This document shows positions 1 through 64,000 of a stretch of 64,000 bases of DNA, piece after piece. Both the position numbers and the translations under genes were made by a program. The stretch covers positions 22,802 through 86,801 of the forward strand of contig JAZLAF010000013.1 of the NCBI GenBank assembly GCA_045613045.1. Direction: 5' to 3'. This stretch comes from Acutalibacteraceae bacterium (GTDB lineage Bacteria > Bacillota > Clostridia > Oscillospirales > Acutalibacteraceae). The notes below the pieces were generated by a model. The model made no database searches, was not told where the DNA came from, and saw only the letters and a program-made list of their open reading frames with translations. The stretch's first letter is position 1. Each line of letters opens with the position of its first letter.

Positions 1-1155
1 GGTGATATGGATAAGGGGGCCGATAGAATGTGTGCAGTAGTAGCACGCATGCATTGTGTTTCTCCAGTGGTCGGGATCACCAAACGTGATGTTGTGCCAG
101 ATGCTCTCACAGTTATGAAGATATTCGCCTTCGCCGTATTCGAATTCACCGAGAGCGCCTTCACGGTAAAGCTGTCTCATCTTCTTGGGAGCACCCATAT
201 AGCAGTAATTTTCTGCATAGAAATATTTTTTACCTGTTCTTTCAACAGCTTCAATGAGTTCAACCGCTTCTTTCATTGTCTGAACGGGAAGAACTTCACT
301 GAGAACGTGGAAGCCTTTTTCAAGAGCTTTTACTGCAAAAGGAGCGTGTTCTGTTGCAAAGTTTGCAAGAACAACTACGTCCATATCGTGGTTGAGGAAA
401 TCCTCATAGTTATCATAGAAAGTGATATCTCGGTCAGCATAGTCTTTCTTTGCTTTGTCGAGAAGAATATCATAATTATCGCAGATAGCAACCGTTTTTG
501 CACCTTTGACGTTGTCGCAGAAGTTAATCATTGTTCTGCCTCTGCCTACACCGACAACACCGACACGGATTGTCTTTGCCTTGCGGACTTTTCTGCAGAA
601 TGAACGGTCTTCGTAGACCATATCAACTTCGTCAACGCCAAGTTCACAGAGCATCCATTCCCAGCGTTCTTTCATCCCCTCGTCGTATTCAACGGGGATA
701 AAACCTGCGGTCAGATAGCTCTTGACAGCGCCCATACGCCACTCGTCTGTTGTGAGATACATATATTCTGCACCCTGAGCAGCGAGTTTTTTAACAGCAA
801 CGTTGTTGATATATTTGCCGAGACCCTTGCCTCTGTAGTCTGTGCGGATACCGACCATATGAACCTGACCCTCTTTTTCGTCGGGATGGTAGATGGCGGC
901 AATTGTGCCGATATGCTCACCGTTGTGGTCGAGGAAGAAAACGTCCTTTTCAGGTACGCAATCGTCAACGTCAGCAACGCATTCGTCGAAGAATTCGGGA
1001 ACGCAGTTATCGCCGACAAGACCGTTTTTACAGCACTCAACCCATGCAATTTTGTCTTCGAGGCATTCTTTATAATTAACGATTGAATAGCCCTCGGGAA
1101 GAGTCAGGTCTGCAATGGGAGTACCTTTGAGCCAATACATTTTAAGCTGTGCCAT
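1..1155 (-). CDS. GNAT acetyltransferase fused to Gfo/Idh/MocA-family oxidoreductase (3' end runs off the window)
   Basis: Not in the ORF track. Read by hand as an open frame from ATG at 1155 to base 1 with no stop (385 codons), with GAGGT-like RBS (AAAGGTGAT). Begins MAQLKCIGSKVLPIADLTLPEGY. GNAT motif A VHMVGIRTDYRGKGLG, then Rossmann IRVGVVGVGRG, HVLSEVLP, AENYCY, GEGEYLH and YCTHSIGP. Confidence 0.85.
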   Translation of the reverse strand, partial: MAQLKMYWLKGTPIADLTLPEGYSIVNYKECLEDKIAWVECCKNGLVGDNCVPEFFDECVADVDDCVPEKDVFFLDHNGEHIGTIAAIYHPDEKEGQVHMVGIRTDYRGKGLGKYINNVAVKKLAAQGAEYMYLTTDEWRMGAVKSYLTAGFIPVEYDEGMKERWEWMLCELGVDEVDMVYEDRSFCRKVRKAKTIRVGVVGVGRGRTMINFCDNVKGAKTVAICDNYDILLDKAKKDYADRDITFYDNYEDFLNHDMDVVVLANFATEHAPFAVKALEKGFHVLSEVLPVQTMKEAVELIEAVERTGKKYFYAENYCYMGAPKKMRQLYREGALGEFEYGEGEYLHNCESIWHNITFGDPDHWRNTMHACYYCTHSIGPLIHIT

Positions 1156-1193
1156 AGTTAATCACCTTTGTAAGAATCTAAAGTTAAAAACGG

Positions 1194-1226
1194 AAAAAGG
1201 GAGCTGTTGATTTAACAGCCCCTTTT
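1194..1226 (-). terminator. Rho-independent terminator after the epimerase gene
   Basis: Minus strand AAAAGGGGCTGTT-AAATC-AACAGCTCCCTTTTT: imperfect stem followed by a U tract. Confidence 0.6.
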
Positions 1227-1239
1227 GCTTATGTTTTAA

Positions 1240-2259
1240 TTATTCACCCTTCATTTCAAGGAGCTTTGCAGTGCCGTCGAAAACAGCCTGGCTTACCTTG
1301 ATTGAATCTGTGATTGCAGAAACGATATCGTCCTCTGTTGCACCGAGTTCAACGGAATATTTCTTGTCGATGAAGAGGTTGCGTGCCATAATATCTGCAA
1401 GTCCGTCAACGTCAATACCGCTTTCGATGCCTTTTTCAGCATATTCCTTCTTAACCTTACCGAGACCCATTCTCATCATCCATGCGGGAATGCTGAGAAT
1501 CTTTCTGTTCTCACCCATACCTCTTGCGGCATAAACGATTTTGAGGAATTCCTTCCATGTCTGGTTGTACATGGAGATGGGCCATGCTTTTGCACCCTTT
1601 GACTTTTCAGCTGCACCAACGATAACTTCACCAACCTGACGGACTGTAAGCATTGCTGTGCCGCCGCCGGGATACATTGTGAGGGGAAGCTTATCCATCA
1701 TCTTGATCTGCTCAATGAGGATAACCCAAACGGGCTTTCTGCCGGGCTGTGTGCCGAAGATGTAGGGAAGCTCGAGAACAGCAACGTCAAAGTTATCATC
1801 AGCAAATGAGAAAGCAACGTTTTCCTGATCGATACGGCTTCTGATATAAGGATGCTTCTTGGTAAGCTCCATTTCAGGCCATTCCTTTGCTGCATATGAG
1901 AAATATGAGCCGAGGATAACGGCGTTCTTCATACCGATTTCCTTGCAGAGGGGAAGAATTCTCTTGAGAGGAGCGATGTTATACTTGTAGTATGCATCGT
2001 AAACGGGTGCGGGGAATTCAACTCTTTCGTCGATACCTGCAGCGAAAACGAAGCAGTCATAACCCTGCATCATTGCCTTGATTTCTTCATCTGACTTCTC
2101 GTAGATGTTGCAGAATTCAAGTTCCATAGCTTCGGGGATGGGTGCGCCTTCGGGAAGGGGGGGAAGAGCAACGCTCTTGACTTCGTGACCTCTTTCGAGG
2201 AAGATGCGAGCAGCTTCACAGCCAAGAAGACCTGTGCCGCCAATCATAAAAACTTTCAT
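1240..2259 (-). CDS. NAD(P)-dependent epimerase/dehydratase (extended SDR family)
   Basis: N-terminal GGTGLLG Rossmann motif; GGAGG RBS upstream; 339 aa. Confidence 0.8.
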   Translation of the reverse strand: MKVFMIGGTGLLGCEAARIFLERGHEVKSVALPPLPEGAPIPEAMELEFCNIYEKSDEEIKAMMQGYDCFVFAAGIDERVEFPAPVYDAYYKYNIAPLKRILPLCKEIGMKNAVILGSYFSYAAKEWPEMELTKKHPYIRSRIDQENVAFSFADDNFDVAVLELPYIFGTQPGRKPVWVILIEQIKMMDKLPLTMYPGGGTAMLTVRQVGEVIVGAAEKSKGAKAWPISMYNQTWKEFLKIVYAARGMGENRKILSIPAWMMRMGLGKVKKEYAEKGIESGIDVDGLADIMARNLFIDKKYSVELGATEDDIVSAITDSIKVSQAVFDGTAKLLEMKGE

Positions 2260-2505
2260 TTATATATTCCTCCTTGAATATTTTACTTTTATAATATAAA
2301 TCTTTTATCTTAATTAGTCAAGATTTTTTTACAACATACAATCCAACATGCAGAAAATTTAAAGAATTTTACGGTTTTTAGGGAAATTAAAGGAATTTTA
2401 ACCGTTTTGTCACCCTTTTGTAATTGATAAACGGAAAATGATGTGATATAATCCACATAACGAAATATAATTGGCAGAATATGCATATTTTTACGGAGGT
2501 AGAAT

Positions 2506-3786
2506 ATGGCCACAAAAAATATACAGTTCAAAAGAAGATCGAGAGTTCCGAAAGCACCGATTATCGTTCTCAGCGTTGTAGTTGCTGCGGTTGTGGTTGC
2601 GGTATCAGTACTCTTGATTGTGCATTTCACAAAAGATAAGGAGCCTGCTGTTGATTTCGGCATGTGCACCTGGTCAACCGAGGGATTTGAAAACGTTTCA
2701 GACGTTAAAATCCTGAATGAATCGTTGGCAATTTATACAGATTCGGAAACGGGCAAAAAGGGTGTTATGAAGCTTGACGGCACTGTTACCGAAGAGGCGA
2801 TTCACGATGAATTCTCAGTTGCAAGTGATGCCTGGAGAAGCAAGAAACTTATTGCAAAAAGTGCAACCCTTTCCGAATATTATCTGCTCGTTGATGCCGC
2901 AACCGGTACGGTTACAACAAGACAGTATCACGGTCTCATGAAGCCTGAAAGCACCCCCTACTGGGAGGAAGAATACAAGCATTTTTCGTGGCACGATGCA
3001 AAGGGATATACGGGCAAGGTCAAAACAACCGACGTTTCTCTCGGCAGCGGACTTTATCCTGTTTCCTGCCCCCCTGCCGACGGCTCAAGATGGGGTTACA
3101 TCAACAATCAGCTCAAGCTCGAAATAGTTCTTGCATATGAAAAAGCTCTTGATTTCAGTGAGGGATACGCAGCTGTAAGCAAGGGCGGAAAATGGGGTTA
3201 TATCAACACAAGCGGAGTTACCGCAATCGGTTTCGATTTCGGTTCTGTAAGTGAGCTTGACGTTATGGGCGAGGATGTTGCATTTTCATTCCGCAACGCT
3301 CTTGCACCCGTCAAAAAAGGAGATTATTACGGTATCGTTACCCCCTCAGGCGAGTTGGTTGTTAACTTTGTTTTTGAAGCGATTCTTCAGGGCGAAAACG
3401 GAAAATATATTGCCAAAAGAGAAGGTAAGTGGGGCGTTATAACCGTTGATACACAAGCGATTTCAGAGAAATCCACTCAGAATGCGGCACCGTCACAGAC
3501 GGCAGCGGTAACAAACGTTTCCGTCGGATATTATGTTGTTAAAACCTCCGGCAGCCACCTCAATATGAGAGCAGATGCAAACACCGAAGCAACCAAGCTC
3601 GGTCAGATTCCCAACGGTGCATACGTTAACGTTACGAAGGCTATCGGAGGCTGGGCATACGTCAAATATAATAATCTTCAGGGTTGGGTAAGTGCAGATT
3701 TCCTTGAGAAAGCCACTCCCCCTGCCACTCAGGCACCGACTCAGGCAGAAACAACCGTACCTGTCGCAACAACACAAGCACAGTGA
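2506..3786 (+). CDS. Membrane-anchored WG-repeat protein with C-terminal SH3b domain
   Basis: N-terminal hydrophobic helix; repeats RWGYIN, DFSEGYAAVSKGGKWGYIN, KWGVI; SH3b-like LNMRADANTEATKLGQIPNG...GWAYVKY...GWVSADFL; GGAGG RBS. Confidence 0.8.
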   Translation: MATKNIQFKRRSRVPKAPIIVLSVVVAAVVVAVSVLLIVHFTKDKEPAVDFGMCTWSTEGFENVSDVKILNESLAIYTDSETGKKGVMKLDGTVTEEAIHDEFSVASDAWRSKKLIAKSATLSEYYLLVDAATGTVTTRQYHGLMKPESTPYWEEEYKHFSWHDAKGYTGKVKTTDVSLGSGLYPVSCPPADGSRWGYINNQLKLEIVLAYEKALDFSEGYAAVSKGGKWGYINTSGVTAIGFDFGSVSELDVMGEDVAFSFRNALAPVKKGDYYGIVTPSGELVVNFVFEAILQGENGKYIAKREGKWGVITVDTQAISEKSTQNAAPSQTAAVTNVSVGYYVVKTSGSHLNMRADANTEATKLGQIPNGAYVNVTKAIGGWAYVKYNNLQGWVSADFLEKATPPATQAPTQAETTVPVATTQAQ

Positions 3787-3839
3787 CGAAAAATCTGACA
3801 AATTAAGAAAAAATTAATCACTTTTTCTGCAATTAGCTA

Positions 3840-3868
3840 TTGACCTTTTGCGTAAAAGCGGATATACT
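3840..3868 (+). promoter_or_regulatory. sigma70/SigA-type promoter with no downstream ORF
   Basis: TTGACC (3840-3845), 17 bp spacer, TATACT (3863-3868), with an A/T-rich upstream tract. Confidence 0.7.
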
Positions 3869-3874
3869 CTTGTT

Positions 3875-3964
3875 GTGTGGTTAATCCATACATCTGCATT
3901 AGTGAGCAACAATGTAGAGCCATCCGATAAAAGACGGAGAACGAATTTGCGTTCTCCGTCTTTT
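3875..3964 (+). ncRNA. Putative orphan small RNA (~90 nt)
   Basis: Bounded by the promoter at 3840-3868 and the hairpin at 3926-3967. Two internal stems: GTGTGG/CCATAC and TCTGCATT/AATGTAGA. No RBS-led ORF inside. Confidence 0.5.
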
Positions 3965-3967
3965 ATC
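3926..3967. terminator. Bidirectional intrinsic terminator
   Basis: Perfect 18-bp inverted repeat GATAAAAGACGGAGAACG-AATTTG-CGTTCTCCGTCTTTTATC between convergent genes. Confidence 0.85.
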
Positions 3968-4019
3968 ATTTTACTGAAATAAAAACGGGGTGCTTCGTTT
4001 TCGGAAGCACTCCGTTAAT

Positions 4020-5102
4020 TTATCTATTCATAAAATCAAAGAGTCCGTGCCAGTCGTCACGGCAGAAATAGTGAGTACCTTCACGGGTACAGAGCCCTAC
4101 CCTGCCTTCGTGCAGATATTTCGGTTTGAGGAAATCGGAATCCTCGTAAACAAAGCCTTTTTCACCGTAAAGCTCGTAAACCTCCGACGCTGCGGCACAA
4201 CAGAGAAACTGTCTTGACGGGCCTGCCCAGATATCTTTGAGAGCAGAAGAAATATGCACCTTTCTCGGGGCAATCAACGCGTGCATAAAATGCTGGTCAA
4301 AGGGTGTTTCGTCATCCTTGTCGACGAAGGTTTTGTAGTTTTCGCAAAACCAGAAAGGAAAGTTCGTTGTGATGTGGCCGATGAACTCGTTTCCGTCAGT
4401 TTTACCTCTGTTTATTGAGTCACCGCTGCATCCTGCACAGTTGGAATGAGCCATGGAAAAACGTTCGTCAATTGCCGCGGTAAGAAGAGCTGTTTTGCCG
4501 AGTCTGGAGTGGCCTGCGACGCAGATATTTTTCTTATCAACCTCTCCCCTTGTCTGCAGAAAATCCATAATTCTCATTGCCGCCCAAGCCCACATTGCAA
4601 TCTTGCCGCAAGAGAAGGCTGAACGCTCTGATCCCTTATATATCAAGCCTGCCAGACCGTTTGAGAAGTCTCCGTCATCACTTGTAACGTCCTTGTAGCA
4701 GAAGGATGCGCAGGCAAATCCGTTATCGATAATTTCCTCTGTCGGGATGTATCTGTCGGGAATGTCGGGTCTGAAATTTATAACAACAAAGGTTTTGAAT
4801 TTTTCACCTTTTGTCGGATAAATATATGAGAAAGGGAACACGAATTCTTCGCCGTAAATGGTGCAGACAGCTTCCATTTTCAGATAGTCCGCTTTGCCTG
4901 CGCAGAAGCGTCCGTTTTCCGAATCAACAATGCGGAATTCGGTTTTTTCGGGTGCTTCGGGCATATATCCGTATTCATTTTCGAGCATTGATTTGAGCAC
5001 AAGAGGTCTGATTTTTTTCCATTCTTCAATCGTTTGCACTCTTCTGTCGCCAAGTTCAAGCGGAGAAGGGATTTTAAGGTCATCAAGCATTTTTTTAATC
5101 AT
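4020..5102 (-). CDS. CE15-like (glucuronoyl esterase family) alpha/beta hydrolase
   Basis: Nucleophile elbow GHSRLGK, KIAMWAWAAMRIMDFL, PFDQHFMHALIAPR, DIWA and GTHYF. Start placed at MIKKML (5102) because the -10 box at 5134-5139 lies downstream of the ORF-track start. Confidence 0.7.
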   Translation of the reverse strand: MIKKMLDDLKIPSPLELGDRRVQTIEEWKKIRPLVLKSMLENEYGYMPEAPEKTEFRIVDSENGRFCAGKADYLKMEAVCTIYGEEFVFPFSYIYPTKGEKFKTFVVINFRPDIPDRYIPTEEIIDNGFACASFCYKDVTSDDGDFSNGLAGLIYKGSERSAFSCGKIAMWAWAAMRIMDFLQTRGEVDKKNICVAGHSRLGKTALLTAAIDERFSMAHSNCAGCSGDSINRGKTDGNEFIGHITTNFPFWFCENYKTFVDKDDETPFDQHFMHALIAPRKVHISSALKDIWAGPSRQFLCCAAASEVYELYGEKGFVYEDSDFLKPKYLHEGRVGLCTREGTHYFCRDDWHGLFDFMNR

Positions 5103-5133
5103 AAAAAAGCCCCTTTGCGTTATTCTTAAAAAA

Positions 5134-5162
5134 ATTTTAATTCTTATCGCAGAGTTTGTCAA
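5134..5162 (-). promoter_or_regulatory. sigma70/SigA-type promoter of the esterase gene
   Basis: Minus strand TTGACA-17 bp-TAAAAT. Confidence 0.65.
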
Positions 5163-5318
5163 GTCAGACGCAATTTTAACTTATTTGTAATATGCAATTC
5201 ATATACTTTTTACATAAAAAAATAGAATATCCTCTTGTAATTCTCTTTAAAAGTAATTATAATAACATCATAATAGGGTAATATGGCTAAATACCCCCAA
5301 AAAGAAAGGTCTGATGAG

Positions 5319-5795
5319 ATGTCCGTGCAGGCTGTCAGGGAGTACCTCGACGGATTCGGTTTTGCCGACAGAATTACGGAATTCAACGAATCCACTGCAA
5401 CGGTTGAGCTTGCCGCCGCCGTTGTCGGAGTTATTCCTGCAAGAATAGCAAAAACCTTGTCCTTCAAGGTTGCGGAAAGTGTTATTCTTATTGTTGCGGC
5501 AGGCGATGCAAAAGTCGATAACCGCAAGTATAAGGATAAATTCGGCGCAAAAGCAAAAATGCTCACTTCGCAGGAGGCAATCGACCTTGTCGGTCATCCC
5601 GTTGGAGGTGTTTGTCCGTTTGCGGTTAACGAAGGTGTTAAGATTTATCTTGACGAATCGATGAAAAGATTCGAAACCGTCTTTCCTGCGGCAGGCAGTG
5701 CGGGAAGTGCTGTCAGACTGACTTGCGATGAGCTTTTTAAAGCTTCGCAGGCGCTTGAATGGATTGACGTTTGCAAAATCCCTGAAGATGAATAA
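5319..5795 (+). CDS. YbaK/EbsC-family aminoacyl-tRNA deacylase
   Basis: STATVELAA, RIAKTLSF, GHPVGGVCPF, VFPAAG. Start set at MSVQAV (5319); the ORF track starts at 5283. Confidence 0.85.
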   Translation: MSVQAVREYLDGFGFADRITEFNESTATVELAAAVVGVIPARIAKTLSFKVAESVILIVAAGDAKVDNRKYKDKFGAKAKMLTSQEAIDLVGHPVGGVCPFAVNEGVKIYLDESMKRFETVFPAAGSAGSAVRLTCDELFKASQALEWIDVCKIPEDE

Positions 5796-5820
5796 TTATT
5801 GCGGGTTCAAGGAGGAAAAT

Positions 5821-7419
5821 ATGAGCAAGAAATATGTTATTTCCTACGATATAGGAACAACCGGTGTTAAAAGCTGTCTTTTTGAAATTGAAGAAACAAT
5901 AAAGCTTATCAGTGCGGCAATGGAAGGCTATAAGCTTTATATTCTGCCCGACGGCGGTGCAGAGCAGGATCCCGACGAATGGTGGGCCGCTATTTGCTCA
6001 ACAACAAAAACAATTTTTGAAAAGTGCGACGTAAAGCCCGAGCAGGTCGAGGGTATTTCCTTCTGTTCGCAGATGCAGGGTCTTGTGCTTGTTGATAAAG
6101 ACGGAAACCCCGTTCACAGAGCATTCAGCTATATGGATCAGCGTGCAAAGAAGCAGATTAAAGAGGGTATGGCAAACGGTATTCAGGTTGCCGGTGCAAA
6201 TATCTTCAAGCTTCTCCCCTCTCTGATGATTACGGGTGCTGTTTCCGCAAGCGTTAAGGATCCCGTATGGAAATATAATTGGGTTAAAGATAATGAGCCT
6301 GAAAACTTCAAGAGAATTCACAAATGGCTCGACGTTAAGGAATACATAATCAGCCGTATGACGGGCGAGTTCGTTATGACAAGAGACTCCGCCTTCGGTA
6401 CATTGCTTTATGATATCCGCAAGGGTCACGAAAACTGGAGCCCCACAATCTGCAAACTTCTCGGTGTCAATACCGATCACCTTGCAAAAATCATCGACTG
6501 CACAGAGAAGGCAGGCGGTCTGACTGCAAAGGCTGCCGCAGAGCTCGGACTTAAAGAAGGCACAGCCGTTTTCGGCGGCGGCGGTGACGCATCGCTTATC
6601 GGTGTCGGTGCAGGCAGCGTTGAGCTTGGCGATACTCACGCATACTCGGGTACTTCAGGTTGGGTTTCAACCGTTGTTGATAAGAGTGTTGTTGACGCGT
6701 CGGCAATGATTGCTGCAATCGTCGGTGCACAGAAAAACAGATTCAACTATTTCGCAGAGCTTGAAACTGCAGGTAAGTGCCTTGAATGGGTAAAAGACCA
6801 TCTTGCACTTGATGAAATCGGCATCTTTATGCAGAAAACAGACGTTGCCGAATCAACAGAAACAGTATATACCAGCCTTTACGATTATCTCTCAAAGGTT
6901 GTTGACGAAATCCCTGCAGGCAGCGGCGGAGTAATTTTCACTCCTTGGCTTCACGGTAACCGCTGTCCGTTTGAAGATCCCAACGCAAGAGGTATGTTCT
7001 TCAACGTAAGCCTTGAGACCGGCAAAACCGAGCTTATCAAATCGGTAATTGAGGGCGTATGTATGCACCTTCGTTGGTTTATTGAAACTCAGGATAAGAA
7101 AATCAAGACCTCTTCTGTTATCAGATTTGTTGGCGGCGGTGCTCTTTCCGACGTAACCTGCCAGATTCTTGCAGACGTTACCGGCAGAACAGTTGAAACC
7201 GTCAGCAGCCCCCAGAACGTCGGTGCTGTAGGTGCGGCAGTTATTATGGCTGTCGGTCTCGGAATGATTGAAAGCGTTGCCGATGCAAAGAAGCTCATCC
7301 CCGCAAGTAAGGTGTTCAAGCCCAATGCCGCAAACAAAGAGGTTTATGACCGCAACTATGCAGTTTATAAAACTCTTTATGCAAACAATAAAAAGGCATT
7401 CAAAGAGCTTAACGGGTGA
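5821..7419 (+). CDS. FGGY-family carbohydrate kinase (xylulokinase-like)
   Basis: YDIGTTGVKS, CSQMQG, GGGGDA, YSGTSGW, FVGGGA; GGAGG RBS before ATG at 5821. Confidence 0.85.
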   Translation: MSKKYVISYDIGTTGVKSCLFEIEETIKLISAAMEGYKLYILPDGGAEQDPDEWWAAICSTTKTIFEKCDVKPEQVEGISFCSQMQGLVLVDKDGNPVHRAFSYMDQRAKKQIKEGMANGIQVAGANIFKLLPSLMITGAVSASVKDPVWKYNWVKDNEPENFKRIHKWLDVKEYIISRMTGEFVMTRDSAFGTLLYDIRKGHENWSPTICKLLGVNTDHLAKIIDCTEKAGGLTAKAAAELGLKEGTAVFGGGGDASLIGVGAGSVELGDTHAYSGTSGWVSTVVDKSVVDASAMIAAIVGAQKNRFNYFAELETAGKCLEWVKDHLALDEIGIFMQKTDVAESTETVYTSLYDYLSKVVDEIPAGSGGVIFTPWLHGNRCPFEDPNARGMFFNVSLETGKTELIKSVIEGVCMHLRWFIETQDKKIKTSSVIRFVGGGALSDVTCQILADVTGRTVETVSSPQNVGAVGAAVIMAVGLGMIESVADAKKLIPASKVFKPNAANKEVYDRNYAVYKTLYANNKKAFKELNG

Positions 7420-7426
7420 TTAATAA

Positions 7427-8128
7427 ATGAAAAAATTAACAGCTGTTCTGATTGCAGTGCTGATGTCGATGCTGATTCTTGCTTCCTGCGGTGCAAATCA
7501 GGATGAAACCGAAACCATAGTATCAACAACGGCGAGGCTGCCATCGGTTACGGATATTTCGGGCGAAGAGTTTTTCGTTGTAACGGATGCGCAGGGGAAT
7601 GCCCAGCGAGATAAAGACGGAAATATCCTTCTTTATGCAGTGGATGCACAAGGCAATCCGATTGCTGACGTGACAGAGGCGAAAACGCTTGACGGTGCGC
7701 TTAAAGTGGGCAACAGAATTGAAATGCCCCGATTCCGCATCACGCTGTCCGAAGGATGGGCGGATGCCAGAAGCAGCTCGGACGTAAACATCGGCAATCT
7801 GAAAACACTCGATATGATCGCGGTTTCCGTAACAAACGACGTAACGGCAGAGGAGAAAATCAAAGAGGTTGACGATACCATCTCTTCCGTCAGAAAACGA
7901 AATGATTCAGCGGTTGTTGAATCGGAAGAAATAACGGTTTGCGGAGAAAACGCTGTTTACAAGTCCGTTTCGGTCAATAATGAAACAATGTCGGTTTATC
8001 TCGGATACGTTGTTTTCACTCACGGTGAGGATGTTTATTATTGCCGTATGACGGCAGACAGAAACATTTCTCCCGAAGAAATTTCGGAAATGATTGATAT
8101 TCTCAAAACGATTGAGTTTATCAGCTGA
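7427..8128 (+). CDS. Lipoprotein of unknown function
   Basis: Signal peptide with lipobox LASC; VTDAQGN-type hairpin repeats; alpha/beta C-terminal domain. Confidence 0.7.
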   Translation: MKKLTAVLIAVLMSMLILASCGANQDETETIVSTTARLPSVTDISGEEFFVVTDAQGNAQRDKDGNILLYAVDAQGNPIADVTEAKTLDGALKVGNRIEMPRFRITLSEGWADARSSSDVNIGNLKTLDMIAVSVTNDVTAEEKIKEVDDTISSVRKRNDSAVVESEEITVCGENAVYKSVSVNNETMSVYLGYVVFTHGEDVYYCRMTADRNISPEEISEMIDILKTIEFIS

Positions 8129-8170
8129 ATATAAAACGCAAATTTGCAAAACGAAAGGATAGACACTATT

Positions 8171-8851
8171 ATGAAAAAATCAATCGCATTACTTATCGTC
8201 TTTATGGTTGTTCTTACCTGCTTCTCTGCTTGTAAGAGACAGAACGTTATTAAGGGCGGTGTTATGGCAACAGACTTCAAGGGTAATGGCGTAGTAGCAG
8301 TTGTTACCAAAGAGGATGGCGGTATCATTCGTGATGAAGCAGGTAACGTTGTTATTCTTGCTACAGATGAAAACGGCAACTCCTATAAGGAAAACGGCGA
8401 GTACGTTACAAAGGTAGTTGCTGTTGATAACGCTATTATCTTCGGCAAACACGTTGAAATGGCTGACTTCTCAATGGATATTCCCAACGGTTGGTCAGAT
8501 TCCAAGACCTACGGTTATATGCTTAATATCCAGAAGGATAACACAAACACCAAAATTTCAATCTTTTCAGACAGAAATGCAAAGCTTACAGACGTGCAGG
8601 CAAACCATTCAAAAATGGTAGAAATGGCTGCAACAGGTGCAATTACCAAAACAACTCAGAAGGTTGCAGGTCAGGAAGCTTCAGTAGTCTACACTTATTC
8701 AACACTTGGCGGAAACAGTGTATTCGTAGGCTATATTGATTTCTCATATCAGGGTGCAGTTTTCACCATTCAGGTTTCCAGCGATAAGGATATCACAAAA
8801 GATTGGAACGATATCATCAAAATTGCTGACACAATCAAGTTTGTTCACTAA
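8171..8851 (+). CDS. Lipoprotein of unknown function, paralog of the upstream gene
   Basis: MKKSIALL...FSAC lipobox; RDEAGNVVILATDENG aligns by eye with RDKDGNILLYAVDAQG of the upstream protein. Confidence 0.7.
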   Translation: MKKSIALLIVFMVVLTCFSACKRQNVIKGGVMATDFKGNGVVAVVTKEDGGIIRDEAGNVVILATDENGNSYKENGEYVTKVVAVDNAIIFGKHVEMADFSMDIPNGWSDSKTYGYMLNIQKDNTNTKISIFSDRNAKLTDVQANHSKMVEMAATGAITKTTQKVAGQEASVVYTYSTLGGNSVFVGYIDFSYQGAVFTIQVSSDKDITKDWNDIIKIADTIKFVH

Positions 8852-8872
8852 TTAATCTCGGAGGGAAATAAA

Positions 8873-9889
8873 ATGTTATTTACACAGGATATCGGTATCG
8901 ACCTTGGTACCGCCAACACACTTGTATTCGTTAAGGGCAAGGGTATTGTTATTAAAGAGCCTTCAGTTGTTGCAGTTGACCAGAAGAGCAATCCGCCCAG
9001 AGTTGTTGCAGTAGGCAGCGAGGCAAAGGAAATGATAGGCAGAACTCCCGGTTCAATTATTGCAGTTCGTCCTCTTAAAGACGGTGTTATTGCAGATTTC
9101 GAGATTACCGCAGAGATGATTGCATCATTCATCAAGAGAACAACAAAGCGCACACCTTTCTCAAGAATCAGAGTTCTTATCTGCATTCCCTCGGGTGTTA
9201 CAGAGGTTGAGAGAAAGGCTGTTTATGATGCCGCAAAGGCAGCAAACGCAAAATACGTAAGCCTTATCGAAGAACCCATGGCAGCTGCAATCGGTGCAGG
9301 TCTCCCCGTAAGCGAAGCAACAGGCAGCATGGTTGTTGATATCGGCGGCGGTACTTCCGAAATCGCTGTTATTTCTCTTGGCGGCGTTGTTACCGCAAAT
9401 TCATGCAGAATTGCCGGTGACAATTTCGATGAAGCTATCATTGCTTATATCAAGAAAAAATACAACCTTCTTATCGGTGAAAGAACAGCAGAAGATATCA
9501 AAATCAAAATCGGTTCAGCATATCCTTATGAAGGCGAAGGCACAATGAACATCAAGGGCAGAAACCTTATGGACGGTCTGCCCAAGAACGTTGATATCAC
9601 TTCCGAAGAAATCCGTGAAGCTATGGCTGATACTGTTGCACAGATTGTTGACGCAGTTAAGTCAACCCTTGAAAAGACACCTCCCGAACTTGCCGCTGAT
9701 ATTATTGACCACGGCATTATGCTTACAGGCGGTGGTGCTCTTCTCAGAGGCCTTGATAAGCTTCTCTCCGCAGAAACAAAGATTCCCGTTAACATTGCAA
9801 CCAATCCTCTTGATTGCGTTGCTGACGGTACGGGTCTTTGCCTTGAAAGCGATAACCTCAACGTTATCAGCAACAACAAATATATCTAA
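8873..9889 (+). CDS. mreB: Rod shape-determining protein MreB
   Basis: [40 protein letters not shown]. Confidence 0.97.
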
Positions 9890-9918
9890 AATGAAATTTA
9901 ATTGTAAGGAGTAGTCCG

Positions 9919-10767
9919 ATGATCCGCTTTTTTAAGAGCACGGCATTCAGAATATTTGCGGTTATTGCCGCCGCATTGATAGCAGGCTCAGTGTTTGCTT
10001 TGGCAACAAGAAGCGGCTCATCGCCTCTTACAAGTGCAGTGAGTTTTGTTTTCGGCCCCGTAACAAGGCTCTCTTCATACGTTGCGGCACAGTTTGAGAA
10101 TCTGCCGATTTCATTCAAATCCTCGTCTGCCCTTGCGGCACAAGTCAAGGATCTTGAAAAGCAGGTGGATTCATTAACCGAGCAGCTCGTTGATTATGAG
10201 CAGGCAAAAAACAAAAACAAATTTTATCAGGAGTTCCTCGAGCTTAAAGAGGAACACAGTGACTATGAATTTGCCGAAGCAGCAATTATCGGCAGGGATG
10301 CTGCTGATAACCTCGGCTCATTCACGCTCAATAAAGGTTCACTCCACGGAATCAGTGTAAACGACCCCGTTATTCACGGTGAGTACCTTGTCGGTGTAGT
10401 TGAAAGCGTTACGCCCAACCAGTGTACCGTAAGCACGATTCTTAATCCGAAAGTAAACGTCAGCGCCTATGAGGTCAGAACACGTGACCTCGGTTTCGTT
10501 ACCTCCAGCGTTGAACTTGCGCAGGAAGGTTATTGCCGTATGCCCGGTCTTTCGTCATCAACATCCGTTACGGCAGGCGGTCTTGTCTGCACGTCAGGTG
10601 TCGGCGGTATTTATCCGAGAGATCTGATTATCGGCACGATTGTTGACGTTGTTGACGGCACGGTTGATATTTCTGCGAGTGCAATTATTGAGCCTTCGGT
10701 TGATTTCTCTGAAATTACAGACGTATTTATTATAACTGCTTTTGACGGTCAGGCAGTTGCGGAGTGA
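9919..10767 (+). CDS. mreC: Rod shape-determining protein MreC
   Basis: TM plus coiled coil, FTLNKGS, LVGVV, TSGVGGIYP; follows mreB. Confidence 0.92.
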   Translation: MIRFFKSTAFRIFAVIAAALIAGSVFALATRSGSSPLTSAVSFVFGPVTRLSSYVAAQFENLPISFKSSSALAAQVKDLEKQVDSLTEQLVDYEQAKNKNKFYQEFLELKEEHSDYEFAEAAIIGRDAADNLGSFTLNKGSLHGISVNDPVIHGEYLVGVVESVTPNQCTVSTILNPKVNVSAYEVRTRDLGFVTSSVELAQEGYCRMPGLSSSTSVTAGGLVCTSGVGGIYPRDLIIGTIVDVVDGTVDISASAIIEPSVDFSEITDVFIITAFDGQAVAE

Positions 10768-10774
10768 TTAAGCA

Positions 10775-11293
10775 ATGACACTTGAACCCGAACGCAAAAA
10801 GTTAATATTGCGACGTGGCAGCCTTGCTTTGATTCTGCTTGTGCTGTCGGTATTGCAGAATACCGACGGTTTCTTTCCGCAGATTTTCGGAGTCAGGGCA
10901 TTGTTGCTTATTCCTGCCGTTATCTGCATTGCGATGTTTGAAAGAGATTTGCCAGGAATGCTTTTCGGTCTTTTTGCGGGAGCGTTATGGGATATGAATG
11001 CAGGGGGAGCGAGTTTCAACGCTTTTTATCTGCTTACCGTCGGATTTATCTGCGGCACGCTTATTAACACGATTATGCGAAATAATATTATCACCGCATC
11101 AATTCTTGCGGTGGTATTTACCCCGATTTATATTGTCGGATATTGGTTTTTCCATTATATTGTCGGCGGACTTGATCAGGCAGGATTTATGTTTATCAGA
11201 TATTATCTGCCATCGATATTCTACACCGTTCTTTTATTGCCGCCGATGTTTATTATTGTGAGGAGTATTGAGAAACATTTCTCCGAGGAATAA
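10775..11293 (+). CDS. mreD: Rod shape-determining protein MreD
   Basis: 172-aa polytopic membrane protein with GLFAGALWD motif, directly after mreC. Confidence 0.85.
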   Translation: MTLEPERKKLILRRGSLALILLVLSVLQNTDGFFPQIFGVRALLLIPAVICIAMFERDLPGMLFGLFAGALWDMNAGGASFNAFYLLTVGFICGTLINTIMRNNIITASILAVVFTPIYIVGYWFFHYIVGGLDQAGFMFIRYYLPSIFYTVLLLPPMFIIVRSIEKHFSEE

Positions 11294-11308
11294 ATTTTTT
11301 GAAAGGGG

Positions 11309-13369
11309 ATGCAGACTGTGCATGTTAAACTGACAAAAGGCAGACGACTGGCTTCAGTCTGTATCGTTTTGTTTTTCTTTGCTTTTTTTGCCTTCGACCT
11401 GGTTAAGATTCAGCTTGTTGACGGTGAAAAATATGATGCGGCAAGTACTGCGATTTCCGAAAAAACGGCAACAATATCTGCGGCAAGAGGCGAAATTGTT
11501 GACTGCAACGGAACACCGCTTGTATATAACACTCAAGGCTATACTTTGATTTTTGATGCGGCTTATTTTCCTTCATCGAGCGAAAAAGCGGCACGAAACG
11601 AAATCATTTTAAGCCTTATCAGGTATTTTGAATCAAATTCTCTTGAATGGATCGACATTCTTCCGCTTGTTTTTGACACAAACGGTAATATAGTTTATAA
11701 AGAAGATTCGGATTCACTTATAAAAGAAATGAAAAGCGCAGATATGCTCAAGCTTAACGAATACGCAACTGCGCAAAACTGTTTTGATGCTTTGATTGAA
11801 AAATTTGAGCTTCAGCAGTATACTCCGCAGGATCAGAGGAAAATTGCTTCAGTTTGCTACGGAATGCTGCGAATCTATTTCAAGATCGGCACACCCTACG
11901 TTTTTGCTACCGACGTGCCCGATGAAACAGTTTCAATGGTTAAGGAAAACAGCAATTTCTATAAGGGAGTTGACGTAAGAGTTGACCCCGTCAGAAATTA
12001 TGCCGACGGTACACTTGCTCCGCATATTCTCGGCAGAACGGGTGCGATTAATGCTGAAGAGTATGCCGAAAAGAAATCCGAAGGCTATAAAATTACCGAC
12101 TATATCGGCAAAAGCGGAATCGAATCCGCAATGGAGCAGTATCTCAGGGGTATAGACGGTGTGGAAACTGTTTATACCGACAGCTCGGGCGAAAGAACTT
12201 CGGTTGTTACTGAAGCTCCCGTTCAGGGCAATAACGTTGTTATGACTATCAATGCTCCGCTTCAGAAGGTAACGCAGGATGCTCTTCGCAATGCGTTGCT
12301 TGATTATGCAGGTTCAAAGGGAAATATGGTTGACGACGCAGGTGCGGCGATTGTAATTGATTGCCGCACGGGAGCAATCCTTGCGTGTGCAACCTACCCT
12401 TCGTATGATATTTCAACTTATGCCGAAAATGCCGCATTGCTCAATTCGGCATCGGGTTCACCTCTTTGGAACAGAGCTTTGCTTTCAACCTACGCAACGG
12501 GTTCAACAATGAAACCTTCTGTTGCGATTGCAGCTCTTGAAGAGAGTGCAATCGTTGAGGATACAACTATTTATTGTTCGGGCAGTTATGAATATCTCGG
12601 TCAGCACTTCAAGTGCGAACAGAGCCACGATACGAGACACGTCAACGTTGTTAACGCAATCGATGAATCCTGCAACACGTTTTTCTATGAGGTTGGCAAA
12701 ACAATCGGCATCGAAAAGATGAACGAATACAGAATTCTCTTCGGCCTCGGTTCAAAAACGGGTTGTGAGCTTGGCGAGGCATCGGGTGTGCTTGACAGCC
12801 CTGAATACAGAGCATCTCTCGGCCAGACCTGGCTTCCCGGTTACACCGTTCAGTCGGCTATCGGTCAGGCAGGTAATCTCTTCTCACCCATTCAACTTGC
12901 AAACTATTGCGCCACAATTGCAAATGGCGGCACAAGATATAAAACTCATTTTGTAAAAAGCATAAAGAGCCACGATTATTCACAGACAATCTTTGAAACC
13001 CAGCCCGAAGTTGTTGCAGAAACGGGTATTTCGGCACAGACTCTTGATATCGTTAAACGAGGTATGCTTCAGGTTGGTACAACGGGTTATTGTTCGGAAT
13101 ATTTCAGAGGAGCACCCGTTCAGATTGCTTGTAAAACAGGTACTTCGCAGGAAATCCGTAAAATCGACGGCGAATCCGTTAAAATCAACAACGGTTTCCT
13201 TATAGCTTTTGCGCCTTATGAGAATCCCGAAATCGCAATTGCGGTTGTCGGTGAAGGTATGACATCGGGTGTTTTTGTTGCTCCCGTAGTTAGAGAAATC
13301 TGCGATTATTATTTCGGTCAGAACGGAACGTTTGATGATATGCAGTCAGAGGGTACGTTCATTCCGTAA
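11309..13369 (+). CDS. mrdA: Class B penicillin-binding protein (PBP2/MrdA-like)
   Basis: AARGEIVD dimerisation domain; SxxK (STMK), SxN (SCN), KTG; follows mreD. True start may be GTG at 11318. Confidence 0.85.
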   Translation: MQTVHVKLTKGRRLASVCIVLFFFAFFAFDLVKIQLVDGEKYDAASTAISEKTATISAARGEIVDCNGTPLVYNTQGYTLIFDAAYFPSSSEKAARNEIILSLIRYFESNSLEWIDILPLVFDTNGNIVYKEDSDSLIKEMKSADMLKLNEYATAQNCFDALIEKFELQQYTPQDQRKIASVCYGMLRIYFKIGTPYVFATDVPDETVSMVKENSNFYKGVDVRVDPVRNYADGTLAPHILGRTGAINAEEYAEKKSEGYKITDYIGKSGIESAMEQYLRGIDGVETVYTDSSGERTSVVTEAPVQGNNVVMTINAPLQKVTQDALRNALLDYAGSKGNMVDDAGAAIVIDCRTGAILACATYPSYDISTYAENAALLNSASGSPLWNRALLSTYATGSTMKPSVAIAALEESAIVEDTTIYCSGSYEYLGQHFKCEQSHDTRHVNVVNAIDESCNTFFYEVGKTIGIEKMNEYRILFGLGSKTGCELGEASGVLDSPEYRASLGQTWLPGYTVQSAIGQAGNLFSPIQLANYCATIANGGTRYKTHFVKSIKSHDYSQTIFETQPEVVAETGISAQTLDIVKRGMLQVGTTGYCSEYFRGAPVQIACKTGTSQEIRKIDGESVKINNGFLIAFAPYENPEIAIAVVGEGMTSGVFVAPVVREICDYYFGQNGTFDDMQSEGTFIP

Positions 13370-13409
13370 ATTCCAATAAAGAGAAAATAAGAAAGGAGAA
13401 GCAACGGTT

Positions 13410-14132
13410 ATGGCAGAAATTATTCTTGTTTCATCGGGTAAGGGCGGATCAGGTAAAAGTTCGTTTACCTCGGGCATCAGCAGAGCGTTATCTTTTAACG
13501 GCGCAAAGGTACTTGCTATCGACTGCGATATCGGCTTGCGCTCACTCGACCTGCTTCTCGGATTAAGTGATAAGGTGGTTTTCGACTGGGGAGACGTACT
13601 TCTTGGCAGATGCACTGCAGAGCAGGCGATTGTTGAGGGCGAAACCGATTTGATTGCGGCGCCGCCGAAATTTAACGATGCATTCACTCCCGAAGCGTTT
13701 GCACAGCTTGTAAAATCACTCAAATCAAAATATGACTATATATTTATCGATTCCCCTGCAGGTATTGACAGAGGATTTCAGATTGCTGCGGCAGGTGCGG
13801 AAAAGGCGGTTGTTGTTACAACACCCGACAGTGTTTGTGTGCGAAGCTGCGGCAGAGCATTCGATGAGCTTTATGCAATGGGCATAGCCGACGTGCGTCT
13901 TATCATAAATATGTTTGAAGTCAAGCCGGTCTGTAAAAGGAAGCTTTTGAATATCGATCAGTGCATTGATGAAACAGGTGTGCAGCTTCTCGGAGTTGTG
14001 CCGAGAGACCCGAGTCTCGGATATTGCTCCGTAACGGGAGAAACTCCGGCTGAATTTTCGCCGTCAACACTTGCTTTTTCAAGAATTGCAAAGCGTATGA
14101 CGGGCAAGAGAGTGCCTCTTGTTTGCGAATGA
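13410..14132 (+). CDS. minD: MinD-like ATPase
   Basis: Deviant Walker A SGKGGSGKS, DCDIGLRSLDLLLG, IDSPAG; C-terminal GKRVPL. Confidence 0.8.
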   Translation: MAEIILVSSGKGGSGKSSFTSGISRALSFNGAKVLAIDCDIGLRSLDLLLGLSDKVVFDWGDVLLGRCTAEQAIVEGETDLIAAPPKFNDAFTPEAFAQLVKSLKSKYDYIFIDSPAGIDRGFQIAAAGAEKAVVVTTPDSVCVRSCGRAFDELYAMGIADVRLIINMFEVKPVCKRKLLNIDQCIDETGVQLLGVVPRDPSLGYCSVTGETPAEFSPSTLAFSRIAKRMTGKRVPLVCE

Positions 14133-14144
14133 AAGGAAAAACAT

Positions 14145-15512
14145 ATGAGTAACGGGACAATTGCGGCAATCGCAACTCCGAATGCACCCGGCGGAATTGG
14201 TACGGTGCGAATTTCGGGTGAGAGAGCCGTTGAAATTGCGGCAAAGGTTTTCAGACCCGTCAGCGGAAAAAATCTTTGTGATTTCAAAGGATATACCGCG
14301 GCTTTCGGCGGAGTTTACGATAATGACGAAAAAATTGACGAGGCGGTTTGCCTCGTTTTTCGTGCACCCAAAAGCTACACGGGTGAGGACGTTTGTGAAA
14401 TAAGCTGTCACGGTGGTTTATATATCACAAAAAGAACTCTCCGAGCTGTGCTTGATGCGGGTGCGGAGCCTGCCGAAGCAGGTGAATTCACCAAAAGAGC
14501 GTTTCTTAACGGCAAAATTGACCTTGCAGGCAGTGAAAGCGTTATGGCTCTTATCGGTGCATCGGGTAAGCAGGCGGCATCAGCCGCACTCAATACTCTT
14601 GACGGAAACCTGAGCAAGAAAATCAGAGAGTGTGCCGACGGTATTATCGGTGTTTGCGCTTCTCTTGCCGCTTGGGTAGATTATCCCGATGAGGATATTG
14701 AGGATATTGATGCTTCACAGATGCTTCCCGTTTTTGAAAAAACAAAATCAGAGCTTGAGGATATCGTTCGCCGTTATGATTGCGGAAGAGCTGTTACAGA
14801 CGGTGTTGATACCGTTATTATCGGTAAACCCAACGTTGGTAAATCTACGCTGATGAATATGCTTTCGGGCTATGAGCGTTCAATTGTTACGGATATTGCA
14901 GGCACAACGAGAGATATTGTTGAGGAGCGTATTATGCTCGGCGAAATAATTCTCCGTGTTGCCGATACAGCGGGTATCAGAGAAACCGAAAACGTTGTTG
15001 AGAATATGGGTGTTAACCTTGCAAAGCGTCGCCTTGAAAGAGCAGAGCTTGTTCTTGCTGTTTTTGATACGAGTGTGCCGCTGAATGCAGATGACCTCGA
15101 TATTATCGAGCAGTGCAAAACCAAAAAAAGTGTAGCTATTCTCAATAAAGCTGATTTGCCTGCCGAAGCAGACAGAGCAGCCATAGAAGAGGCTTTCCCG
15201 TTTACGGTTGAGCTTTCAGCATCAACGGGAGCTGGTCGCGACTTGCTTGAACAAGCGGTATCGCAGATAATGATGACAAACGAATTTGACCCTGCGGCGG
15301 CTTGTCTTACGAGCGAAAGACAGAGACAATGCTGCATAAGAGCAATCGGACATATTAACGAAGCTATTTCGGCAATCATCGGTGGAATTACTCTCGATGC
15401 CGTTAACGTATGCGCTGACTGTGCGATTGATGCTCTTCTCGAACTGACGGGTGAAAAGGCAACCTCTGCGGTTGTTGACGAGGTTTTCTCCCGTTTCTGC
15501 GTAGGTAAATAA
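14145..15512 (+). CDS. mnmE: tRNA modification GTPase MnmE
   Basis: TIAAIATP, SYTGEDV, EFTKRAFLNGK, GKPNVGKS, DTAG, NKAD, C-terminal FCVGK. Confidence 0.97.
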   Translation: MSNGTIAAIATPNAPGGIGTVRISGERAVEIAAKVFRPVSGKNLCDFKGYTAAFGGVYDNDEKIDEAVCLVFRAPKSYTGEDVCEISCHGGLYITKRTLRAVLDAGAEPAEAGEFTKRAFLNGKIDLAGSESVMALIGASGKQAASAALNTLDGNLSKKIRECADGIIGVCASLAAWVDYPDEDIEDIDASQMLPVFEKTKSELEDIVRRYDCGRAVTDGVDTVIIGKPNVGKSTLMNMLSGYERSIVTDIAGTTRDIVEERIMLGEIILRVADTAGIRETENVVENMGVNLAKRRLERAELVLAVFDTSVPLNADDLDIIEQCKTKKSVAILNKADLPAEADRAAIEEAFPFTVELSASTGAGRDLLEQAVSQIMMTNEFDPAAACLTSERQRQCCIRAIGHINEAISAIIGGITLDAVNVCADCAIDALLELTGEKATSAVVDEVFSRFCVGK

Positions 15513-15523
15513 TATAATGTATA

Positions 15524-15555
15524 AAAAAGCCTGAGGGATTATCCTCAGGCTTTTT
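15524..15555. terminator. Bidirectional intrinsic terminator
   Basis: AAAAAGCCTGAGG-GATTAT-CCTCAGGCTTTTT between convergent genes. Confidence 0.85.
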
Positions 15556-15559
15556 GTTA

Positions 15560-17209
15560 TTATTGTTGCTGGTGTGCGAGAGCAAATGAATCTTTTCTCT
15601 CCTGAATATAGGGAACGATGATTTCGTAGGAGTGGTTCCATGCTTCTGCTGCGACGCTGCGGTTGAAGGATTTTACACTGTAATTCTTATCAACTATTTT
15701 CTGGAAAGCGGTATCATATGCTTCTGCACCGATTGAACCTATTGCTATATCCACCCAGTCGTAATCATCAGGATTATTGTTAAGGTAATAAATGAAATAT
15801 GAAGCTTCTTCAGTGTTGATTATTGTGTAATCACCGGGCTTTCTATCTGCGGCGAAGAGCCAAACGTTGATGTTATATCCGTAATCGGAGGTTGAAACCG
15901 CTTTGTTATAGGCTATATCATCTTCAACAAGCTTGAGAGCAGCCTCTTTGTTGCCGCCGTTGTCGAGGAATTCCTGCTGAATTTCTTGGGCAAAGCCTTT
16001 GTTCTTTTCAATTTCTGCCTCATCTGCACCGTAGTTGTTGATTGCTTCATAAATTACAACTTGTCGGGAGGTTGATATGAACGGAGGAGTTTCAATGTAA
16101 ACAAGGCAGGGGAAGATTGCACCCTGAACAAGACCGATTTCACCGGGAGTTCGCTTCTCTATAAAAATCCAGTCTGCAACGTCAGGGCCGTAGGTGTTTG
16201 CGATTGCAGAGTAGTCAACCCACCAGCATCTGGTAACGATTGATGCATTATATCCCGCCTGATTGGTCTTTTGGGTTGCGTAATTAAGGAAATCATACTC
16301 TGTTTTGAGCGTTTGTAATTCAGCTTCATCATATTCATATGACTCAATGGGATAGATTCTTGCTTTTACAAGTGTCAGCTCTTTTTCATATTCCTTATAG
16401 AAATCGTCAATCTGACCCTGAGTAACATTAGCCTTGTATTTTTCAAGGTCATCTTCCTGATATGCAGCGGCATAATATCTCATAATTTCATATGTGGCAT
16501 ACATTTCATATGTGATGTGCTCACCCGATCTTTCGCTGAGATACTGCTCAACTGTTTGGTTTTTGCCCTCAGCATAGGTGTTGACGTATTCATATTGGTA
16601 AATAAGGCTCTGGAACTGATTTTCGGTAAGAGCTATACCGTTGGTTGATGCGCCCTCAAAAGCGGCATAGTAAAACTGAAGGTCCTTGATTGTATCGTCG
16701 TTGAATTTATCTGCCCAGGTATAGCCATCCTCTTTGCTGCCGGGGTAATCTTGATTATCGGGAGCGAGGTTATAATCAAAACCTGTGGTGTTTGTCTGTC
16801 CGTTTAAATCAAGAGAAAGGCTTTCTCTTGTTTTTTCGGCACAGATCATATTGTAATAAAACTCATATACGGGTCTTGAAATACTGTGATTGCCGATTTT
16901 AACGGCAACACCGTATTCTTCGCAGGCCTTTGCGTTATCCTTTTCGCCCTGCTCAAGAATTTCTGCAATCTCTTTGGGCATACGCAGATTTCTGTAAATG
17001 ACGTATTCGAAGGTGTCGCCTTCCTGCGCAGGTGAAGCTATCATTTCATATGAAGTGGGTTTAACGGGGCCGCCGTTGTCGATTTTTGATTTTATTGCAG
17101 GTGCAATAACAAAAACAACAAGCAGGATAACAGCAACAGCGCCAGCAACCGAAGCGATTATAATTGGAAGCTTTTTTGAAGACTTTTTCTTTGTTTTTTT
17201 ATTACTCAT
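15560..17209 (-). CDS. Membrane-anchored protein with PrsA/SurA-like architecture and two degenerate parvulin-like repeats
   Basis: Lys-rich N-terminus plus TM; internal repeat ADWIFIEKRTPGEIG / NVWLFAADRKPGDYT. Family call is pattern-based. Confidence 0.5.
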   Translation of the reverse strand: MSNKKTKKKSSKKLPIIIASVAGAVAVILLVVFVIAPAIKSKIDNGGPVKPTSYEMIASPAQEGDTFEYVIYRNLRMPKEIAEILEQGEKDNAKACEEYGVAVKIGNHSISRPVYEFYYNMICAEKTRESLSLDLNGQTNTTGFDYNLAPDNQDYPGSKEDGYTWADKFNDDTIKDLQFYYAAFEGASTNGIALTENQFQSLIYQYEYVNTYAEGKNQTVEQYLSERSGEHITYEMYATYEIMRYYAAAYQEDDLEKYKANVTQGQIDDFYKEYEKELTLVKARIYPIESYEYDEAELQTLKTEYDFLNYATQKTNQAGYNASIVTRCWWVDYSAIANTYGPDVADWIFIEKRTPGEIGLVQGAIFPCLVYIETPPFISTSRQVVIYEAINNYGADEAEIEKNKGFAQEIQQEFLDNGGNKEAALKLVEDDIAYNKAVSTSDYGYNINVWLFAADRKPGDYTIINTEEASYFIYYLNNNPDDYDWVDIAIGSIGAEAYDTAFQKIVDKNYSVKSFNRSVAAEAWNHSYEIIVPYIQERKDSFALAHQQQ

Positions 17210-17230
17210 ATCGGTTCTCCTTTTCGGGAA

Positions 17231-17410
17231 TCAATTTTGCTTTCGGACTATTTTATATTCATCGTACGGTGTGAAGTAAGGACATTCAAACGAGCCGCCT
17301 TGCATAAATCTGTAGAGCTCGTCCTCATCGAGGTTAACGTCGCACTCGTAGCATTCGTATTCTTCGTTGTAATCATAATAGGCACAGTTTTCACAGATAT
17401 TTGAAGCCAT
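17231..17410 (-). CDS. Small Cys-rich acidic protein (DUF6472-like), 59 aa
   Basis: Not in the ORF track. Read by hand: MASNICENCAYYDYNEEYECYECDVNLDEDELYRFMQGGSFECPYFTPYDEYKIVRKQN; GAGGT RBS. Confidence 0.8.
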   Translation of the reverse strand: MASNICENCAYYDYNEEYECYECDVNLDEDELYRFMQGGSFECPYFTPYDEYKIVRKQN

Positions 17411-17420
17411 AAAGCACCTC

Positions 17421-17924
17421 TTAATATTTCGGAATAATAATTTCTTTTTCGGTTTTTTTCACACCGTCCATACCGAGGTCTCGAAGATGTGGGCCGAAGA
17501 AGAGACCGGGAGCTCTTCCCGACGGATAAAGATCAAGCAGGGGAGCCATAACGAAGGCTCGCTCGAGAATTCTCGGATGCGGAAGAGTCAGCTCATAGCT
17601 ATCGCTTTTGAAACCTTCGTAAATAATGAGGTCGAGATCAATGATTCTCGGCTCATTTCTTTTTTTTCGGAATCTGCCCATAGCAGATTCAATGCCAAGG
17701 CATTCGCCCAAAAGAAGGGAAGGGGATGCGTTTGTTTCGACGAGAATTGCGGCATTGAGGTATTTGTCGCTGTCATCATCGCAACCGATGGGTTCGGTTT
17801 CATATACGGACGAAGCTTTTATTATTTTGACTTCCGACAGACGGGCAATCGCTCTGACGGCGGCATTTAAGTTTTCGATTTTATTGCCGAGGTTTGAACC
17901 CAGAGCTATAACAGCTTCACTCAT
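17421..17924 (-). CDS. folK: 2-amino-4-hydroxy-6-hydroxymethyldihydropteridine diphosphokinase
   Basis: VIALGSNLG, SSVYETEP, YLNAA, PRIIDLDLI, LPHPRILERAFV; start at MSEAV (17924). Confidence 0.93.
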   Translation of the reverse strand: MSEAVIALGSNLGNKIENLNAAVRAIARLSEVKIIKASSVYETEPIGCDDDSDKYLNAAILVETNASPSLLLGECLGIESAMGRFRKKRNEPRIIDLDLIIYEGFKSDSYELTLPHPRILERAFVMAPLLDLYPSGRAPGLFFGPHLRDLGMDGVKKTEKEIIIPKY

Positions 17925-18294
17925 TTGGGGTTTCCTCCCGTTTTCTGTTAATTTCAACACCGACCCAATCAAAATCGGCGTCAATGGGAGCAGAGGGTTT
18001 TTTGAGAAGAATGCGAAGAGCAGAAATCTTCTCAAACTCTGCAAAAAGACCGTCGGCAACTCTTTGAGCCGCTTTTTCAACGAGGTCATCTTTCTGCGAG
18101 ATGAAAATATCGGTTATGCGCTCAACCATAAGTGCGTAATTGACCGTATCCTCAACGTTATCTGTTTTGCAGGGCAAAGAAATATCAACGAAAGCATCGA
18201 TATCAAATATAAAATACTGACCGTTTGCTTTTTCTTCGTCAAGCACACCGTGGTAGGCATATATTTTCAGATTTCTTATCAGAATCTTATCCAT
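17917..18294 (-). CDS. folB: Dihydroneopterin aldolase
   Basis: MDKILIRNL, YAYHGVLDEEK, DTVNYA, KPSAPI. Confidence 0.93.
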   Translation of the reverse strand: MDKILIRNLKIYAYHGVLDEEKANGQYFIFDIDAFVDISLPCKTDNVEDTVNYALMVERITDIFISQKDDLVEKAAQRVADGLFAEFEKISALRILLKKPSAPIDADFDWVGVEINRKREETPNE

Positions 18295-18295
18295 T

Positions 18296-19132
18296 TTATA
18301 CTCCTGTTTTTCTGAAAATTGTATCGGCAACTCTTGCACTCTGAACGGCGCCTGCCACGTCGTGAACACGGATTATATCCGCGCCAGAGCCGATGGCAAC
18401 TGTGTGTGCGGCAATTGTTCCCGGGTCACGGAGAGAGCTGTTTTCTTCTCCCGAAGCAATGCCGATGAATCTTTTTCTTGATGCGGCAACAAGCATGGGA
18501 ACACCCTTGAATTTGAGCCACTCGAGGTTGCGCAGGATTTCAAGGTTATCTTCATAAGTCTTGCTGAATCCGAGACCGACGTCAAAGCAAAGCTGTTCTT
18601 TTTGCAAACCGCATTCAGCGGCAAGATTCAATGCGTCGATAAAAGTTTTTCTGATATGGCTGATAACACCGTCGGGATATTCCTGAACCGTGTCGGCACT
18701 GCAAGGGTTATGCATAACAACGTATCCTGCACCGTATTCCTTTGCAAGAGCCGCCATATCGGTGTTGAATTCACCGCTGACGTCGTTGATGATGCTTGCG
18801 CCTTTTTCAAGTGCAGCCTTTGCAACCAAGGGATAGAAGGTATCAACCGAAAGGGGAATATTGAGTTTGCCTTCAAGAATATCAAGTGCAGGGGCAATTC
18901 TTTCAAGCTCCTCCGATGCGGTCAGAAAGGTTGCACCGGGTCGGGTTGAATTTGCACCGAGGTCGATGATATCTGCACCAAGCTCCTGCATACGGAGAGC
19001 ATGGTCGAGTGCATCGGCAGGGGAATTGAATTTACCACCGTCTGAAAATGAGTCAGGGGTGTAATTCAGAACGCCCATAATATACGTCTTTTTTCCGAGA
19101 GGCAGAGAAAAGTTACGTGCTTTGAACATCAC
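18296..19132 (-). CDS. folP: Dihydropteroate synthase
   Basis: [45 protein letters not shown]. Confidence 0.95.
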
Positions 19133-19695
19133 GGTCTTCCTCCGGTGAGTAATGATATAGCTTCTGCTCTTGTTCTGGGGTCAGAACGCATAATGCCACG
19201 CAGTGCAGAGGTGCGTGTTTCAGCCCCTGAAGCTCTTGCGCCTCTCATTGTCATACAAAGATGTTCTGCTTCAACAACAACCGCAACGCCCTTGGGGTTG
19301 AGATTCTCAAAAAGGAAATCAGCAATCTGTGCTGTAAGACGCTCCTGAAGCTGAGGTCTTTTTGCAAAGCTTTCCGTAATTCTTGCAAGCTTTGATAGAC
19401 CGATAACGTTTCCGTCAGAAGGGATATAAGCAATATGTGCCTTGCCCATAAACGGAATAAGATGATGCTCACACATTGAATAGAGAGGAATATCTCTGAC
19501 GATAACCATTTCTTCGTTGCCCTGCTCGTTGAAGAGCTTGAGGTGACGTGAAGGGTCATCTTCAAGACCCGAGAAAATCTCCTCATACATTCTTGCAACT
19601 CTTGCGGGGGTTTCAACAAGACCCTCTCTGTCAGGATCCTCGCCGATTGCAATCAGAATCTCTCTGACAGCGGCTTCTATTCTGGGTTTATCCAT
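19129..19695 (-). CDS. folE: GTP cyclohydrolase I
   Basis: [37 protein letters not shown]. Confidence 0.96.
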
Positions 19696-19701
19696 AAAAA
19701 A

Positions 19702-20883
19702 TCACTCCTGTTCGTATTGGGGCGCAAGAGCAAAGATGAAACGGGTTTCGTCGGTAATATAGCCCGTAGATACGGTTGAAAAGCCGAAATCGGAGCTGTC
19801 TCTTGCAATTTTAAGAACGTTATATATTCTTTCGTTTGATAGCAAATCCTCAACGGCTGCGTCAAACGTTTTCTTATCGGCAAAGCAGAAAAACACCGTA
19901 TCTTTGCCGTTTTGGGTTTCTTTAATCAAGACTTCAGCGAGGACAGATTCTTTTGAACGGTCATAGTTTTCAAAGTATGCTCCCGTTTTTACAAAATAGC
20001 TTTCCTGCAATGAATCGCAACCGAAATCGTATGAAAAATCGGAATGCGTATGAGAGATTGATTTATCGTTCACGTTGAAATAAAGGTGGTTTTTTGTTTC
20101 TTTGCCGCTTTCGTCAATAGGGTCATCCCATGTGCAGTCAAGATGATACCACTTGCCGTTAAGTCTGACAACGTTCCACATATGAGCACCGCTGGGACCG
20201 GTATCGCTTTCGGATTTACCTGTAATAACCGTATTTTCGATGCCTGCGGCATCAAGAAGCAGCTTTGCGGCTTTTGAATATCCTTCGCACGCTGCTTTGC
20301 CTGCAACAAGAGCTCCGTAAACCGACGATCCGATGTTTTCATCCTCGAGTGAATAATCGCAATTGTCGATTATATAATCGTGAATTTCAAGTTCGGTCTG
20401 CCACAAATCGGTTTTATCCGTGAACGAGGCTGCAACGCTTTCGCAAACAGAATCAAGCTCCGTTTTCATTTTGGTATATTCCTCTTTACTGACCGTATAG
20501 TTAACCGAGAAGAAGGTGTGGATACCAACGGTGCGCAGAGTGCATCTTCTGCCAACGAAAAACAAATCGGGATTATCGCTCATAAGAGCATAGAACACCT
20601 TGTCGAGAGTATCGGTATCTATGCGGTTGATTTCAATTTCTTCAGGCATTGAATAAATTGAGCTGAGGATGAGGTTGTATGCGTGTTTTCCGTCGTTACT
20701 CAAATCGGAAAACCAGAATTTATAAGCTCCGCCGATATCCGTCAATTCAACGGCTTCGGCACTTGTGTCGGGGAGAGAATTGAAATTCTGACGGTTGTTT
20801 TTGAAGAAAAACAAAGCAGTTGTGACAAGTGCCGTCAGAATCAGAACGGACAAGAAAAGCTTTAAAATTTTTGTGAGTTTCAT
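19702..20883 (-). CDS. Exported transglutaminase-like domain protein
   Basis: Signal/TM segment; triad-like motifs CEGYSKA, HMWN, DCTWDD; start set at MKLTKI (20883). Confidence 0.8.
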   Translation of the reverse strand: MKLTKILKLFLSVLILTALVTTALFFFKNNRQNFNSLPDTSAEAVELTDIGGAYKFWFSDLSNDGKHAYNLILSSIYSMPEEIEINRIDTDTLDKVFYALMSDNPDLFFVGRRCTLRTVGIHTFFSVNYTVSKEEYTKMKTELDSVCESVAASFTDKTDLWQTELEIHDYIIDNCDYSLEDENIGSSVYGALVAGKAACEGYSKAAKLLLDAAGIENTVITGKSESDTGPSGAHMWNVVRLNGKWYHLDCTWDDPIDESGKETKNHLYFNVNDKSISHTHSDFSYDFGCDSLQESYFVKTGAYFENYDRSKESVLAEVLIKETQNGKDTVFFCFADKKTFDAAVEDLLSNERIYNVLKIARDSSDFGFSTVSTGYITDETRFIFALAPQYEQE

Positions 20884-20884
20884 T

Positions 20885-21751
20885 TTATTTTCCTCTGAAA
20901 TTTTCAGGGAGCTCAACAATTTCAACCTGCAGAATGCCGTTTTGCATCAGCATATTGATTCCGTCTGCCTCCGATGAAAAATCAACAATGGAAATGTCGG
21001 TTGACATATCGTTGGTAATTTGTTTGAAAATACGGTTGCTCTTATTCTGATTGCCGGGCGAAAAAATATTTCCGAGCATTTCCGATATTGCTCCCGATTG
21101 ACGGAGTTTGCCTTCGTATCCGAGAGAATTCAGGTAAAGCATATATTTGAAAAGTGTGTCGCCCTTGAGACTCTGATTACCCTTGATAAGAACAAGGCTC
21201 ATTTCCTCGTTTCGGTAATTGATTTGCTCGGGTATGGTTATTTTGATTCCGCCGAAATAATTGACGAACGATTTGAAGTCTGTTTCGGTAGCGCTGATAT
21301 AACGGTCAATGTTAATACCGTAGGTTGTTTCAAGAGCTGAAACGAGAGCGCTCTCGCCCGATTTAAGATAGATGGAGGCGGCACTTCCGTTTTCTGAAAG
21401 AGTTGTTTTCGGGTCGATTGAGCAGACGGTAACCTTGCACTCGGGCAAGCTTACCTTAACAAGGCTTAAAAAATGAATGTTTTCTCTGCGTGAATCCGCA
21501 CACCAGATAAGAAAGGTTCTTTCCGCTTCAAAGGTCACGGGCTGAACTTCAGTTGTTTCTTGTGTGACCTCGGTTTCTTTTTCAAATCCGAATGCCGAAT
21601 TGATATCAAAATCGTTGCTTTTAAGAATCATTGTTGTTGAAGCAACGAGGATAATAAGAACGCCCGTAATAAGAGCAAGCCAGAATTTTCTGGTATTTCC
21701 TCTGTCGCTTCGTTTTTTTGTTTCAAAAACAAGGTTCTTTTTCCTTGCCAT
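20885..21751 (-). CDS. LCP (LytR-CpsA-Psr) family protein, degenerate
   Basis: Basic N-terminus, TM, then IDRYI, FVNYFGGIKI, LIKGNQSLKG, LRQ. Confidence 0.7.
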   Translation of the reverse strand: MARKKNLVFETKKRSDRGNTRKFWLALITGVLIILVASTTMILKSNDFDINSAFGFEKETEVTQETTEVQPVTFEAERTFLIWCADSRRENIHFLSLVKVSLPECKVTVCSIDPKTTLSENGSAASIYLKSGESALVSALETTYGINIDRYISATETDFKSFVNYFGGIKITIPEQINYRNEEMSLVLIKGNQSLKGDTLFKYMLYLNSLGYEGKLRQSGAISEMLGNIFSPGNQNKSNRIFKQITNDMSTDISIVDFSSEADGINMLMQNGILQVEIVELPENFRGK

Positions 21752-21757
21752 AAAATA

Positions 21758-23614
21758 TCACCGCTTAATAATTATTGCCGCAGTTTCTTTATCGAGATAT
21801 AATTCTCTGCCGTTGACGATACCGCCCGTCAATGCTTCATAGCCCTCTTCGGGGAGGATATAGGTAATGGGATGGCTGTTACGGTTTGCAACAGTCATTA
21901 TTTTTTCTCCGCTGCCGCATCTTTCAAAAGCTACACAGCCGAGAGCATCGGAAACGGGAACAAATTCACCGTCTTTGAAAACGGGGTGTTCCTTGCGGAG
22001 TTTTCCGAGGAATCTGAAATGCTCGATGAGGTCGGAATCCTCTTTGCCCCACGGATAACAGCCTCTGTTGAAGGGGTCTTCGCCACCGTCTGTGCCTGCT
22101 TCGTCGCCGTAATAGATGCAGGGCACACCGGGGAGGGTAAACTGCATTGAAGAAATGAGTTTAAGCAATTTTTTGCCCTGCTTTTTTTCTTCATCCGAAA
22201 GACCGCCCTGATAACGGTTGAGGTGGTCGGAATAATATCCGCCGCCCGTTGCGAGGCGGTTGAGTACACGGCAGGTATCGTGAGTGCCGATGTGATTCAT
22301 AAGGCAATCAACTGCAGGCTTGGGATAGTTTTCGCATATAGAAGAGATTTTATCGTTGAAGCCTTCAGCGACACCTCGGATTGCAAAATCAATCAGCAAA
22401 TCTGCAAAGGGATAATTCATAACGGAATCGAGCTGGTCGCCGCACAGATATCTGCGTCTGTAACCGTAGCTGATTTTGTTTGATGCATCTTCCCAGACCT
22501 CACCTAAAATATATGCGTCACCTTTCTCTGACTTGACCGCTTTACGCAGAGCGTCGAGAAATTTATCAGGCAATTCGTCGGCAACGTCGAGTCTCCAACC
22601 CGAAGCACCGAGACGAAGCCATTTGCGAAGAATACCGTTTTCGCCTGCAACATATCGGATATATCCGTCGTTTTCTTCCTGAATTTCGGGAAGGATATCA
22701 ACACCCCACCAGCAATCGTAGCTGTCGGGATAGTTTTTGAATTTATACCATTCGTAAAAAGGTGATTCGGTGCTGTTATAAGCTCCGATATCATCATATC
22801 GGTTTTCTCTGTTGAAATAACGGCTGTCAGCACCCGTGTGGCTGAAAACACCGTCAAGCACAATTTTTATGCCGTGCTTCTTCGCCTCGTTGCAAAGAGA
22901 AACAAAATCCTCTTCGTTGCCGAGAAGGGGGTCGATTTTTTCATAATCCGCAGTGTCGTAGCGGTGGTTTGAATGTGCCTCAAAAACAGGATTGAGATAA
23001 ATGCATCCTACACCGAGCGACTCAAGATAGCCGAGCTTCTGTTCGATACCTTTGAGGTCGCCGCCGAAATAGTCATACTGCGAAATTTTACCCTCTGAAT
23101 CGGGTTGCCACATCGGTTTTTCTCCCCAATCGGAGCGCAGAATACGGTCATCGGGAACGTTTTCTTTTTTCTCTCCCGACGAGCAGAATCTGTCGGGGAA
23201 AATCTGATATATAACCGAGCCTTTAATCCAGTCGGGTGTTTTGAAATTCTTTGAATATACGGTGAGCTGGAACGATGAGCCGTCGGAAGAGAATCTGCCC
23301 GTCGGCGTGTCGTAAAATTTTGTTATATCCGAGCTTTTTCCGTTTCCCGAAACGGAAAAACGATACCAATAAAGACCTTCGGTATCAACGGAAAAGCTGA
23401 CTGACCACCATTCCTCGTTTTCACCTTCGTTGCGTTCGTATGCCATCGGGATGACGGAAACTTCACCGCAATCCGATTCGAGAATAAGGTCTGCGCAGGT
23501 GCATCCGAGTGTTTTGGGCAGGATAATACGCAGGGTAATTTCTTCACCTTCACGCACAGCCCCGAACGGAGATTTATGATACGTCAGCCTTGAATTGTAG
23601 GGAATAAAATCCAT
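21758..23614 (-). CDS. Glycoside hydrolase family 13 (neopullulanase/amylopullulanase-like)
   Basis: YQIFPDRF, GGDLKGI, NHRYDT, LDGVFSH, GWRLDVADE, GEVWED, THDT. Confidence 0.9.
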   Translation of the reverse strand: MDFIPYNSRLTYHKSPFGAVREGEEITLRIILPKTLGCTCADLILESDCGEVSVIPMAYERNEGENEEWWSVSFSVDTEGLYWYRFSVSGNGKSSDITKFYDTPTGRFSSDGSSFQLTVYSKNFKTPDWIKGSVIYQIFPDRFCSSGEKKENVPDDRILRSDWGEKPMWQPDSEGKISQYDYFGGDLKGIEQKLGYLESLGVGCIYLNPVFEAHSNHRYDTADYEKIDPLLGNEEDFVSLCNEAKKHGIKIVLDGVFSHTGADSRYFNRENRYDDIGAYNSTESPFYEWYKFKNYPDSYDCWWGVDILPEIQEENDGYIRYVAGENGILRKWLRLGASGWRLDVADELPDKFLDALRKAVKSEKGDAYILGEVWEDASNKISYGYRRRYLCGDQLDSVMNYPFADLLIDFAIRGVAEGFNDKISSICENYPKPAVDCLMNHIGTHDTCRVLNRLATGGGYYSDHLNRYQGGLSDEEKKQGKKLLKLISSMQFTLPGVPCIYYGDEAGTDGGEDPFNRGCYPWGKEDSDLIEHFRFLGKLRKEHPVFKDGEFVPVSDALGCVAFERCGSGEKIMTVANRNSHPITYILPEEGYEALTGGIVNGRELYLDKETAAIIIKR

Positions 23615-23644
23615 TATTTTGCTTCTTTCTTTTATAGGGTAGTC

Positions 23645-23881
23645 TTAACCGTTATACGGTAATTCCGTTATGCGTACAAGCAGATCGGTCACGAAATAAC
23701 TGATTGTAATCAGGGCGATTATTCCGAGAGCGATGAGGAAGCCGTTGATGATTCTGCGTTTTTTGACAGTTTCTTCATAGCTCGGTTCTGAACCGAAGTG
23801 TGCTGAAAATTCGGTTATGCTTTCTCTTTGAGAAGGTTTGAGCGCTTTTTCGATAACGCCCTTTTTGTTTTTTCTTGCCAT
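23645..23881 (-). CDS. Small single-pass membrane protein (78 aa)
   Basis: MARKNKKG...KKRRIINGFLIALGIIALITISYFVT; GAAGGTGAT RBS; inside a tightly packed gene run. Confidence 0.65.
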   Translation of the reverse strand: MARKNKKGVIEKALKPSQRESITEFSAHFGSEPSYEETVKKRRIINGFLIALGIIALITISYFVTDLLVRITELPYNG

Positions 23882-23891
23882 ATAATCACCT

Positions 23892-24485
23892 TCAGATAAA
23901 CAGTGAGGAATCTGCAAATCCTGCAAACGCAAGAGAAAGCAGACCTACGTATATTAGCATCGCAGGAGTACCTTTGAATGCTTCGGGAATATTTTCGTTG
24001 TTTTTGAGTGAATCGGAGCCCTTGCTGATGAGTGCTGCGGCGAGGATGAATGCAATGCCTGCACCGATACCTGAGCCGATAGCGTCGGCAAATGAATATG
24101 CAGCCGACTGGTTGATGAATGGCACGGCAAAAACAAGGGTGTTGAGTGCGGCAATACCGATTGTGCCGAGAAGCTTATCTGATGCTCTGAAAATAACCTT
24201 CAGAAGAAGAGCTACGATAAGATAAGCCGATGCGAGAACACCGCCGTAAACCGCCGCTTTGCCTGCAAAGGGGAGCGACGTGAAGTTGACTGCTGAATTC
24301 AGTGCACTGCAGATAACGCTCGTCACGATTGAAAAGCCTGAAATCATACCGGCTATTTTGCCGAATATGCCGGGCTTTGTTGATACTCTGAAAGCTTCGC
24401 TGATGCCCAGACCCGAGTTGAGCACGAGATTCTGGATAAACACAGTGAAGAGTGCGGTTATGAGAAGGTCGGATATCATTTTCAT
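23892..24485 (-). CDS. RnfA-like (Rnf-Nqr domain) membrane protein, degenerate
   Basis: QNLVL..GLG, IPEAFKGTPAMLIYVGLLSLAFAGF resemble RnfA. Both Fe-S Cys positions are replaced (GISEA, LNTLV). Confidence 0.75.
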   Translation of the reverse strand: MKMISDLLITALFTVFIQNLVLNSGLGISEAFRVSTKPGIFGKIAGMISGFSIVTSVICSALNSAVNFTSLPFAGKAAVYGGVLASAYLIVALLLKVIFRASDKLLGTIGIAALNTLVFAVPFINQSAAYSFADAIGSGIGAGIAFILAAALISKGSDSLKNNENIPEAFKGTPAMLIYVGLLSLAFAGFADSSLFI

Positions 24486-25273
24486 TTTGCATCGCCCTCC
24501 TCGTCGGATAATTCTATGCCGAGAGACTTGAGGAACTCGTTAAGGTCATCCTCTGCGGAATATTCTGCATTCGGTTCGGCAGTTTTGGGCTGAACGGTTT
24601 CCTCAACGGTATTTACAGGTTCAGGCAACTCTTCTGTTACGGTTTTCACTTCTTCCTCTTTTTCGGTTTGCGGATAATATTTTGCCGTAAATGATTTGAG
24701 AAGGGCAGCAAGGAAGCCGAGAAGAATCAGGCATCCGAAGGGGAGCGCCATTCCTTTGAAAGTGATCGGCAGATTGAGGCTGATGCCCGCAAAAGATGCT
24801 TTGCCGAGAATTTCTCTGACAGCACCCGTGATAAGAAAGATTGCAGAAATTCCGATTCCGCTTGCAACGGCATCGTAGAAAGCAAGCTTAACGCTGTTTT
24901 TGACGGAAAACTGTTCACAATGCACGGCAACAACGGAGTTAACAGCCGTCAGGGGAAGATAAATCTTCATACCGAGGCTGATGTCATTAAGAGAATAGGT
25001 TTCGATTGCGTAAAGTATGGGGCAGACAAGAGCAAGACCAATAATGAAATAAATGGGCACTCTTATCCATCGGGGAAGATTTTTGAAAAACGCACTCGCA
25101 ATCACGCAAACAACGACAAGTTCAAGGAACATTGTCACAGAAAGTGAAAGTGCCTGAATAAACGTTGTTGAAGCGGCGATGACGGGGCAAAGTCCGACAA
25201 GCTGAACGAGAACGGGATTGTAAATCAACGCACCTTTTTTAAGTGCATCCTTGAAAGAAATGTTCGCACTCAT
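24482..25273 (-). CDS. RnfE-like (Rnf-Nqr domain) membrane protein with acidic C-terminal tail
   Basis: NPVLVQLVGLCP, IRVP, LPLTAVNS, GAVREILG resemble RnfE; acidic tail of about 60 aa. Confidence 0.78.
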   Translation of the reverse strand: MSANISFKDALKKGALIYNPVLVQLVGLCPVIAASTTFIQALSLSVTMFLELVVVCVIASAFFKNLPRWIRVPIYFIIGLALVCPILYAIETYSLNDISLGMKIYLPLTAVNSVVAVHCEQFSVKNSVKLAFYDAVASGIGISAIFLITGAVREILGKASFAGISLNLPITFKGMALPFGCLILLGFLAALLKSFTAKYYPQTEKEEEVKTVTEELPEPVNTVEETVQPKTAEPNAEYSAEDDLNEFLKSLGIELSDEEGDAK

Positions 25274-26229
25274 TCCGTCACCTCCTTGCGAGGTGATTTT
25301 TTAATGCGTTTGGGCATATTATCAATAGCCGAGTCGAAAATCGGGCGAAGTGCATTTGAAAGAATTACCGCAAAGCAAACGGTTTCTTCGTATGCACCCA
25401 TTTTGCGCATTGCTATGCAAAGCACTCCGCAGAGAGCACCGTAAAGAAATTTATTAAGATTCTTTTTCGGCTGAGTCACGGGGTCTGTGATAAGGAAAAC
25501 AGCCGCAAACATAAGCGAACCCGAACAAAGCTCGGGGATGAGATTTGATTTGAGTGAGGCGGAAACTCTCGGGAAGAGAACTACCGTAACAATACAAGCA
25601 ACAACGAAACCTGCCGTTGAAAGCAACGACGAGGGCCGTCTGATAAGCAGAAATGCTGCACTTGCAAGCATCAGCAGAACGCAACCCGTACCCATCGGGC
25701 CTGCCACGTTGCCGATAAGAATATCAAAGATGTTTGCCGTTCCGATATGCACTGAGCTTCCTTTTAACAGCATTGAGCCGAGGGATTCTGCACCGAAAAC
25801 GGAATCTTGTGTGCCGACGGCATAATTGAACACCGATTCTTTAAAACAAACACTTGCAAAGGCAAAGCCTGCTGCGGCAGGAACAAAGGGGGTGTTTTCG
25901 TTTGAGCCGAAAGGCATCATTACAATCGCAACAGCAAAGAAGGAAGCGAGAGCAGGAACGTAGAACGGTACGTTTGCGGGCATCATCAGAGCGATTGCTG
26001 CACCTGCAAAAACACATCCGGGATTTCCGAAATTGATTTTTTTATTCAGAATAAGACCTGCAAAAGCATCCGTTAATAATGCGGATATAACCGAAACCGC
26101 TATGACAAGCAGACTTCGGAAGCCGTAATAATGAAATGCCATATAACAGGGGGCAAGAAGCATAATCAGATAATCTGAATAAACGCTTCTGATATTAGGT
26201 TTTGTCGGTTTAACGGCACCGTGAGCCAT
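25270..26229 (-). CDS. RnfD-like membrane protein, degenerate
   Basis: ALMMPANVP, PFG....FVPAAAG, FLITDPVTQP, LYGALCG, AYEETVCFAVILSNA. ATG at 26229 has a GAGGTG RBS (ORF track uses GTG at 26238). Confidence 0.78.
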   Translation of the reverse strand: MAHGAVKPTKPNIRSVYSDYLIMLLAPCYMAFHYYGFRSLLVIAVSVISALLTDAFAGLILNKKINFGNPGCVFAGAAIALMMPANVPFYVPALASFFAVAIVMMPFGSNENTPFVPAAAGFAFASVCFKESVFNYAVGTQDSVFGAESLGSMLLKGSSVHIGTANIFDILIGNVAGPMGTGCVLLMLASAAFLLIRRPSSLLSTAGFVVACIVTVVLFPRVSASLKSNLIPELCSGSLMFAAVFLITDPVTQPKKNLNKFLYGALCGVLCIAMRKMGAYEETVCFAVILSNALRPIFDSAIDNMPKRIKKSPRKEVTE

Positions 26230-26323
26230 AGCGATCACCTCAGACTTCCATTATTTATTCATTGCATACTGTGTGGCAAATTCATATTATATTAATAGTC
26301 ACACCTGAAGGAGGTATTGCAAA

Positions 26324-26899
26324 ATGCAAATCAGTTCACCTGCGGAAAACAGAATTGTTGTTGAGCTTTCCGCTAAGGATATGCAGGAGTTGGATATTAC
26401 ATACGAAGAGATGGATTACTCCGCAATTGAAACCAGAAGAGTTATATGGACAGTGCTTGATGCCGCAGGTAAATTTCTCGGCAGAGAGCTTGATCCTTCA
26501 CGAAAAATGATAATTGAAGCTATGCCGATGAGTTCGGGCGGCTGTGTGCTTTGCTTCACGATTCTTGAAACAGCGGTCAGAGCAAAACGCCCGATGCTTA
26601 TCAAACAAGCGGCGAATCTTATCTGTGATTTCGAAAGCCTTGACGGGCTGTATAATGCCGTGCAGGATTGCGGAATAAATGGGGAATGTGAGCAAAGCAG
26701 TCTTTACGAAAGCAACGGAAAATACAGACTTATTATCAGTTCGCCGTATGATATGAGGTTGCTTGAAAGACATTTCTGCGAGTTTGCCGTTTGCAAAAAA
26801 TGCGAAAATCTTGAAGCTGATTTCACAAGAGAGCACTGGAATCCCATTGCGGAATACGGTGCGCTGGGCGCAATAATGTGTCGCAGAAATCAGATATAA
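26324..26899 (+). CDS. MecA-family adaptor protein
   Basis: N-terminal ENRIVVELSAKDMQELDITYEEMDY; C-terminal CDFESLDGL, SSLY..NGKYRL, TREHW; GGAGG RBS. Confidence 0.7.
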   Translation: MQISSPAENRIVVELSAKDMQELDITYEEMDYSAIETRRVIWTVLDAAGKFLGRELDPSRKMIIEAMPMSSGGCVLCFTILETAVRAKRPMLIKQAANLICDFESLDGLYNAVQDCGINGECEQSSLYESNGKYRLIISSPYDMRLLERHFCEFAVCKKCENLEADFTREHWNPIAEYGALGAIMCRRNQI

Positions 26900-27555
26900 G
26901 CTTTTTCTGCTTTTTCACGAAGCATACTAATGATTTCGGCAGGGTTTTCGGCTCCGAAAACAGCACTTCCCGCAACAAAAACGTTTGCGCCTGCTTCTGC
27001 GGCAATTTCTACGGTTTCAGCATTGATGCCGCCGTCAACCTGAATATCAACGTCAAGACCTCTGCGAAGAATTTCCTCTCGCAGGGTCTTTACTTTTGCC
27101 ATTGTTTCGTGCATAAACGACTGTCCGCCGAAACCGGGTTCAACAGTCATAACAAGCACCATTGAAAGCTTGTCAAGATACGGGAAAACGTCCTCGGCGG
27201 CGGTTGCGGGCTTGATGCTGATACCCGCTTTACAGCCGCATTCAAGAATTTTATCAACCGTTTCACCGACGGGTGATGAGCTTTCGATATGAAAAGTGAT
27301 GAGATCTGCACCTGCTTTTTTGAAATCATCAATATATTTCAGCGGATTCTGAATCATAAGATGTACGTCAAAAACAAGATTTGTTTTATTTCTGACGCTC
27401 TTGATAACGGGTGCGCCGAATGAAATATTGGGAACAAAACAACCGTCCATAACGTCAAGATGCAGATAGTCTGCACCGCCTTTTTCAACTCTTACGGCTT
27501 CTGCGCCGAGTGCTGAAAAATCACTTGCAAGAACGGAGGGAGAAATTTTTATCAT
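26890..27555 (-). CDS. rpe: Ribulose-phosphate 3-epimerase
   Basis: ISPSVLASDF, HLDVMDG.FVPNISFG, DVHLM, VMTVEPGFGGQ, VDGG; start at MIKIS. Confidence 0.96.
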   Translation of the reverse strand: MIKISPSVLASDFSALGAEAVRVEKGGADYLHLDVMDGCFVPNISFGAPVIKSVRNKTNLVFDVHLMIQNPLKYIDDFKKAGADLITFHIESSSPVGETVDKILECGCKAGISIKPATAAEDVFPYLDKLSMVLVMTVEPGFGGQSFMHETMAKVKTLREEILRRGLDVDIQVDGGINAETVEIAAEAGANVFVAGSAVFGAENPAEIISMLREKAEKAYI

Positions 27556-27752
27556 GGTGAAGCCTTCCTTTCCGCCGTCAGAGGACGACAATCGGGCATT
27601 ATAATCTGTATTATTATATCAGTTTTATAATATAAGGTCAATAATAATATAAATAAGTTTACAATTTAAATTATAAAAGAAATACTTTACAAAACTGTTT
27701 TTTTGTTACATAATATAACGTGATATATTGTATTTTATGAGGAAAGAAAAAA

Positions 27753-29528
27753 ATGGAAAAAGAAAAAGGAAAAAAATCAACGGCAGAAAAAAATATTGCC
27801 CTTATGAAACGCTTTTTTCCTTATCTGAAAAAGCATCTGGGCACACAGTTTATGGTGCTTGCCTGTGCTTGTGTATCAGCGGCTTGTGAAATCATTCTGC
27901 CGCTTATTGTGCGCAAAATCACAGACCAAGGTGTTGCATCACCCGAAGGATTGACGATAAAGCTGATTGTCGGAATCACGGTTGCGTATATCGTACTCCG
28001 AGGACTTGACAGCATTGCAGGATTCTGCCAGTCATATTTCGGTCACAAAATGGGCACGAAAATAGAAAACTCAATGAGAGAAGATATTTTCGACCATCTT
28101 CAGACTCTTTCGTTCTCATTTTTTGATAACACCAAGGTTGGTCAGATAATGAGCCGAATGACCTCTGACCTTTTTGATATTGCGGAGTGGTCACATCATT
28201 TCCCTGAAATGCTGCTGATGACAATCGTTAAATTTGTTGCAAGTTTCTTTATTTTTGCAACGATGGATTTCCGTTTTGCAATCGCAATTTTTATCCTGAT
28301 TCCCTTTATGGTAATTTTCACGAAGCGTTCAAGAAGCAAAATGCGTGATACCTTCAAAGAGGGCAGACATCAGGTTGGTGAAATCAATGCACGAATCGAG
28401 GACAGCCTTCTCGGTGTAAGAGTTGTGCGTTCATTCACAAACGAAAAAACCGAAAGAGAAAAGTTCTCCAAAGGCAACGAGAAATACGTTGATATCCGTA
28501 ACAAGAGCCATAAATATATGTCGCAGTTCCATTCAACGGTCAAATTCCTTGACGGAATGACCTATATCTGCGTTATTGCAATGGGTGCTGTTCTGATGAA
28601 AGAGGGCATAACCTCTCCCGGTGATTTTGCAGCCAGCCTTATGCTCATTTCAACTCTTCTCGGTTCAATCCGAACAATCGTTGATTTCAGCGAACAGTTC
28701 AACAGAGGTATCACGGGTGTTGAACGATTTGCGGAAATTATGGATGAAGTGCCTGACATTATTGACGATGAAAATGCCGTTGAAATCACAGACGTTAAGG
28801 GCAAAATCGAATTCAAGGACGTATGCTTCAGCTACGTCAAAGGCGAAAAAGAAATTCTTCATAACCTCAATCTTCACCTCGAACCCGGTGAAAACCTTGC
28901 GGTTGTCGGTCCCAGTGGTGGCGGTAAAACAACGCTTTGCAACCTTATTCCCCGTTTTTACGAACCCGAAAGCGGTGAAATACTGGTTGACGGCAAAAAC
29001 ATAAAAGATATCACTCTTCATTCGCTTCGTTCAAATATCGGTGTTGTTGCTCAGGACGTTTATCTTTTCAGCGGAACGGTCAGAGATAATCTTATTTACG
29101 GCAAAGCAGATGCCACCGATGAAGAGCTCTACGAAGCTGCAAAAAAAGCAGGTGCGCACGAATTCATCAGCTCTTTGCCGAACGGTTACGATACGTATAT
29201 CGGTGAAAGAGGTGTCAAGCTTTCGGGCGGTCAGAAGCAGAGAATTTCAATTGCAAGAGTTTTCCTGAAGAATCCTCCGATTCTTCTTCTTGACGAAGCA
29301 ACTTCCGCACTCGATAACGAAAGCGAAAAGCTTGTTCAGGAATCCCTTGAGCGTCTTGCAAAGGGCAGAACGACTCTTACAATTGCTCACCGCCTTACAA
29401 CTATCCGCAATGCGGATAAAATCGTTGTTCTCACAGAGGAGGGCATTGCCGAGCAGGGCTCACACAAAGAGCTGATGCAAAAAGACGGCATCTATGCAAA
29501 TATGTATAATATGTACGCAATTATCTGA
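27753..29528 (+). CDS. ABC exporter, fused TMD-NBD (multidrug/MsbA-like)
   Basis: Six-TM N-terminal domain; GPSGGGKT, LSGGQKQR, LLLDEATSALD, IAHR. Confidence 0.92.
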   Translation: MEKEKGKKSTAEKNIALMKRFFPYLKKHLGTQFMVLACACVSAACEIILPLIVRKITDQGVASPEGLTIKLIVGITVAYIVLRGLDSIAGFCQSYFGHKMGTKIENSMREDIFDHLQTLSFSFFDNTKVGQIMSRMTSDLFDIAEWSHHFPEMLLMTIVKFVASFFIFATMDFRFAIAIFILIPFMVIFTKRSRSKMRDTFKEGRHQVGEINARIEDSLLGVRVVRSFTNEKTEREKFSKGNEKYVDIRNKSHKYMSQFHSTVKFLDGMTYICVIAMGAVLMKEGITSPGDFAASLMLISTLLGSIRTIVDFSEQFNRGITGVERFAEIMDEVPDIIDDENAVEITDVKGKIEFKDVCFSYVKGEKEILHNLNLHLEPGENLAVVGPSGGGKTTLCNLIPRFYEPESGEILVDGKNIKDITLHSLRSNIGVVAQDVYLFSGTVRDNLIYGKADATDEELYEAAKKAGAHEFISSLPNGYDTYIGERGVKLSGGQKQRISIARVFLKNPPILLLDEATSALDNESEKLVQESLERLAKGRTTLTIAHRLTTIRNADKIVVLTEEGIAEQGSHKELMQKDGIYANMYNMYAII

Positions 29529-29555
29529 TTAATTGCGAAGAAAGGAATAAACACT

Positions 29556-29981
29556 ATGCTTAAAAACATCTCCCCCATCATCTCACCCGAGCTTCTCAAG
29601 ATTCTTATGGAAATGGGTCACGGTGACGAAATCGTTATCGGTGACGGCAATTTCCCCTCAGCTTCAATTGCACAGAAGCTTGTTCGTCTTGACGGCCACG
29701 GCGTAAACGAAATTCTCGAGGCAATTCTTAAGCTTATGCCTCTTGATACATATGTTGATGCTCCCGTTGCTCTTATGGATAACGGCGATGCATCAAATCC
29801 TCCTCCCATCTGGGCAGACTACAAAAACACCATCGTTGCTGAAGAAGGCGAAAAGAATATCGAGCTTGTTGAACGTTTCGCATTCTATGACAGAGCAAAG
29901 AAAGCATACGCAGTTATCGCAACGGGCGAAACCGCTATCTATGCAAACATCATTCTCAAAAAAGGCGTTGTTATTCAGTAA
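29556..29981 (+). CDS. fucU: L-fucose mutarotase (RbsD/FucU family)
   Basis: MLKNISPIISPELL...MGHGDEIVIGDGNFP, ERFAFY, TGETAIYAN. Confidence 0.9.
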   Translation: MLKNISPIISPELLKILMEMGHGDEIVIGDGNFPSASIAQKLVRLDGHGVNEILEAILKLMPLDTYVDAPVALMDNGDASNPPPIWADYKNTIVAEEGEKNIELVERFAFYDRAKKAYAVIATGETAIYANIILKKGVVIQ

Positions 29982-29993
29982 AGGAGAAAGCAG

Positions 29994-31463
29994 ATGAACA
30001 AACGAGTTCTTGCCATCGATTTCGGTGCGTCAAGTGGCAGAGCGATTCTCGGCACTTTTGACGGCAAAAAAATCACACTTGAAGAAGTGCACCGTTTCTC
30101 AAACGATCCCGTAAAAGTTGGCGACACAATGTATTGGGACGTGCTTCGCCTTTTCCACGAAATCAAGCAGGGTATTGTCAAAGCAAAGCTTGCAGGCGGG
30201 TTTGACAGCGTCGGTATCGACACCTGGGGCGTTGACTTTGGTTTGATTGATGAATTCGGCTGTCTGCTTGAGAATCCGATTCATTACAGAGACGAGCGCA
30301 CAAAGGGTCTCATCGAGGAATGTGCCGAAACCGTTCCGAACGATGAATTCTACGGCACAACGGGTATCCAGTTTATGGAGCTTAACACCGTTTATCAGCT
30401 CTATTCGCTTAAAAAATACCGTCCTCATATGCTTGAAAGAGCAGATAAAATTCTCTTTATGCCCGATCTTTTCGGCTATATGCTTACGGGCAAAAAGACA
30501 ACCGAATATTCAATCGCAACAACCTCGCAGATGATTGACCTCAAAACAAAAAAATGGGCAACTCCGCTTCTTGACAGACTCGGAATCCCCTCAAGATTGC
30601 TTTGCGACGTTGCTCCTTCGGGCACGGTTCTCGGCAAAATCAGAGAGGATATCTGTGCCGAATGCGGTATCCCCGAGGTTGACGTAATCAGCGTTTGCGG
30701 TCACGATACGCAGAGCGCAATCACAGCCGTTCCTTGCACAGAAGGCGATTTTGCCTTCCTTTCAAGCGGCACCTGGTCGCTTTTCGGAACAGAGCTTGAC
30801 AAACCCATTGTTGATGAGAAATCAATCGCAATGAATGTCACAAATGAAGGCGGCTACAACGAAAAAGTCGGCTTCCTCAAGAATATCATCGGTCTTTGGC
30901 TGATTCAGGAGAGCCGCCGTCACTGGAACAGAAACGGTGAAAACTACTCCTACGCAGACCTTGAAAAGCTCGCTCTTGCAGCAGAGCCTTTCAAATGCTT
31001 CATCGACCCCGATGCACCCGAATTTGTACCTCACGGCAACATCCCCGAGAGAGTCCGTGAATATTGCCGCAAAACTGGTCAGGCTGTTCCCGAAAGTGTT
31101 GGCGAAGTTATGCGTTGCATCTACGAAAGCCTTGCGATGAAATACCGTCTGACCCTTGAAAAGCTTGAAGAATGCACGGGCAAGACTTATCCCGCAATCC
31201 ACGTTATCGGCGGCGGCACAAAGGATACTCTTCTTTGCAAGATGACCGCTTGTTCTTGCGGCAGAGACGTTATTGCAGGTCCGATTGAAGCAACGGTTCT
31301 CGGCAATATTCTTGTTCAGCTTCTTTCCTGTGGTGCAATCGCAGATATCGAGGAGGCAAGAAAGGTTGTCAGAGAGAGCGAAAACACAGCTCACTACGCT
31401 CCCGAAAACACCGCAGAATGGACTGCGGCTTACGAAAGATTCAAAGCAGTTGTTAATTCATAA
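29994..31463 (+). CDS. RhaB-like FGGY kinase, probably acting as L-fuculokinase
   Basis: AIDFGASSGR, IDTWGVDF, HYRD, HDTQSA, SSGTWS, TNEGG, GGG; lies between fucU and fucI. Confidence 0.85.
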   Translation: MNKRVLAIDFGASSGRAILGTFDGKKITLEEVHRFSNDPVKVGDTMYWDVLRLFHEIKQGIVKAKLAGGFDSVGIDTWGVDFGLIDEFGCLLENPIHYRDERTKGLIEECAETVPNDEFYGTTGIQFMELNTVYQLYSLKKYRPHMLERADKILFMPDLFGYMLTGKKTTEYSIATTSQMIDLKTKKWATPLLDRLGIPSRLLCDVAPSGTVLGKIREDICAECGIPEVDVISVCGHDTQSAITAVPCTEGDFAFLSSGTWSLFGTELDKPIVDEKSIAMNVTNEGGYNEKVGFLKNIIGLWLIQESRRHWNRNGENYSYADLEKLALAAEPFKCFIDPDAPEFVPHGNIPERVREYCRKTGQAVPESVGEVMRCIYESLAMKYRLTLEKLEECTGKTYPAIHVIGGGTKDTLLCKMTACSCGRDVIAGPIEATVLGNILVQLLSCGAIADIEEARKVVRESENTAHYAPENTAEWTAAYERFKAVVNS

Positions 31464-31499
31464 AATAAATTTTCATTACATAGAAAGGATTTGATTAAC

Positions 31500-33296
31500 A
31501 TGGCAAAAAACAGATTAATCGGCGATTATCCCGTAATCGGTATTCGCCCCATCATTGACGGCAGAAGAGGTCCTCTTGACGTAAGAGGTTCACTTGAAGA
31601 GCAGACAATGAATATGGCAAAGACCGCAAAGGCTCTCTTTGAGGAAAATCTTCGCTATTCAAACGGCGATCCCGTTAAGGTTGTTATCGCTGACACAACA
31701 ATCGGCAGAGTTGCCGAGGCTGCTGCTTGTGCTGCAAAGTTCAAGAAGGAAGGCGTTGACATCACTCTTTCCGTTACTCCCTGCTGGTGCTACGGTTCCG
31801 AAACAATGGATATGGATCCCACAACAATCAAGGGTGTCTGGGGCTTCAACGCAACTGAAAGACCCGGCGCAGTTTACCTTGCATCCGTTCTTGCAGCTCA
31901 TGCTCAGAAGGGTCTGCCTGCATTCGGCATCTACGGCAAGGACGTTCAGGATGCTGACGATGCTTCCGTTCCCGATGACGTTAAAGAAAAGCTCCTCCGC
32001 TTCGCTCGTGCAGCTGTTGCAGTTGCAACAATGAGAGGCAAGAGCTATCTCCAGATCGGTTCAATCTGCATGGGTATTGCAGGTTCATCAATCGACCCCG
32101 ATTTCATCGAAGAATATCTCGGTATGAGAGTTGAATCCGTTGACGAGGTTGAAGTTATCCGCCGAATGTCAGAAGGCATCTATGACGAGGCTGAATACCA
32201 GAAGGCTCTCGCATGGACAAAGGCAAAGTGCAAGGAAGGCTTCGATAAGAACCCCGACTTCGTAAAGAAGAGCGATGAGCAGAAGGAAAAGGATTGGGAA
32301 TTCGTAGTTAAGATGATGTGCATCATCAAAGACCTTATGAACGGCAATCCCAACCTTCCCGCAGGCTGCGAAGAAGAAATGGTTGGCCACAACGCAATCG
32401 CAGCAGGCTTCCAGGGTCAGAGACAGTGGACAGACTTCTATCCCAACGCTGACTTTGCAGAAGCTCTCCTCAACACTTCCTTCGACTGGGAAGGCGTAAG
32501 AGAACCCTACATCCTTGCAACAGAGAACGACGTTCTCAACGGCATTGGTATGCTCTTCATGAAATTGCTCACCAACAGACCTCAGATGTTTGCTGACGTT
32601 CGTACTCACTGGAGTGCAGATGCAGTTAAGAGAGTTACAGGCTATGATATCGAAGGCAAGGCTGCAGAAGCAGGCGGCTTCATTCACCTTATCAACTCAG
32701 GTGCTTGCTGCCTTGACGCTTGCGGTGAAGTTAAGGATGAAAACGGCAACGGTATCATCAAAGAGTGGTACAACGTTACAGAAGAAGATGCTGACAAGAT
32801 TCTTGAAGCAACAACATGGAACGCAGCAGATAACGGCTACTTCAGAGGCGGCGGATATTCATCACGTTTCCTTACCAGAGCTGAAATGCCTGCAACAATG
32901 ATCCGTCTTAACCTCGTTAAGGGTCTCGGCCCCGTTCTTCAGATTGTTGAAGGTTGGACAGTTGCACTTCCCGACGAAGTTTCAGACATCATTTGGAAGA
33001 GAACAGACTACACATGGCCCTGCACATGGTTCGCACCCAGATGCACAGGCGAAGGCGCATTCAAGTCAGCATATGACCTTATGAATAACTGGGGTGCAAA
33101 CCACGGTGCTATTTCCTACGGTCACATCGGTGCTGATATCATCACAATGGCATCAATGCTCCGCATTCCCGTTGCTCTTCACAACGTTGAGGACGATAAG
33201 ATTTTCCGTCCCGCTTGCTGGGGTGCATTCGGCACAAAGGATCTCGAAGGCGCAGACTTCAGAGCTTGCGGCACATACGGTCCTCTTTACAAATAA
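31500..33296 (+). CDS. fucI: L-fucose isomerase
   Basis: [49 protein letters not shown]. Confidence 0.96.
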
Positions 33297-33311
33297 TTTA
33301 AAATTCACATC

Positions 33312-33339
33312 AGCGGACTGCTTTGCAGTCCGCTTTTTT
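33312..33339 (+). terminator. Intrinsic terminator after fucI
   Basis: AGCGGACTGC-TTT-GCAGTCCGCT followed by a T tract. Confidence 0.85.
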
Positions 33340-33472
33340 GTTTTGTTCACAAAATATTTAATATATATCAAAATTTTCGCAAAATTGGTCTTTTATTTTA
33401 TAATAACAAGTGATATAATATATCCGATTATGGGTAATTATGTTTATAAAACTATTTATAGGAGGCATAGAA

Positions 33473-34180
33473 GTGTCTAAAATTATTACCGTAAAAAACC
33501 TGAAGAAGTCTTACGGCACCATTCAAGTGCTCAACGGCATTTCCTTCAGCCTTGAAGAGGGTCAGATTATCGGTCTGCTCGGTCCCAACGGCTGCGGAAA
33601 AACTTCACTCATCAAAATCCTCACAGGTCTTATCAACGATTACAGCGGCGAGGTTCTTATCGACGGAAAGAAACCCGGCAAGGAAAGCAAGGCAAAGGTT
33701 GCATTCCTCCCCGAAAAGACTTATCTTCCCACGTGGATGGTTGCTGACGATGCTATCAACTATATTGCCGATTTCTACGATGATTTCGATAAAGAAAAGG
33801 CAATGCGCATGATGGACGTTTTCCAGCTCAACCATAAGCAGAAGGTCAAGACAATGTCAAAGGGTCAGCAGGAAAAGCTTCAGCTTCTTCTCGTTATGTG
33901 CCGCAATGCAAGAATCTATATTCTTGACGAGCCTATGGGTGGCGTTGACCCTGCAGCAAGAGATTTCATTCTTGAAACAATCCTTAAAAACCGTCCCGAA
34001 GGTTCAACAATTCTTATGTCTACTCACCTTATTCAGGACGTTGAAGAGATTTTTGATTCAATTCTTATGATTCGTCAGGGTGAAGTCCGTATTCAGGATT
34101 CCGTTGAGAATCTCACAAAGGATGGCAAGACCATTAACGATTTGTTTAAGGAGGTGTTCAGCGTTGACTGGCAATTCTAA
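33473..34180 (+). CDS. ABC-2 type transporter ATP-binding protein
   Basis: GPNGCGKT, MSKGQ, LDEPMGG, STH; GTG start with GGAGG RBS. Confidence 0.88.
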   Translation: MSKIITVKNLKKSYGTIQVLNGISFSLEEGQIIGLLGPNGCGKTSLIKILTGLINDYSGEVLIDGKKPGKESKAKVAFLPEKTYLPTWMVADDAINYIADFYDDFDKEKAMRMMDVFQLNHKQKVKTMSKGQQEKLQLLLVMCRNARIYILDEPMGGVDPAARDFILETILKNRPEGSTILMSTHLIQDVEEIFDSILMIRQGEVRIQDSVENLTKDGKTINDLFKEVFSVDWQF

Positions 34181-35054
34181 ATTCAAGAGCAAGTTCGGTA
34201 TGCTTCTCAAAAATGATTTCCTTGCAAGCGCGAGAGTAATCAGTCTTTTCTACATTTTTGAGATTATCGTTCTTCTGGTATTTTCCGTTGGTGCTTATCT
34301 CAACAAAAAGGGCGTTGAACAGACCGAGTTCGTTTCAAAGCTCATAAATACAAGTAACGTTGCAATCATCATTGCAATTCTTGTTGCATTCCTGCTTATT
34401 TTTGTAACGTTCTTCTTTGTTGTTTTCGATTTCAACAAATCGCTCTTCAGCCCACAGGGCTATCTGAGTTTTACCCTCCCCGTATCGAGCAATCAGCTTC
34501 TCGGCTCAAAGCTCATCGTTTACGGCGGTTGGATGATCGTCAGCTACGTGGTATTCTTCCTTGTAACGTTCTGCTTGTTATCTTACGGTGAACAGTACGT
34601 TGTCGGTCAGGATAGAGTTGATACTCTTGAAATGATGCTTGTTCAGTTTATGAACTTCCCCTCAAAATCCCAGATTATCGCATATGCGGTATACTATATC
34701 ATTGAGTTCTTCGCAATGATGCTTACATTCGTTTCTGTTGTTTATTTCTCGATTTCTCTTTCTCATATCAGAGTTTTCCAGAAGCATTCAATGGTTTTTG
34801 CAGTTATCATCTTCTTTGTTGTTTCAGGTATTCTTGCCTGGGCAACCACACTTCCCTCGAATTTATTCGAGCTTATCCTTCAGTTTAAATCAGACGGATC
34901 TATCGGTATCGGAATTATCAAACCCGATGAATACGTTTTTGCAGACGGAACAATGCCGTTTAACCTTAACTCAATCATTGTGAGTCTGCTTGAATGCGTA
35001 GGCCTCTTCTTTGCAACTTCTCACGTTATGCATAAGATGGTAAACATTAAATAA
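34164..35054 (+). CDS. ABC-2 type transporter permease
   Basis: Six hydrophobic segments, GYLSFTLPVSSNQLLGSKL; TTG start 7 nt after AAGGAGGTG. Confidence 0.8.
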   Translation: MTGNSKFKSKFGMLLKNDFLASARVISLFYIFEIIVLLVFSVGAYLNKKGVEQTEFVSKLINTSNVAIIIAILVAFLLIFVTFFFVVFDFNKSLFSPQGYLSFTLPVSSNQLLGSKLIVYGGWMIVSYVVFFLVTFCLLSYGEQYVVGQDRVDTLEMMLVQFMNFPSKSQIIAYAVYYIIEFFAMMLTFVSVVYFSISLSHIRVFQKHSMVFAVIIFFVVSGILAWATTLPSNLFELILQFKSDGSIGIGIIKPDEYVFADGTMPFNLNSIIVSLLECVGLFFATSHVMHKMVNIK

Positions 35055-35084
35055 AACATTCCTTATCGGCAAGGAGCGATTCTT

Positions 35085-36221
35085 ATAAAAATCGGTATTT
35101 TCGGAGGAACTTTCAACCCTCCACATAAAGGCCATACCCGTTTGCTTGAAACGGTTGCCGAAACAGTCGGCCTTGAAAAGCTGATTGTCATTCCCTCGTG
35201 CATTCCGCCGCATAAGCTCGCTTGCGAACTTGCATCGGGCGAACAAAGGCTCGAAATGTGCCGCCTTGCGTTTGACGGAATGAATTGTGAGATTTCGGAT
35301 ATCGAGCTGAAAAGAAGCGGCAAAAGCTATACCGTTGAAACTCTCAGAGAGCTTAAAAAGCAATTCCCCGATGACGAGCTGTTTTTCATTGTCGGCTCGG
35401 ATATGCTGGAGAGCTTTCAGAGATGGTATTGCTGGGAAGAGATTCTTTCACTTGCAGTGATTTGCGCAGCATCGAGAGAAAACGGATTTGAGCCTGACTG
35501 GAACGGATATACTGCGGAGCAGAGAAACAGATTTGTTTTCGTTGTTGCAGATCCTCTTGAGGTCAGCTCAACAGAGCTTCGCAAGGGCGAAAAAACCGAC
35601 TTGCTTGACCCTGCGGTTGCAGAGTATATCGAGGCAAACGGTCTTTACAGCGACGGATTATCGGAATACCGAAAGCTCCTTAAAGAAAAGCTTGATAAAT
35701 ACAGACTCAATCACAGCGAGTGCGTGAGCGAATGCGCCGCAGACCTTGCGGAGAAATACGGTGCGGATGTTTACAAAGCACGGGTCGCAGGACTTCTTCA
35801 CGACGTTATGAAGAATGCGCCTGCCAACGAGCACTTGCTTCTTCTGAATAATATTTCAGAGGTTGAGCTTAACAACCCCAAGGTGTGGCATCAGATTTCG
35901 GGTGAAGCGTTTTTGAGAAAAAACGGAATCATAACCGATGAAGAAATTCTCGGTGCCGTCAGATGGCACACAACGGGCAGGGCAGGAATGACTCTGCTTG
36001 AAAAAGTCGTCTACGTTGCGGATTTTATATCGGCGGACAGAAAATACGAAGACGTTGACGTTGTTCGGAAACTTGCTGATTCAAGTCTCGAACAAGCGAT
36101 ACTTTACACAACACGGTACACAATCAAAAAACTTGCGGCAAGCGATATGCTTATTCACCCCGCAACCGTGGAATGCTATAACGATATGCTTCTGCATTTC
36201 AGGAAAGGGCAGGATAAATAA
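35085..36221 (+). CDS. nadD: Nicotinate-nucleotide adenylyltransferase fused to YqeK-like HD-domain hydrolase
   Basis: KIGIFGGTFNPPHKGH (HxGH), SYTVETL, FIVGSD, SST; HD domain HSECV, LLHD, RWHTTG, ADF. The conserved N-terminus lies upstream of the ORF-track TTG at 35142, implying a non-canonical start (ATA at 35085). Confidence 0.85.
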   Translation: MKIGIFGGTFNPPHKGHTRLLETVAETVGLEKLIVIPSCIPPHKLACELASGEQRLEMCRLAFDGMNCEISDIELKRSGKSYTVETLRELKKQFPDDELFFIVGSDMLESFQRWYCWEEILSLAVICAASRENGFEPDWNGYTAEQRNRFVFVVADPLEVSSTELRKGEKTDLLDPAVAEYIEANGLYSDGLSEYRKLLKEKLDKYRLNHSECVSECAADLAEKYGADVYKARVAGLLHDVMKNAPANEHLLLLNNISEVELNNPKVWHQISGEAFLRKNGIITDEEILGAVRWHTTGRAGMTLLEKVVYVADFISADRKYEDVDVVRKLADSSLEQAILYTTRYTIKKLAASDMLIHPATVECYNDMLLHFRKGQDK

Positions 36222-36581
36222 ATGGAATCAAACGTACTTGTTAAAGAAATAGCTAAAGTTCTCGATGAAAAGAAGGCTGTTGATATCGTTGCAATCAAAA
36301 CCGAAGAGGTAACGATTGTTTCTGATTATTTCATCATCGCATCGGGCACTTCAAATACTCATGCAAAGTCACTTGCGGATGACGTTGAGTATGAAATCAA
36401 AACCCGTTTCGGTGTTGACCCCGAGCATATCGAGGGAAGAGCAACGGGCTGGATTCTTCTTGACTACGGCACAGTTCTTGTTCACGTTTTCACCCAGGAT
36501 AACAGAGAATACTATAACCTTGAGCGTCTTTGGGCAGATGCAAGCACAGTTGACCTGAGCGACGTTGTTACAGAAGACTAA
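36222..36581 (+). CDS. rsfS: Ribosome silencing factor
   Basis: LDEKKAVDI, DYFIIASG, WILLDYG.VLVHVF, REYYNLERLW. Confidence 0.95.
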   Translation: MESNVLVKEIAKVLDEKKAVDIVAIKTEEVTIVSDYFIIASGTSNTHAKSLADDVEYEIKTRFGVDPEHIEGRATGWILLDYGTVLVHVFTQDNREYYNLERLWADASTVDLSDVVTED

Positions 36582-36628
36582 TTGAAAAGCTAAAACAAAA
36601 GGTTGAATCAGAAAGGAAGAAGAGCAAA

Positions 36629-39049
36629 ATGGCTCATTACGATTACGCTAACATAGAAAAAAAGTGGCAGAAATACTGGGAGGATAACGAAACCTTCAAA
36701 ACAGATGTGTGGGATTTCTCAAAGCCTAAATACTACGTTCTTGATATGTTTCCCTACCCCTCAGGCGTAGGTCTTCACGCAGGTCATCCCGAAGGCTATA
36801 CTGCTACTGATATAGTTTCAAGAATGAAGAGAATGAAGGGCTACAACGTTCTTCATCCTATGGGTTACGACTCTTTCGGTCTGCCCGCAGAGCAGTATGC
36901 CGTTAAAACAGGTCATCACCCCAACGGCTTTACTCAGGAGAATATTCACACCTTCTCAAAGCAGCTCAAAGAGCTCGGCTTTGACTATGATTGGTCAAAG
37001 ATGATTGCCACATCCGACCCCTCATACTATAAGTGGACACAGTGGATTTTCAAGCAGCTTTATCTTAAGGGTTACGCAAAGCTTGTTGATATCCCCGTTA
37101 ACTGGTGTGAGGAACTCGGCACTGTTCTTGCTAACGACGAAGTTATCGACGGCAAGAGTGAACGCGGTGGTTACCCTGTAATCCGCAAGAATATGAAGCA
37201 GTGGGTTATAGATCAGGTTGCATTTGCTGAAGAACTTCTTGACGGACTTAATGAAATCGACTGGCCCGAATCAACAAAGGATATGCAGCGTCACTGGATT
37301 GGCAAGAGCACCGGTGTTGAAGTAGAGTTCCAGCTTGTTGGCGGCGGCAAATTCTCTATCTTCACAACTTGTATCGAAACAATATACGGAATCACCTTTA
37401 TGGTTATGGCTCCTGACAGCGACCTCGTCAAGAACCTTATGCCGAGAATTGAAAACAAGGATGAGGTTAACGCTTATATTCAGGAAACCATTAAAAAGTC
37501 CGATATGGACCGTACCGACCTCAACAAAACAAAATCAGGCTGTCCTCTTAAGGGTATTTATGCAATAAACCCCGTAAATGGCAAGGAAGTTCCCGTTTAT
37601 ATCGGCGACTTCGTTCTTGCAAGTTACGGCACGGGTGCAGTTATGGCAGTCCCCAGCCACGACCAGCGTGACTTTGAATATGCGATTGTACATAACATTC
37701 CCATGATTCAGGTTATCGACGGTGCAGACGTTTCCGAATGTGCTTTCGAAAAAGGCGGATACCTCGGCAAGGGTTGCAAACTTATGAATTCAGAAGAGTT
37801 CACAGGTCTTACCGTTGAGGAAGCAAAAGAAGCAATCACCCAGAAGCTTGAAAAGATGGGTGTTGCAAAGAGAAAGGTAAACTATCATTTCCGTGAGTGG
37901 ATTTTTGCAAGACAGCGTTATTGGGGCGAACCCGTTCCCGTTTACTATACCGATGACGGCGGAATTCACGCTCTTGATGACGAAGAGCTTCCCCTTGTTC
38001 TTCCTGAACTTGAAGAGTATAAGGGCAAGAACGGTCAGGCTCCTCTTGAAAATGCAGAGGAATGGAAATATATTGAGAGAAACGGCGTAAAAGGCAAACG
38101 TGAAACATCAACAATGCCCGGTTCAGCAGGCTCAAGCTGGTATTTCATGAGATATATCGATCCCGAAAACGATAAAGCAATCTGCGATCCCGAGCTTCTT
38201 AAGCATTGGCTTCCCGTTGACCTTTACGTTGGCGGTCCCGAACACGCTGTAGGTCATCTTATGTATTCCAGAATCTGGAACAGATTCTTATATAACGAGG
38301 GCGTTTCGCCCGTTAAAGAGCCCTTCAAAAAGCTTGTTCATCAGGGTATGATCCTTGGTTCAAACGGTATCAAGATGGGTAAGAGATTCCCCGAATTTGT
38401 AGTTAATCCCTCCGATATCGTTCGTGATTACGGTGCAGATACTCTTCGCCTTTATGAAATGTTCATGGGCCCCCTTGAAGCATCAAAGCCCTGGAATAAT
38501 CAGGGTGTTGAAGGCGCAAAGCGTTTCCTTTCAAGAGTATGGAACTTCTTTACAGACGAAACAAAGCTGAACGACAGCAAATATGCTGAACTTGAAAAAA
38601 TCTATCACGTTACAATCCGTAAGGTTTCTAACGATTTTGAAAATCTCGCTTTCAACACTGCAATCAGCCAGATGATGATTTTTGTCAATGCAGTTTATAA
38701 GGCAGACAGCTGTCCCAAGGAGTTTGCAGAGGGATTCATCAAGGTGCTCAGCCCCATCGCTCCTCATATCTGCGAAGAAATCTGGGAAATGTTTGGTCAC
38801 ACCGAAACAATCGCATTCGAAAGCTGGCCCACTTATGACGAAGCAAAGTGCGTAGATAACGAGGTTGAAATTGCTGTTCAGATTAACGGCAAGGTCAGAG
38901 AAAAGCTTGTTGTTTCCGCTGAAGCAGACAGCGATACCGCTATTGCCGCAGCAAAGGCACTCGACAAGGTTGCTGAAGCAATTGAAGGCAAGACAATTGT
39001 CAAGGAGCTTTACGTAAAGGGCAGACTTGTCAATATCGTTGTCAGATAA
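36629..39049 (+). CDS. leuS: Leucine--tRNA ligase
   Basis: VLDMFPYPSG.GLHAGH, DSFGLPAE, RQRYWG, YVGGPEHAVGHL, YGADTLRLYEMFMGP. KMSKS motif reads KMGKR. Confidence 0.95.
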   Translation: MAHYDYANIEKKWQKYWEDNETFKTDVWDFSKPKYYVLDMFPYPSGVGLHAGHPEGYTATDIVSRMKRMKGYNVLHPMGYDSFGLPAEQYAVKTGHHPNGFTQENIHTFSKQLKELGFDYDWSKMIATSDPSYYKWTQWIFKQLYLKGYAKLVDIPVNWCEELGTVLANDEVIDGKSERGGYPVIRKNMKQWVIDQVAFAEELLDGLNEIDWPESTKDMQRHWIGKSTGVEVEFQLVGGGKFSIFTTCIETIYGITFMVMAPDSDLVKNLMPRIENKDEVNAYIQETIKKSDMDRTDLNKTKSGCPLKGIYAINPVNGKEVPVYIGDFVLASYGTGAVMAVPSHDQRDFEYAIVHNIPMIQVIDGADVSECAFEKGGYLGKGCKLMNSEEFTGLTVEEAKEAITQKLEKMGVAKRKVNYHFREWIFARQRYWGEPVPVYYTDDGGIHALDDEELPLVLPELEEYKGKNGQAPLENAEEWKYIERNGVKGKRETSTMPGSAGSSWYFMRYIDPENDKAICDPELLKHWLPVDLYVGGPEHAVGHLMYSRIWNRFLYNEGVSPVKEPFKKLVHQGMILGSNGIKMGKRFPEFVVNPSDIVRDYGADTLRLYEMFMGPLEASKPWNNQGVEGAKRFLSRVWNFFTDETKLNDSKYAELEKIYHVTIRKVSNDFENLAFNTAISQMMIFVNAVYKADSCPKEFAEGFIKVLSPIAPHICEEIWEMFGHTETIAFESWPTYDEAKCVDNEVEIAVQINGKVREKLVVSAEADSDTAIAAAKALDKVAEAIEGKTIVKELYVKGRLVNIVVR

Positions 39050-39097
39050 CAGAACGAGACCCGATTTTATGTCCGAAAAATTTTCGTGTTTTGGTGG

Positions 39098-39127
39098 TTG
39101 ACAATTCGGGTCAAGCTGTTGTATAAT
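39098..39127 (+). promoter_or_regulatory. rpsU promoter
   Basis: TTGACA-18 bp-TATAAT, perfect hexamers. Confidence 0.8.
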
Positions 39128-39183
39128 ACAGATTAAGTTATTATTAACAAATACCCTGTAATATCCGAGGGGAGGGAATATAA

Positions 39184-39360
39184 ATGAGCCAGGTAAAAGT
39201 TAAGGAAGGCGAATCACTCGAAAACGCACTCAGAAGATTCAAGAGACAGACTTCAAGAGACGGCGTTATCCAGGAAGTCCGCAAGAGAGAACATTACGAG
39301 AAGCCCTCTGTAAAGAGAAAGAAGAAGTCTGAGGCAGCTCGTAAGCGTAAGTTTAAATAA
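39184..39360 (+). CDS. rpsU: 30S ribosomal protein S21
   Basis: Not in the ORF track. Read by hand: [58 protein letters not shown]; GGAGGG RBS. Confidence 0.96.
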
Positions 39361-39378
39361 TTAAATTTACAAAAGTTT

Positions 39379-39404
39379 AAGGCACTCCGTCAGGGGTGCC
39401 TTTT
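39379..39404 (+). terminator. Intrinsic terminator after rpsU
   Basis: AAGGCACTCC-GTCA-GGGGTGCCTT followed by T-rich sequence. Confidence 0.8.
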
Positions 39405-39530
39405 ATTTTGCTCGTTATTTCTTAATTTATTATAAAATATTTTAAAAACTATTTATTTCTCTTTTTGCTCCTGCTATAATTAAAATGAGAAAAAGTCCCA
39501 AAGTAAACCGCTGTAAAAAGAGGTATAATT

Positions 39531-40250
39531 ATGTATAATATTCTGATATGTGATGACGAGGCTGATATTCGCTCTGCGATAAGAATTTATCTTGAGGCAG
39601 AGGGATACACGGTTTTTGAGGCAGAAAACGTCAGAAAGATGCTTGAAACAGTCAAAGAGGAAGAAATTCATCTTTTGATGATGGATATTATGATGCCCGT
39701 TATGGATGGCATTCAGGCTCTTTCGTTGCTCAGGGAGTTTTCAAATATTCCCGTTATTCTGCTCACCGCAAAAACGCAGGATTCCGATAAAATCCTCGGT
39801 CTTAATGCCGGTGCGGATGATTATATCACAAAGCCCTTTAATCCCGTTGAGGTAACGGCAAGAGTCAGGTCTCAGCTTCGCAGATATATGCGTCTTGGCG
39901 GTTCTGCGGTGCAGAGTGCGCCCGAAACCCTGCTTTGCAACGGCGGTATTGAGCTTGACGTCAAGGCGAAAACCGTTATTGTTGACGGTGAGCCGATAAA
40001 CCTTACTCCGACGGAATTTCTGCTTCTCAGATTCTTTATGGAAAATCAGGAGCAGGTATTTTCACCAAAGGATATTTACCGCAGAGTGTGGAACGATGAC
40101 CCATTGGGTGCAGAAAACACCGTAACGGTGCATATCCGCCATCTGCGTGAAAAAATTGAAATCAATCCTGCAAGCCCCGACTATCTCAAGGTTGTATGGG
40201 GTCACGGCTATAAAATGGAAAGCAAGCCTGCGCCGAGGGGCGAAAAATAA
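39531..40250 (+). CDS. OmpR-family response regulator
   Basis: ILICDDE, MDIMMP, LTAK, GADDYITKPF, LTPTEF, VHIRHLREKIE, VWGHGY. Confidence 0.93.
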   Translation: MYNILICDDEADIRSAIRIYLEAEGYTVFEAENVRKMLETVKEEEIHLLMMDIMMPVMDGIQALSLLREFSNIPVILLTAKTQDSDKILGLNAGADDYITKPFNPVEVTARVRSQLRRYMRLGGSAVQSAPETLLCNGGIELDVKAKTVIVDGEPINLTPTEFLLLRFFMENQEQVFSPKDIYRRVWNDDPLGAENTVTVHIRHLREKIEINPASPDYLKVVWGHGYKMESKPAPRGEK

Positions 40251-40267
40251 AATCTCATTTCAAAGGG

Positions 40268-42298
40268 GTGGATACCGTGGGCAGCAATATGCGCTCCGAT
40301 ACTGACCGTACGTCCGCTATCATCATTCTTTTGTGTATGGCGATGGTTGCGGTTGGCTGCGTTCTTGGTATATCATATCTTGTTGAATATAACTTCTACG
40401 AAGAGGGTGACGGCGGCAAAACAGCAAAAACCGTCGCCTTCCAGCTTTATTCTTTGGATGACCTTGAACAGGCAAAAGACTATTACAGCTGTTTCTATCA
40501 GGATGAGGACAGCTACAGACTCAACTACTACAAAGATAAATTCTCAACCGACAGAACAAACTTTGTTTTCTACATTACAGATAACAGCGGACGAATTTAT
40601 TATACAAATTCAAAATCTGATATCAGTGGCATTGAAGGGGAGTTTTTATCTGCGGAATATAAAGGTAATGCCAGCTTTTTTATTTATGACAATGAGGGCG
40701 AAACCATACCGCTGAGAATAAATTATTTTGTTTCTCATCTGGAAGAAAGCCGTGTCAACGACAAGTATTCAAGCGCGTTCCGATGGATTAAAATTGCCGA
40801 TTCACTCAAATACAGTCTGTTTCTTGCTCTTGCGGTTGCAGCGGTTGTAATTATAATTATGCTTTCGCAGATAACGATAAACGCAGGTATAAAAGAAAAA
40901 GAATCGGGCGAAGTTGAACCGGGCTTCATTGATAAAATACCTTTTGACGTTTGTTTGCTTTTCCTTGCCTCAGTTTTCGGAATCTCCTGGGTCATTATGG
41001 GTCTGACTATGGCAGGCGACGTCGGAATGGTACTAAATAACGTTATCATAATGATTCTTTTTGTTGCCCTGCTTCTTATTCTTATGACGTTTTTGCAGAC
41101 CCTTTCCGTCCGAGTAAAGATGGGCAGGATTTTCAAAAACACGGTAATTTACAGAGTTATAAGAAAGTTCAAGAGAAAAACACCGAGAAACCTGAGAAAG
41201 AGGATTTTTAAAGAGATGAGCTTCTTCAAAAAAATGTGCATAGGTATTGCGCTTTATATTGCTGCAGAAGCGTCTATCCTTCTTGCAATGGCGTATCTCG
41301 GAATCATCGGAGAAGTTTTTGCACCGATGAGCGTTCTGGGTATGTTCCTTGTTGTATGGGCACTTTCAAGACTCATTCTTGTTCCGATTATCGCAATGGT
41401 CGCAATCAACCTCAATTATATCCGTGAAGAGGGTCAGCGTCTTGCGGAAGGTGTGCTCGGTGACGAAATCGCAAGTAAGTTAACCATTGCAAGTTTCAAA
41501 GCTCACGGCAAAAACCTTGACCTTATTAAAAAAGAAATCAATAAGGCGATGGAGCAGGAAATCAAGAGCGAAAGGCTCAAGAGCGAGCTTATCACCAACG
41601 TTTCACACGATATCAAAACACCGCTTACCTCAATAGTAAGCTACGTTGATATTCTTCGCAGGGAAGAAACAACCGACGAAGAAAGAGAAAAATATCTGGA
41701 GATTCTTTCCCACCACACAAAAAATCTCAATCTCCTGCTTGATGAACTCATCGAGGCTTCAAAAATCAGCTCGGGCAATATTGAAATTGAGCTTTCAAAA
41801 ATAAGTATGAATATCATTATCAGCCAGACCGTTGAGGAATTTGCGGATAAGCTTGATAAAAACGCATTGCTTCCCAGAATTTCGATGCCCGATGACGACG
41901 TTTACGTTATGGGTGATGGCAGATGGATATGGCGCATTCTCTCAAACCTTCTGAATAATGCGTGTAAATATGCCGTGCCTGATACAGACGTTGAAATAGA
42001 CCTCAAGGAAGCTGACGGAAAAGCAATTCTCACAATCAGCAACGAAGCGAAAAGCGAGATAACCGTTGATGCTCAGGAGCTTACAGAAAGATTTGTCAGA
42101 GGCGACAGCTCGCGTCACACCGAGGGAAGCGGTCTCGGATTATCGATTACCAAGATTCTTGCCGAGCTTCAGGCTGCCCAGCTTGAAGTTGAGGTCGATG
42201 ATTCACAGAAGTTCACTGCAAAACTGATTTTTGACGTTGCAGAGGAAAAGACCGAATCCAAAAAGAAAAAATCGCACGGTGGAGGAAAAAACAAGTGA
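40268..42298 (+). CDS. Membrane sensor histidine kinase
   Basis: Multiple TMs; H box NVSHDIKTPL, N box NLLNNACKY, G boxes ERFVRGD and GSGLGLSI. Confidence 0.92.
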   Translation: MDTVGSNMRSDTDRTSAIIILLCMAMVAVGCVLGISYLVEYNFYEEGDGGKTAKTVAFQLYSLDDLEQAKDYYSCFYQDEDSYRLNYYKDKFSTDRTNFVFYITDNSGRIYYTNSKSDISGIEGEFLSAEYKGNASFFIYDNEGETIPLRINYFVSHLEESRVNDKYSSAFRWIKIADSLKYSLFLALAVAAVVIIIMLSQITINAGIKEKESGEVEPGFIDKIPFDVCLLFLASVFGISWVIMGLTMAGDVGMVLNNVIIMILFVALLLILMTFLQTLSVRVKMGRIFKNTVIYRVIRKFKRKTPRNLRKRIFKEMSFFKKMCIGIALYIAAEASILLAMAYLGIIGEVFAPMSVLGMFLVVWALSRLILVPIIAMVAINLNYIREEGQRLAEGVLGDEIASKLTIASFKAHGKNLDLIKKEINKAMEQEIKSERLKSELITNVSHDIKTPLTSIVSYVDILRREETTDEEREKYLEILSHHTKNLNLLLDELIEASKISSGNIEIELSKISMNIIISQTVEEFADKLDKNALLPRISMPDDDVYVMGDGRWIWRILSNLLNNACKYAVPDTDVEIDLKEADGKAILTISNEAKSEITVDAQELTERFVRGDSSRHTEGSGLGLSITKILAELQAAQLEVEVDDSQKFTAKLIFDVAEEKTESKKKKSHGGGKNK

Positions 42299-43164
42299 AA
42301 ATAAAAATAGTTGCGGCGGCGGTGCTGATTCTTGCAGTATCGTTTCTCGTTGCGTGTTCGGGCGAAAAAACCGAGCCGACAACAGTGCCATCAACTAAGC
42401 GGAAAACAACCGCGGAGTCAACAACTCTGTCGGTTACGGCTACAACCGTGCCCGTAACACGTCCGATAATGCAGGGGGAAGAAATTATGATGGTAAAGCC
42501 TTCTGAAGATTCGGCAATGCCTGAAACAACAAAAAAAGTAACAGAGCCTATGGTAACGGTTGCAGGCCATGTATACAGCGATACTGCAGTTGAAAGAATT
42601 AAAGGCAAATACGGGGTTGTTATCAGCGAATATAAAAATATCTATTTCCAGATTGTCGGCGGTCAAAGAGTTGACGTCGGTTCGGAAATTACAAACTACT
42701 ATTATAACAGAAGCGGATATAAGGCGACCTATGAGGAGCTTCTGCCTGCCGCAAAAGAAAATCGCAATAAATACAGTGCATATATCAGCGAGATTCTGAA
42801 AATCCTTAACGGATACCGTGCAGAAAAAGGGTTAGCACCGCTGAAGCTTAACGAAAAGCTGACTGTTATGTCTTGCGTCAGAGCTGAAGAAATAGCGTGG
42901 TCGGGTGTGCAGGGGCACAAAAGACCCGATGGCAGAAAGTGTTTCTCGATTTATTCTGAAGCTGGCTTTGACGAGGGCACGGCAGGTGAGAATCTCGGAT
43001 ACGGATTCTGGAAACCCGAGGAAGTGTGCCTTGCCTGGAAAAACTCAAAAACTCATTATAACAATATTATTGATCCCCGATTCACCACAATCGGAATCGG
43101 TGTTGCGGCAGACCCCGATGAGGATGGCAAACTCGTTTGGGCAACGCACTTTTTAAGTGAGTAA
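42295..43164 (+). CDS. CAP (SCP) domain lipoprotein
   Basis: Lipobox LVAC, Thr-rich linker, LNGYRAEKGLAPL, HKRPDG, GENLG, WKNSKTHYNNI, IGIG. Confidence 0.85.
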   Translation: MKIKIVAAAVLILAVSFLVACSGEKTEPTTVPSTKRKTTAESTTLSVTATTVPVTRPIMQGEEIMMVKPSEDSAMPETTKKVTEPMVTVAGHVYSDTAVERIKGKYGVVISEYKNIYFQIVGGQRVDVGSEITNYYYNRSGYKATYEELLPAAKENRNKYSAYISEILKILNGYRAEKGLAPLKLNEKLTVMSCVRAEEIAWSGVQGHKRPDGRKCFSIYSEAGFDEGTAGENLGYGFWKPEEVCLAWKNSKTHYNNIIDPRFTTIGIGVAADPDEDGKLVWATHFLSE

Positions 43165-43180
43165 AAAACACAAAATAAAA

Positions 43181-43220
43181 CGGCTTGTACGGGATATCCC
43201 ATACAAGCCGTAATTTTTTT
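43181..43220. terminator. Intrinsic terminator between convergent genes
   Basis: CGGCTTGTA...TACAAGCCG stem flanked by A and T tracts. Confidence 0.75.
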
Positions 43221-43233
43221 CTAATACTGTAAC

Positions 43234-44625
43234 TTATGCCTTCTTTTTCTTGCCGAGGATGATGTTAACAAGAATGCCGAGGATAAGAGCAGTTGCGATT
43301 GATGTGATCTGAATCTTGCCGAAGTTGAGTGCAAGACCGCCGATGCCTGCGATGAGGATAACTGAAACAACGAAGAGGTTTCTGTTATCTTCAAGGTTAA
43401 CCTTCTGAACCATCTTGAGACCGCTTACTGCGATGAAGCCGTAAAGAGCCATGCAGATACCGCCCATTACGCAAGAGGGAATTGAGTTAACAAATGCAAC
43501 GAAGGGGGAAACGAAGGCAATGAGAATTGCAAGAACTGCTGCTGTGATGATTGTTGCAACGGAAGCGTTTCCTGTGATGGCAACGCAAGCAACTGATTCG
43601 CCGTATGTGGTGTTGGGGCAGCCGCCGAATACTGAACCGACAATTGAGCCTACGCCGTCACCGAGAAGAGTTCTATGAAGACCGGGCTCTTTGATGAGGT
43701 CTTTTTCGATGATGGAGGAGATGTTTTTGTGGTCAGCGATGTGCTCAGCGAAAACAACGAATGCAACGGGAACGTATGCCATTGCAAGTGAGCCGATGTA
43801 TGCACCGTCAACTTCCTTAATGCCCTTGATTGCCTGAACGAATGTGAAGTCAGGGAACTGGAAGAAGGTGTTGATTGTAACACCGTCAGCCCAGAGGTTT
43901 GTGATGGGAGAGAAATCGATTACCTTGAGAGCATCGATGCCTGCAGCACCGCCGATAACTGTGAAGATTGCGGCTACGGCATAACCTGAAAGGATACCGA
44001 TGATGAAGGGGATGAGCTTTGCTGTTTTCTTGCCGAAAACGGAGCAGAGCATTGTTACGAGAAGAGCAACGAGACCGCAAACGATTGCGATGAGTGTGTG
44101 GCCGCCGGCGGGAGCTGTCTGAAGATCACCGACTGCGTTACCTGCAAGAGAAAGACCGATGATTGAAACTGTGGGGCCGATAACCTGCTTGGGCATAAGC
44201 TTTTCAATCCAGTTAACGCCTGCAACTTTAACGATTGCTGCGATAACAACGTAAACAAGACCTGCCATTGCGGCACCGATAACAAGACCTGCAAAACCTG
44301 CCTGAGCTGAAACGGCACCTGCAAAAGCAGCGGCCATTGAGCCGAGGAAAGCAAAGGAGGAGCCGAGGAAAACGGGGCTCTTTGCTTTAGTGAAGAGAAT
44401 GTAAACGAGCGTGCCGACACCTGCACCGAGAAGTGCTGCGGCAGGGCTCATCTGAGCATTGAATTCCCAGGTAACAGCACCGCTTTCAATTGCTGAAAGA
44501 ACGTTGCCGTTTGTGATAACGGGAACAACGAGGGTTGCAGCCATAATTGCAAGAAGCTGCTGAAATGCGAAAATGATGAGTTGGCCGAATTTGGGTTTGT
44601 CTTTGATGTTGTAGACGAGTTTCAT
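43234..44625 (-). CDS. Uracil/xanthine permease (NAT/NCS2 family, UraA-like)
   Basis: FLGSSFAF, EHIADH, GLHRTLLGDG, PNTTYGES, GGICMALYGFIAVSG. Confidence 0.9.
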   Translation of the reverse strand: MKLVYNIKDKPKFGQLIIFAFQQLLAIMAATLVVPVITNGNVLSAIESGAVTWEFNAQMSPAAALLGAGVGTLVYILFTKAKSPVFLGSSFAFLGSMAAAFAGAVSAQAGFAGLVIGAAMAGLVYVVIAAIVKVAGVNWIEKLMPKQVIGPTVSIIGLSLAGNAVGDLQTAPAGGHTLIAIVCGLVALLVTMLCSVFGKKTAKLIPFIIGILSGYAVAAIFTVIGGAAGIDALKVIDFSPITNLWADGVTINTFFQFPDFTFVQAIKGIKEVDGAYIGSLAMAYVPVAFVVFAEHIADHKNISSIIEKDLIKEPGLHRTLLGDGVGSIVGSVFGGCPNTTYGESVACVAITGNASVATIITAAVLAILIAFVSPFVAFVNSIPSCVMGGICMALYGFIAVSGLKMVQKVNLEDNRNLFVVSVILIAGIGGLALNFGKIQITSIATALILGILVNIILGKKKKA

Positions 44626-44870
44626 TTTGGACCTCCATATAATTTTTTAGGATTTGCCATTAACATTCTATCATCATAAAATGTAATTGTAAACCCCTTT
44701 TCGGACATATTGCGACACAATGTTTGAGCAAAATTATTGTTTAAAATGTATATTTCAGAGCGTAATTATGATATGTTACAAAAATTTTTTATTTGCTTGA
44801 CATTGATGTTTTGTTGTGCTATACCTTAAGAGGTTTAATTATACAAATTTAAAAGAAATCAGGCGAAAAA

Positions 44871-46151
44871 ATGGAAACTTTACTTTGTTTGTCAATCGCT
44901 CTTGCGGCAGGTCTTTTTATGAGCCGTCTTACAAAGGTGCTCAACCTGCCTTCAGTAACCGCATATCTTGTTGCGGGTATTATCGTCGGTCCCTATTGCC
45001 TCGGCAGACTTGGTATTCCGGGTCTTGGCTTTGTATCGAGCGAAAACGTCAAGGAATTTGAAATTATCTCAAACGTTGCTCTCGGTTTCATTGCTTTTGC
45101 AATAGGCAATGAATTCAGACTTTCACAGCTGAAGCAGGTTGGTAAAAAAGCAACCTTTATCGGTATTTTCCAGGCACTTGTTGCAACGCTCTGCGTTGAC
45201 GCAGCTCTTATCGGTCTGCACTTTGTTCTCGGTGACAAGCTGCCTCTTCCTATGGCAGTTACCCTCGGTGCGGTAGCCGCTGCAACTGCTCCTGCCGCAA
45301 CGCTTATGGTTGTAAGGCAGTATAAAGCAAAGGGTAAGCTTACCGATTTGCTCCTTCCCATCGTTGCTATCGACGATGCCGTCGGTCTGATTATTTTTGC
45401 CGTTTCCTTCGGTATTTCCAAGGCACTCATTCACGGCGAATTCAGTGTTGCGGCTATCGTTCTTGAGCCGATTCTTGAAATCGTTTGCTCACTCGGTCTG
45501 GGTGCAATTATGGGTGTGCTTTTCACATTCTGCGAAAAGTTCTTCAGTTCAAACAGCAAGCGTCTTTGCCTTTCAATAACTTGTGTTATCTTCACGGTTG
45601 CTCTTTCAATGCTCAAGTTTGAAATCGGCGGAATTCATATCGGTTTCTCAACTCTTCTCGTATGCATGATGCTCGGCACGATGTTCTGCAACCTTTGTGA
45701 TTTCTCGGCTGAAATTATGGAAAAGACAGACAAATGGACTAACCCCATTTTCACACTTTTCTTTGTTCTCAGCGGTGCAGAGCTTGAACTCAGCGTATTT
45801 ACCGATGCGGCGATTGTCGGTATTGGTGTTGCATATATTGTTTCTCGTTCAATCGGTAAGTATTTTGGCTCATATTCAAGCGCAAAAATCTGCGGTTGTG
45901 AGAAGAAAACAACAAAATATCTCGGCATTACACTTCTTCCGCAGGCAGGTGTTGCTCTCGGAATGAGTGTTACGGCAATGGAGCTTGGCGAGGTAGGCGC
46001 TCTCATCAGAAACATCGTTCTCTTCTCTGTTCTTATCTATGAGCTTGTTGGTCCGACGCTTACCAAAATGGCGCTCACAAGAGCAGGCGAAATCGAACCC
46101 AAGCAGCCTCATCACCACAGAAAAAACAGACCTGCACCCGCAAAAATATAA
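44871..46151 (+). CDS. Cation:proton antiporter
   Basis: LGFIAFAIGNEF, ATAPAAT, VAIDDAVG, FFVLSGAEL, LLPQAGVALG. Confidence 0.88.
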   Translation: METLLCLSIALAAGLFMSRLTKVLNLPSVTAYLVAGIIVGPYCLGRLGIPGLGFVSSENVKEFEIISNVALGFIAFAIGNEFRLSQLKQVGKKATFIGIFQALVATLCVDAALIGLHFVLGDKLPLPMAVTLGAVAAATAPAATLMVVRQYKAKGKLTDLLLPIVAIDDAVGLIIFAVSFGISKALIHGEFSVAAIVLEPILEIVCSLGLGAIMGVLFTFCEKFFSSNSKRLCLSITCVIFTVALSMLKFEIGGIHIGFSTLLVCMMLGTMFCNLCDFSAEIMEKTDKWTNPIFTLFFVLSGAELELSVFTDAAIVGIGVAYIVSRSIGKYFGSYSSAKICGCEKKTTKYLGITLLPQAGVALGMSVTAMELGEVGALIRNIVLFSVLIYELVGPTLTKMALTRAGEIEPKQPHHHRKNRPAPAKI

Positions 46152-46161
46152 TGCTGAAAAG

Positions 46162-46190
46162 AAAAAATCCCGCTTTTGCGGGATTTTTTT
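46162..46190 (+). terminator. Intrinsic terminator
   Basis: AAAAAATCCCGC-TTTT-GCGGGATTTTTT. Confidence 0.8.
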
Positions 46191-46263
46191 GCATTTTATA
46201 GTGCAAACGCAAAAACATTGTGCTATTATAAAAGCATAATCCTAACGGAAAGGCGGAAGGAAT

Positions 46264-48177
46264 ATGAAAAAAATAATTTCGGTACTTCTTTGTGTTGTGA
46301 TTCTTATTACAACCTGCGCTTTCGGTGTTTCTGCTTATATCAAGGATGAAAGCGAAATATCCGATTATCCCGTTGTAATTGTGCCCGGTTACAGCTCATC
46401 AACACTCTATATCGGTGACAGCTATGAAACGGGCGAAAGAATCTGGGGTCTTGATTTCGATTACGTTCTTGACCGGGTTCTTGCAAGAATTGTTGATCTC
46501 GGAATCGGTCTCGGTGCGATGACAACAGGCAATGCCAAGCTTATCGCAAAAACTCTCGGTGAAGAGATTTCAGCTCTGTTTGAAAAAATGCGTTGCAACC
46601 CCGACGGCACGAGTGCTTACGACGTTAAGAGAAAGTACGTAACTGCCCAAGAGAGCAACAGCGCATATATGCTTGAGCATCTGACGGATACGGATGACAG
46701 ACACGAAAAGGAAATCGCAGAGGTTATCGCACAGTACGTTGGTATTGAGAATATCTATAATTTCACAAGCGATTTTAGAATGGGTCCCGAGCATTGTGCA
46801 GGTCTGCTTCACGAATTCATTCAGGACGTCAAGAGAGTTACGGGCAAGGATAAGGTAAATATCTTTGCAGTCAGCCACGGCGGTCAGGTTACCGCAACAT
46901 ACCTCAACCTTTATGGTCATTATGAGGACGTTGATAATGCGGTGCTTACAGTTCCTGCAATCGGCGGAGCAGGTATTCTCTATGACGTATTTAACGGTGA
47001 TATCGATTTTGACGAGGAATGCCTTATCCGTTTCATCGAACACGGAACAAGAAGCGAAGAGGACTATAACTGGCTTGTTAAGGCACAGCAGCTCGGCTTT
47101 GTTGACAATATACTCGAAGAGCTTATTCCCGAAATCTTCCCGACCCTCGGTTATTGGGGCAGCCTTTGGGATTTCTGCCCTGCAGATAAATATGAAGATC
47201 TCAAAGCAAAGTTGCTTGATGCGGAAGAAAGTGCACCTCTGATTGAAAAGAGCGACAGATTCCACTATGAGATTCTCCCGACAATGGGTGAAAAGCTTCA
47301 GAAATGCATTGATGATTACGGTATGAACGTTACAATTATCTCGGGCACGGGTAACCGCATTGTTACGGGTCTTATGGAAAATTCTGACGGCATTATCACC
47401 ACAAACGCTTCAACCGGTGCAACTTGTGCGCCTCTGGGTGAAAGATTTGCAGACGGTTACGTTCAGATTAATCCTTGTGACGGCAAAAATAAGGTTAGCC
47501 CTGATATGGACGTTGATGCTTCAACAGCATATCTGCCCGACAACACCTGGTTCGTTGACGGCCTTTTCCACGGAATGACTTTATGGGATACCTATACGTC
47601 AAGCCTTCTTATGACAACGCTGTTGACAGATAACGTTACCGACGTTTATTCGGATCCCGATTATCCTCAGTTCAGAGATACGAGCAATGCTTCTCACTGT
47701 GTATATGCTGAATTCAACACCGCAGATCCCGGCATTCTTGACGGTGAAGCAACAAGCCTTGTTATCACAAACTGTTGCTTACAGAACAGCGTAAAGCTTG
47801 AAGCAATTCACGTTGACGGTCTTGATATCGATTTTGCTCTTGAAAGAGTTACTCTTGCTCCCGGTGAAAGCGTTGAAGTTCCCTTCAGCGGTGAAGTTCC
47901 CGAAGTCAGCAAAACGGTATTCAGCATAACGGTTTATTACTCGATGGAAACACTGACGCCTCTCGGTTACAGAACGCAGAATTTCACTGTTATGAATGGT
48001 GACGCGGTTGAAAATGCAGGCGGAACGGTTCCCTCATCAGCAGAAACACCGTTTGATAAAATTATCACCGATGGTGTGGCAAACATTCTGAAAAAATACG
48101 GTCTGTACGAGCTCTTCTCAATGCTTTATACGATGATATTCTATCGTCTTGCACCTGTTTTCAAAGCAATTATATAA
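46264..48177 (+). CDS. Secreted alpha/beta hydrolase (lipase/LCAT-like) with C-terminal Ig-like region
   Basis: Signal peptide; PVVIVPGY, nucleophile AVSHGG, PAIGG, SDGII. Confidence 0.7.
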   Translation: MKKIISVLLCVVILITTCAFGVSAYIKDESEISDYPVVIVPGYSSSTLYIGDSYETGERIWGLDFDYVLDRVLARIVDLGIGLGAMTTGNAKLIAKTLGEEISALFEKMRCNPDGTSAYDVKRKYVTAQESNSAYMLEHLTDTDDRHEKEIAEVIAQYVGIENIYNFTSDFRMGPEHCAGLLHEFIQDVKRVTGKDKVNIFAVSHGGQVTATYLNLYGHYEDVDNAVLTVPAIGGAGILYDVFNGDIDFDEECLIRFIEHGTRSEEDYNWLVKAQQLGFVDNILEELIPEIFPTLGYWGSLWDFCPADKYEDLKAKLLDAEESAPLIEKSDRFHYEILPTMGEKLQKCIDDYGMNVTIISGTGNRIVTGLMENSDGIITTNASTGATCAPLGERFADGYVQINPCDGKNKVSPDMDVDASTAYLPDNTWFVDGLFHGMTLWDTYTSSLLMTTLLTDNVTDVYSDPDYPQFRDTSNASHCVYAEFNTADPGILDGEATSLVITNCCLQNSVKLEAIHVDGLDIDFALERVTLAPGESVEVPFSGEVPEVSKTVFSITVYYSMETLTPLGYRTQNFTVMNGDAVENAGGTVPSSAETPFDKIITDGVANILKKYGLYELFSMLYTMIFYRLAPVFKAII

Positions 48178-48180
48178 AAG

Positions 48181-48219
48181 AAAAAGCAGGAACGGATTTC
48201 CGTTCCTGCTTAATTTTTT
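48181..48219. terminator. Bidirectional intrinsic terminator
   Basis: AAGCAGGAACGG-ATTT-CCGTTCCTGCTT flanked by A and T tracts. Confidence 0.8.
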
Positions 48220-48226
48220 CCTTCAA

Positions 48227-48409
48227 TTAAAAACCGAACCAGTTCTCAAGGAAAACGTTAACTGCAGCCCAGATGGGATTCCAGATATCGCTGTACTTTG
48301 TGAGAAGTTCTGCGAGCCAGTCGAAATCAAGAGTTTTCATATCGAGGTTTGCAAGTGCATTTACGAATGCAAGGAAAAGCTCCTGAATGCCTGCGGTATT
48401 AATTTCCAT
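48227..48409 (-). CDS. Small amphipathic acidic protein of unknown function (60 aa)
   Basis: AAGGGG RBS, own perfect promoter, downstream terminator, codon choice like the highly expressed genes in the window. Confidence 0.7.
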   Translation of the reverse strand: MEINTAGIQELFLAFVNALANLDMKTLDFDWLAELLTKYSDIWNPIWAAVNVFLENWFGF

Positions 48410-48466
48410 TGAAATATCCCCCTTAAAATTTTTTCAGAGTACTCCTCAATGGGAGTTTACGGCATC

Positions 48467-48495
48467 ATTATAACCCAAGCGTTGCTGTTTGTCAA
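48467..48495 (-). promoter_or_regulatory. Perfect sigma70/SigA promoter for the 60-aa ORF
   Basis: Minus strand TTGACA-17 bp-TATAAT. Confidence 0.85.
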
Positions 48496-48528
48496 CAAAC
48501 ATAATTTTAACAATTTATTAAAATCGTA

Positions 48529-49776
48529 TCATACACAATAGTCTTTATATCTGTCTATCAGGGCAACGTCGGCAATCAATTCGAGATAAAGACCGTCTGC
48601 TCTGTATTCCTCAAATGATATTACACCGTCTTTGCGCATAACGGCACCTGCAGCACCGTCGGAATAAGGGATGAGCATTTTAACCTTTGCTCTTGTGGGC
48701 GGAAGCGCTTTTGCAATTACATCAAGCAAATCGTCAAGACCCTTCTTTTCAAGAGCAGATATTCTGACGGAATTCGGTTCGTTGAAAAGAAATACGTTTG
48801 AATTCGGCAAATCGCACTTATTGAAAACGGGAATTATCGGTTTTCCGCTGCAGCCGAGTTCGTCGAGAAGCTCGTTTGTAACTTCGAGATGCTCTGCACA
48901 TTCATCATCCGATGCATCGCATACGTTGAGAATAACCTTTGCGCAGACAGCTTCTTCAAGAGTTGATTTGAAAGCCTCAACAAGGTTATGGGGCAAACGG
49001 CGGATAAATCCTACGGTATCGATGAGCATAACCTTTCTGCCGTCGGCAAGAGTGAGAGCTCTTGATGTGGGATCAAGCGTTGCAAAGAGTTTATCCTGCG
49101 CAAGAACACCTGCTTCGGTGAGGGCGTTCATCAGCGTGGACTTGCCTGCGTTTGTGTAGCCGACGATAACAACGGTTTCAACTCCGTCTTTTTCTCGCCT
49201 TGCTCTTGCGAGACCTCTGCGTTTTTCAAGAGCTTCAAGCTCTTCTTCGAGTGAATTTATGCGGCGTCTGATATGACGTCGGTCAGCTTCGAGCTTTGTT
49301 TCACCGGGACCTCTTGTGCCGATGCCGCCGCCGAGTCTTGAAAGCTGGATACCCTTACCCGTAAGTCTGGGAAGAGAATATTTAAGCTGTGCAAGTTCAA
49401 CCTGCAGTTTGCCTTCGTTGCTTCTCGCTCTGTCAGCAAAAATATCAAGGATGAGCGTTGTTCGGTCAACAATTCGGGTATCAACCGCTTTTTCGATATT
49501 GCGAAGCTGTGCAGGTGAGAGCTCACTGTCGGCAATAACAAGGTCAACCGCGTTGTTTTCGCAGAATTCTGCAAGCTCCTCGATTCTGCCGCTTCCGAGA
49601 AAGGTTGCAGAGTCGGGCTTGTCTCTCTTCTGCCACATTCTGCCGATAACCTGCGCACCTGCGGTTTGCGCAAGTTCTTCAAGCTCGTCGAGAGAAGCTT
49701 CGCAGTTATAATCGCCCGTATCAACGGCAATGAGCACCGCTTTTTCGGGTTCTTGTTTGTTTTCGTAAAATTCCAT
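48529..49776 (-). CDS. hflX: GTPase HflX
   Basis: ELSPAQ.RN, EGKLQVELAQL, GTRGPGETKLE, GYTNAGKS, FATLDPT, DTVGF, NKCD. Confidence 0.97.
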   Translation of the reverse strand: MEFYENKQEPEKAVLIAVDTGDYNCEASLDELEELAQTAGAQVIGRMWQKRDKPDSATFLGSGRIEELAEFCENNAVDLVIADSELSPAQLRNIEKAVDTRIVDRTTLILDIFADRARSNEGKLQVELAQLKYSLPRLTGKGIQLSRLGGGIGTRGPGETKLEADRRHIRRRINSLEEELEALEKRRGLARARREKDGVETVVIVGYTNAGKSTLMNALTEAGVLAQDKLFATLDPTSRALTLADGRKVMLIDTVGFIRRLPHNLVEAFKSTLEEAVCAKVILNVCDASDDECAEHLEVTNELLDELGCSGKPIIPVFNKCDLPNSNVFLFNEPNSVRISALEKKGLDDLLDVIAKALPPTRAKVKMLIPYSDGAAGAVMRKDGVISFEEYRADGLYLELIADVALIDRYKDYCV

Positions 49777-49803
49777 AGAAATCCTCTCAAAATAAAAGCT
49801 GTA

Positions 49804-49832
49804 AAAAGCCGCCTCGGAATGAAGCGGCTTTT
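49804..49832 (-). terminator. Intrinsic terminator between the hypothetical gene and hflX
   Basis: Minus strand AAAAGCCGC...GCGGCTTTTT. Confidence 0.65.
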
Positions 49833-49844
49833 GGTTTTGAAGTA

Positions 49845-51608
49845 TTACTTGATTTCGATTGATTCTGCAGCGATGATTGCGCCTTCACCCTTGTAGCTGA
49901 TCTTTACGTTGCTGCCGGTGTTGAGAATAACAACGCTTTCGTTATTCTTTGCGGCAAATGAGAAGTATGCAGGATTGGAATCAAGCTTGATATAGTAGTA
50001 GCTTTCGCCGCCCTTAACTGCAGTTCTGATGTCTGTAACAACACCTTCTACGATAAGAGCCGTTGTGGCAGTCTGATCTTCGGAGGGAGTATCGGTATCG
50101 ACGTTTTCGGGGTTGATGTCGGTTTTGACACCTGCTTTTTCTTCAAGAACTGCGAGGTAGTTCTTGAGGCAGTCTGCAAGGTCTGTACCTGTTGCACCGA
50201 TGTTGTTATACTGACGAACGTTGATGAGAGCATACTGCTGAACGATGTTGCTGTCATCCTTGAGTGACATAAAGTAAGTGGGTTCGCCGCCGATATTAAG
50301 AAGAAGCGGGAAAGTTGCATTATAACCAAGGTCTTTTACTCGGCCCTGAGCAGCACTCTGTGCGGAGCTTTCGGTACCGCCGGTTACGCTGTAGAACTTT
50401 GTTTCCTTTGTTCTCTGGTTAACAAGAACGAAGCCGGTGATTGAGTTATCGCCTGTAACTGATGTAACGCCTGTGTACATCCAAACGTCATCACCCTGAG
50501 CAATGTAGTTATAACCCTGAGTTGTTGTAACAACTTCCTTCTGGCCGAGAATTGAGTTCCAGAAGCCCTGGCGGTATTTACCGTAGTAGTTATACTGCTC
50601 AACGATGAGGTCTGAATCATATACACGGTCAATCCACTGGAGAGAAGAATCTGTTTTGATTTCTTCAAGTGAGTATTCCTTGCATTCGCCTGAAATAGCA
50701 TCAACAAGGACGATTGACTTAACGTCTGTACCGCCGAAAAGACCGATTGTCTTATCGAGAACGGGGCATACCCAATAGGGATGGTTATCATCGGTTACTT
50801 CAAACGTTGCATCGCCGAACATATAGGTGGGATAGTTGAAGCGAAGATGACGGCCGAGGAAATACTGGAAATGCTCTGCGGTTGTGAATCTGATGTTCTG
50901 GTCGAGCTTAACGAATTCGGTCTTTTCACTTGCCATATCAATCTTGATAAAGCCGGGGAGACCTGCTCTTGTGTTATAGAACCACTTGATGATGTTATCA
51001 TATTCAAGAGGAACAACTCTTGTGGGGTTGCCGTTGTAGTTAATCTGGGTGTTGTTTTCAGCCGAAACCTTGAACTGTGATTCAAGATTGAGCTTTGCAA
51101 GGTCACCGAGAGCTCTTGTTGCGAGCTGGTTTGCGGAGTCACTGTCAAGCTTGGGAATAACCTTGAAGGTTTCGGCTGACTGTGCTTCAACGTCTTCTGC
51201 GAAAGTTTTTGTGTCATCAACGGTGATAATCTTGCTGTAAGCTTCTGCTCTGAAGAACTGGCAGGAAACAAGGTATCCTACGCCGACAACAAGAACAAGG
51301 ATTGCGATGATGATGAGGGGAACTGTTGCCTGCTTTTTAACGTAGGGCATATATTCGGGCTTTGCAAGAGCTTTTGTGAAGAGCGCGCTGAAAGCAACGA
51401 ATGATGCCGCAACAAGTCCGAGATAAAGATAGAAATCGTATGATTTGAAGTTAACTGCAGGAAGCATAAAATAGAATGCAACCAGCGCAAAAACTGCTGA
51501 ACACACAATAGCGAGAATGGTTTTGAGAACGGCTCTCTCGGGGGGGATAACAATATCGGTTTTGTTGCTGCCGCCCTTGTTTGAAAAATCAACCTTAATA
51601 GGATCCAT
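49845..51608 (-). CDS. Membrane-anchored protein of unknown function (3 N-terminal TMs, large extracellular region)
   Basis: 587 aa; GGAG RBS; motifs YFMSLKD and LLLNIGGEPTY. Function not recognised. Confidence 0.7.
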   Translation of the reverse strand: MDPIKVDFSNKGGSNKTDIVIPPERAVLKTILAIVCSAVFALVAFYFMLPAVNFKSYDFYLYLGLVAASFVAFSALFTKALAKPEYMPYVKKQATVPLIIIAILVLVVGVGYLVSCQFFRAEAYSKIITVDDTKTFAEDVEAQSAETFKVIPKLDSDSANQLATRALGDLAKLNLESQFKVSAENNTQINYNGNPTRVVPLEYDNIIKWFYNTRAGLPGFIKIDMASEKTEFVKLDQNIRFTTAEHFQYFLGRHLRFNYPTYMFGDATFEVTDDNHPYWVCPVLDKTIGLFGGTDVKSIVLVDAISGECKEYSLEEIKTDSSLQWIDRVYDSDLIVEQYNYYGKYRQGFWNSILGQKEVVTTTQGYNYIAQGDDVWMYTGVTSVTGDNSITGFVLVNQRTKETKFYSVTGGTESSAQSAAQGRVKDLGYNATFPLLLNIGGEPTYFMSLKDDSNIVQQYALINVRQYNNIGATGTDLADCLKNYLAVLEEKAGVKTDINPENVDTDTPSEDQTATTALIVEGVVTDIRTAVKGGESYYYIKLDSNPAYFSFAAKNNESVVILNTGSNVKISYKGEGAIIAAESIEIK

Positions 51609-51694
51609 AGGTTCATCTCCTTGAAATAAAATATTCTCATACAGTATAACCTATTTATAATAATAATACAAGTGTTTTTTGTAAAGAATGATAT

Positions 51695-51724
51695 TTGACA
51701 AAGTGTCGGGTTTCGTGGTATTAT
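51695..51724 (+). promoter_or_regulatory. glyA promoter
   Basis: TTGACA-18 bp-TATTAT with TG extended -10. Confidence 0.6.
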
Positions 51725-51766
51725 TCCATTATAATAGATAAATATGGCTTTCAGGGGGTCTTTCAA

Positions 51767-53017
51767 ATGTTTTCAGATTATCTCGACACCATAAGCTTTG
51801 TTTCAAAGTATGACAAGGAAATCGGAGATGCAATGGCATCCGAGCTTGCCAGACAGAGAAGAAACATCGAACTCATCGCATCCGAAAATATCGTTTCACC
51901 TGCCGTTATGGCAGCAATGGGCAGCGTTCTGACCAACAAATATGCAGAAGGCTATCCCGGAAAGAGATATTACGGCGGCTGCGAATGCGTTGACGTTGTT
52001 GAGCAGCTTGCAATCGACAGAGCAAAGAAGCTTTTCGGTGCAGAAGCAGCAAACGTTCAGCCTCATTCAGGTGCCCAGGCTAATATGGCTGCTTATTCAG
52101 CAATTCTTCAGCCCGGTGACGTTGTAATGGGTATGAATCTTGCTCACGGCGGTCACCTTACTCACGGCTCACCCGTAAATGCAAGCGGTAAGCTTTATAA
52201 ATTCGTTCCCTACGGTGTAGGTGAAGACGGATTTATCGATTATGACGAGCTTGAAAAGGTTGCAAACGAAACAAAACCCCGTCTTATCGTTGCAGGCGCA
52301 TCAGCATACGCAAGAACAATCGATTTCGAGCGTATTTCAAAGATTGCAAAGGCAATCGGTGCATATTTTATGGTTGATATGGCTCATATTGCAGGTCTTG
52401 TTGCCGCAGGTCTCCATCCCTCACCCGTACCCTATGCAGATATCGTAACAACAACAACTCATAAGACACTCAGAGGTCCCAGAGGCGGTCTTATCCTTTG
52501 CAAAGCAGAGCTTGAAGCAGCTATCAACAAGGCTATCTTCCCCGGCAATCAGGGTGGTCCTCTTATGCACGTTATTGCTGCAAAGGCAGTTTGCTTCGGC
52601 GAAGCTCTTGCTCCCGAATTCAAGGAATATCAGAAGAAGATTATCGCTAACTGTGCAGCTCTTGCAAAGGGTCTCACAGCAAGAGGAGTGAACCTTGTTT
52701 CAGGCGGTACGGATAACCACCTTATCCTTGTTGACCTTCGTTCACTCGGCATCACAGGTAAGGAACTTGAACACAGACTTGACGAGGTTTATATCACAGC
52801 TAACAAGAACGCAATCCCCAACGATCCCGAGAAGCCCTTCGTAACAAGTGGTCTCAGACTCGGCACAGCAGCTGCAACATCAAGAGGTCTTGATGAGGCT
52901 GATATGGATAAGATTGCTGAATTCATTTATCTTTGTGCAACCGATTTCGAAAACAGTGCAGACAAAATCAGAGAGGGCGTAACAGAAATCTGCAATCGCC
53001 ATCCTCTTTATGAATAA
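51767..53017 (+). CDS. glyA: Serine hydroxymethyltransferase
   Basis: [50 protein letters not shown]; start at MFSDY. Confidence 0.97.
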
Positions 53018-53037
53018 TCTGAATGGAGATGAAAGAA

Positions 53038-53901
53038 ATGAAAGGTATTTTTACTGCTCTTCTCACACCCTTTAAGGATGACTACTCAATCAACGAAGCT
53101 TCACTCAAAAAGCTTGTTGAGTTTAACCTTGAAAAAGGCATCAACGGTTTCTACGTAGGCGGAAGCACAGGCGAAGGTCTGATTATGACCTCCGAAGAAC
53201 GCAAGGAAGTTTTCCGCATTGTTAAAGAAGCTGCAGGTGACAAAGTGCCCCTTATCGCACATTGCGGTTCAATCTCAACCGATGAAGCAATCAGTATGGC
53301 AAAAACAGCAGAGGATCTCGGCTACGATGCAGTTTCAGCAGTTGCTCCTCTCTACTACGGCTTCTCATTCCCTGCAATCAGAAAGTATTATGATGATATC
53401 GTTTCAAGCGTAAACATTCCTATGGTTGTTTATAACTTCCCCGGCGGAAGTGGTGTAACCTTCACAGCGGATTATGCAGCTGAAATGTTCAAGGATGAGC
53501 GTTATATGGGTATCAAGCATACCTCAAACGACCTCTACACACTTCATCAGTTCAAGCAGAAGATTGACAGACCCGTCACCATCTTCAACGGCTTTGACGA
53601 AATGTGCCTTGGCGGTCTCGCAATGGGTGCAGACGGTGCAATCGGCAGCACTTACAACTTTATGGGCGATAAGTTCATCAAGATTTTTGAAGCATTCAAT
53701 GCAGGTGATATGGCAACAGCTCAGGCTATCCAGACTGAAGCTAACGAAATTATCGCAGAAATGATTAAGTATACAGTTCTTCCCTGCGAGAAGGCAATTA
53801 TGACTCACCTCGGTATCGATTGCGGCCCCTGCAGAAGACCTTTCCTTCCCCTCACAAAGGAAGCAAACGAAGCTATGGCACGCATTGCAGCGAAGCTTTA
53901 A
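53038..53901 (+). CDS. nanA: N-acetylneuraminate lyase
   Basis: KGIFTALLTPF, YVGGSTGE, VYNFP, GIKHTS (Schiff-base Lys), FNGFDE, GSTYNF. Alternative in-frame ATGs at 53023 and 53029. Confidence 0.85.
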   Translation: MKGIFTALLTPFKDDYSINEASLKKLVEFNLEKGINGFYVGGSTGEGLIMTSEERKEVFRIVKEAAGDKVPLIAHCGSISTDEAISMAKTAEDLGYDAVSAVAPLYYGFSFPAIRKYYDDIVSSVNIPMVVYNFPGGSGVTFTADYAAEMFKDERYMGIKHTSNDLYTLHQFKQKIDRPVTIFNGFDEMCLGGLAMGADGAIGSTYNFMGDKFIKIFEAFNAGDMATAQAIQTEANEIIAEMIKYTVLPCEKAIMTHLGIDCGPCRRPFLPLTKEANEAMARIAAKL

Positions 53902-53916
53902 TTCAATTACATAGAC

Positions 53917-53960
53917 AAAAGCGGATTGCAGAGATTTCTCTGCAATCCGCTTATTTTTTT
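53917..53960. terminator. Bidirectional intrinsic terminator
   Basis: AAGCGGATTGCAGAG-ATTT-CTCTGCAATCCGCTT. Confidence 0.85.
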
Positions 53961-54747
53961 ATTGAGCTGTTGTTTCCTGAACAAACATATAATCAGGGGA
54001 GAACGCAAGACCAAGTGCACCTGCAGCACTCCAGTCAACGGGGATTTCAAAAATTCCTGCTGTTGCGCCGAGTCCGGGAGTGATATCGGTTTTGTTGAAA
54101 ACAAAAGTGATACCGAAGCCGTCAACCCAGAAGTTAATGGGATCGAAATTCGCTTCAAGGTTGTTGAGCTTATCCTCGGAAAGCTCGGTTTCCGCGAAGG
54201 TGTATCTTGCACCTTCTTTAAGCTGTGTCATCAAAGCTTCGTGGGTTTCTGCTTTGCTCTGGAGGAAAAATTCCTCGATGTTATATACAGTGCCTTCGGT
54301 GAGGTTGAAGGTTCTTGCTTCAATGATGTTGCTGTTTTTTGAATATGAGGTTGTAAAAACAACACTTGCGATATATTCGCTGTAATACTTGATTTCGTGA
54401 GAGATTTTGATTTCTCTGGGGCTTGTTTCCTCTGCTCTGAAATTCTTGACGTTGATTTCAGCAAAATCAAAAGCCTTGTCGAGATAGAACTCGGTTACGT
54501 ATCTGTTGAGCAGGTCTGCGACGTGCTGTTCGCAGTTTTCTGCGGAGAATTCAGGGACACTGTAGCTGACTTTATAGGCAACCTTGCCTGCGTCGTTCTT
54601 GAATTCTTTCACGCCGTCCGCAACCTTGATTTCAGGGATTGCGGAGTCATTGTTGTTGCTGCCGCCGTCAACCTTATCGGATTTGCAGGAGGCGAACAGT
54701 GTGAGCGAAAGCACAAGAACCATTATGATTGCAATGATTTTTTTCAT
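53959..54747 (-). CDS. Lipoprotein, possibly DUF4163/DUF3298 (RsiV/PdaC-like)
   Basis: Lipobox FASC; ARTFNLTEG, NFWVDGFGITFVFN. Family call is tentative. Confidence 0.55.
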   Translation of the reverse strand: MKKIIAIIMVLVLSLTLFASCKSDKVDGGSNNNDSAIPEIKVADGVKEFKNDAGKVAYKVSYSVPEFSAENCEQHVADLLNRYVTEFYLDKAFDFAEINVKNFRAEETSPREIKISHEIKYYSEYIASVVFTTSYSKNSNIIEARTFNLTEGTVYNIEEFFLQSKAETHEALMTQLKEGARYTFAETELSEDKLNNLEANFDPINFWVDGFGITFVFNKTDITPGLGATAGIFEIPVDWSAAGALGLAFSPDYMFVQETTAQ

Positions 54748-54878
54748 TTTTAAAATCCTTTCGATGCTGAAGTGTTAACTCATTTTAACAGATTAAAGGA
54801 AATTATTCAATAGTTTATTGCTTTTTTACAACTCATAGTATAAAATAAGAGTTGAAATTGCCCCAATGGAGGTGCGTT

Positions 54879-57065
54879 ATGAAAAACATTAAAAATGCAA
54901 AATGGATAAGACATCCCGAAGTGCACGTTGATAAGGCGGTTGATTTCTGCAAATCATTTGCCGCAAAGGGTAAGATTGCCTCGGCGACACTCGAAATCAC
55001 GGCTCTCGGTGTGTTTGAAGCAAAAATCAACGGCAAAAAGGTCGGTGATTTTGTTTTTGCTCCCGGCTGGACTTCCTACAACAAGCGTCTTCAGGTTGAA
55101 ACCTGCGACGTTACTGATTTGATTAAAGCAAATAATCGCATCGTTATCGGTGTTGCTCCCGGTTGGAGAGGCAACTATATGGCGGCACCTTTCCACTATG
55201 CAGGTAATTACATCGGCGCAAAAGAGGTAGCAATGCTTTGCGCTCTTGAAATCGTTTATGAAAACGGCGAAACCGAAGTGGTTTACAGCGGCAAGGATTG
55301 GAAAGCCAAGGAATCAAAGGTACGTTATTCCAATATTTATAACGGTTATATTTATGATTGCGACTACGTTGACACAAAGCCGAAAAGTGCGGTTGAATTT
55401 CCGCATCCCGATAATATTCTTATCGATAGAGTCGGTGAGAAAATCATTGAGGTTGAGCGAGTTGCCGCAAAGAAGCTTATTATCACCCCCAAGGGCGAAA
55501 CGGTTATCGATTTCGGTCAGAATCTGACGGGCTACGTTGAATTCACAATCAAGGGCAACGCAGGCGAGATGGCAACAATCCGCCACGCAGAGGTGCTTGA
55601 TGCCGAAGGCAATTTCTATACCGAAAACCTCCGAGGCGCAAAGGCGGAAGCTGTGTTTATCTGCAACGGCAAGAAGCAGACCTACAAGCCCCCCTACAAT
55701 TTCTACGGCTTCAGATATATCTGCCTTGACGGTTTCAGCGATGAAATCAAGCTCAAGAATTTCACTGCAGTTGTTGTTCATTCCGAAATGAAGAGAACAG
55801 GCTATTTTGAGTGCTCTGATGCGAGAATCAACAAGCTGTTTTCAAATATCGTCTGGGGTCAGAGAGGCAATTTCCTCGACGTGCCCACAGACTGCCCCCA
55901 GCGTGACGAAAGACTCGGCTGGACGGGTGACGCACAGGTTTTCATAAAGACCGCAGCATATAACTATGACGTTGAGCGTTTCTTCATCAAGTGGCTCGGT
56001 GATTTGAGAGCCGATCAAACCGTGTGGGGCACGGTTCCTCACGTTATTCCCGACGTTTTCGGCGTTGACGATGAATGCTCATCCGCTTGGGCAGATGCGG
56101 CAACGGTTTGCCCGTGGCAGATTTATCTTTCATATGCAAACAAGCAGATTCTTGAGGATTCTGCCGATTCGATGAAAGATTATATCGATTATATCAAAAC
56201 AAGACTTGTTGACGGACTCTGGGTACAACATTGGCATTTCGGCGACTGGCTCAATCTCGATGCAAGTACGGCTGAGGACTGCAGCAAGGGTACTGATAAA
56301 TTGCTTATCGCAACGGCATTTTTCATTTATTCAAGCGAAATCTTTATCAAGACTCTGAAGATTCTCGGTAAAGAGAGCGAAGAATACGAAGCACTCCGCA
56401 ATGAGTCAATCAAGGCTTTCCTCAATAAATATATGAAGGAAGGCAGAATTGCTCCTGATTATGCAACACAGACCGCTTGTGCTCTTGCCCTGCATTTCGG
56501 TATCACCGATAATGCAAAGGAAACTGCCGCACAGCTTGCAGAGCTTGTTTCTGAATGCGGTCACATCAAGACGGGTTTCGTAGGTACTCCCTATATCCTT
56601 CATGCACTCAGTGATAACGGCTACACAAAACTTGCATATGACCTTGTTCTCCGTGAAGAATATCCCTCTTGGCTGTTCTCCGTCAAGATGGGCGCAACAA
56701 CCATCTGGGAGCATTGGGACAGCGTTCGTGAGGACGGCACAATGTGGAGCACAACGATGAACTCCTTCAACCACTATGCTTACGGTTGCGTGGGCGATTG
56801 GCTTTACGGCGATGCAGCAGGCATCAAAGCTGACGAGAGCAATCCCGGTTACGCAAACATCATCTTCCGTCCGCTTACAGACGAAAGACTCGATTACGTC
56901 AAGGCTTCTCTTGAAACACGCAAGGGTCTTGTTAAATCCGAGTGGAAGAGAGAAAACGGCAAGGTTACTTATACTTTTGTTGTTCCCGAGGAGAGCACAG
57001 CAACCGCATATATCGGCGGCAAGAAATACGTTCTTAAAGCCGGAACCAATGAAATAACAGAATAA
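54879..57065 (+). CDS. Alpha-L-rhamnosidase (GH78)
   Basis: IDFGQNLTG, FYGFRY, PTDCPQRDERLGWTGDAQ, GDWL, GATTIWEHW, SFNHYAYG; GGAGG RBS before ATG at 54879. Confidence 0.92.
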   Translation: MKNIKNAKWIRHPEVHVDKAVDFCKSFAAKGKIASATLEITALGVFEAKINGKKVGDFVFAPGWTSYNKRLQVETCDVTDLIKANNRIVIGVAPGWRGNYMAAPFHYAGNYIGAKEVAMLCALEIVYENGETEVVYSGKDWKAKESKVRYSNIYNGYIYDCDYVDTKPKSAVEFPHPDNILIDRVGEKIIEVERVAAKKLIITPKGETVIDFGQNLTGYVEFTIKGNAGEMATIRHAEVLDAEGNFYTENLRGAKAEAVFICNGKKQTYKPPYNFYGFRYICLDGFSDEIKLKNFTAVVVHSEMKRTGYFECSDARINKLFSNIVWGQRGNFLDVPTDCPQRDERLGWTGDAQVFIKTAAYNYDVERFFIKWLGDLRADQTVWGTVPHVIPDVFGVDDECSSAWADAATVCPWQIYLSYANKQILEDSADSMKDYIDYIKTRLVDGLWVQHWHFGDWLNLDASTAEDCSKGTDKLLIATAFFIYSSEIFIKTLKILGKESEEYEALRNESIKAFLNKYMKEGRIAPDYATQTACALALHFGITDNAKETAAQLAELVSECGHIKTGFVGTPYILHALSDNGYTKLAYDLVLREEYPSWLFSVKMGATTIWEHWDSVREDGTMWSTTMNSFNHYAYGCVGDWLYGDAAGIKADESNPGYANIIFRPLTDERLDYVKASLETRKGLVKSEWKRENGKVTYTFVVPEESTATAYIGGKKYVLKAGTNEITE

Positions 57066-57067
57066 TA

Positions 57068-57100
57068 AAAAGGCAGGGTGTGATGAGCACCCTGCCTTTT
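57068..57100 (+). terminator. Terminator after GH78
   Basis: AAAAGGCAGGGTG-TGATGAG-CACCCTGCCTTTT. Confidence 0.85.
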
Positions 57101-57106
57101 GCATAT

Positions 57107-57136
57107 AAAAAAGCCCCGCATCCGAAGATACGGGGC
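57107..57136 (-). terminator. Terminator of the convergent lipoprotein gene
   Basis: GCCCCG..ATC-CGAA-GAT..CGGGGC stem with a plus-strand A tract (U tract on the minus strand). Confidence 0.7.
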
Positions 57137-57156
57137 GAAATGCCGATTAATTAAGA

Positions 57157-58002
57157 TTAATAAGCGATTTCTGTGAACTTACCTGTTGTCTTTGCGGAAC
57201 CTGAGCCGTTAACGTTACCAACAAGGATCTTGAGTGAAAGAGTTGCTGCGAAATCGTACTGGTATGCGATTTCAGCAATCTTATTGTCAACTACCTTAAC
57301 AGTAACCTTGATGTTTGTGTACTTAACGTTTGTTTCCTTAAGAGTGATAAGGCTGCCTGCTGTATCCTTGATACCTGCGTCAACTTCTTCGTGTGTGATG
57401 AAGTCGTTTGTGAATCTTGAAAGAGCAGTTGCATTTGTCTTCTTGGGGTTAGTTGCGTTAGCAATTGTGAAGCTGTAAGTGCCTGTAGCTGCATCATACT
57501 TGAAATCAGCAAGGTCAGCTTCTGTTACCTTTGAAGCCTTGATCTGATAGTCATCATCGGGAGTGTCTTTGGGGAATGTGCCTGTCTTTGTGCCGATACC
57601 GAGGAAGCCACCAACAACTGAGCTGAGGTCGGAGTTTTCGTCGATCATCTTGATAACCTTGTTGAGAGCATCTGTCATGTTACCAACGTCGATGGGGTTA
57701 ACGTAGGAGCAAGTTCTGTTGAACTTGTAGCTGCCCTTTGCTGCCTTAGCTGTTTCAGCGTTAAGGAAAGCTGCGAACTGAGCTGCTGTCATTTCGCCAG
57801 CGGGAGCTGCTGCTGAGGGATCAACAACTGCTGAGGGATCGTCAACAACGGGTGTGTCTGCTACGGGAGCATCTGTTGCGGGTGCTTCTGTTGATTCTTC
57901 AACGGGAGCTGCTGTTGTTGTTTCGGGTTCGTTGTTACCGCCGCAAGCTGCAAATGCGAAGAGCATTGAGAGTGCGAGGAGAACTGCGAGAATCTTTTTC
58001 AT
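57157..58002 (-). CDS. Lipoprotein with Pro/Ala/Thr/Asp-rich linker
   Basis: MKKILAVLLALSMLFAFAAC lipobox; GGAGG RBS at the 58002 start; linker ETTTAAPVEESTEAPATDAPVADTPVVDDPSAVVDPSAAA. Confidence 0.8.
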   Translation of the reverse strand: MKKILAVLLALSMLFAFAACGGNNEPETTTAAPVEESTEAPATDAPVADTPVVDDPSAVVDPSAAAPAGEMTAAQFAAFLNAETAKAAKGSYKFNRTCSYVNPIDVGNMTDALNKVIKMIDENSDLSSVVGGFLGIGTKTGTFPKDTPDDDYQIKASKVTEADLADFKYDAATGTYSFTIANATNPKKTNATALSRFTNDFITHEEVDAGIKDTAGSLITLKETNVKYTNIKVTVKVVDNKIAEIAYQYDFAATLSLKILVGNVNGSGSAKTTGKFTEIAY

Positions 58003-58222
58003 GGTTTTTTCCTCCTGAAAAAATATAGTTTTGACGGAATGCACAGATGATATGCATTCCGCACATCCGCTTATAATAAAAATACTACACAAAACAGGCT
58101 TTGTCAAGAATGATTTTGTTTCTTAATGATTAAATATTATTTACATTTTATTAAATAATTAATGGTGACAGAACAGAAAAAATATGTTATAATAACTCTA
58201 ATTATACTGGAGGACTATACAC

Positions 58223-58987
58223 ATGGCAATTAAAAAGTTTGTTTCGTGGAATGTTAACGGAATAAGAGCTTGTCTCGGCAAAGATTTTTATGAGAGTTTC
58301 GCCTCTCTCGATGCCGATATCTTCTGTCTGCAGGAAACAAAGATGCAGGAGGGTCAGGCGGAGCTTATCCTTGACGGATATCACCAGTATTGGAACTATG
58401 CCGAGAAAAAAGGTTATTCGGGCACCGCAATATTCACAAAGGAAGAACCGGTATCCGTTTCTTACGGTCTCGGAATTCCCGAGCACGATACAGAGGGCAG
58501 AGTCATCACCCTTGAATTTGAAGATTATTATTTTATAACCGTATACGTGCCCAACGCAAGAGACGGCCTGGTGCGTCTTGATTACCGTATGGAATGGGAA
58601 GATGCATTCAGAGAATATATTCTGAAGCTCAACGAAAAGAAACCCGTTATTTTCTGCGGTGACCTCAACGTTGCGCACAACGAAATCGACCTCAAGAATC
58701 CCAAATCAAACCGACACAACCCCGGCTTCACCGATGAGGAGAGAGGCAAGTTCAACGCTATGCTTGACAGCGGTTTCGTTGATACCTTCAGATATTTTTA
58801 CCCCGACCTTGAAGGCGCTTACAGCTGGTGGAGCTACAGATTCTCCGCAAGAGCAAAGAACGCAGGTTGGAGAATTGACTATTTTATCGTATCCGAAAGG
58901 CTTAAAGAGAGTCTTAAGGATGCTAAAATTCATAATGAAATTTTCGGCTCTGACCACTGTCCCGTTGAGCTGATCATAGAACTGTGA
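58223..58987 (+). CDS. xth: Exodeoxyribonuclease III (AP endonuclease)
   Basis: [43 protein letters not shown]. Confidence 0.95.
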
Positions 58988-58997
58988 GGAGATAAAA

Positions 58998-60284
58998 ATG
59001 AAAGATAAAGCACTCAAGATAATCGCTGCCGTTCTTGCGGCAACAACCGTTGTTTCGGTTGCAGCGTTTTTTCTGACAAAGGATAAGGATTTTTCGGGCA
59101 AACCTTCAGAAAAGGATGCAATTATTTATTCTTATGATAACAGTGAACTCACAAAGGCTGTTTCTGTCAAAGGCACAAACGGTGAAGTTTATTTGCCCAC
59201 AGATTTTGAAAACGTTTATTTCACAGCCGATCTGCAGAATAAAGTTTCTTTCTTTGAATATGCAAACGGCGCTTTTACGGCAAGTGCACTTCCTGTAAAG
59301 CAGGTGGAGGCAAATCTTTCCGCAACTTATGAAACCATTCCCATAACGGTAAATTATATAGAAAAAGACGGCAAAGTATTCGGTATCGGCATTTTCACAT
59401 CCGATATGGATTCCTCCGTTGACGTATATTCCTATGCTTTTGTCAAGCTGACAAATAAGCCTGCAGGATACGGCACCGGTCACCTTCTTCTTGCTGATTT
59501 TGAAAAAGAAAATTTCTACAGCACAGAAAAAATCTATTCCGAAATCTATAATTTCGATATTTCTTCAGGTAAATCAAGCACTTACGTTTCAAACAATACC
59601 CGTCTGATTGATAAAAACGGTACGTTCAGAAACGATTGGACAATGCTTACAGATGAATTTATCGCAAACCTCGGCAATGCAAAATATTTCTTCTCATCAA
59701 GATATTATACCGCTGCTGAAAAAGGCGCAAGAGCAGATATTATGGTACTTTCAGACGCCTACAGACCCGAAATCGTTGCTGAAGATATTCTCGGCATCTG
59801 GCTTGTCAACGATGCAAACGGTATGCATTATCTTCGCAAAACTGAAAAAGGCTTTAACAACGTAATCAATCAGAATAAAACAGAAAAAGTTCTCACAGAG
59901 TTTGAAGGCGATTATTTTGCCGATTACATTCAGGACGGCAAATGGCTCATAAACAAAAAGAGCCTTGTTGTGACCGACCTTATGACCGGTGCAACAAAGA
60001 CTCTTAAAAACGTTGATATAACTGCTTTTGATACCGTTACGGTTTCTCCTGACGGAAACAAATTTGTTTTTTCTGCAAAAGGAATCAGAAACGATAACAA
60101 TGCGATTGTTCAGCAGCTTGTGTTCTGCACGGCTGACGGATCGAAAGAACCCGTAACTTATGCAGAGCCCCTTCTTTTTGCTGAAAGCTCCGACTTTATC
60201 TGGCTTGATAACAATAACGTTATGTTTGCCAGAGCAACCGTTGCCGACGGCTCAAAGGTCGCAAGTGTAGTTTACGCTTATTAA
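58998..60284 (+). CDS. Exported hypothetical protein, possibly beta-propeller-like
   Basis: N-terminal TM; beta-rich sequence with VTVSPDGNKFVFS. Confidence 0.65.
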   Translation: MKDKALKIIAAVLAATTVVSVAAFFLTKDKDFSGKPSEKDAIIYSYDNSELTKAVSVKGTNGEVYLPTDFENVYFTADLQNKVSFFEYANGAFTASALPVKQVEANLSATYETIPITVNYIEKDGKVFGIGIFTSDMDSSVDVYSYAFVKLTNKPAGYGTGHLLLADFEKENFYSTEKIYSEIYNFDISSGKSSTYVSNNTRLIDKNGTFRNDWTMLTDEFIANLGNAKYFFSSRYYTAAEKGARADIMVLSDAYRPEIVAEDILGIWLVNDANGMHYLRKTEKGFNNVINQNKTEKVLTEFEGDYFADYIQDGKWLINKKSLVVTDLMTGATKTLKNVDITAFDTVTVSPDGNKFVFSAKGIRNDNNAIVQQLVFCTADGSKEPVTYAEPLLFAESSDFIWLDNNNVMFARATVADGSKVASVVYAY

Positions 60285-60782
60285 TTAAACGTTTTCTGCT
60301 CTGAAATCAAGCTTGATTTCATCGTGCTCGAGAGTAAGAGCAGTATATTTAACTCCTGCGGAGTCAAACATTCTTTTGGATGCTCTTGTGCCGGGAGTGT
60401 CGGCATATTTATCGGAGAGATAATAAACCTCTTTGATGCCGCACTGGATAATTGCCTTTGCGCATTCGTTGCAGGGGAAGAGAGCAACGTAGATTTTGCA
60501 GCCCTCAAGGCTTGAACCGCCGTTGTTGAGAATGGCGTTAAGCTCTGCGTGGCAAACGTAAGGGTATTTTGTTTCATATGCGTCGCCGCTTCTCTCCCAA
60601 GGGAAACAGTCGTCGCTGCAGCCTCTGGGGAAACCGTTATAACCGACGGACATAATCTTGTTGCTGTTATTTACGATGCAGGCACCTACCTGAGTGTTGG
60701 GGTCTTTGCTGCGGCGGGCAGAGAGCATTGCGATACCCATAAAATATTCGTCCCAGGAAATATAATCTTCTCTTTTAGGCAT
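60285..60782 (-). CDS. dCMP deaminase family protein
   Basis: WDEYFMGIA, RSKDPNTQVGA, HAELNA, PCNECAK zinc motif. Confidence 0.92.
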   Translation of the reverse strand: MPKREDYISWDEYFMGIAMLSARRSKDPNTQVGACIVNNSNKIMSVGYNGFPRGCSDDCFPWERSGDAYETKYPYVCHAELNAILNNGGSSLEGCKIYVALFPCNECAKAIIQCGIKEVYYLSDKYADTPGTRASKRMFDSAGVKYTALTLEHDEIKLDFRAENV

Positions 60783-60913
60783 AAAATCTGCTCCTTTTCA
60801 GTGGTTTTTATGTTACAAATGAAATTTTAGCATATAAAAACGAATAATACAACATCAAACATAAATAAATTTACGGAAGAAAGCTTCCGAAACTGTCCTA
60901 TGAGGTGATTCAA

Positions 60914-63676
60914 ATGGGTTTTTTAACCAAAATTTTCGGTGACTACTCAACAAAAGAAATCAAACGCATTAAGCCCCTTTGCGACAAGGTGCTTGAGCTT
61001 GAGGAGGAGTATTCAAAGCTTACAGACGAGCAGCTTCAGGCTAAAACTCCCGAGTTCAAAGAGCGTCTTGCAAAAGGTGAAACGCTTGACGATATTCTTC
61101 CCGAGGCTTTTGCCGCTTGCCGAGAGGCATCGTGGCGAGTTATCGGTATGAAGCATTTCCCCGTTCAGATTATCGGCGGTATCATTCTGCATCAGGGCAG
61201 AATTGCCGAAATGAGAACAGGTGAAGGTAAAACCCTCGTTGCTACTCTCCCTGCATACCTTAATGCACTTTCAGGAGAGGGTGTACACATCGTTACTGTC
61301 AACGACTATCTTGCACGTCGAGACAGTGAATGGATGGGCAAAGTATACCGTTTTATGGGTCTTACCGTCGGTCTTATCGTTCACGAGAAAGAAAATCCTG
61401 AGCGTAAAGAAGCCTATGCCGCAGATATTACCTACGGCACAAACAACGAAATGGGCTTCGACTACCTTCGTGATAATATGGTTGTTTATAAAGAACACAA
61501 GGTACAGAGAGGTCATAGTTATGCCGTTGTCGACGAAGTTGACTCAATCCTTATCGACGAAGCAAGAACTCCTCTTATCATTTCAGGCAGAGGCGAAAAG
61601 TCAACTGACCTTTATAAAATGGCAAACCGCTTTGCTCTTATGCTCAAATGCGTAAGAATCAAGGAAGTTCAGTCCAAAGAGAATATTGAGGACCTTGTCG
61701 GAGAGGATTGCGATTACGTAGTTGACGAGAAGGCAAAGACCGCAACTCTTACCAAATCAGGTGTTGCAAAAGCTGAAAAGTTCTTCAATCTCGAAAACCT
61801 TATGGATGCAGAGAATATGACAATTCAGCACCATATCAATCAGGCAATCAAGGCAATCGGTGTTATGAAGCGTGACGTTGACTACGTTGTCAAGGATAAT
61901 CAGGTGCTTATCGTTGACGAGTTTACGGGCAGAATTATGCTCGGCAGACGCTACAACGAAGGTCTGCATCAGGCTATCGAAGCAAAAGAAAACGTGAGCG
62001 TTGAACACGAGAGCAAAACTCTCGCAACAATCACCTTCCAGAATTATTTCCGTCTCTATAAGAAGCTTTCGGGTATGACGGGTACGGCGATGACGGAGGA
62101 ATCCGAATTCAACCAGATTTACGGTCTTGACGTTATCGAGATTCCCACAAACAAGCCAATGATAAGAAAAGACCTGCCCGACGTTGTTTATAAAACAGAA
62201 AAAGCAAAGTTTGAGGCGGTTATTCAGGTTATTGAAGAGTGTCACGAAAAGGGACAGCCTGTGCTTGTAGGTACGGTTTCAATCGAAAAATCCGAACTTC
62301 TCAGCCTTCTTCTTAAGAGAAAGGGTATCAAGCACGAAGTTCTCAACGCAAAGCATCACGAAAAAGAAGCTGAAATCGTTGCTCAGGCAGGTAAGCTTGG
62401 TGCGGTAACGATTGCTACAAATATGGCGGGTCGAGGCACGGATATCAAGCTCGGCGGTAACTCCGAGTATCTTGCGAAGTCCGAAATGCGCCGTATGGGT
62501 TGCACAGAGGAGCTTATTGCCGAGGCAACCGGTTTTGCTGAAACAGATAATCAGGAAATTCTTGATGCAAGAGCTCTTTACACTTCTCTTGAAAAGAAAT
62601 ACGATTCCGAAATTGCTCCCGAGGCAGAAAAGGTAAGAGAGGCAGGCGGTCTCTTTATCGTCGGCACAGAGCGTCACGAATCCAGACGAATCGATAACCA
62701 GCTCAGAGGTCGTTCAGGCCGTCAGGGTGACCCCGGCGCAAGCCGTTTCTTCCTCTCAACAGAGGACGATCTCATGCGTCTTTTCGGCGGAGAAAGAATC
62801 AATGCCGTTATGAATACCCTGAAAACTCCCGAAGATATGCCCATTGAGGCGAAGCTCATCTCCAACACTATCGAAAGCGCACAGAAGAAGATTGAAGGCA
62901 GAAACTTCGGTATCAGAAAGAGCGTTCTTCAGTATGACGACGTTATGAACCGTCAGAGAGAGCTTATCTACAAGCAGAGAAATCAGGTGCTTGACGGAGA
63001 AGAACTCAAACCCGTCATCCTTCGCATGATCGAAGGAAGCATCACCGATGCGGTTGATATGTTCTGCTCTGCTCAGGCTTCAAAGAAAGAATGGAACGTC
63101 GAAGGTCTTGTTGAGAAGTTCAGAAGCTGGGGTATTGCTTCCGAAGGCGACTTTGAGGATATCAGTGATAAGGATGAAATCCGTGAAACCCTCATCGACA
63201 GAGCAATGGCAAGATATGAAGAAAGAGAAGAGCTTTTCGGCACAAATGAAAACGGCGAACCCGTTATGCGTGAGCTTGAGAAGATGATTCTTCTTCGCAC
63301 TGTTGACAGCAAGTGGATGGATCATATCGATGCGATGGATCAGCTTCGCAGAGGTATCGGTCTGCGTGCCTACGGTCAGACAGACCCCGTTGTTGCTTAC
63401 AGACAGGTCGGTTCTGATATGTTTGACGGTATGAACGAGGAAATCCGTGAAGATACCGCAAGAAATATGCTTATTGTTATGATCAGAAACAAGGAAGAGA
63501 CCAAGCGTGAGCAGACCGCAAAGATTACGGGCACAAGCGGTGCATCCGACGGAAGCGAAAAGGGCAGAACCGTCAAGAAGAAGGAAAAAGTTGCTCCCAA
63601 CGATCCTTGTCCCTGCGGCAGCGGCAAGAAATATAAGAAATGCTGCGGCGACGTTTCAAAAACCTCCGCAAATTAA
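60914..63676 (+). CDS. secA: Preprotein translocase ATPase SecA
   Basis: [49 protein letters not shown]-terminal [13 protein letters not shown]. Confidence 0.98.
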
Positions 63677-63690
63677 TCCGGATAAAAAAC

Positions 63691-63725
63691 AACCGCACTG
63701 CAAAAAACAGTGCGGTTAATTTTTT
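63691..63725. terminator. Bidirectional intrinsic terminator after secA
   Basis: AACCGCACTG-CAAAAAA-CAGTGCGGTT flanked by A and T tracts. Confidence 0.8.
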
Positions 63726-63996
63726 ATCCGATTTTTCTGCCGTTTTTGAGTTTTACCTTGCCAAACATAGGAACTTTGATGTAGCCATCAAAAGTATCAT
63801 CCTCGATTGTTACAACAAGAACGATGTCCTTGCCGGGGAGAAGGCTTGTTTCAACCGTTGCAGTGATTGTGTCATCATCTTCTTCAACGTCTTTAACTGT
63901 GATATCAGGAATTTTTACGTTAGGAATGTTAAGATTGAAGCCGTATTCGCCGTTATTGTCGAAAATTTCAAAATCAACGTCACCCGAGAAAAACAT
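63724..63996 (-). CDS. Small acidic beta-rich hypothetical protein (may extend past the right edge)
   Basis: 90-aa ORF with genome-like codon usage; the frame is still open at 63997-63999, so the true start is not certain. Confidence 0.55.
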   Translation of the reverse strand: MFFSGDVDFEIFDNNGEYGFNLNIPNVKIPDITVKDVEEDDDTITATVETSLLPGKDIVLVVTIEDDTFDGYIKVPMFGKVKLKNGRKIG

Positions 63997-64000
63997 TGTG

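Follow-up and report, generated by a model that had tools for sequence, protein, structure and literature searches.

The type I 3'-UTR-associated small RNAs of the enterobacteria, such as DapZ and MicL, are transcribed from promoters of their own and end at a terminator that is shared with the mRNA of the upstream gene. A second arrangement is found in Listeria, in which the SAM-riboswitch transcripts SreA and SreB, and likewise EutX/Rli55, are terminated leaders with a second role as small RNAs that act in trans. The Firmicutes also carry small RNAs of the RoxS/RsaE type, which are characterized by C-rich seeds, and the boxB hairpins in the nut sites of lambda and P22 present GNRNA pentaloops that are recognized by arginine-rich peptides. 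For the uncultured Clostridia of the gut, hardly any regulatory RNAs are known.

Features of each of these systems recur in a short locus within a 64,000-nt stretch of DNA from an Acutalibacteraceae bacterium (GCA_045613045.1, contig JAZLAF010000013.1, positions 22,802-86,801 of the forward strand), referred to below as the window. On balance, and with only modest confidence, this locus is read here as a stand-alone gene for a ~97-nt structured noncoding RNA that forms a new family of one uncultured genus and most likely acts in trans. In its layout it resembles both the small RNAs with their own promoter and a shared terminator and the terminated leaders, an analogy of arrangement that is accompanied by sequence or model similarity to none of them. 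As for DapZ and MicL, a dedicated promoter sits at the 3' end of a protein-coding gene, the terminator would be common to that gene's mRNA, and a conserved single-stranded segment lies upstream of the terminator; unlike for DapZ and MicL, the promoter is located after the stop codon instead of inside the coding sequence, the host belongs to an uncultured genus of Clostridia, and there is no sequence similarity, as judged by negative Rfam searches. With SreA/SreB and EutX/Rli55 the locus shares a promoter-proximal structured RNA whose intrinsic terminator stands right before downstream genes, making possible either a short RNA or a read-through mRNA; it departs from them in having no aptamer-like alternative fold or antiterminator, and in the lack of a downstream gene in 33 of 77 species. 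The likeness to RoxS/RsaE lies in a length of ~100 nt and in hairpins arranged around a short unpaired pyrimidine-rich motif and followed by an intrinsic terminator, and this motif, CCAUCC, could pair with purine-rich ribosome-binding regions. However, the motif does not consist of CCCC repeats, the Rfam RsaE model gives no match, and the start regions in the window's own genome were not found to be enriched in sites complementary to the motif. Finally, the invariant loop G-A-G-C-A of the second hairpin (P2) fits the GNRNA pattern of boxB, as would be expected of a loop recognized by a protein or an RNA. The likeness does not go beyond this pattern: neither a boxA-like partner nor an N-like protein or a phage context was found. 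A search of viral contigs returned no match to the RNA, and a mobile or phage origin of the element was rejected on this account.

Promoter, predicted transcript and distribution

A sequence-only reading of the window had proposed a self-contained promoter-to-terminator unit for a structured noncoding RNA of ~90-100 nt, a proposal now strongly supported by conservation of the element, its promoter, covariation in three helices and its absence from Rfam. The unit opens with a sigma-70-type promoter on the plus strand (3840-3868), composed of the -35 hexamer TTGACC (3840-3845), a 17-nt spacer and the -10 hexamer TATACT (3863-3868), and preceded by an A/T-rich, UP-element-like tract (3800-3839) in which a T-run gives way to an A-run. 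All of these elements are found where the initial reading had placed them. The two hexamers match the consensus at 10 of 12 positions, a match that by itself is not above chance (one found versus 2.2 expected in shuffles), and the case for the promoter comes from comparison across homologues and not from the single match: TTGAC-N17/18-TAnnnT stands at the same distance from the first hairpin (P1) in 77 of 77 distinct homologues, and the sequence of the spacer varies. Fixed hexamers around a variable spacer are the classic footprint of a functional promoter, and they probably mark a strong one here. In the majority of the 75 distinct promoters, TTGAC is immediately preceded by the T-run/A-run consensus (..TTTTTnAAAAAACTG), which suggests high-level, probably constitutive transcription. 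Driven by this promoter and its UP-like tract, transcription would begin just 5' of P1; as placed from the -10 element and the terminator, the predicted transcript of ~97 nt (3875-3972, plus strand) starts near G3875 and ends in a U-rich tail.

The promoter spacer also contains an imperfect palindrome, to which the initial reading had drawn attention. It is present in this copy, is not conserved, and across the homologues is no better than shuffled controls. As a candidate operator it was rejected: complementarity at four positions amounts to 57-73%, much of it contributed by the C after the -35 element and the GG before the -10 element, and the palindrome represents a weak tendency only.

The RNA element is single-copy in its own genome, where it scores 107.5 bits against the covariance model (G000:C13:26672-26771). 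The same model (R1) identified one copy each in 103 of the 132 genomes, or species, of the same Acutalibacteraceae genus. By BLASTN the element was detected in most genomes of the genus and nowhere else in the order, and a model search across the family (301 genomes from 185 genera) recovered no copy of the RNA outside the genus. Those covariance-model matches that did arise in the 185 other genera proved to be generic AAAAG-stem-CUUUU terminators of at most 40 bits. A scan of 185,579 species genomes for the exact core pattern returned 83 species-level MAGs, all of them labelled Acutalibacteraceae, Clostridia or Ruminococcaceae and mostly from the guts of ruminants or other animals. As far as these genome searches reach, the RNA family does not extend beyond a single uncultured genus of Acutalibacteraceae that inhabits herbivore guts, and on the grounds of this genus-restricted distribution the RNA is regarded as a lineage-specific invention of a subclade of that genus.

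No known RNA family had been recognized in the initial reading, and Rfam searches gave the same answer. With Rfam 15 at gathering threshold there are no matches in the window, the best sub-threshold matches in the window are terminator look-alikes of at most 28 bits, far under the family cut-offs, and in 16 homologous loci no match overlaps the RNA. No tRNA was found in the region, and a literature search yielded nothing relevant to the RNA. For a family absent from Rfam the comparative support is unusually clean, comprising ~100 species, a conserved promoter signature, three covarying helices and two invariant unpaired motifs, and the alignment of homologues constitutes a ready seed for a new Rfam family. 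Rfam matches beside the RNA in relatives (loci L166, 1087-1164; L170, 1617-1695; L174, 2135-2214) consist of a skipping-rope RNA (53.5 bits) near the element in one relative and, in two divergent species, an S10-Clostridia ribosomal-protein leader that follows the RNA in the same orientation at a distance of ~250-830 nt.

Fold and invariant motifs

The anatomy of the RNA was drawn from 77-92 homologues. Folding of the inferred transcript exactly reproduces the arrangement that had been deduced by inspection, namely P1, P2 and an 18-bp terminator, at -46 kcal/mol (z = -8.9), a value equalled by none of 200 shuffles. P1 (3874-3892) pairs UGUGUGG with CCAUACA around the loop UUAAU, GUGUGG occupying 3875-3880 and CCAUAC 3886-3891. 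Between species both the sequence and the loop (3-8 nt) of this hairpin vary and the pairing is kept, with compensatory changes at all 6 modelled pairs; in L019, L034 and L061, P1 is missing or vestigial. Because P1 varies freely yet stays paired, and is absent in three species, only its shape would seem to matter. This variable hairpin probably protects the 5' end of the RNA.

P2 (3893-3918) is formed by UCUGCAUU (3893-3900) and AAUGUAGA (3911-3918) and carries the apical loop GAGCA (3904-3908). Minimum-free-energy folds of ~33 distinct P2 variants, comprising 27 from alignment A1 and 6 divergent copies, present GAGCA or AGCA as the apical loop in all but two (G386 and G017). With the divergent copies included, compensatory changes are found at 5 of 9 pairs; the basal stem re-registers or compensates in these copies, and in nearly all variants a GAGCA loop closed by UUGU/ACAA is predicted. 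The unpaired P2 motif GAGCAACA is at least 97% invariant, and the loop GAGCA(ACA) is essentially so. The same degree of invariance, at least 97%, is displayed over 86 distinct sequences by the CCAUCC of the 7-nt linker (G/A)CCAUCC, which in the window reads GCCAUCC (3919-3925), is single-stranded in all folds, and may serve as a seed or a binding site. Of the 103 RNA-positive genomes, ~89 contain an exact match to the 13-mer AGAGCCAUCCGAU, a measure that is independent of the search pattern used.

The intrinsic terminator (3926-3972) consists of a perfect 18-bp stem (3926-3967), built from an A-tract/U-tract base and GACGGAGAACG/CGUUCUCCGUC, followed directly by AUUUU in a U-rich tail. Compensatory changes affect 12 of its 18 pairs and 99.4% of cells are paired, the apical GAA/UUCU being conserved; examples include the replacement of GGAG/CUCC by GCAG/CUGC, by AUAG/CUAU, or by GUAG/CUAC, the last also in a wobble form with CUGC. 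Over the RNA as a whole, alignment A2 displays compensatory changes at 23 of 33 pairs and 96% of cells paired, a level reached by none of 500 shuffles, although its counts derive from an alignment fitted to the covariance model and are biased toward structure. Slid controls of A2 are 36-52% paired. The unfitted MAFFT alignment A1 retains 10 compensatory pairs, again reached by none of 500 shuffles, and covariation in relatives extends to all three helices.

A pseudoknot between UUAAU of the P1 loop and AUUAG, suggested by the initial reading, can be drawn in this copy and did not hold up across homologues, where it is no better than shuffled controls: the P1 loops differ between copies both in sequence and in length, duplex energies average -0.14 kcal/mol, and values of -3 kcal/mol or below are reached in only 3 of 74 copies. 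The consensus motifs of ANTAR dual hexaloops and of RAT, PyrR and TRAP sites find no counterpart in P1 loops of 3-8 nt, a P2 pentaloop GAGCA, and hairpins that do not overlap the terminator. The RNA is pictured as one in which P2 would display the invariant pentaloop GAGCA, followed by the unpaired CCAUCC linker and then by a strong intrinsic terminator, with the linker, the loop or both contacting target mRNAs or a protein, most likely in trans.

Downstream genes and a possible role as a leader

The next gene downstream of the unit in the window is convergent, as the initial reading had stated: a glucuronyl-esterase-like gene occupies 4020-5162 on the minus strand (Pfam GCE_fung, 6.6e-30). 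The hairpin at 3984-4016 is a separate, minus-strand terminator of this gene, made up of a 7-pair minus-strand stem (4010-3990) and a T-run; it lies outside the RNA and is not conserved with it in relatives. A convergent neighbour marks the 'orphan' arrangement of the window's clade, and similar convergent ORFs are present in close relatives. The accompanying claim that the unit serves no protein gene stands for this clade and fails for 44 of 77 species, in which yaeI or sanA genes lie directly behind the unit. In these species a ribosome-binding site and start codon follow the terminator, at 6-59 nt (mostly 14-27) in 43 and at 143 nt in one, and the gene is either that of a YaeI-like metallophosphoesterase (29) or a SanA/DUF218 gene directly (15). 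In the loci that were inspected, a SanA-like gene comes next after the YaeI-like gene, which codes for a membrane protein; in one species the downstream position is taken by an amidase. The other 33 of 77 species, including that of the window, have convergent or unrelated downstream neighbours.

Within the gap between the terminator and yaeI/sanA, no promoter-like sequence was found in the leader-type species and there is no room for one, so these genes presumably depend on read-through. When mapped onto a tree of the upstream WG-repeat protein, the orphan arrangement requires only 2-3 origins, and most orphans form one large clade in which internal branches measure 0.24-0.42 substitutions per site and the RNA and its promoter are intact. 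This pattern suggests that the arrangement with yaeI/sanA downstream, kept in ~57% of species, is ancestral. The YaeI-like gene has been lost repeatedly (in L008, L009, L014, L016 and others), so that in these relatives the SanA-like gene now comes immediately after the RNA. On the WG-protein tree this requires at least 7-8 yaeI/sanA changes, and the envelope genes of the species concerned are without a promoter of their own. The element is therefore positioned between cell-envelope genes, with a WG/SH3 wall protein upstream and YaeI/SanA downstream, and this position offers a concrete entry point for studying how RNA may control the envelope in a lineage of the ruminant gut; the natural contrast between leader and orphan species also makes it possible to test how a leader turns into a small RNA that is autonomous.

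Much of this would be accommodated if the element were a cis-acting 5' leader or attenuator of yaeI-sanA, in which a protein or ligand binds the P2 loop and linker and modulates the terminator, the window's copy being a leader that has lost its gene. The tight spacing between terminator and ribosome-binding site fits a cis-acting leader equally well, and the restriction of the downstream genes to two families, the lack of both space and match for a separate promoter, and the apparently ancestral state of the leader arrangement all speak in its favour. This explanation is nevertheless judged rather unlikely. Nascent-transcript folds and RNAalifold on truncated alignments revealed no antiterminator partner for the 5' strand of the terminator, the only competitor of which is a UCCG/CGGA mini-helix of 4 bp, disrupted in several species, and no conserved alternative pairing was found for either terminator strand. 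The switch-like pairing of GUGGUU with AGCCAU, noticed in the initial reading, is possible in this copy, is not conserved across homologues, and is no better than shuffled controls (mean -4.15 versus -3.86 kcal/mol for shuffled arms). The RNA and promoter have remained intact throughout a deep clade in which the downstream genes are missing, and no riboswitch or leader in Rfam matches the element. Moreover, the window's own genome encodes sanA (C16:110615) and yaeI (C17:5488) away from the RNA with no copy of the RNA before either, sanA being preceded by a promoter-like sequence of its own.

A fold that is static and has no antiterminator leads to the view that the RNA molecule itself is what functions, and this fold, together with two invariant exposed motifs and persistence of the element after loss of the downstream genes, points to the autonomous, trans-acting RNA favoured here. 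Transcription of the yaeI/sanA envelope genes in leader-type species, which would occur by read-through only, would then be a side-function of position. From the comparisons among homologues we infer transcription of the unit, its action in trans and read-through beyond its terminator. A combination of the two explanations can also be envisioned, although it is considered decidedly unlikely: GAGCA and CCAUCC may form a docking site for a protein or small molecule that tunes read-through into yaeI-sanA, the RNA having been kept as a trans-acting or factor-titrating molecule in the clade without these genes. If true, the element would represent a new class of envelope-linked riboregulator.

The upstream gene, coding potential and candidate targets

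Upstream of the RNA, the window carries a gene for a 426-aa WG-repeat/bacterial SH3 protein, the SH3 part being of the cell-wall-binding type (2506-3786, plus strand; Pfam WG_beta_rep 1.2e-18, SH3_3 3.1e-13). The N-terminus of the protein is basic (MATKNIQFKRRSRVP...) and gives way to a hydrophobic stretch; weak NCBIfam matches relate the protein to the wall-binding SH3 portions of proteins of the EntFM/EntA type. In 19 of the 20 loci inspected the RNA comes directly after a WG/SH3 gene, and a list of ORFs around the RNA was also compiled for 65 loci. From the WG stop codon to the -35 element the gap measures 17-160 nt (median 39), usually without a terminator hairpin; for most of these gaps the folding energy lies between about 0 and -6 kcal/mol, and strong folds are confined to four gaps of 74-160 nt. 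Two hallmarks of 3'-UTR small RNAs were accordingly found at the locus, namely that usually no terminator separates the upstream stop codon from the small-RNA promoter and that synteny with the WG gene is kept. Since the WG mRNA has no terminator of its own, it would end at the terminator of the RNA, and the RNA would therefore also be the 3' UTR of the WG gene.

It could accordingly be supposed that the element exists to serve the WG-repeat/SH3 gene, as a structured 3' UTR and terminator, and that the promoter operates mainly for the downstream genes. This account draws on the constant position of the RNA directly after the WG gene and on the short gap, which obliges the WG mRNA to end at the RNA terminator, and is nonetheless improbable. 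It leaves unexplained why the -35, -10 and UP elements are kept in the orphan clade, in which nothing lies downstream. Terminator stems usually drift in sequence, and the most invariant part of the element is made up of unpaired motifs upstream of the terminator. In addition, members of the genus without the RNA carry a more distant WG orthologue (38-46% identity), and in the three such species with readable downstream sequence this orthologue is followed by an ordinary terminator or another gene. The possibility had been raised at the outset that the region is only the 3' UTR of the WG-repeat gene; it probably does provide the 3' UTR and terminator of that gene, and its conservation and covariation argue that it is not merely these. 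For a trans-acting RNA, ending the upstream WG mRNA would be an additional, positional side-function of the terminator.

That the locus instead encodes a small protein, by way of the 44-aa plus-strand ORF (3848-3982), the 51-aa minus-strand ORF (3814-3969) or the MSEPSDKRRRT frame from an ATG in P2, is barely credible, for although both ORFs are present and the only recurrent ATG, that within caATGtcagag, is frequent among relatives (L015), this ATG is directly followed by TAG in the present copy through a 1-nt deletion, reads ATT in several species and has no Shine-Dalgarno sequence before it, loop indels that are not multiples of 3 shift the reading frames, copies with ATCTTT or ATCGTC in the tail lack the minus-strand ATG, neither ORF has a Pfam match, and the substitutions follow compensatory base pairing and are not codon-like.

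Candidate targets of a trans-acting RNA were sought among 1,991 translation-initiation regions of the window's own genome. The start regions of WG, sanA and yaeI rank in the 36-72% range and are not predicted targets in this search. A perfect 13-nt complement of the linker region, AUCGGAUGGCUCU, occurs at C26:11085-11097, 25 nt into an ORF of 184 aa; none of the 131 other genomes of the genus contains it, and for this reason it is probably due to chance. The 184-aa product has a P-loop-like N-terminus. The best duplex among the initiation regions, at C23:31156, reaches -32.0 kcal/mol and is not significant alone, because 15 shuffled seeds gave minima of -25.7 to -32.0 kcal/mol and so equalled it. 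This 28-bp imperfect duplex (C23:31138-31166) involves the segment of the RNA between the P2 loop and the A-tract, both included, and covers the GGGUGG ribosome-binding site and the AUG of a 446-aa gene that, by eye from its sequence, we take to be glycoside-hydrolase-like.

Follow-up and report, generated by a model that had tools for sequence, protein, structure and literature searches.

In this work, we describe three genes of the minus strand, designated D', E' and A', in a 64,000-nucleotide stretch of the genome of an Acutalibacteraceae bacterium (the window), which on balance we take to encode a redox-independent, probably cation-conducting membrane module descended from the core of the Rnf complex. 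The best explanation of their sequences is that the D'E'A' complex can no longer perform ferredoxin:NAD+ electron transfer. Since the Fe-S site, the riboflavin contact and the partner subunits are absent, yet strong selection persists, it seems that this lineage of gut Clostridia has put an ancient pump core to a use not described so far, in all probability one outside redox chemistry. An intact but repurposed membrane complex built on the Rnf core had been proposed in the initial annotation of this DNA; the proposal is supported, and none of the refutation tests that were run spoke against it.

D' (positions 25270–26229, minus strand) codes for a divergent RnfD paralog of 319 aa (Pfam NQR2_RnfD_RnfE, PF03116, E 3e-59), E' (24482–25273, minus strand) for a divergent RnfE paralog of 263 aa and A' (23892–24485, minus strand) for a divergent RnfA paralog of 197 aa, the latter two matching the Rnf-Nqr family (PF02508, E 5e-27 and 1e-17, respectively). 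The open reading frame of D' extends over 25270–26238; from the sequence we read its true start as the ATG at 26229, behind a GAGGTG Shine-Dalgarno site, within which the alternative GTG start at 26238 falls. Both the D'/E' and the E'/A' junctions are 4-bp overlaps of the ATGA type. Three translationally coupled RnfD/E/A-like genes had been noted before, and the Pfam matches, the alignments to PDB chains and the overlaps agree with that description, as does PF05389 (E 9e-15) with the mecA-like gene reported upstream, a divergent gene for a MecA-family adaptor (26324–26899, plus strand) located between rpe and the module. A promoter-like site, TTGCCA-18-AATAAT, lies upstream of D' (26250–26279, minus strand) and scored 10 of 12 in a consensus scan, being a pattern match only.

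The three proteins align nearly end to end with the solved RnfD, RnfE and RnfA of 7zc6, 9eri and 8ahx: D' covers residues 18–298 of 7zc6_D, E' residues 3–193 of 9eri_E, and A' aligns to 7zc6_A and 9eri_A. Each falls far short of the threshold that NCBIfam has curated for its subunit, reaching 125 versus 207 bits (D', rnfD model TIGR01946), 99 versus 213 bits (E', rnfE) and 52 versus 229 bits (A', rnfA). Public records label D' as 'RnfABCDGE type electron transport complex subunit D'. E' ends in an acidic, low-complexity tail of about 65 aa with the conserved C-terminal motif D-[IL]-[DNE]-E-F-[FL]-K-S-L-G-I.

Another contig of the same genome (C24) carries a complete rnfCDGEAB operon together with apbE, so D'E'A' constitutes a second, divergent set; the presence of such a separate operon was one of the points that the initial annotation had wished to see checked. 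Within the D'E'A' operon no rnfC, rnfG or rnfB was found, the only copies recovered being those of the canonical operon, nor does any FMN_bind or RnfG-like gene adjoin it, and D' itself carries PF03116 only. The earlier statement that the module stands without rnfC/G/B holds at this locus, but its rnfC part does not extend to the wider clade, as a divergent RnfC-like gene (C') is located directly upstream of D' in 17 of the 23 loci that represent more distant members of the family. The C' protein of these relatives retains Fe-S motifs and has lost the NADH/FMN loop.

In canonical Rnf, the RnfA/RnfE pair acts as a rocker-switch which takes Na+ past the [2Fe-2S] cluster. Using A. woodii numbering (PMC11889175) for the Rnf residues, only one of the four cluster ligands is left. 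It is E' C29, at the position of RnfE Cys25 (Cys in 79 of 80 near copies); the other three are replaced by E' S113 (RnfE Cys108; Ser in 78/80), A' S29 (RnfA Cys25; Ser in 78/78) and A' T116 (RnfA Cys113; Thr in 78/78). The initial annotation had read the same by eye, with the RnfE GLCP cysteine remaining and VNC changed to VNS, GICP to GISE and NC to NT, and the PDB-chain alignments bear this out. All motifs quoted there are present (FGSNENTPFVP, GPMGTG, TDP and YEE in D'; GLCP, VNS, HCE and REILG in E'; GISE and LNT in A'). No cysteine at a shifted position could rebuild a four-Cys site, and across the entire clade two is the largest number of ligand cysteines that any member retains out of the four.

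Several residues of the A. woodii Na+ path are preserved. The Arg-Glu sodium gate of RnfE is kept as R71 (R67) and E120 (E115), each in 80 of 80 near copies, RnfE L103 (the gate Leu) in 76/80, RnfE N107 in 78/80, and RnfA N112, which corresponds to A' N115, in 78/78. Two invariant residues are new and specific to the clade devoid of C': A' E30, a glutamate adjoining a lost cluster ligand, and E' C119. Among the RnfA residues that matter for Na+ passage in A. woodii, T110 is changed to Ala, Y105 to Thr and E88 to Leu. Conserved clade-specific cysteines also occur at D' 131, 186, 193, 215, 274 and 288, and of these six and E' C119 most replace canonical Ser/Thr. The idea that the new D' cysteines make up an obvious new Fe-S site was dropped, most of them occupying conserved Ser/Thr positions of canonical RnfD; a novel metal site formed by the clade-specific cysteines of D' and E' is conceivable and would have to be judged from coordinates.

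As for the flavins of D', the riboflavin-binding Asn (A. woodii N123) is V119. Among the 81 near copies, 71 have Val here and the remainder Ser, Ile or Met, with Asn in none (0/81); the same residues (Val, or Ser/Ile/Met) are found in all six other C'-less copies, versus Asn in 14 of the 17 copies with C'. The second riboflavin contact, D249, is retained as D252. The fate of the covalent FMN depends on the alignment. The Thr-to-Glu change reported earlier is reproduced by phmmer against PDB chains and by profile-profile hhalign, both of which place the FMN Thr at E151, but not by MAFFT L-INS-i with intermediate relatives, which places it at the invariant S152. Position 151 shows 12 residue types among 120 homologues, with Thr or Ser in 28 of them, some in a G-A-T context. 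The residue preceding S152 is hypervariable, and the site misfits the flavinylation motif D-x-x-[ST]-G-A-[ST], in which ApbE requires Ala at -1, although the enzyme can flavinylate Ser (PMC12052999). D' is probably devoid of covalent FMN, although the invariant S152 adjoins the aligned position and could still accept FMN from the ApbE encoded in the genome. The designation 'cofactor-less' consequently stands, as far as sequence can tell, for the [2Fe-2S] cluster and the riboflavin Asn, and is probable for the covalent FMN. Further invariant motifs of D' are GNVAGPMGTGC, PFVPAAAGFAFASVCFK and YEETVCFA.

Decay into pseudogenes, with dN/dS near 1, had been named as an outcome that would speak against a repurposed complex, and it is not what was observed. 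In 78–81 related copies of each gene, dN/dS calculated with NG86 code amounted to 0.04–0.24 (D' 0.12–0.23, E' 0.11–0.24, A' 0.04–0.17, and 0.09–0.19 for the small anchor gene that follows A'), near the 0.02–0.14 of the housekeeping neighbours folE, rpe and GH13, the ratios being approximate since dS is high (about 0.7–1.3). Reading frames are unbroken in all related loci wherever the contig permits, and the coupling overlaps as well as good Shine-Dalgarno sites are conserved. Because of these ratios, D', E' and A' are not pseudogenes. Consequently, the notion that an rnf operon was duplicated and the trio is what remains of it, no longer functional, is scarcely credible, despite the loss of partner genes and cofactor ligands and the in-frame TAA codons in a small number of A' matches from a different family; the invariance of the replaced residues likewise argues against it.

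The anchor gene (23645–23881, minus strand) encodes a conserved membrane peptide of 78 aa, and its ATG at 23881 is located 10 nt past the A' stop, behind an AGGTGA Shine-Dalgarno site. The peptide, found in 76 of 80 related loci, is composed of a conserved cytoplasmic segment (KPSQRxSITEF...PSYEE), a single C-terminal transmembrane helix and an ITELPY end. An HMM built from it matches the N-termini of proteins of 375–424 aa encoded just 3' of A' in three loci (L124, L126 and L127), all of which carry PF13200 (DUF4015). Judged by this match, the anchor peptide is a remnant of a membrane-anchored, glycosidase-like DUF4015 partner whose catalytic domain has been lost here, and we infer that it binds D'E'A'. 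Its interpretation as a subunit invented in this lineage was dropped on account of the same match; derivation from the RnfG membrane anchor was also discarded (hhalign probability 3.8%). The DUF4015 partner follows A' in three families. Genes of the LytR-CpsA-Psr and transglutaminase-like types lie downstream on the same strand; this is family-level synteny, and they are missing from loci of other families. The relatives' RnfC-like and DUF4015 partners, as well as the identity of the small ORF behind A', had escaped the initial annotation.

The rpe-flanked D'-E'-A' layout was recovered in 80 near loci, in 23 distant ones from the family and, beyond it, in 5 loci from two further families of the order, and the module adjoins rpe in about 30% of the sampled genera of the family. 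A class-wide search with an A' profile, covering a handful of genomes from the other families of the order, had placed the module in the window's family only; the idea of a family-restricted innovation was abandoned because an order-level search added 12 carriers that belong to two different families. An incomplete Cys set is common to the clade, the locus described here included, and RnfC-like and DUF4015 partners are optional but frequent. The other-family loci that were read have Ala at the E' Cys25 position, retain N123 and possess an intact DUF4015 protein. The mecA-like gene keeps its position in 75 of the 80 near loci and in several distant family loci, and weak matches to it occur at two loci of other families (L160 and L161). 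In the phylogeny, a branch of length 1.0 (support 100/100) sets all D' sequences apart from canonical RnfD, and the C'-less clade is monophyletic (100/99). The clades are complementary: those with C' have kept the RnfC-like subunit and the riboflavin Asn, lost the gate Glu and carry Ser-Pro at the FMN site, whereas the C'-less ones have lost the riboflavin Asn, kept the gate Glu and gained the new carboxylate. On comparison of these loci, the source lineage has shed the RnfC-like gene and the catalytic part of the DUF4015 protein while keeping the anchor.

Among known systems, Rnf (RnfCDGEAB; 7ZC6, 9ERI, 8AHX) is the closest. Its RnfD, RnfE and RnfA are full-length homologues of the trio, encoded in matching order and likewise translationally coupled, and D'E'A' retains from them the R67-E115 gate of RnfE together with its gate Leu, the Asn that precedes each cluster Cys, and D249 of RnfD. 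Rnf differs in possessing RnfC/G/B, the three further [2Fe-2S] cysteines, the riboflavin Asn and an FMN Thr whose position is unconserved in D' homologues. The NqrB/D/E subunits of Na+-NQR belong to the same superfamily and fold, but Nqr models and chains match all three proteins more weakly than those of Rnf, and NqrA, NqrC and NqrF do not adjoin D'E'A'; the relatives' RnfC-like partner resembles NqrA in being likewise devoid of NADH/FMN binding. Nqr retains the four cysteines and the FMN Thr. An RnfD-like subunit without the conserved flavinylated Thr is also found in two-subunit Nqr/Rnf-like flavinylation-associated complexes, proposed to export electrons, in which the RnfD-like domain is fused to an NAD-binding domain (PF00175) and accompanied by an RnfG-like flavinylated partner (Huang et al. 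2024, PMC11334425). D'E'A' shares with them the status of an Rnf/Nqr offshoot but has neither the fusion nor an RnfG-like subunit, and includes RnfE- and RnfA-like subunits. In Faecalibacterium duncaniae A2-165, which belongs to the same taxonomic order, a stand-alone rnfDEA (CG447_09830-09840) exists beside a full rnfCDGEAB and is counted, without analysis, as a second Rnf operon within NADH:ferredoxin oxidoreductase (PMC10781979); the likeness to the other-family loci is one of layout. A search of the supplements of that paper for transcript evidence gave no entry for these locus tags. Membership in a regulatory RNA or defence system was dropped as well, there being no Rfam matches at gathering score in positions 17000–30000 and no PADLOC matches.

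According to the mechanism we favour, the trio would form an intact membrane complex, probably with the anchor peptide as a further component, in which the rocker-switch of A' and E' retains its Arg-Glu gate (R71-E120), its gate Leu and the Asn preceding each of the former ligands. Two Ser, a Thr and a Cys would take the place of the cluster, along with the fixed carboxylate of A' E30, which would supply the negative charge normally coming from the reduced cluster. Such a pair would take up a cation (Na+ or H+) and let it through with no redox input, so that the pair would conduct ions, passively or in coupled fashion, or else switch conformation under the drive of an ion. In relatives, the module is associated with an outward-facing glycosidase-like DUF4015 protein and, in some, also an Fe-S RnfC-like protein. 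A bolder version, clearly unlikely in its entirety, would have the redox pump core turned into an ion-gradient-driven or ion-conducting conformational engine, where E30 and the hydroxyls replace the reduced [2Fe-2S] cluster, Na+ or H+ passing through A'/E' powers the rocker-switch movement with no electrons involved, and this movement, transmitted by the single-pass anchor, energises or gates an extracytoplasmic enzyme, by analogy with the MotAB, ExbBD and TolQR stators, while the sister clades with the RnfC-like protein, riboflavin Asn and Ser-Pro would represent an electron-conducting, non-pumping half.

Other functions can be proposed for the same residues. The trio may transport or flip a small molecule or an envelope precursor, with the emptied flavin pockets of D' (one cytoplasmic, one outward) or the A'/E' cavity as the substrate path serving the DUF4015 partner. 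This rather unlikely possibility draws on the strong conservation of D', the longest of the three, with invariant motifs of its own in a subunit to which no published work assigns an ion path (PMC11889175), and on the neighbouring DUF4015 and envelope genes. However, selection on the module is equally strong in this lineage, from which the DUF4015 catalytic domain is gone, the envelope genes reflect family synteny, and a search for substrate-binding signatures gave none. A scaffold or regulatory receptor that moves no substrate or ion, tethering the cytoplasmic peptide of the anchor or recruiting a MecA-type adaptor through the E' tail motif, would account for the conserved end of that otherwise low-complexity tail, for the anchor segment conserved despite loss of the exo-domain and for the divergent mecA-like neighbour in three families. 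It is quite improbable, since a pure scaffold would require neither an Arg-Glu gate nor polar residues that stay invariant well inside the membrane, where the cluster used to be; moreover, the mecA adjacency may be mere synteny with rpe, and the long tail is missing from many relatives (E' of one genome, G282, has 220 aa).

Finally, the trio might be an electron-transferring membrane arm which borrows the canonical RnfC/G/B, bears FMN on S152 and uses a non-canonical A'/E' metal site. All but two of the 38 module-carrying genomes (36) also have canonical rnfG, so co-occurrence is compatible with dependence on canonical subunits, but it says little, because most genomes of the class have Rnf in any case (236 of 300). 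Conserved potential ligands do exist (E' C29, H118 and C119; A' E30 and C59), and S152 is invariant and of a kind that ApbE can modify; on the other side, C119 lies six residues off the former ligand position, the -1 residue of S152 varies where the ApbE motif demands Ala, and three cysteines and N123 are gone, mutation of the cluster cysteines or of N123 being sufficient to abolish Rnf activity in A. woodii (PMC11889175). We therefore hold this explanation to be highly improbable and retain the redox-independent, probably cation-conducting module as the preferred one.

If the module cannot move electrons, models of metabolism in Clostridia that abound in gut and rumen include too many energy-conserving complexes. 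The clade may also serve as a natural experiment on Rnf/Nqr, offering an RnfA/E rocker-switch without the cluster but with the gate residues present, and it raises the testable question of whether an RnfA/E pair can move ions without redox chemistry. Together with the complementary sister clades, it would provide a stepwise series for the dismantling and reuse of a multi-subunit pump.

The RnfD-, RnfE- and RnfA-like genes of the window (hereafter D', E' and A') are borne out as three overlapping reading frames on the minus strand, at 25270-26238, 24482-25273 and 23892-24485, respectively. They match Pfam NQR2_RnfD_RnfE (D', E 3e-59) and Rnf-Nqr (E', E 5e-27; A', E 1e-17), overlap by 4 bp at each junction, and over nearly their full length their products align with RnfD, RnfE and RnfA chains from solved Rnf complexes. 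Their scores fall far short of the curated NCBIfam rnfD, rnfE and rnfA thresholds. The true start of D' is most likely the ATG at 26229, which lies six bases past a GAGGTG Shine-Dalgarno sequence and yields 319 aa, the length of the database homologues. Further upstream, a promoter-like TTGCCA-18-AATAAT site (26279-26250) was noticed as a consensus pattern match only. The divergent mecA-like gene described upstream of D' is indeed a Pfam MecA-family adaptor gene (26324-26899, plus strand), the 3' end of which is overlapped by 10 bp by the 3' end of rpe (26890-27591). D' has invariant blocks of its own, GNVAGPMGTGC, PFVPAAAGFAFASVCFK and YEETVCFA, and several conserved Cys, mostly where canonical RnfD has Ser or Thr. 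The C-terminal tail of E' (24482-24680) is acidic, of low complexity and about 65 aa long. It differs in length among relatives, but its last dozen residues are conserved, with a motif, D-[IL]-[DNE]-E-F-[FL]-K-S-L-G-I, that resembles a short peptide docking onto a cytoplasmic partner.

For the cofactor sites we used the numbering of the Acetobacterium woodii Rnf complex, in which the membrane [2Fe-2S] cluster is held by RnfA C25 and C113 and RnfE C25 and C108 (PMC11889175). In alignments with PDB chains the equivalents are A' S29 and T116 and E' C29 and S113, and these states are nearly fixed among 78-80 related copies (S29 and T116 in 78/78 each, C29 in 79/80, S113 in 78/80). The initial annotation had read three of the four ligands as lost by eye, and the alignments together with the fixed Ser, Ser and Thr agree. 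Cys at shifted positions do not rebuild the set, as every member of every clade examined has at most two of the four. Together with the reading frames, this ligand replacement confirms an rnfDEA set without the full [2Fe-2S] ligand site. As to flavins, RnfD contacts riboflavin through N123 and D249 (PMC11889175), of which the former is replaced in D' by V119 and the latter retained as D252. Covalent FMN is attached to RnfD T156 within the ApbE motif D-x-x-[ST]-G-A-[ST] (PMC12052999), where D' reads D145-S-V-F-G-A-E151-S152. The claimed change of the FMN Thr to Glu depends on the alignment: phmmer against PDB chains and hhalign of D' with canonical RnfD profiles both place the Thr at E151, the motif Asp at D145 and the following Pro at S152, whereas MAFFT L-INS-i, run with distant relatives reading A-S-P-A-A, places it at S152. 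In 120 D' homologues position 151 carries twelve residue types (E19, Q19, T17, N16, S11, V10 and others) and S152 is invariant. Judged from these residues, the covalent flavin has probably been lost from D'.

Several Na+-path residues of the A. woodii complex are kept. In A. woodii, Na+ translocation was placed in an RnfA/E rocker-switch in which the reduced cluster raises Na+ affinity, R67 and E115 of RnfE bind Na+ and gate the switch, and no ion path was found in RnfD (PMC11889175). This Arg-Glu gate is retained in E' as R71 and E120 (80/80 each), as are the gate Leu (RnfE L103, E' L108; 76/80), RnfE N107 (E' N112; 78/80) and RnfA N112 (A' N115; 78/78). RnfA T110, Y105 and E88 are replaced in A' by Ala, Thr and Leu, and two new residues are invariant in the window's clade, namely A' E30, which immediately follows the former ligand position, and E' C119.

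Contig C24 of the window's own assembly carries another RnfD match and two more RnfE/RnfA matches, in a locus with the order apbE, two small genes and rnfC-D-G-E-A-B, with all canonical motifs present (TATPL in RnfD, GTCP and VNC in RnfE, GICP and TNC in RnfA). Since this separate operon is complete, the trio in the window is an extra, divergent copy. The canonical locus (L007 1275-8247) lies at about 10270-17250 of C24 and follows apbE (333 aa), an ORF of 125 aa and the gene of a membrane protein of 173 aa; its RnfE has a Cys-rich C-terminal extension, ELGCAACPMAKNCALLAKGEAC, which solved RnfE chains lack. Canonical rnfG was found elsewhere in the genome of 36 of 38 module carriers. In one relative (locus L135, G314 contig C1) it shares a contig with a module that includes an RnfC-like gene (C', see below), at a distance of only about 9 kb.

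Decay of the genes, as pseudogenes with dN/dS near 1, was weighed by applying the Nei-Gojobori method to codon alignments with as many as 81 copies. The ratios, given as the nearest relative followed by the median of pairs with dS 0.05-1.5, are 0.12-0.23 for D', 0.11-0.24 for E' and 0.04-0.17 for A' (0.04-0.24 overall), compared with 0.02-0.08 for folE, 0.03-0.12 for rpe and 0.07-0.14 for the neighbouring GH13 gene; they are only rough because dS is large, but none is anywhere near 1. Reading frames of related copies are intact wherever contigs permit. A small ORF downstream of A' (23645-23881, minus strand) gives 0.09-0.19.

The module is not unique to this genome. Scanning one genome per species, we found 80 near loci with D' identity of 42-83%, from gut and rumen metagenomes; almost all bear the name Acutalibacteraceae or 'Clostridia bacterium'. 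Their shared layout is rpe, the divergent mecA-like gene, D', E', A', the small ORF (76/80), GH13, LytR-CpsA-Psr, transglutaminase-like and folE. In the window, the GH13 alpha-amylase-family, LytR-CpsA-Psr, transglutaminase-like and folE-folP-folB-folK genes (17421-23614, minus strand) are spaced by short gaps or overlaps, the near clade keeps them in this order, and the GH13 product is probably cytoplasmic. At about one genome per genus, D' occurs in 36 of 120 sampled genera of the family. A class-wide A' profile search, with scant coverage of other families of the order, separated the module (230-247 bits) from canonical RnfA (all at most 108 bits, 103 in the own genome), and an order-level search added 12 carriers in two other families (122-150 bits), five loci of which read rpe, D', E', A', DUF4015. 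The mecA-like gene, which sits in divergent orientation between rpe and the module, keeps this place in distant family loci and, as weak matches, in the other-family loci L160 and L161, which hints at a link or very old synteny. One and two in-frame TAA codons were noticed in the A' matches of two genomes of another family (G545:C160:4385-4957 and G581:C3:28400-28975, respectively), and none in those of two congeneric genomes; they could reflect local pseudogenisation or alignment overrunning the gene end.

Some relatives carry partners. In 17 of 23 distant loci of the family, the gene of a divergent RnfC-like protein, C', immediately precedes D' in the same orientation; L160 also has C'. This protein shows weak RnfC_N, SLBB and Nuo51-like signals and two complete CxxCxxCxxxC motifs, and an acidic stretch replaces the NADH/FMN-binding GLGGAGFP loop in 17/17; with the loop lost and the Fe-S motifs kept, C' resembles NqrA with a ferredoxin domain. 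The loop-less proteins with both 4Fe-4S motifs are found at locus L123 (9797-11023) and 16 other loci (L129-L145), together with D'E'A' in sister clades of the family. The small ORF of the window starts at ATG 23881, ten bases past the A' stop and preceded by AGGTGA, and encodes a conserved cytoplasmic peptide, one transmembrane helix and a short outer end. Its HMM matches the N-termini of the proteins encoded next after A' in three loci (L124, L126, L127). These proteins are 375-424 aa long and contain PF13200 (DUF4015), a putative glycosyl hydrolase domain; this partner follows A' in six more family loci and all five other-family loci. By this homology the ORF is the remnant of the DUF4015 partner, and the window's lineage has lost C' and the DUF4015 body while the anchor was kept.

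In a maximum-likelihood tree, 13 class-wide canonical RnfD group together, and a branch of length 1.0 (support 100/100) divides them from all D'; the C'-less family members are monophyletic (100/99). Residue states track this split. Copies of this C'-less clade all lack the riboflavin Asn, keep the E' gate Glu with the new Cys before it, and have Ser-Glu at the former A' ligand. C' clades retain the Asn in 14/17, have Ser-Pro at the FMN site and have mostly lost the gate Glu; their A' Ser is followed by Arg, His or a hydrophobic residue.

In the full-text library searched, we found no study of what such an rnfDEA-type module does, and it is absent from a 2025 review of Rnf/Nqr. In F. duncaniae A2-165, 'rnfDEA, CG447_09840-830' was counted among two putative rnf operons (PMC10781979). 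A two-subunit Nqr/Rnf-like complex likewise lacks the RnfD Thr but is otherwise a distinct offshoot (PMC11334425). For one relative, NCBI annotates D' as an Rnf subunit D, and E', A' and the anchor as 'hypothetical protein'. The module is a real, conserved, uncharacterised Rnf-family variant. That it is intact but repurposed, as first proposed, is favoured by purifying selection, the separate canonical operon and the lost [2Fe-2S] ligands, whereas loss of the covalent FMN is only probable.

RnfG, RnfB and the intramembrane cluster may already have been lost in the common ancestor; one line would have kept a possible electron path via C' and D', while the window's line would have dropped it and kept or sharpened the A'/E' ion path. 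With the Arg-Glu gate kept and the cluster replaced by a fixed carboxylate and side chains bearing hydroxyl and thiol groups, the former cluster site would most simply be a cation site needing no electron, so that the A'/E' pair may conduct or exchange Na+ or H+, or switch conformation with the gradient. Judging by the conserved anchor peptide and by the DUF4015 protein that relatives encode, the module's output may once have been directed at an extramembrane enzyme; in the window the anchor is all that remains.
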